19,170 bases of DNA from Chthoniobacteraceae bacterium (lineage in GTDB: Bacteria; Verrucomicrobiota; Verrucomicrobiia; Chthoniobacterales; Chthoniobacteraceae). Below the pieces are notes generated by a model. The model searched no databases, had not been told where the DNA came from, and worked only from the letters and a program-made list of their open reading frames with translations. The stretch spans positions 1 to 19,170 of the forward strand of contig JANNXQ010000136.1 of the NCBI GenBank assembly GCA_031409655.1, in the 5' to 3' direction. Below, in pieces: positions 1-19,170 of this stretch; position 1 is the stretch's first letter, and each line of letters opens with the position of its first letter. The position numbers were made by a program, and so were the translations under genes.

Positions 1-37
1 GCGGCCTTTTCTCCTGCCCCGGACACCCCTCAATAAC

Positions 38-46
38 TGTGGATAA
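38..46 (-). promoter_or_regulatory. Perfect DnaA box (TTATCCACA on - strand) overlapping the dnaA start codon
   Basis: The + strand reads TGTGGATAA at 38-46, the reverse complement of the consensus TTATCCACA. The GTG start is at 39-41. Confidence 0.7.
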
Positions 47-1433
47 CGCCCTGCCTCACGAAGACCTCCCAGCGATCTGGAACGAAATCGCCGCGAACCT
101 TAAAGCCGCACTCACAACCGACGCCTACAACCGTTGGTTCAAGGACATCGAACTCCTCAAAGTGGACGCCAAACAGCTCACCCTGCGCGTCCCAAATAAC
201 ATCTTCCAACTCTGGATCGAAAGTAACTATCTGCAGTTCCTGCGTTCGGCCATCACGCTCGTGCTCGGCGGGCCGCGCACCGTGCATTTCATCCACGCCG
301 ATGAAGGCACGCAATCCGCCTCCGGCAAATCCCCGATGGCTGGCGAACCCACCGAGTTGGACGTCGCCCTCGACGAACCGAACGCGCCCGCTGCCCTGCG
401 CACCGGGATGCAAGCGATGAATCCCCGGAACAACTTCGAGGCATTCGTCGTCGGCGCGGGGAATCAATTCGCGCACGCCGCGTGTCTCGCGGTGAGTGAA
501 GCGCCGGCGCGCGCTTACAATCCGCTCTTCGTCTATGGCCCCACCGGCCTCGGCAAGACGCACCTCATGCACGCCATCGGCCAGCACATCGCTGGCAAAC
601 GCAAACCTTCGAAGGTCTTCTACACCACCAGCGAGGTCTTCACGAACGAGTTCATCGACGCGATCCAAAACGGGACGCTCATGAAATTCCGCAAGCGCTA
701 CCGGCAGGCTGACGTGCTGCTCATCGACGACATCCAATTCCTCGGCGGCAAGGAGCGCTCGCAGGAGGAATTTTTCCACACCTTCAACGCTCTCTTCGAC
801 GGGCATAAACAGATCGTCCTCTCCAGTGATCGTCCACCTTCCGAGATCGAGAATCTCGAGCAGCGTCTCGTCTCGCGCTTTGACTGGGGCCTCACCGCCG
901 AGTTGCAACCGCCGGACGTCGAGACACGCATCGCCATCCTGCGCAAGAAGGCCGCGTCCCTCGACGTGCGTCTGCCGGAAGAAATCCTCGTCTTCATCGC
1001 CGAGCGGGTGCGGTCGAATGTGCGGCGTCTCGAAGGGGCGCTCACCCGGGTGGCGTCGTTTGTCTCGCTGCATGGCAGCAAGAACCCGCCTGTCGAACGC
1101 CTGGAACAACTCCTCAAGGACATGCTCCAGGAGGAGGCGCGGCGCGCGATCAACATCGAGCAGATCCAGAAAATGGTCTCCGCGCATTTTGACATGCGCC
1201 TCCAGGACATGACTAGCAAACGCCGTCCGGCGAATATCGCTTTCCCACGCCAGATCGCCATGTACCTCGCGCGTGAGCTGACGAAGCTTTCGCTCAGCGA
1301 GATCGGTGACGCCTTCGGCGGCCGCGATCACGGCACCGTCCTGCACGCGCACCGCCTGGTGAAAGGCCGCGTGGCGACCGACGAAAAGACGCGCCAGGCA
1401 GTGCGCTTCCTCGAAGGCCACCTCGCGCGGTAA
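39..1433 (+). CDS. dnaA: Chromosomal replication initiator protein DnaA
   Basis: 464 aa. Contains YNPLFVYGPTGLGKTHL (Walker A), LLIDDIQF (Walker B), QEEFFHTFN, RLVSRF, NVRRLEGAL and the domain IV motif FGGRDHGTVLHA. GTG start. Confidence 0.98.
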   Translation: MDNALPHEDLPAIWNEIAANLKAALTTDAYNRWFKDIELLKVDAKQLTLRVPNNIFQLWIESNYLQFLRSAITLVLGGPRTVHFIHADEGTQSASGKSPMAGEPTELDVALDEPNAPAALRTGMQAMNPRNNFEAFVVGAGNQFAHAACLAVSEAPARAYNPLFVYGPTGLGKTHLMHAIGQHIAGKRKPSKVFYTTSEVFTNEFIDAIQNGTLMKFRKRYRQADVLLIDDIQFLGGKERSQEEFFHTFNALFDGHKQIVLSSDRPPSEIENLEQRLVSRFDWGLTAELQPPDVETRIAILRKKAASLDVRLPEEILVFIAERVRSNVRRLEGALTRVASFVSLHGSKNPPVERLEQLLKDMLQEEARRAINIEQIQKMVSAHFDMRLQDMTSKRRPANIAFPRQIAMYLARELTKLSLSEIGDAFGGRDHGTVLHAHRLVKGRVATDEKTRQAVRFLEGHLAR

Positions 1434-1458
1434 CGCGCGCCGCCGTGCAACCGTTACC
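1429..1458. terminator. Hairpin spanning the convergent dnaA/mlaD stop codons, possible weak bidirectional terminator
   Basis: GGTAACG (1429-1435) pairs with CGTTACC (1452-1458), with an inner GCGC/GTGC stem. There is no U-tract. Confidence 0.3.
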
Positions 1459-2452
1459 TCGCGGGAGCCGCCTTGGGCTTCAGGGGGATCGACTTCTTCG
1501 TCCGGAGGATTTCTTCCTCGCTCGGGAGGGCGTTCGGTTTCGTGCCGAAGATCAGCCGATGCGGATGCTCGCCGAGCGTGCGCATGGCGGCCTTCGCGTA
1601 GGTCGTGGCGACCTTGAGATTTTCCATCACCGCCCCGAGTTCCGCCATCCGGGCGTCGATGCTCTTGTCGGTGTGCGTGAGGAAACGGTCGGCGCTGCCG
1701 AGCGTGTCTTTGAGCTGCTCGAGCGCGATCTTCATTTTCTCAAGGTCCGTTTTGATCGGCCCTTCGCTTTCGGCGATGAGTTTGTCGATGCGCTTCAGCG
1801 CGGTGTCCGCGGATGAGGCCGTCGTGTTCAGCGTTTCCGCGAGTTTGGAGATCCGCGGCAGGGCTTCGCTCATTCCATCTTTCAGGGTGTCCACGGCTTC
1901 GCCCGTCTTCGCGAGCAGCGGGTCGAATTGCTTGAGCGTTTTCTCCACGGCCTTCAAGAGTGGGTCGAGCGAGTCCACCATCACACCCACCTTCTCCGCG
2001 ACGCCGTCGAGTCCGCTGCTCCCGGTCCCCTGGAGCACGGCGCCGGCGATCAGTTTCGGAGCGGTGGCGGAGCCGGCGGAAAAGGCGACGAACTTCTCGC
2101 TCAACAACGTGTCGCTCGAGAGCGTGATCTTCGCGTCCTCCGGCACCGGCGGGACGTCATCCGCCATCTCCACCGTGACCCGCACGGCATTGCGCCGCAG
2201 CTCCTCCGGCGCAGTGGCGCGCTCCTCCGCCGTCAGCAGCCGCACGCCGACCACTGATCCCGCCGGCGCTCCGGCATAGCGGACTTGCGAGTGAATGCGG
2301 ACGCCGGTGACATCAGGAAAATCGACCTCGAAGCGGCGGCTCCCCTTCCCCTTCCCCCAACCAGAGAGCGCAAAGACGAGCGTCCCGACCAGAACCGCGC
2401 TGCAAGCGATCACGGCGAGGGCTACGAGGTAGTCGGAGAAGTTTTTCTTCAT
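1454..2452 (-). CDS. mlaD: MlaD/MCE-domain protein with long C-terminal helical (coiled-coil) region
   Basis: N-terminal TM helix, MCE motifs FPDVTGVRIHSQVRYAGAPAGSV and DTLLSEKFVAF, and a C-terminal HPHRLIFG. Last gene of the STAS-mlaE-mlaF cluster. Confidence 0.9.
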   Translation of the reverse strand: MKKNFSDYLVALAVIACSAVLVGTLVFALSGWGKGKGSRRFEVDFPDVTGVRIHSQVRYAGAPAGSVVGVRLLTAEERATAPEELRRNAVRVTVEMADDVPPVPEDAKITLSSDTLLSEKFVAFSAGSATAPKLIAGAVLQGTGSSGLDGVAEKVGVMVDSLDPLLKAVEKTLKQFDPLLAKTGEAVDTLKDGMSEALPRISKLAETLNTTASSADTALKRIDKLIAESEGPIKTDLEKMKIALEQLKDTLGSADRFLTHTDKSIDARMAELGAVMENLKVATTYAKAAMRTLGEHPHRLIFGTKPNALPSEEEILRTKKSIPLKPKAAPAR

Positions 2453-2537
2453 CAGGAAAGTGGCCGGTCGGCGGAGACTCGACGGGCGCTGGTAATGCTT
2501 TCTTCCCGCATCCGACAGCCAGTATCCAGCCCCGTCT

Positions 2538-3386
2538 TCATTCGCCGGAGAAGGCCGTCCGCTTATGCCGGGGCTGGCCGATCAAATGGGTGTGATAATC
2601 GATCTCGGAAAGTTGCAGCGGCACCGGGCCATCCGGCTCGCCATTGATGAACTGTTTCACCTCGGGATTCGCATGCCCGCGCATCTCGTCCGGGGTTCCT
2701 TCGGCGATCACCTTACCCTGATTCCGTCCGGTCCCGAGCATGATCATCCGCGTGCCGATGCGGAAGGCGCTGGTCATGTCATGCGTCACGACCAGCGCCG
2801 TGACGCCGAGCTTGCGCGTCATGTCCTGCGTCAAAATATCGACCACGCTCGTCATGATCGGGTCGAGTCCCGCCGTCGGCTCATCGCTGAAGAGGAGCTG
2901 CGGATCAAGCGCCAGAGCCCGTGCGAGACCCACCCGCTTTTTCATCCCGCCACTGATCTCCGCCGGCTTGAGATTTTCGAAACCCGTGAGCCCGACCATG
3001 CCGAGCTTCAGCTTCACCATGAGATCGACGATATTCGGCGCGAGATCGCCGCGGTGCTCGAGGATGGGCAGCGCGACATTTTCACCGACGGTCAGCGACT
3101 GCAGCAGCGCGCCACTTTGAAAGAGCACGCCGAAGCGCTGCCGGACCTTCGAGAGCGCCCGCTCGTCCATCGTGGTGATCTCTTCTCCGAAGAGCTTGAT
3201 CGAACCGCTCGTCGGTTTCATGGCGCCGATGAGGTGCCGCAGGAGCGTCGATTTTCCGCAGCCCGAGCCACCCATGACGATCATGGTATCGCCCTTCATG
3301 ACTTTGAAAGTGATGCCATTGAGGACGCGCCGTCCGTGGAATTCGCGGGCGAGATCGGTGACTTCGATGACCGGCGTTTCGCTCAT
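2538..3386 (-). CDS. mlaF: MlaF/Mkl-type ABC transporter ATP-binding protein (282 aa, true start MSETPVIEV)
   Basis: GGSGCGKS Walker A, LFQSGAL, ISGGMKKRVGLARA signature, FSDEPTAGLDP and VTHD. The ATG at 3386 overlaps the mlaE stop (ATGA). The ORF-track extension to 3677 lies inside mlaE. Confidence 0.93.
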   Translation of the reverse strand: MSETPVIEVTDLAREFHGRRVLNGITFKVMKGDTMIVMGGSGCGKSTLLRHLIGAMKPTSGSIKLFGEEITTMDERALSKVRQRFGVLFQSGALLQSLTVGENVALPILEHRGDLAPNIVDLMVKLKLGMVGLTGFENLKPAEISGGMKKRVGLARALALDPQLLFSDEPTAGLDPIMTSVVDILTQDMTRKLGVTALVVTHDMTSAFRIGTRMIMLGTGRNQGKVIAEGTPDEMRGHANPEVKQFINGEPDGPVPLQLSEIDYHTHLIGQPRHKRTAFSGE

Positions 3387-4123
3387 ACGGCAAAGAAAAA
3401 GATCCCGGTCAGAATCGCATTCGCCACGAGCACGATGAGCAGCGACCAGACGACCGAACCCGTCGTCGCTTGCCCGACGCCTTCCGCACCGCCCTCCACC
3501 GCGAGCCCGCGAAAACAGGCGATGGTCACGATGAGCCAGGCAAAGACCCCGCTCTTGATGAGTCCCGTCGCCAGATCCCAGACATCCGCGCTTTCCAAGG
3601 AACGCACGATGTAACTCGCCGTTCCGAAATCGAGGGCGAACCGGCAGATCGTCCAGCCACCGACCATCCCGATCCAATCCCCAAAAACGGTCAGCACCGG
3701 GAGCATCAGCAGCATCGCCAGGACGCGCGGGACGATGAGGAAGCGGATCGGATTGATGGCCATGACCTCCAGCGCTTCGATCTCCTCGGAGACCTTCATC
3801 GTGCCAAGTTCCGCCGTCACCGCCGAGCCACTGCGCCCGATCACGATCACCGCGATGAGCAGCGGCCCGAGTTCGCGGAGCAGCGAGACCGTCACCAGAT
3901 TCGGCACGAAGGCTTCCGCACCCATCTTGCGCAGTTCATTCGCCGACTGCATCGCCAGCGTCACGCCGATGGAAAAGGAGGTGAGCATCGCCATCGGCAA
4001 GGCGCGGACGCCGATGAGGACCATCTGATGGAACACTTGCGAGACCTTCCACATCTGCCCACGCCACGGCGCGACGAAGATCCAAAACAAAATCCGTCCG
4101 CAGAGCGCGAGGTAACCTTTCAC
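3383..4123 (-). CDS. mlaE: MlaE family ABC transporter permease
   Basis: RELGPLL, GRSGSAVTAELGTMKVSEEIEALEVMAINPIRFLIVPR and GAEGVGQATT motifs. The GTG start overlaps the STAS stop (GTGA). Confidence 0.95.
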   Translation of the reverse strand: MKGYLALCGRILFWIFVAPWRGQMWKVSQVFHQMVLIGVRALPMAMLTSFSIGVTLAMQSANELRKMGAEAFVPNLVTVSLLRELGPLLIAVIVIGRSGSAVTAELGTMKVSEEIEALEVMAINPIRFLIVPRVLAMLLMLPVLTVFGDWIGMVGGWTICRFALDFGTASYIVRSLESADVWDLATGLIKSGVFAWLIVTIACFRGLAVEGGAEGVGQATTGSVVWSLLIVLVANAILTGIFFFAV

Positions 4124-4467
4124 GCCACGGGCTTGCTGAGCGCCGCGCGCGCCTCCGCCAGGGTGGCGCGAATCGTAAAAATTTCATCAAGCCGCACCAT
4201 GTCGAAGATCGTCCGCACGCTCTCGCTCAACCCGCCGAGGGCGAGCCGTCCGCCGAATGCGGCCGACTTTTGCACATACTCCACGAGGGTCGCGAGACCG
4301 GAGGAATCGATGTACTTCACCTCGGTGAAATCGATGAGCAGAGCAGCGCGCTTCGCGTCCGCATGCACCGCGAGGACGCTGCGCAATTCGGGCGAACGCG
4401 CCATATCCACTTCCCCTGCGATCTGCAAAATGTGCAGACCACCATCGATGAGTTCGCGCACTTGCAT
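4120..4467 (-). CDS. STAS-domain protein (SpoIIAA/RsbV-like anti-anti-sigma; MlaB-like by position)
   Basis: 115 aa. GEVD...SPELR, IDFTEVKYIDSSGLATLV and VRTIFDMVRLD are typical STAS motifs. Confidence 0.9.
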   Translation of the reverse strand: MQVRELIDGGLHILQIAGEVDMARSPELRSVLAVHADAKRAALLIDFTEVKYIDSSGLATLVEYVQKSAAFGGRLALGGLSESVRTIFDMVRLDEIFTIRATLAEARAALSKPVA

Positions 4468-4579
4468 GGGAGACGCGTAGCAGTGGGGCTGCGCGCGCGG
4501 AAGGGGAAAGTGCGCGCCTCAATCCAGCAGCAACGCTGCGTTCCAGCGGCACGGCTTGGCTGGGAGACGTGTGCCGAGC

Positions 4580-4912
4580 TCAGTGTCCGAGCATCCACGG
4601 TCGGCGGTTGCGCTTCGTCGAGGCGCGCAGGGCGGGCTTCTCGGGATTGGCGTTCTTCGGGCGTCGGTGGGCGCAGATGCGCCCGGAACAGCACGCTGTC
4701 TTCAGCCCCACGCGAGGCTCGTGGCGACTGCGCTCATTCCGCACCGCCGCCATGCGATTCAGCGGCTGCATCACCGCTAGGTTCGGCGCAGAAATGACGC
4801 GCGCCGCCAGTCGATCGCAGATCTCACAGGGTGCTGGAGCGTCACGTTGGTCGATGGCGCGGAAGTCGGCAAACGTCCCGCACGTTGCGCATTCAAATTC
4901 GTAAACAGGCAT
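4580..4912 (-). CDS. fmdB: FmdB family zinc-ribbon regulatory protein
   Basis: MPVYEFECATCG...PCEIC...RVISAP zinc ribbon and an RPWMLGH C-terminus. Lies directly downstream of the formamidase. Confidence 0.9.
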   Translation of the reverse strand: MPVYEFECATCGTFADFRAIDQRDAPAPCEICDRLAARVISAPNLAVMQPLNRMAAVRNERSRHEPRVGLKTACCSGRICAHRRPKNANPEKPALRASTKRNRRPWMLGH

Positions 4913-4929
4913 GGATCGCGAGGCCGGGA

Positions 4930-6153
4930 CTACGTGACTCTCGCGAGATCGACGCCGGGCGTCACCCCGGGCACGGGCCCATTGGCATTCGGCTTGATAT
5001 CGAACTTAAAGATCTCCGTGGGCAGCCAGAGCGTGGCACAGGCATTCGGGATATCCACGATCCCGCTGATCCGACCCTCAACCGGAGCGGTCCCAAGAAT
5101 CGCGTAGGCCTGCTCGCCGGTGTACCCAAACTTCTTCATGTACTCAATCGCGTTCAAACAGGCGCGCCGGTATGCGACATGCGGATCGAGATAATATTGC
5201 TTCCCCGCTTCGTCCACGGAGATGCCTTCAAAGATCAGGTGCTGCTTGTAAGTCGGCTCCAGCGCACTGGGTTGGAAAATCGGATTGATGACCCCGTATT
5301 TCGCCATGCCGCCTTTGATGATGCTGACCCGGAGGTCGATGAAGCCTGCCATCTCGATCGCTCCGCAGAAGGTGATTTCACCGTCACCCTGCGAGAAGTG
5401 AATATCGCCCATGGAAAGACCACCGCCGTCCACATAGACAGGGAAATAGATTTTAGATCCACGAGTCAGATTCTTGATGTCACAATTACCACCGTGTTCG
5501 CGAGGCGGCACCGTCCGCGCTGCCTCCTTGGCCGCTTCTGTGCTTGCAGAGGGCGACATCCGGCCCATATGGGCGGTTTCGGCGAAAGGGAGCGCACAGA
5601 GCGGCGGCACGCGTTCCGGCGCGGTGTTGAAAAGTTCGGTCTCCCGCGTATTCCAGGTATCGAGCAACGCTCTGGACGGAAGGCAGCCGATAAGGCCCGG
5701 ATGCAGGATGCCGGCAAACTCGACGTTCGGGATGTGCCGCGAAGAAGTGTAGATACCGTGAAAGTCCCAGCAGGCCTTCCGGGCTTCCGGGTAATGATCG
5801 ACGAGAAACCCGCCGCCGTTTTCCCGCGCAAAGATTCCCGTAAAGCCCCACTCGGAATCCGGCAGCGCACCGATATCGAGCAAGTCCACCACCAGGAGAT
5901 CACCCGGTTCCGCTCCGTGAACGCCGATCGGGCCGCTGAGGTAGTGAACCTTCGTGAGATTCACATCGCGCACGTCCGTCGCGGAGTCATCGTTGCGAAT
6001 CTGCCCCCCGGTCCAGTCAATACACTCGACTCGGAATTCATCACCCGGCTTTACCCATGCGACCATCGGGATATCCGGGTGCCAGCGGTTGTGGATGACA
6101 TCCTGACTTTCAGGCGTCGCATTGAGGTCAATCTTGATCAGTGGTTTTGACAT
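4930..6153 (-). CDS. fmdA: Formamidase (FmdA/AmdA acetamidase-formamidase family)
   Basis: 407 aa. IHNRWHPDIP, DWTGGQI, HYLSGP, HPGLIGC, ARTVPPREHGGNCDIKNL, GDIHFSQGDGEITFCGAIEMAG and IVDIPNACAT. Confidence 0.96.
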   Translation of the reverse strand: MSKPLIKIDLNATPESQDVIHNRWHPDIPMVAWVKPGDEFRVECIDWTGGQIRNDDSATDVRDVNLTKVHYLSGPIGVHGAEPGDLLVVDLLDIGALPDSEWGFTGIFARENGGGFLVDHYPEARKACWDFHGIYTSSRHIPNVEFAGILHPGLIGCLPSRALLDTWNTRETELFNTAPERVPPLCALPFAETAHMGRMSPSASTEAAKEAARTVPPREHGGNCDIKNLTRGSKIYFPVYVDGGGLSMGDIHFSQGDGEITFCGAIEMAGFIDLRVSIIKGGMAKYGVINPIFQPSALEPTYKQHLIFEGISVDEAGKQYYLDPHVAYRRACLNAIEYMKKFGYTGEQAYAILGTAPVEGRISGIVDIPNACATLWLPTEIFKFDIKPNANGPVPGVTPGVDLARVT

Positions 6154-6883
6154 AGGTTCGGTGGGTTGTGGTTGCTGGTTGGTGGAAATAAATTAGACGG
6201 CGAGCATTGCCTTGACTTTGGTGGCATCGATCTCCGCGCGCGTGCACTTCGTGAATGAAACGTCCCCGATCCATGACGAGCACCCGGTCGCAGACATCCA
6301 TCATGAAGCTCACGACCTGCTCGGTGACGACGATGGTCAGGTCGCGCAGGTTGCGAATTTCCCGCAGGGTGCGGGCGAGGTCTTTGATAATCGAGGGCTG
6401 GATGCCTTCGGTCGGTTCGTCGAGCACCAGAACCTTGGGCTCGGTGAGCAGGGCGCGCCCGATGGCGAGTTGTTGCTGCTGGCCGCCGGAGAGATTGCCG
6501 CCCTTGCGCTTCCGCATCTCGAAGAGCACCGGAAAGAGCGCGTAGATTTCATCGAGTGCGGATTTCTCGACGTTGCCGCGGGCTCCGGAGTGGAGATTCT
6601 CCAGCACGGTGAGGCTGCTGAAAATCATCCGCCCCTGCGGCACGTAGGCCAGTCCGCTGCGCACCCGGCGATGGGAAGGCAGGCCAGCCACTTCCTTGCC
6701 ATCCACTTTTACCGAGCCGGAGTTCGACTGGAGCAGTCCGATCAATCCCCGGAGCAGCGTGCTTTTCCCCATCCCGTTACGCCCCATGATGGCGAGCACC
6801 TCGCCCTTCGCGGCGCTGAAGCTCGCGGCGTGGATGACCTCGCTCTGTTCATAACCAACGGTGAGTTCTTTGACTTCCAACAT
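6128..6883 (-). CDS. urtE: Urea/amide ABC transporter ATP-binding subunit UrtE. Apparent 1-nt frameshift near 6236-6252; natural stop probably at 6193-6195.
   Basis: GRNGMGKS, YVPQGR, GGNLSGGQQQQLAIGRAL and LDEPTEGIQPSII. A plausible C-terminus, RAEIDATKVKAMLAV*, lies in another frame. Confidence 0.9.
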   Translation of the reverse strand: MLEVKELTVGYEQSEVIHAASFSAAKGEVLAIMGRNGMGKSTLLRGLIGLLQSNSGSVKVDGKEVAGLPSHRRVRSGLAYVPQGRMIFSSLTVLENLHSGARGNVEKSALDEIYALFPVLFEMRKRKGGNLSGGQQQQLAIGRALLTEPKVLVLDEPTEGIQPSIIKDLARTLREIRNLRDLTIVVTEQVVSFMMDVCDRVLVMDRGRFIHEVHARGDRCHQSQGNARRLIYFHQPATTTHRTYVKTTDQD

Positions 6884-6895
6884 AGGGTGGGTGGT

Positions 6896-7642
6896 TTAGT
6901 GGCCGAGATACACGTCCTGCACTTTTTGATTTTGCTGAATCTCTGTCATCCGTCCTTCCGCGAGAATCTTTCCGAGATGCAGGACGGTGACCTTGTGGGC
7001 GATGCGCTGCACAAACTCCATGTCGTGCTCGATGATCAGGATGGAGCGATTCTCGGTGATGCGCCCCAGGAGCTGTGCGGTTAACTCCCTCTCGGCGGGA
7101 CTCATACCCGCGACCGGTTCGTCGAGCATGAGCAACTCCGGGTCTTGCATGAGTAACATCCCAATCTCCAGCCACTGCTTCTGCCCGTGACTAAGGAAGG
7201 CTCCTTCGACATCCAGGTATTCCTGAAGAAAGACCGTCTGCGCGATCTGCTCGATGCGCTCGATCACTTCCGGCGAGCGTTTGAAGGCAAGGCAGCCGAA
7301 GACGCTGTGGCCCTTGGGATACGAAATCTCGAGGTTCTCGAAGACCGTCAGGTTCTCATAGATGGAAGGCGTCTGGAACTTCCGGCCGATGCCCGCATGC
7401 ACGATCTTGTGTTCGGCCATGCCGAGGATTTCGCGCTGCTTGAATTTGATGCTGCCGCCGGTGGCCCGCGTGCGTCCGCAGATGAGATCGAGCACCGTGG
7501 TTTTGCCCGCGCCGTTCGGGCCGATAATCACCCGTAACTCTTTGCTGTCGACGTAGAGGTTGAGGCTGTCCACGGCCTTGAAGCCGTCGAAGGACACGGT
7601 GAGATCCTCGATCGAGAGGAGGAAGTCGGTTTCGTTACTCAT
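6896..7642 (-). CDS. urtD: Urea/amide ABC transporter ATP-binding subunit UrtD (248 aa, start MSNETDFLL)
   Basis: VSFDGFKA, IIGPNGAGKTT, GIGRKFQTP, LSHGQKQWLEIGM, DEPVAGM, IEHDM and VYLG. The ATG at 7642 overlaps the urtC stop (ATGA). Confidence 0.94.
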   Translation of the reverse strand: MSNETDFLLSIEDLTVSFDGFKAVDSLNLYVDSKELRVIIGPNGAGKTTVLDLICGRTRATGGSIKFKQREILGMAEHKIVHAGIGRKFQTPSIYENLTVFENLEISYPKGHSVFGCLAFKRSPEVIERIEQIAQTVFLQEYLDVEGAFLSHGQKQWLEIGMLLMQDPELLMLDEPVAGMSPAERELTAQLLGRITENRSILIIEHDMEFVQRIAHKVTVLHLGKILAEGRMTEIQQNQKVQDVYLGH

Positions 7643-8796
7643 GATTCTCCTCCCGTCTTGGCGAGTTGCACCGGGCCGACGCGTGGGAGGGTGCGCCGGG
7701 CAGCCGCTCCGCGCGCCTTCATGCCGGGGATGCGTTTTCGGATCGTCTCCCAAACGCCGCCCAGGCCATTCGGGAAAAACATGACCACGGCGATGAACAG
7801 CCCGCCCATCGCGAAGAGCCAGAGCTGCGGGAAGTTCTCCGAAAAGAGACTCTTCCCCGTATTCACCAAGAGCGTGCCATAGACCGCGCCGAGCAAGGAC
7901 AGCTTCCCCCCGACCGCGGCGAAGATGACCATCTCGATCGAGGGCACGATCCCAACGAGTGATGGCGAGATGAAGCCGACTTGGAGCACAAAGAGCGCGC
8001 CACCGATCCCGCTGATACCCGCCGCCAGACAGAAGGCGAAGGTCTTGATATTCGCCACATCGTACCCGGAGAAGCGGACGCGATCCTCGCGATCCCGCAT
8101 GGCCAGGAGCACCCGGCCCATGCGGGAGGAAAGCACGAACCGCGACACGAGAATGCAGGCAATGAGCAGCGCCGCGCAGACAAAGTAGAGAACGTATTGC
8201 GCCGCCTGCGTGCGGATGTCCCAACCCCACAAGGTGCGCAGATCGGTGATGCCATTGCGGCCCCCGGTGAGGCCCTGATTGCCGTCGATCCCCAAGGAGA
8301 GAATCAGTGCGAGGGCTTGCGTGATCACCGCGAAATAGACGCCGCCAACGCGCCGCTTGAACATCGCTGCACCAACGAAGAACGCGATGATCGTAGGCAC
8401 CAGCACCGCCGCACAGAGCGCGAAGGGCAGGCTCTTGAATGGCACCCAAAGCGCCGGAAGGGCGGTCAATTGATTCCAATCCATGAAGTCCGGAATACCG
8501 GGCGTGCTCTGGATCGCGGTGTTCTGCGGGCTGGAGGCTTCGAGCTTCAGAAACATCGCCATGCAGTAGCCACCCAGTCCAAAAAAGATGCCCTGCCCGA
8601 GACTGAGCACCCCGGCATTTCCCCAGAGCATCACCAAACCGACCGCGACAAAGGCATAGGTCAGATACTTTCCGACCAAGTTGAGCCGAAAGATGTCGAG
8701 CGTGACGGGCAGCACTATAAATAGGATGGCGGCGAGGATGGCGATGCCGATCGCCCCTTGGGTGCCTCCGATGACGTTGCGGTAGAATTTCTTCAT
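7639..8796 (-). CDS. urtC: Urea/amide ABC transporter permease UrtC (385 aa, start MKKFYRNV)
   Basis: GKYLTYAFVAVGL..WG..GVLSLGQGIFFGLGGY, PDFMDWN, GVYFAVITQA, AMRDREDRVRFSGY and SIEMVIFAAVGG. The start lies 5 nt after the urtB stop. Confidence 0.93.
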   Translation of the reverse strand: MKKFYRNVIGGTQGAIGIAILAAILFIVLPVTLDIFRLNLVGKYLTYAFVAVGLVMLWGNAGVLSLGQGIFFGLGGYCMAMFLKLEASSPQNTAIQSTPGIPDFMDWNQLTALPALWVPFKSLPFALCAAVLVPTIIAFFVGAAMFKRRVGGVYFAVITQALALILSLGIDGNQGLTGGRNGITDLRTLWGWDIRTQAAQYVLYFVCAALLIACILVSRFVLSSRMGRVLLAMRDREDRVRFSGYDVANIKTFAFCLAAGISGIGGALFVLQVGFISPSLVGIVPSIEMVIFAAVGGKLSLLGAVYGTLLVNTGKSLFSENFPQLWLFAMGGLFIAVVMFFPNGLGGVWETIRKRIPGMKARGAAARRTLPRVGPVQLAKTGGES

Positions 8797-8801
8797 AAGG
8801 A

Positions 8802-9743
8802 CTAACTGCGGACCTTGCTCGGGAAGAGACCCTGTGGCCGGAGCATGAGGATCACGACGATGGCGAGGAGAGTCATGACCTTGCCCATCGTGCCCTCTAG
8901 GAAAAACTCGGAGATCGACTGCGCCTGCGCGATGGAGAAGGCGGAGATGATGGTGCCGAACAGGCTGGCCGCGCCGCCAAAGACGACGACGAGAAAGGTA
9001 TCCACAATGTAGCGCTGGCCGCTGTCCGGTCCCGTGGAGCCGATGGTGGTGAAGGCCGCTCCCGCAACTCCGGCGATGCCGCAGCCAAGGGCGAAAGTGA
9101 AGCGGTCCACGAGGCCGGTATTGATGCCGACGGCGCCACTCATCGCGCGGTTTTGGACCGTGGCCCGCATGTGCAGTCCGGTGCGCGAGCGGAACATGAA
9201 GGCCCACACCCCGAGGGTCAGCACGAGCGCGAGGACCATGACGAAAACGCCATTGATCGGGATATCGATGGTGTCCGTGGGCTTAAAGGAACCCATGAGC
9301 CATTCCGGCAGCGTGGGTGTGACTTCCCGGGCTCCGAAGGAGGAACGGAAGGCCTGCTGCATGATGAGACTGAGGCCCCAAGTCGCGAGCAGCGTGTCGA
9401 GCGGTCGCTTATAGAGGAAGCGGATGATGCTCCATTCCACCAAGGTTCCGGCAAGTGCGGCGACGATGAAGGCGATGACGATCGCGAAGATGAAGTAGTA
9501 GGGAGCGAAACTTGGGAAGTGGTTCGTCGTGATCTCCGAGCAGAGATAGACGATGTAAGCGCCGAGGGCCATGAACTCCCCGTGGGCGAGATTGACCACG
9601 CCCATCTGGCCGAAGATGATCGCGAGGCCCAGCGCCATGAGCAGCAGCACGCTAAAGAGGCTAAAGCCGGCAAAGCCCTGCATGATGAAGATCGAGCGCA
9701 TCTCGTCCATCGTGTAGGCGAGGGAGACATAGGGAATAGACAT
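8802..9743 (-). CDS. urtB: Urea/amide ABC transporter permease UrtB (short type)
   Basis: LMALGLAIIFGQMGVVNLAHGEFM, LYKRPLDTLLATWGLSL, YIVDTFLVVVFGG and RPQGLF. Confidence 0.94.
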   Translation of the reverse strand: MSIPYVSLAYTMDEMRSIFIMQGFAGFSLFSVLLLMALGLAIIFGQMGVVNLAHGEFMALGAYIVYLCSEITTNHFPSFAPYYFIFAIVIAFIVAALAGTLVEWSIIRFLYKRPLDTLLATWGLSLIMQQAFRSSFGAREVTPTLPEWLMGSFKPTDTIDIPINGVFVMVLALVLTLGVWAFMFRSRTGLHMRATVQNRAMSGAVGINTGLVDRFTFALGCGIAGVAGAAFTTIGSTGPDSGQRYIVDTFLVVVFGGAASLFGTIISAFSIAQAQSISEFFLEGTMGKVMTLLAIVVILMLRPQGLFPSKVRS

Positions 9744-9780
9744 GGGTTGAGCGTGGGTTGGATTAATTCATTCAGGGGCA

Positions 9781-9811
9781 AGCGCGACGGGGATCGGACC
9801 CGTCCAGCGCT
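9781..9811 (-). other. Intercistronic stem-loop downstream of urtA, likely an mRNA stabiliser or partial terminator
   Basis: AGCGC-GACGGG-N7-CCCGTC-CA-GCGCT, 19 nt after the urtA stop. Such hairpins are common after binding-protein genes. Confidence 0.55.
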
Positions 9812-9830
9812 CGGGTGGTGCGGCGGTCGC

Positions 9831-11066
9831 TTATTGGTAGCCCTTCGGGAATGGATCGGGTTCGAGCAGCTCGGACTCGTAGAGCACTTTTGCTTGGCCA
9901 TTGGTCTCCCAGACACCGATGCGCAGCTTGCTCCAGAGGTGATGATTCGCGTGGACCTTCACGTAACCTTCGGGTGCTTCTTTGAGTTCAATGCCGGGAG
10001 AAGCAGCCGCGACTTTATCCACATCGAAGCTCCCAGCCTTCTCGACGGCAGCCTTCCAAAGCCACGGTCCGAGGTACCCCGCCTGGGTCACATCCCCGAT
10101 CACGCTCTTTTCGCCATACTTGGCTTTGAAGGCTTTGACGAAGGCGGCGTTGTTCGGGTTATCGAGGCTCTGGAAGTATTTCATCGCCGCGTAGAAGCCA
10201 GCGAGGTTTTCCCCGCCGATGCCGAGCACTTCGTCTTCCGTCACGGAGATCGTGAGCAAGGTTTGTTTGTCGGCAGTGATGCCGGCGGCTTTGAGCTGCT
10301 TGTAGAAGGAGACGTTACTCCCGCCTACGATGATGGCGTAGATGACGTCGGGCTTCTTGAGTTTGATCTTATTGATCAAGGAGCCGAACTGAGTGTGGCC
10401 GAGGGCGTAGTATTCCTCGCCCACGACGGTGCCCTTGAGCACGTTCTCGATGTGTTTGCGGGCGATTTTATTCGAGGTGCGCGGCCAGATGTAGTCAGAG
10501 CCGATGAGGTAGAAGGTCTTGGCTTTCTTCTCCTTCGCGATCCAATCCAGCCCGGCAAGGATTTGCTGGGTGGCTTCCTGGCCGGTGTAGATCACGTTCT
10601 TCGACTGCTCGAGGCCTTCGTAAAAGGTCGGGTAGTAGAGCATTCCGTTTTCTTTTTCGAAGACCGGCAGCACCGCTTTGCGCGACGCCGAGGTCCAGCA
10701 GCCGAAGACAGCAGCCGCCTTGTCATTCACGAGCAGTTTCTTCGCTTTCTCGGCAAAGGTGGGCCAGTCACTGGCGCCGTCTTCCTTGATGACTTTGATT
10801 TGCCGCCCGAGCACGCCACCCATGGCGTTGATTTGATCGATCGCGAGTTGCTCGGCCTGAATCGATCCGGTCTCGCTGATCGCCATGGTGCCGGTCGCGG
10901 AGTGGAGCTGACCGACGGTGACAGTGGTGTCGGTCACGGCGAGGCCAGTGGTATTCACGTCGGCAGTCGATGCTCCGGCGTAGAGAGAAGGCGCCGTTAG
11001 GGAAGCAGCAAGCAGGAAGCCGAGGAAGGCTCGGCGTCGATAGGTGTGTGCGGTGGTTTTTTTCAT
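9831..11066 (-). CDS. urtA: Urea/short-chain amide ABC transporter substrate-binding protein UrtA (FmdD-like), possible Tat signal
   Basis: GQLHSATGTMAISE, EDGASDWPTFAEKA, FGCWTSASRKAVLP, YPTFYEGLE, GSDYIWPRTSN and NHHLWSK. N-terminus reads YRRRAFLGFLLAA. Confidence 0.96.
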   Translation of the reverse strand: MKKTTAHTYRRRAFLGFLLAASLTAPSLYAGASTADVNTTGLAVTDTTVTVGQLHSATGTMAISETGSIQAEQLAIDQINAMGGVLGRQIKVIKEDGASDWPTFAEKAKKLLVNDKAAAVFGCWTSASRKAVLPVFEKENGMLYYPTFYEGLEQSKNVIYTGQEATQQILAGLDWIAKEKKAKTFYLIGSDYIWPRTSNKIARKHIENVLKGTVVGEEYYALGHTQFGSLINKIKLKKPDVIYAIIVGGSNVSFYKQLKAAGITADKQTLLTISVTEDEVLGIGGENLAGFYAAMKYFQSLDNPNNAAFVKAFKAKYGEKSVIGDVTQAGYLGPWLWKAAVEKAGSFDVDKVAAASPGIELKEAPEGYVKVHANHHLWSKLRIGVWETNGQAKVLYESELLEPDPFPKGYQ

Positions 11067-11104
11067 GTGGTTGTGTGGTTGTTTGGTTGCGGTGGTTGGT
11101 GGAG

Positions 11105-12274
11105 TTAGTGAGTCATGGCGTGGAGGAGGGAGACGTCAGGTGGCGCCTCGGCACGGGGCAGCCGCCCCGCGAGAAGGGTCGGCGGTGTGGCCCGGACAGC
11201 GCCCGCGCAAGCTTCTCGGTAGACGTCCTCGCGGAAGATTTTGGGGATGACATCCCGGCGGAGAACCCGTGATGCGGGGGCCAATTCGCGGACGTGCTCG
11301 AAGACCCTGCGCCCTTTCGCCGCGTCCGGGACATTTGCGCCGCAGCGATGGTAGGTGATGAAGTCGCTGATCGGGCGGGCGCCGCGGCCAGTATCGAAGG
11401 GGCCACTCAGGGAACTGGCGAGGAGCGCTGCGGGAACATCAAGGTAACGCGGCTGCGCCAGCATCTCGATAAGTTCGCCCCGGCACTGCGGACTCTCGCA
11501 GAAGAGACTCGCTTCGGCGAGGGCGCTGATCAGCGCTCGGTGCTCGTGCGTCCGCTCTTCCTCGAATTTTTCCAAGACGAGTAAGACTTTCTCCGGCAAG
11601 CCTGGATCGAGTTCGGCCGAAGTGGCGGCGATCCATCCCATACCCTCCTGGGTCACGATGGAGTTCCACGGCTCGGCAACGCAGTAGCCATCGAGGTGGC
11701 GCTCGGTGAGCCCGCGATGGATCACGGGCGAAGGCACGATCTGGATGCGGACGTCACGATCGGGATCGATGCCTCCACTGCGCAGCCAGGCGCGGAGTTG
11801 CTGATTCTGAGTGGAAAGTTCGAGCACGGCGCCGAAGCGGTAAGTGCGACGGCCACGGTCGCGCTTGATGACGGTTTGCAGCGAAGCGGCATCGCGCACG
11901 CCTGCGTCCCACAGTTCCTTGGAAAGCGTGATGGCACTCCCATTCAAACTCAGCACGAAAGCCGTGAGACAGGGCCGCGGTACGACGCCGAGTCCGCAAC
12001 GAATGCTGAAACCCATGCTGGCGGGCGCATGGACTGCGTCCAGTTCTTCGTGGAGCAGCTTCTCACGGATCGTCGCCCAGCCGACTTCCTTGTGCAGTTG
12101 CACCGAGAGGCCGTGGCGCGCGAAGAGCCCGAGTTCCTGCGCCGCGATGAGCACGGCGCAGTCGATCATCGGCACGAAGCCAATGTGCAGCCTCTCATGG
12201 CGGCCAGGCAATTGGCGGCTCTCGCGAGCAGAGCGTGGTGGTGTGGCTTTTGGCACGAGCGCCGCCATTAGCAC
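11105..12274 (-). CDS. NrtA/CmpA-family binding-fold protein without signal peptide (NasS-like cytoplasmic sensor). Start uncertain: 12274, 12268, 12256 or 12211.
   Basis: IGFVPMIDCAVLIAAQELGLF, EVGWATIRE, LNGSAITLS, LRAWLRSGGIDPDRDV, DGYCVAEPWNS, PEKVL and LAQPRYL. There is no hydrophobic N-terminal segment. Confidence 0.88.
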   Translation of the reverse strand: MLMAALVPKATPPRSARESRQLPGRHERLHIGFVPMIDCAVLIAAQELGLFARHGLSVQLHKEVGWATIREKLLHEELDAVHAPASMGFSIRCGLGVVPRPCLTAFVLSLNGSAITLSKELWDAGVRDAASLQTVIKRDRGRRTYRFGAVLELSTQNQQLRAWLRSGGIDPDRDVRIQIVPSPVIHRGLTERHLDGYCVAEPWNSIVTQEGMGWIAATSAELDPGLPEKVLLVLEKFEEERTHEHRALISALAEASLFCESPQCRGELIEMLAQPRYLDVPAALLASSLSGPFDTGRGARPISDFITYHRCGANVPDAAKGRRVFEHVRELAPASRVLRRDVIPKIFREDVYREACAGAVRATPPTLLAGRLPRAEAPPDVSLLHAMTH

Positions 12275-12285
12275 CGGCAGTGCCA
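12270..12285 (-). promoter_or_regulatory. Putative sigma54 (-24/-12) promoter for the NasS-like/urt/fmd operon
   Basis: The - strand reads (C)TGGCACTGCCGGTGCT, i.e. GG-N10-GC, close to the consensus TGGCACG-N4-TTGCW. It points into a nitrogen-scavenging operon. Confidence 0.6.
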
Positions 12286-12336
12286 GGGCATTTCGCCGAA
12301 CCGACGGAATCGAAGGATGAAAAGCTCTTGCCGCAT

Positions 12337-12355
12337 CTGTGAATCGCTTTCACAG
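12337..12355. promoter_or_regulatory. Palindromic operator CTGTGAA-N5-TTCACAG containing the LysR T-N11-A motif
   Basis: Perfect 7-bp inverted repeat with T12340-N11-A12352, in the divergent spacer upstream of the LysR gene. Confidence 0.65.
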
Positions 12356-12420
12356 TCCGGCTTCGCACTGCCGGGGGTTGCCGTTCGGCAACTCCCCCCA
12401 CTCTGGTCGCGCGTCACGCA

Positions 12421-13359
12421 ATGACCACCATCGACAGTCAGCATCTTCGCGTCGTCTGTGTCCTTGCGCGGCACCTCAATATGAGCCGTGCGGCGCAGGA
12501 GCTGAAGATGACCCCATCGGGCATTAGTCATTGTCTAAAGGCCATCGAGAGCGATCTCGGCTGCCGGCTTTTCGAGCGCAGTTCGCGCCACGTCGCGCTC
12601 ACCGCAGTGGGTGTGGAGTTCCTGAAGGAAGCCGAGGCGATCATCCAGCGGATGACCGATGCGCGGTCGAATCTGCGAACGTTCTCCGACGCGCGCGCCG
12701 GGCAGCTCCGGATCGCGGCAGGCACCACGGCCTCCCAGTATCTACTGCCACCGGCGCTGCGCGAGTTTCGGGAAAGTTTTCCCGGGTGCAGCATTCAGAT
12801 CGCGCTCTGCAACGCGGAGCAGGCAGTGGCGGCGATCGAGAACGGCGACGCTGACCTTGCCGTCGGGGTGCAACCTCCACCGAGCACGGGCGTGACCTTC
12901 ATCCCTCTCGCGGAAGATGAGCTGCGCTACCTCACAAACCCGATGCACCCGTGGGCACTGAATCGCCGCACCGGACGCGATGATGTGAGCGGGCAAAAGT
13001 TCATCCTGCCGGCGCGCGGCACGGCGACGCATGCGCTGATCGAGAGCTACTTCCGCCGAGCGGGCGTGCGGCTCCAGTCTTTCATCGAGATTGGGAATGA
13101 AGAGGTCATCAAACAGTTCGTGCGGCTCGATCTCGGCGTCGCACTGCTCCCGCGCTGGATCGCGGAGACGGAGATCCGCCAGGGCGCGCTCGTCTGCCTG
13201 CCGCTGGGCCGCCGCCGCCTGCGCCGAAGCTGGGGCGTGCTGCATGCGCGCAATCACCGACTCTCATTTGCGGAGTCGATGCTGATCGATCTTTGTCGCA
13301 CCGTAGCGAAGGAGTTGATGGGCGAGCCGACGCGTGAGTTGACGGATTCGCGCAAATGA
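12421..13359 (+). CDS. LysR family transcriptional regulator (CysL/CbbR/CmpR-like substrate domain)
   Basis: 312 aa. HTH NMSRAAQELKMTPSGISHCLKAIESDLGCRLFER, then GQLRIAAG..LLPPALREFRESFP and EVIKQFVRLDLGVALLP. Confidence 0.95.
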   Translation: MTTIDSQHLRVVCVLARHLNMSRAAQELKMTPSGISHCLKAIESDLGCRLFERSSRHVALTAVGVEFLKEAEAIIQRMTDARSNLRTFSDARAGQLRIAAGTTASQYLLPPALREFRESFPGCSIQIALCNAEQAVAAIENGDADLAVGVQPPPSTGVTFIPLAEDELRYLTNPMHPWALNRRTGRDDVSGQKFILPARGTATHALIESYFRRAGVRLQSFIEIGNEEVIKQFVRLDLGVALLPRWIAETEIRQGALVCLPLGRRRLRRSWGVLHARNHRLSFAESMLIDLCRTVAKELMGEPTRELTDSRK

Positions 13360-13530
13360 CCCGCTGAAAAAGTGCGGATTCGGACGCTTAGATGCGCGGA
13401 AATTTTTGTAAGAAAGTTTGGCCAGCGGCCCAGATCTAAACTGCCCGTCGGAACTGATGGCGTTATTTGATCGCGCGCGACGACTCCCCCTTCGATAGGC
13501 GCGCATTTTTCGCCACCCCACGCGCGCTAA

Positions 13531-13692
13531 CAGCCTGTTGAAAAACCTCTGGGGCCTCGGTGGATGGCGTCGCTCCGCGCGCCATGACTCGCTTCGCGCG
13601 CCGTGCCACTCTGAAAGATGGGCCTGCGGCCAGAGTTTGGCATGGCACGCGGAGCGACGCCATCCACCGAGGTTGCGTTTTTCACTTGGCTG
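13531..13692. mobile_element. 162-bp MITE-like non-autonomous element with IS5/IS1182-like ends and a CTAA target duplication
   Basis: Left end CAGCCTGTTGAAAAAC (13531-13546) matches the reverse complement of the right end (13677-13692), CAGCCAAGTGAAAAAC, at 13/16. CTAA lies directly on both sides (13527-13530, 13693-13696). No transposase. Confidence 0.7.
13555..13672. repeat. 32-bp inverted repeat pair (REP doublet / REPIN-like)
   Basis: CCTCGGTGGATGGCGTCGCTCCGCGCGCCATG (13555-13586) matches the reverse complement of 13641-13672 at 31/32, with a 54-nt spacer. Confidence 0.85.
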
Positions 13693-15465
13693 CTAAGCTG
13701 CCACCACCCCGCCCACCGGCTCGACCCACTTGCCGTGCTCGCGGATCAAGTCCTGGAGCCGCTCCACGGCTTCCGCTTCGGGGATGTTGAATTTCACGGC
13801 CTGCTTGCCGACGTAGAGGTTCACCTTGCCGGGCGCGCCGCCGACGTAACCAAAATCCGCGTCGGCCATTTCGCCGGGGCCATTCACGATGCAGCCCATG
13901 ATGGCGATCTTCACGCCTTTCAAGTGCGCGGTCGCCGCTTTGATCTTCGCGGTCGTCGTCTGGAGATTGAAGAGCGTGCGGCCACAGCTCGGGCAGGCCA
14001 CGTAGTCGGTCTTGAAGATGCGGGTGCCGGCGGCTTGCAGGACGTTATACGAGAGCCGCATCGCCTGACCGGGTGCGTCTTCGCCTTGCACGAGGATGGC
14101 GTCGCCGATGCCGTCGCAGAGAAGCGCGCCGAGGTTCGTGGCGGCGGCGAGGAGCGTGGGGAGGAAATCGGCCTGCGGGTCACTGGAGGGGGAAAAGGTA
14201 TCCTTGAGGAGGATCGGATGCCGCGCATCAAGGCTGGCGGCGAGGAGTCGGAACGCGGCGATGACTGGGAGATCCAGGTCGTCGCGGACGGTGACCAATT
14301 GGGGTTCCGCGCTCGCGTTGACTTTCGCGATGCTCGCGGCGTCGCGTGGATCCACTTCGAGCACCTCCGAGTCCTCGTAGATCAGCTCCGGCTGGTAGTC
14401 GCCCATCTGCTTCACTTTGTGCGCGATCTTTTCAAAATTCGCTTTCCGGATCGCGACGCGCACGAGTTGTTCTCCGCCAACTTTGAAACCGCTCCGCTCA
14501 ATAGTCTCAGTCGCGCGCCGCTCATAGACGAAAGGGTCGTAGCTGAGCTTGGAGTTTGGAATTTGGAGTTTGGAGTTTGGAGTTTCCGCGACGCGTGCCA
14601 CCAGAGCGCGCGCCACCGGAATCTCATGCACGCTGTCCTCCGTGAGCGAGACGCGGATGGTATCGCCGAGCCCATCACTGAGCAGGCTCCCAATGCCGAT
14701 CGCGCTCTTAATGCGGCCATCTTCCCCGTCGCCCGCTTCGGTGACGCCGAGATGCAGCGGGTAGTTCCAGTCCGGGCCTTCCTCCGCGAGCCGCGCCGCG
14801 AGCAGGCGATAGGCTTCGATCATTACCTTCGGGTTGCTCGATTTCATCGAGAAGATGAAGTCGTGGTAGCCGAGGGTGCGGGCGATGTGGGCGAATTCCA
14901 GAGCACTCTCGACCATCCCGAGCGGGGTGTCGCCGAAACGGTTCATGATGCGGTCGCTGAGCGAGCCGTGGTTCGTGCCGATGCGCATGGCGCGACCGTG
15001 CTCTTTCAGGAAAAGCACGAGCGGCGTGAACCGTTCGCGGATGCGCTCCAGCTCGGCGGCGTATTGCGCGTCGGTGTATTCGACGATCTTGAACTTCTTC
15101 GAGTCCGCGTAGTTGCCGGGATTAATCCGCACCTTCTCGACCCACTTCGCCGACTCCATCGCGGCGTCGGGTTTGAAGTGGATATCCGCGACGATCGGCA
15201 CGTCGCAACCGCGCTCCCGGAGGCCAGAGACGATGTGCTGTAAGTTCGCCGCATCTTTCACCGTGGGTGCCGTGATGCGCACGATCTCGCAACCGACCAC
15301 CGCCAGATCGAGCGTCTGCTGAATGGACGCCGCCGTGTCCATCGTGTCGCAGGTGATCATCGACTGCACGCGGATCGGATGTTCGCCGCCGACACCGACT
15401 TGGCCGACCATGACGACGCGTGACTTGCGCCGCTCGCAGTTAAAGGGCGACGCGCAATAAATCAT
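13693..15465 (-). CDS. ispG: (E)-4-hydroxy-3-methylbut-2-enyl-diphosphate synthase IspG, long form with insert domain (590 aa, start MIYCASP)
   Basis: PIRVQSM, PIVADIHF, KVRINPGN, RIGTNHGSLSDRI, YPLHLGVTEAG, GDTIRVSLTED, CPSCGR and IMGCIVNGPGEMADAD. The ORF-track extension to 15615 overlaps rseP. Confidence 0.97.
   Translation of the reverse strand: MIYCASPFNCERRKSRVVMVGQVGVGGEHPIRVQSMITCDTMDTAASIQQTLDLAVVGCEIVRITAPTVKDAANLQHIVSGLRERGCDVPIVADIHFKPDAAMESAKWVEKVRINPGNYADSKKFKIVEYTDAQYAAELERIRERFTPLVLFLKEHGRAMRIGTNHGSLSDRIMNRFGDTPLGMVESALEFAHIARTLGYHDFIFSMKSSNPKVMIEAYRLLAARLAEEGPDWNYPLHLGVTEAGDGEDGRIKSAIGIGSLLSDGLGDTIRVSLTEDSVHEIPVARALVARVAETPNSKLQIPNSKLSYDPFVYERRATETIERSGFKVGGEQLVRVAIRKANFEKIAHKVKQMGDYQPELIYEDSEVLEVDPRDAASIAKVNASAEPQLVTVRDDLDLPVIAAFRLLAASLDARHPILLKDTFSPSSDPQADFLPTLLAAATNLGALLCDGIGDAILVQGEDAPGQAMRLSYNVLQAAGTRIFKTDYVACPSCGRTLFNLQTTTAKIKAATAHLKGVKIAIMGCIVNGPGEMADADFGYVGGAPGKVNLYVGKQAVKFNIPEAEAVERLQDLIREHGKWVEPVGGVVAA
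14549..14585. repeat. Heptamer tandem repeat (TTGGAGT)x5 inside ispG
   Basis: TTGGAGT TTGGAAT TTGGAGT TTGGAGT TTGGAGT TT, encoding part of ETPNSKLQIPNSK. Confidence 0.9.
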
Positions 15466-15485
15466 CGGCCGTGCGACGTTGGCGC

Positions 15486-17129
15486 TCACCCCTTCTGCGC
15501 TTCGGCCACCGCGGCGCGGTCGAATTTCATCTGCGGGCCTTTTTCGCCGCCGATCCAATCCTGCACGTCGAAGAACATGATGAAGACCATGAAGCCAATG
15601 ATCACCAGGGCGCAAGCGGTCTGGACGTATTCGAGGATGCGCACATTGACGGGGCGTTTGCGGATGCCTTCGACGATCGCCAGGGTGATGTGGCCGCCGT
15701 CGAGGACCGGGATCGGGAGCAGGTTGAGCAGGGCGAGATTCACGTTCAGCACGACGCTGAACCAGAGGGCGAGCCGCCAGCCTTCCTTGCTTTCAAACAT
15801 CATGTAATAGGCGCGCATCATCATCACCGGACCGCCCATGTGCTGCATGCCGATGCTCGATTTCTGCGAGAAGACGGCACCGAGGGTATCGACGATCATC
15901 ATCACGCTCTTGTGGAGTTGCTCGCCGGGCGCGGGGTGGATGACTTGAAACTGGCCCATCTGGTCCCAGATGATGCTGTCGTCCTGCGCCCATTCGATGC
16001 CGAGGCGCGGGGTTTCCTGACCGACCGGCGGGACCGGTGTGACCTTGATCTTCGCCGGAGCGCCCTCGCGCTCGATGGCGAGTTCGATGGCTTTGCCGGC
16101 ATTCTTTTGCACGTACTCCGAGATGCCGATGGAGACGCGCAGCGGAGTGCCATCGACGCCAACGACGCGGTCCCCCGCTTTGACGCCGGCGACCTCCGCC
16201 GGGCTGTCTTTCGCCACGGCGCCGATGCGGGCACCATTCGGAGTGAAGGGGAGCTTCAGCGTTTGATCACCCCGCTGGACGGTCAGCGTGAGCGGCTGTC
16301 CAGGGCTGCTGGCCGCGGCTTCGATGATGTTAAACTCGCTGTAGATGCGCTTGCCGTTTACCTCGGACACGAGGTCGTTCGGCTGCAAGCCAGCGCGAGA
16401 CGCCGGGCTGTCCGGCAGGATCTTGGCGACCATCGGCGTCTCGGCGGGGCCGACTTGGATCTGTCGCAAGCCGCGCCGCTGCCACCAGTCCGTGGTCGGA
16501 ATCTTCGGAGTGACCTCGAGATCCATCGTCTTCCCAGCGCGCTCAATCTTGATCGGAATGGTCGCGCCCTCACTGCGGACGATGCGCCAGGTGATGCTGT
16601 CCGAGCCCATGCCCCCAAAGCGCGAGACGGGGCTGCCGTCCACGGCCAAAATCTTGTCGCCAATTTGCAGACCGGCTTTCGCGGCGGGCGAGTTGTCGCC
16701 GACCATCCCGATGACCGTGGTGGCCTCCCCTTCCCCCACCGGACGACCGACTTGCCAGACGATGACGGCGAAGAAAGCCGCGAGCAGGAAGCTGAAGAGC
16801 GGGCCGGCAAAGGCGACGATGATCTTATCCATCACCGAGATCGCCGGGAGTTGCTCACGCGAAAGCTCGGTCTTGCCTTCCATCACTTCCATGGGCGCGA
16901 GCTGCGGCAGTTTCACAAAGCCGCCGAAGGGGATCGAGCCCCAGCTATAGACCACACCGTTGATCGTCTTTTTCCAGAGCGGCTTGCCAAACCACAGGCC
17001 GAATTCCTCAACGACCAAGCCCCGCCAGCGGGCCGCGAGGAAGTGTCCGAGTTCGTGGACGATGATCATCAAGTTGAAGACCAGCAGGACTTCGAGGCAG
17101 ATGCCGATGATTTTGAGGATGTGGAGCAT
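15486..17129 (-). CDS. rseP: RIP metalloprotease RseP (site-2 protease, M50) with three PDZ domains
   Basis: HELGH zinc motif, IPFGGFVKL, FAGPLFS and NLALLNLLPIPVLDGGH. Three SPA..AG...D PDZ motifs. Lies upstream of ispG. Confidence 0.95.
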   Translation of the reverse strand: MLHILKIIGICLEVLLVFNLMIIVHELGHFLAARWRGLVVEEFGLWFGKPLWKKTINGVVYSWGSIPFGGFVKLPQLAPMEVMEGKTELSREQLPAISVMDKIIVAFAGPLFSFLLAAFFAVIVWQVGRPVGEGEATTVIGMVGDNSPAAKAGLQIGDKILAVDGSPVSRFGGMGSDSITWRIVRSEGATIPIKIERAGKTMDLEVTPKIPTTDWWQRRGLRQIQVGPAETPMVAKILPDSPASRAGLQPNDLVSEVNGKRIYSEFNIIEAAASSPGQPLTLTVQRGDQTLKLPFTPNGARIGAVAKDSPAEVAGVKAGDRVVGVDGTPLRVSIGISEYVQKNAGKAIELAIEREGAPAKIKVTPVPPVGQETPRLGIEWAQDDSIIWDQMGQFQVIHPAPGEQLHKSVMMIVDTLGAVFSQKSSIGMQHMGGPVMMMRAYYMMFESKEGWRLALWFSVVLNVNLALLNLLPIPVLDGGHITLAIVEGIRKRPVNVRILEYVQTACALVIIGFMVFIMFFDVQDWIGGEKGPQMKFDRAAVAEAQKG

Positions 17130-17268
17130 GAAGGAGGGCTAAAGGATAGAGGATGCGGCGTGAGTCAAGAGCATGATGCCAGCCGAGTCCGAGGCGAAGC
17201 GCGAACGCAACGCCGCACGCCGCTGCACCTGCCGCCCGTCTCAACGAGGCGGTGCGCCGGGCAGGCGG

Positions 17269-19170
17269 TCACCCGCAGCGGCGGGTCTCGCGCCGGTGGG
17301 CCGCCGACTTCCGGCGCTCGCGCCAGCCGGCGAGGCCGAACATGGCGAGTCCGACCAGGACACTCGACGGCTCCGGCACCGGGACCAATTCGCCCGCTCC
17401 GCCGGGGAGAAATCCGCCGATGCCGACGAAACCCGAACCCGCACCGCTGAAGAACGAGATCTGGGAAAGCTGCGTGGAGGTGAGCCCGCCGTCGGTCAGG
17501 TTCCAGGGGTGGTCCGCCGTGCCGAAGAAGAGATGGTCGCTGCCGCTGGTCCAGTTGTAGATCGAGAGCGTCCCGGTCCAGCCCGGCACATGGCTGTCGC
17601 CGAACTGTAGCGTCCCGTTGCCATTGCCTAAGTCGATGATGGAACTGGCCGACAGCGTGAGCGCGCCGACGGTCTCCGAGAGGCCCGCAGTATGGAAGGT
17701 GCCGCCCAGAAGCGTGACGGTCGCACTGTTGTTGATGCGGTCGCCGGAGCCACTCAGCAGCAAGGTGCCGCCGGTGTTCACGGTGACACTCACGGTCGCG
17801 CCGAGGGCCGCCGCTCCGCCTGCTTCCAGGGTGCCGCCGCTGATGATCGTCGCACCGCTGTAGGTATTCGCGCCGGTGAGCTTCATCGTGCCTGCGTCGG
17901 TCTTCGTCAGCGCGCCGTTTTGAATCGAGGCAGAGACGAGCAGATCAACTGCCGCCGAGCCGTTGTTCACCGACCAAGTGCGCGTACCGCCATTCATGTC
18001 GATGCGGCCCGCGAACGCGGCCGCGCCTCCGCTCAAGATCTGCGCCGTGCCGGCAGTCAGCGTGGGATCCACCGTCACGTCCTGCCGGAGAAGAATCTCG
18101 CCAGGGCTCGCGTCGTCGGAGAGCAGCGTGAGCGTGGGGCTGGCGGTACCGCCGAAGAAAAGGCCGATGGCGCCCGTGCCAGTCTGCACTCGCAGGAGGC
18201 CGTCCGGCTGCACGGTGTTGGTCCCGCCGGTAATGATCCAGTGCTTGTCCGAGATCAGACCTCCCGTGGAGATCGTAGTAGTCCCGCCAGACAATGTGAC
18301 TGTGGGTCCGACCGCGATGATGGCATTGGCGTCGGTGACGACGCTGCCGTCGCCGGAAACCAGGAGCGTGTGGATGATCTCGGAGAGGCCACTGCCGACG
18401 AAGCCAAGCGACCCGCTCGCTACCTCGACCGAAGCGGTATCCCCGATTTGCTCGTTGGCGGCGATTTCCACCCGACCGCCGGTGATACGGATGTCGGGAA
18501 TCGTGCCCGGCACGCCATCGGTGGGAATGGCAGTGTTCGGCGTGGGGCTGGCCAAGACCACCCTGCCTTCGCGCGCTTCAAAAGGGCCCGGAAAGGTGTT
18601 CGCGCCGGTGAACCTTACCGTGCCGTCACCGGTTTTGGTCACCCCGCCGTTTTGGAGCGAGGCCGACACGTCCAGATCGACATCGGAGGAGCCGTTGTTC
18701 ACCGCGAAAGTGATGGTGACGCCGTCCATGTCGATGCGGCCCGGAAGCGTTCCGGGACCTTCGCTCCGAATCCTTGCGGTTCCGGAGGTCAGGGTGTTAT
18801 CCACCGTCACGTTCTGCTGGAGGAGGATCACGCCGGGGGTCGTCGCGTCGGCAACCAGCCTGATCGTGGGGCTGGCCGTGCCGCCGAAGATGAGTCCAGT
18901 GGTGCCGGCGCCACTTTCCACCCGCAGGCGACCGCCGCGTTCCACCGTGTTAATGCCGCCGGTGACCTCCGGGCGTTTGCTCGAAACCTCACCACCGGGG
19001 GCGATGGTGCTGGTGCCGCCGGCCCAGATGACGGTATTGACGGCAGCCGTATTGGCCCCGGTGTTGAAGTCACCACCGAGGTTGCGGAGCCGGGCGATGG
19101 TTTCGGTGTCACCGATGCCGGTCAGGATCCAGTGGCCGTTTATGAGGACCAGCGCGCCGCGATCCCCGAT
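17269..19170 (-). CDS. PEP-CTERM-sorted surface protein with autotransporter-associated beta-strand repeats (5' end outside window)
   Basis: The frame stays open from 18945 to the window edge (IGDRGALVLING...GGINTV). It has VTKTGDGTVRFTGANTF and LTKTDAGTMKLTGANTYSGAT repeats and ends VPEPSSVLVGLAMFGLAGWRERRK. Confidence 0.92.
   Translation of the reverse strand: MGDRGALVLINGHWILTGIGDTETIARLRNLGGDFNTGANTAAVNTVIWAGGTSTIAPGGEVSSKRPEVTGGINTVERGGRLRVESGAGTTGLIFGGTASPTIRLVADATTPGVILLQQNVTVDNTLTSGTARIRSEGPGTLPGRIDMDGVTITFAVNNGSSDVDLDVSASLQNGGVTKTGDGTVRFTGANTFPGPFEAREGRVVLASPTPNTAIPTDGVPGTIPDIRITGGRVEIAANEQIGDTASVEVASGSLGFVGSGLSEIIHTLLVSGDGSVVTDANAIIAVGPTVTLSGGTTTISTGGLISDKHWIITGGTNTVQPDGLLRVQTGTGAIGLFFGGTASPTLTLLSDDASPGEILLRQDVTVDPTLTAGTAQILSGGAAAFAGRIDMNGGTRTWSVNNGSAAVDLLVSASIQNGALTKTDAGTMKLTGANTYSGATIISGGTLEAGGAAALGATVSVTVNTGGTLLLSGSGDRINNSATVTLLGGTFHTAGLSETVGALTLSASSIIDLGNGNGTLQFGDSHVPGWTGTLSIYNWTSGSDHLFFGTADHPWNLTDGGLTSTQLSQISFFSGAGSGFVGIGGFLPGGAGELVPVPEPSSVLVGLAMFGLAGWRERRKSAAHRRETRRCG
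17869..19170 (-). repeat. Internal tandem duplication, 732-nt (244-aa) period, in the PEP-CTERM protein
   Basis: Matching anchors are offset by exactly 732 nt: 17869/18601, 17959/18691, 17996/18728, 18069/18801 and 18133/18865. Confidence 0.85.

Follow-up and report, generated by a model that had tools for sequence, protein, structure and literature searches.

Described systems and the layout of the locus

LysR-type regulators (LTTRs) are known from textbooks as one-component regulators acting at sigma70 promoters. One of them, AtzR of Pseudomonas sp. ADP, is modulated by a protein partner, GlnK, near a sigmaN promoter; this partner is a PII protein, whereas the one considered here is a sensor of the SBP fold. 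In the AmiC-AmiR system, an amide sensor of SBP fold, AmiC, controls an amidase operon, but AmiC belongs to another SBP class and its target is an ANTAR protein. AtzR has a row in a table of PMC11495319.

In NasS-NasT of Paracoccus denitrificans (PMC3795266, PMC5424462), as here, an NrtA-fold sensor without signal peptide heads a nitrogen-assimilation cluster, and the resemblance extends to the pocket Trp and Lys, which are retained, and to a pathway control which would be layered under NtrC control. However, the partner here is a DNA-binding LysR and not the ANTAR RNA antiterminator of NasS, the two genes are divergent and not co-transcribed, the sensor forms a separate lineage, and the His ligand of the NasS type is a Gln in the urt clade. 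The closest solved fold is that of the C-terminal regulatory domains (CRDs) of NrtC and CmpC (PDB 8wm7, 9uai; PMC10945777, PMC13287603), in which the loop before the pocket Trp is the partner surface, as predicted here; unlike them, the sensor is free-standing and occurs without ABC transporters. NtcB and the NdhR/CbbR-type LTTRs (PDB 8h3v, 5y2v; bioRxiv 10.1101/2022.10.10.511513) resemble our LysR in their presence at nitrate operons, in a 15+7+15 box far upstream and, presumably, in working with a global nitrogen activator, but the best PDB match of the LysR is NdhR (E 4e-63, against 2e-41 for NtcB), the promoter is of sigma54 type and not sigmaA/NtcA, and a sensor protein is encoded separately. 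We did not find, in the main text of PMC2474590, the remark on cbbR and nitrate credited to Hou 2008. The fmdCABDEF operon of Methylophilus methylotrophus, amide-induced and ammonia-repressed (PMC10781810), likewise comprises a formamidase, FmdB and an amide/urea ABC transporter, but the available part of that paper mentions no LysR/sensor pair for it. The LysR/sensor pairing is not known to have been described.

The window is the whole stretch of 19,170 nucleotides that was analysed. On its minus strand, the gene of the cytoplasmic NrtA/CRD-fold sensor (11105..12256 from its likely GTG start, the 389-aa ORF extending to 12274; NMT1_2) is followed by urtA (9831..11066), whose product, FmdD-like and with a signal-like N-terminus, is a urea/short-amide binding protein scoring above the cut-off of TIGR03407. 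Then come the permease genes urtB (8802..9743) and urtC (7639..8796) and the ATPase genes urtD (6896..7639) and urtE (6128..6883), all four passing NCBIfam cut-offs, the formamidase gene fmdA (4930..6153; above the cut-off of NF045496), which urtE overlaps, and the gene of an FmdB-type zinc-ribbon protein (4580..4912), above the cut-off of TIGR02605 and below that of RPWMISH NF053663. The lysR gene (12421..13359, plus strand; HTH_1 and LysR_substrate domains), of the sensor-paired subfamily, is divergent from this operon, and 38 nt separate the sensor gene from urtA; order and places agree with the original prediction. No indels were seen in the operon across the DNA contigs compared, two of which possibly share their origin with this DNA. 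The C-terminus of UrtE shifts frame, giving 251 aa, while homologues have 229 aa (7/7).

The absence of NrtB and NrtC nearby, also part of the original prediction, holds within the window; elsewhere in the genome nrtBC are present, on contig C127, headed by their own LysR/sensor pair. A second urt operon, on contig C29, adjoins genes for urease and urea carboxylase and has a sigma54-type match; it has neither an LTTR box nor a LysR/sensor pair.

We consider that the locus probably encodes a two-protein transcriptional switch of Verrucomicrobiae, made of the sensor and a dedicated LysR and acting at a sigma54 promoter.

The intergenic region and the model of the complex

Between the divergent genes, the minus strand carries a predicted palindromic LTTR recognition box (12339..12353; consensus RTGAA-N5-TTCAY, T-N11-A), a second, degenerate predicted box 7 bp after it (12317..12331), hence a 15+7+15 layout, and a sigma54-type -24/-12 element (GG-N10-GC; 12270..12285) facing the sensor operon. 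The tandem boxes of such intergenic DNA lie about 58-62 bp upstream of the sigma54-type promoter; here the centre of the first box is 62 bp from the GG, and a box-to-GG spacing of 57-62 bp was found in 39 of 51 regions, the box consensus having been picked visually in the very regions counted. Once L062 and L105 are left out of the promoter counts, the sigma54 score is at least 8 in 56/68 regions (shuffles: mean 7.8, maximum 13), and reverse-strand matches also exceed the shuffles (28/68). The pairs of family f18 have weak sigma54 matches and a different spacing. A minor feature is a GC-rich hairpin in the lysR leader (12372..12398, plus strand), alike in several urt-clade loci and of putative role. 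The Rfam search gave no matches, and scans for sigma70 promoters and terminators stayed at chance level. The genome encodes RpoN and 10 full-length sigma54 activators. In one pair-bearing genome the composite element also precedes an unlinked nrtABCD operon; it was not found at NasR or NasST loci. A scan of the whole genome under study picked up the element at no loci other than the two used for training (56.6 and 44.6; next 18.4), and hence no wider regulon was found there.

The model of the LysR-sensor complex scored 0.74, and the best control, among unrelated proteins, 0.04. In a calibration that holds roughly here (own alignments, two LysR copies), 116 of 157 solved pairs attained this mark, as did 2 of 215 mismatched ones; close cousins also pass. 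At least 86% of the contacts are shared between runs, with a partner pLDDT of at least 89. The predicted sensor-binding face of LysR consists of R114-E115 and the C-terminal helix 281-298, and the predicted LysR contacts on the sensor are 62-71, 146-152 and 178-193 (sensor residue numbers follow the 389-aa ORF starting at 12274). R114 and E115 at this interface are found in 68/68 LysR proteins and in none of 8 unrelated LTTRs, while G65, W66 and P181 of the sensor are found in 67/67; L020, whose lysR is frameshifted, was left out of these counts and of the paired trees. CmpC-CRD locks CmpD through the same loop (R315, T317) (PMC13287603). The sensor, which stays intracellular, most likely docks on the neighbouring LysR, and the wiring to LysR put forward in the original prediction is thus largely supported by the passing model together with the conserved linkage.

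It is unlikely that control is instead of the NtcB kind, with a LysR sensing a small molecule of its own and a sensor acting as a ligand buffer or feedback sink that never touches it. The 15+7+15 layout is that of NtcB (bioRxiv 2022.10.10.511513), and the LysR occurs with no sensor match in G070 (96% complete) and G127 (85%) and at loci L146, L149 and L150; five LysR relatives have no adjacent sensor, three of them retaining R-E. But the complex model passes on residues that are invariant in both partners, and the very diverged pair of G413 (28-32% identity) still has R-E and G-W. In the urt clade, moreover, interface positions change together (sensor 182/184 with LysR 286/287/290), a covariation confounded by shared descent. 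LysR may also bind an effector of its own.

Linkage, spread and descent of the pair

In the sampled Verrucomicrobiota, 59 of 64 matches of this LysR subfamily stand head-to-head with the sensor. Of 61 free sensors selected by hand, 59 stand head-to-head with LysR, and 11/11 close GTDB loci show the same arrangement; the linkage expected from the original prediction is thus conserved across genomes, where ANTAR is rare. The pair heads Nrt-ABC, MFS, FNT, cyanate and Urt/FmdA operons (cynABD-cynS at 2 loci), and a second pair in this genome heads nitrate assimilation. Since the operons are of so many transporter types, we concluded that the sensor follows LysR and not a transporter. Wiring to the Urt ATPases, the other option originally raised, is not supported: many of the operons led by the pair lack any ABC ATPase, and in three NrtC comes with a CRD fused to it.

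This bears on another improbable explanation, in which the sensor is a detached NrtC/CmpC regulatory domain acting in trans on the downstream transporter (UrtD/E) and LysR merely co-regulates. The best PDB matches of the sensor are indeed NrtC/CmpC CRDs (E 8e-55, NrtA reaching only 9e-29), many nitrate loci have a short NrtC/NrtD without fused CRD, and CRDs clamp ATPases (PMC13287603, PMC10945777). However, the sensor heads MFS, FNT or transporter-free clusters (at 14 fetched loci with the pair, the cluster lacks an Nrt-type ATPase), it persists beside an NrtC with its own fused CRD at 3 loci, and a single family would have to control unrelated transporter folds. Its own open frame (414 aa) contains no NBD, and an ESM Atlas search returned generic family names only. 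In a quick tree, the paired sensors branch apart from NasS, from the fused CRDs and from NrtA (SH-aLRT 99).

Returning to the sensor as partner of LysR, the trees of the two proteins conflict at 3 of 26 well-supported sensor splits. The urt and cyanate copies form one group in both (support 0.999 and 0.99); the LysR tree gives the urt-only group weak support (0.647). The urt/fmd copy is, judging from these trees, a derived paralogue, sister to the cyanate-operon copies. Among metagenome proteins with Gly65, a divergent LysR is present in 29 of the 32 with upstream room and ANTAR in 0/33, whereas the non-Gly proteins have LysR by HMM in 0/45 and ANTAR in 30/45; one search pattern itself contained ExGW, the truncated L193 and L213 were left out, and Gly-Trp also occurs in periplasmic CynA (3/3).

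No ANTAR match was found in this genome (94.9% complete) or in the 5 urt-clade genomes; of the 151 genomes of the order, the same search is positive in 6 and passes the cut-off in 2, neither bearing the pair. Two real NasT queries match only REC domains in this genome, yet find the control NasR of G030. That genome lacks both this LysR and a free sensor; in their place, NasR lies divergently to nrtA. The predicted lack of a NasT in the window therefore extends to the genome, by a search with a positive control.

Export was checked with a hydropathy proxy over all ATG, GTG and TTG starts. From each of them the N-terminus is short, basic and Pro-rich, in line with the predicted lack of a signal peptide, and even when read from the farthest common start, no more than 3 of the 70 paired sensors reach a hydropathy of 1.8. 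By this proxy, and with no cognate permease in the window, the protein does not look like an exported NrtA/CmpA/CynA-type binding protein. The frame upstream holds an RR and a hydrophobic stretch (hydropathy 2.55). This stretch lacks a common start codon, coincides in part with the sigma54-type site and shows no conservation. Translation probably begins at the GTG at 12256, which lies some 15 nt beyond the -12 element and which, on inspection by eye, most urt-clade loci share. It is very improbable that the protein is an ordinary NasS with its NasT absent from an assembly 94.9% complete, or a mis-started exported protein including the upstream stretch, given the ANTAR counts in the order, the urt clade and the Gly65 loci, and given that this stretch is the promoter read in frame.

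Pocket, proposed mechanism and meaning

The pocket residues of the sensor are W66, Q156, A200 and K229. W66 and K229 are retained, His is replaced by Gln in 119/120 homologues and Gly by Ala in 111/120; the L020 sensor keeps both His and Gly. The NrtC-CRD of Anabaena also has a Gln there and binds nitrate at 0.22 mM (PMC10945777). Because the anion-binding Lys and Trp are kept while His has become Gln, the urt-clade sensor probably takes as its ligand an anion, be it formate, nitrite/nitrate or cyanate, and not the amide. Formate, the product of FmdA, is our tentative first candidate; nitrite or nitrate, bound with low affinity, comes next, then cyanate as a less likely one, the amide itself being doubtful and something else more doubtful still. 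An argument for cyanate from likeness to CynA was dropped, as CynA has a Cys at the position of Lys229; cynS has no match in this genome. Control of amide rather than nitrate use, as originally predicted, would hold for the derived urt/fmd copy only: the module mainly heads nitrate/nitrite assimilation, the same genome also has a nitrate copy, and the urt/fmd pocket is still anion-like.

In the switch that we propose, the NrtA-fold small-anion sensor would bind its dedicated LysR directly, across the mouth of the ligand cleft, and LysR would sit on the tandem boxes, a short way before the sigma54 promoter from which the sensor gene and the nitrogen-scavenging operon following it would be transcribed. 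The sigma54 activator, presumably an NtrC-type protein, would be provided under nitrogen limitation, and LysR, as it has no AAA+ domain, would gate the promoter, probably by DNA bending or blocking. We lean slightly towards a polarity in which the ligand-free sensor holds LysR off and the ligand releases it, as in NasS-NasT and CmpC-CRD; alternatively, the ligand-bound sensor would be a co-activator. The copy in the window is a duplicate moved with its LysR before an operon for formamide/short-amide uptake and formamidase. We give a little less than an even chance to a broader reading, in which the SBP-fold sensor docks on the effector domain of an LTTR that gates the sigma54 promoter, the two forming a portable, insulated cassette, duplicated and retuned by Verrucomicrobia, a new two-protein class replacing NasST/NasR; as part of that same reading, a His/Gly pocket would go with nitrate and a Gln/Ala pocket with cyanate and amide operons.

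Existing annotation seems to mislabel the genes of the pair, calling them a transporter subunit and "cbbR" (PMC3404531; orthology taken from gene order). The interface residues, DNA boxes and pocket changes are specific and hence directly testable, and paralogues could become biosensor parts. If the mechanism is true, both paradigms would be widened by an LTTR that answers to a separate ligand-binding protein and works at a sigma54 promoter, and such an LTTR would explain the control of nitrate, cyanate and amide use in an abundant soil and freshwater phylum, methanotrophs included, where NasT and NasR are rare.

The lysR-sensor locus and a second pair

The genome of the window contig (G000, contig C136) is 94.9% complete, and its nearest relatives carry the labels Chthoniobacteraceae/Chthoniobacterales. 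In the window a lysR gene (12421-13359, forward strand) and an NMT1_2 gene (11105-12274, reverse strand), whose product we call the sensor, are transcribed divergently, and urtABCDE, fmdA and fmdB follow the latter after a gap of 38 nt. The fmd genes can be compared with fmdCABDEF of Methylophilus methylotrophus (available text of PMC10781810). Gene and domain matches thus bear out the layout first noted, a LysR divergent from an NrtA-fold gene heading urtABCDE-fmdA-fmdB. The sensor is nearest to the C-terminal regulatory domains (CRDs) of NrtC/CmpC (E 8e-55), NrtA being distant (9e-29). Hydropathy from all common starts agrees with the expected lack of a signal peptide. The in-frame RR-plus-hydrophobic stretch upstream contains no ATG, GTG or TTG and is promoter read as protein; the likely start is 12256, at a GTG that most urt-clade loci share.

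Near the end of UrtE (6128-6260) there is a frame change, giving 251 aa against 229 aa in 7/7 homologues; the letters are identical in contigs of two DNA contig sets, X1 and X2, which may be the source of the window DNA. The lysR leader has a GC-rich hairpin (12372-12398), with similar stems in loci L013, L015 and L018. The flanks (39-4467 and 13693-18945) carry dnaA, an Mla-type ABC system with STAS protein, ispG, rseP and a PEP-CTERM autotransporter-repeat protein. ispG is on one side of the operon and the STAS/mlaE genes are on the other, an arrangement shared by L015.

Contig C127 of G000 holds a second head-to-head pair (sensor 46%, LysR 42% identical to the window copy). It leads nrtA, another NrtA-like gene that is signal-less, nrtBCD, genes for a porin and a flavoprotein, nirA, a gene for an FeS/DmsC protein, and nasA. 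The signal-less gene (C127:37874-39166) has similar genes in L067, L068 and L122. The nitrate cluster at C127:26084-35207, with its alginate-export-family porin, CysJ-like flavoprotein, ferredoxin-type NirA and FeS/DmsC protein, is kept in many loci, and its gene set suggests an unusual electron route.

Linkage and gene contexts of the pair

A divergent LysR was found in 11/11 close GTDB loci, the order continuing to urtA in 10/11 and to fmdA in 8/11. At E <=1e-45 and with G000 left out, LysR matches are head-to-head with a sensor in 21/23 cases in 151 genomes of the order and 38/41 in 301 of the phylum; 59 of 61 hand-picked free sensors (NrtA and fused-CRD rows excluded) are paired with LysR, and genome G020 adds a LysR of 40% identity. 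The neighbourhood survey thus finds the predicted co-occurrence conserved; the sampled genomes include kin and are not independent, therefore gene contexts weigh more than pair counts. Of 613 metagenome loci the best 80 were compared (2 truncated rows left out; ExGW was contained in one search pattern): a divergent LysR stands at 29/32 Gly65 proteins with upstream room (one partial only) and ANTAR, the antiterminator domain of NasT/NasR, accompanies 0/33; for the non-Gly proteins the figures are 0/45 for LysR by HMM and 30/45 for ANTAR, L175 having a LysR tblastn fragment.

In a quick tree, paired sensors separate from NasS, fused CRDs and NrtA (SH-aLRT 99), with a urt group (96) sister to a cyanate group (98). 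The urt and cyanate copies form a single group in both the sensor (0.99) and LysR (0.999) trees, which conflict at 3/26 well-supported splits. Genomes G070 and G127 keep the LysR and its candidate boxes with no sensor match. That the LysR is a one-component regulator and the sensor gene a passenger seems improbable to us.

In fourteen fetched pair loci the cluster lacks an Nrt-type ATPase, the transporter being MFS, FNT or none (L061, L062, L063, L066, L069, L073, L076, L123, L125, L133, L134, L142, L143, L152; L062 and L076 end at contig edges, and a 34% ATPase lies at the distant end of L061). In L072, L075 and L077 the pair is present although NrtC carries its own fused CRD. It is quite improbable that the sensor is a transporter domain acting in trans. 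The pair leads cynABD-cynS in L119 and L141; L144 and L145 have no recognisable nitrogen genes. A PP2C-Ser/Thr kinase fusion adjoins the MFS nitrate transporter in L063 (5433-7091), similarly in L076, L142 and L166, and lies beside nasTS in several metagenome loci. A very diverged pair, L234 (G413:C21:458087-459853), keeps R-E and G-W, has lost the pocket Lys and has no recognised nitrogen genes in adjoining DNA; it is possibly a fourth specificity.

No ANTAR domain was found in G000, in a genome search whose control was silent; the same search is able to detect ANTAR, matching 6/151 order genomes, 2 above cut-off. Real NasT proteins as queries matched only REC domains in G000. Both results support the original prediction of a sensor without NasT, and a hidden NasT, or an exported protein, is very improbable. 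Genome G030 has a NIT-ANTAR NasR divergent from nrtA; searches there gave no paired-type LysR and no free sensor.

Candidate promoter elements and the predicted complex

An intergenic GG-N10-GC element faces the sensor and scores >=8 in 56/68 regions, where 30 shuffles gave 7.8 (max 13); reverse-strand matches occur in 28/68. The palindrome RTGAA-N5-TTCAY, a consensus picked by eye, matches at >=9/10 positions in 45/68 regions (shuffles 1.6). In 39/51 regions 57-62 bp separate its centre from GG, and a second box follows 7 bp beyond the first; these candidate LysR boxes match the NtcB box in their 15+7+15 layout (available text of bioRxiv 2022.10.10.511513). A composite matrix from 44 regions matched 5/16 further loci, namely L082, L126, L146, L150 and, in pair-bearing G046, an unlinked nrtABCD, with no match at NasR or NasST loci nor at two pair loci of family f18. 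In G070 the element has, by eye, 48-bp spacing. G000 encodes RpoN and 10 full-length sigma54 activators. In nitrate-clade regions (e.g. L024, L060) the first box is 2 nt from the lysR start codon, implying a lysR mRNA that would be leaderless or with a very short leader. Family f19 has an additional reverse-facing sigma54-like match.

A model joining one sensor chain to two of LysR, with an in-house 67-row alignment for each, scored 0.74 (best control 0.04); the threshold, only roughly applicable here, was reached by 116/157 solved and 2/215 mismatched pairs. Contact agreement between runs was at least 86% and partner pLDDT at least 89. The predicted interface sets LysR 111-119 and 281-298 against sensor 62-71, 146-152 and 178-193, the LysR face spanning both sensor lobes at the cleft mouth, ligand residue W66 included. 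R114-E115 occurs in 68/68 paired LysRs, 0/8 unrelated LysR-type regulators (LTTRs) and 3/5 sensor-less relatives; sensor G65, W66 and P181 are unchanged in 67/67, and Gly-Trp occurs in CynA too. CmpC-CRD locks CmpD with the same loop, and nitrate releases the lock (available text of PMC13287603). No LTTR-binding-protein complex was seen among 36 PDB matches. The proposed sensor-LysR complex thus passes as a prediction, which supports binding of the sensor to LysR.

Proposed mechanism, ligand and operon substrate

AtzR-GlnK and AmiC-AmiR are further comparison systems. The pair is set apart from NasS-NasT, no NasT being found, and is proposed to work alike, but with a DNA-binding output; its sensor differs from the NrtC/CmpC CRD in not being fused, and its LysR from NtcB, which is not the nearest match and works with another sigma factor. 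We found no description of the pair in the literature searched (mostly without subscription papers) or in the available text of the LTTR review PMC11495319, nor the cbbR-nitrate remark in the available main text of PMC2474590.

Under nitrogen limitation a sigma54 activator would become available, and a LysR tetramer on the predicted boxes, near -83 and -61 for most loci and some 4 bp more distant in the window, would gate the promoter, its state being set by the sensor. We somewhat favour inhibition of LysR by the ligand-free sensor, by analogy with NasS-NasT (available text of PMC3795266 and PMC5424462) and because the G070 and G127 pattern fits loss of a negative element. In Methylacidiphilum SolV a 'tauA' beside 'cbbR/lysR' rises from 28 to 117 RPKM in N2-fixing cells, with lysR flat and bisC without rise (available text of PMC3404531); this weakly backs the proposed cis elements, orthology being taken from gene order only.

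Nitrate contacts of CmpC-CRD are W319, H408, G452 and K481 (available text of PMC13287603). With L020 excluded, whose sensor keeps His and Gly, the pocket has His in 54/54 and Gly in 52/54 nitrate-clade sensors, and Gln in 11/11, Ala in 8/11 and Ser113 in 11/11 urt-clade ones; 120 homologues have Gln (119), Ala (111) and Lys (118). Gln and Ala are common to all three sensors ahead of cynA. Anabaena NrtC-CRD also has Gln in the pocket and binds nitrate weakly despite it (available text of PMC10945777). Retention of the Lys speaks for an anion as the urt-clade ligand, as judged from residues.

A second urt operon of G000 (C29:29933-54342) comes with two porin-like genes, urea carboxylase, GlnA-like and creatininase-like genes and urease (porin, GlnA and creatininase by eye); it has a sigma54-type site without LysR boxes. 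Since urease and urea carboxylase adjoin this other operon and cynS has no match in G000, formamide or short amides are the probable substrates of the window operon; for the sensor ligand our leading guess is formate.
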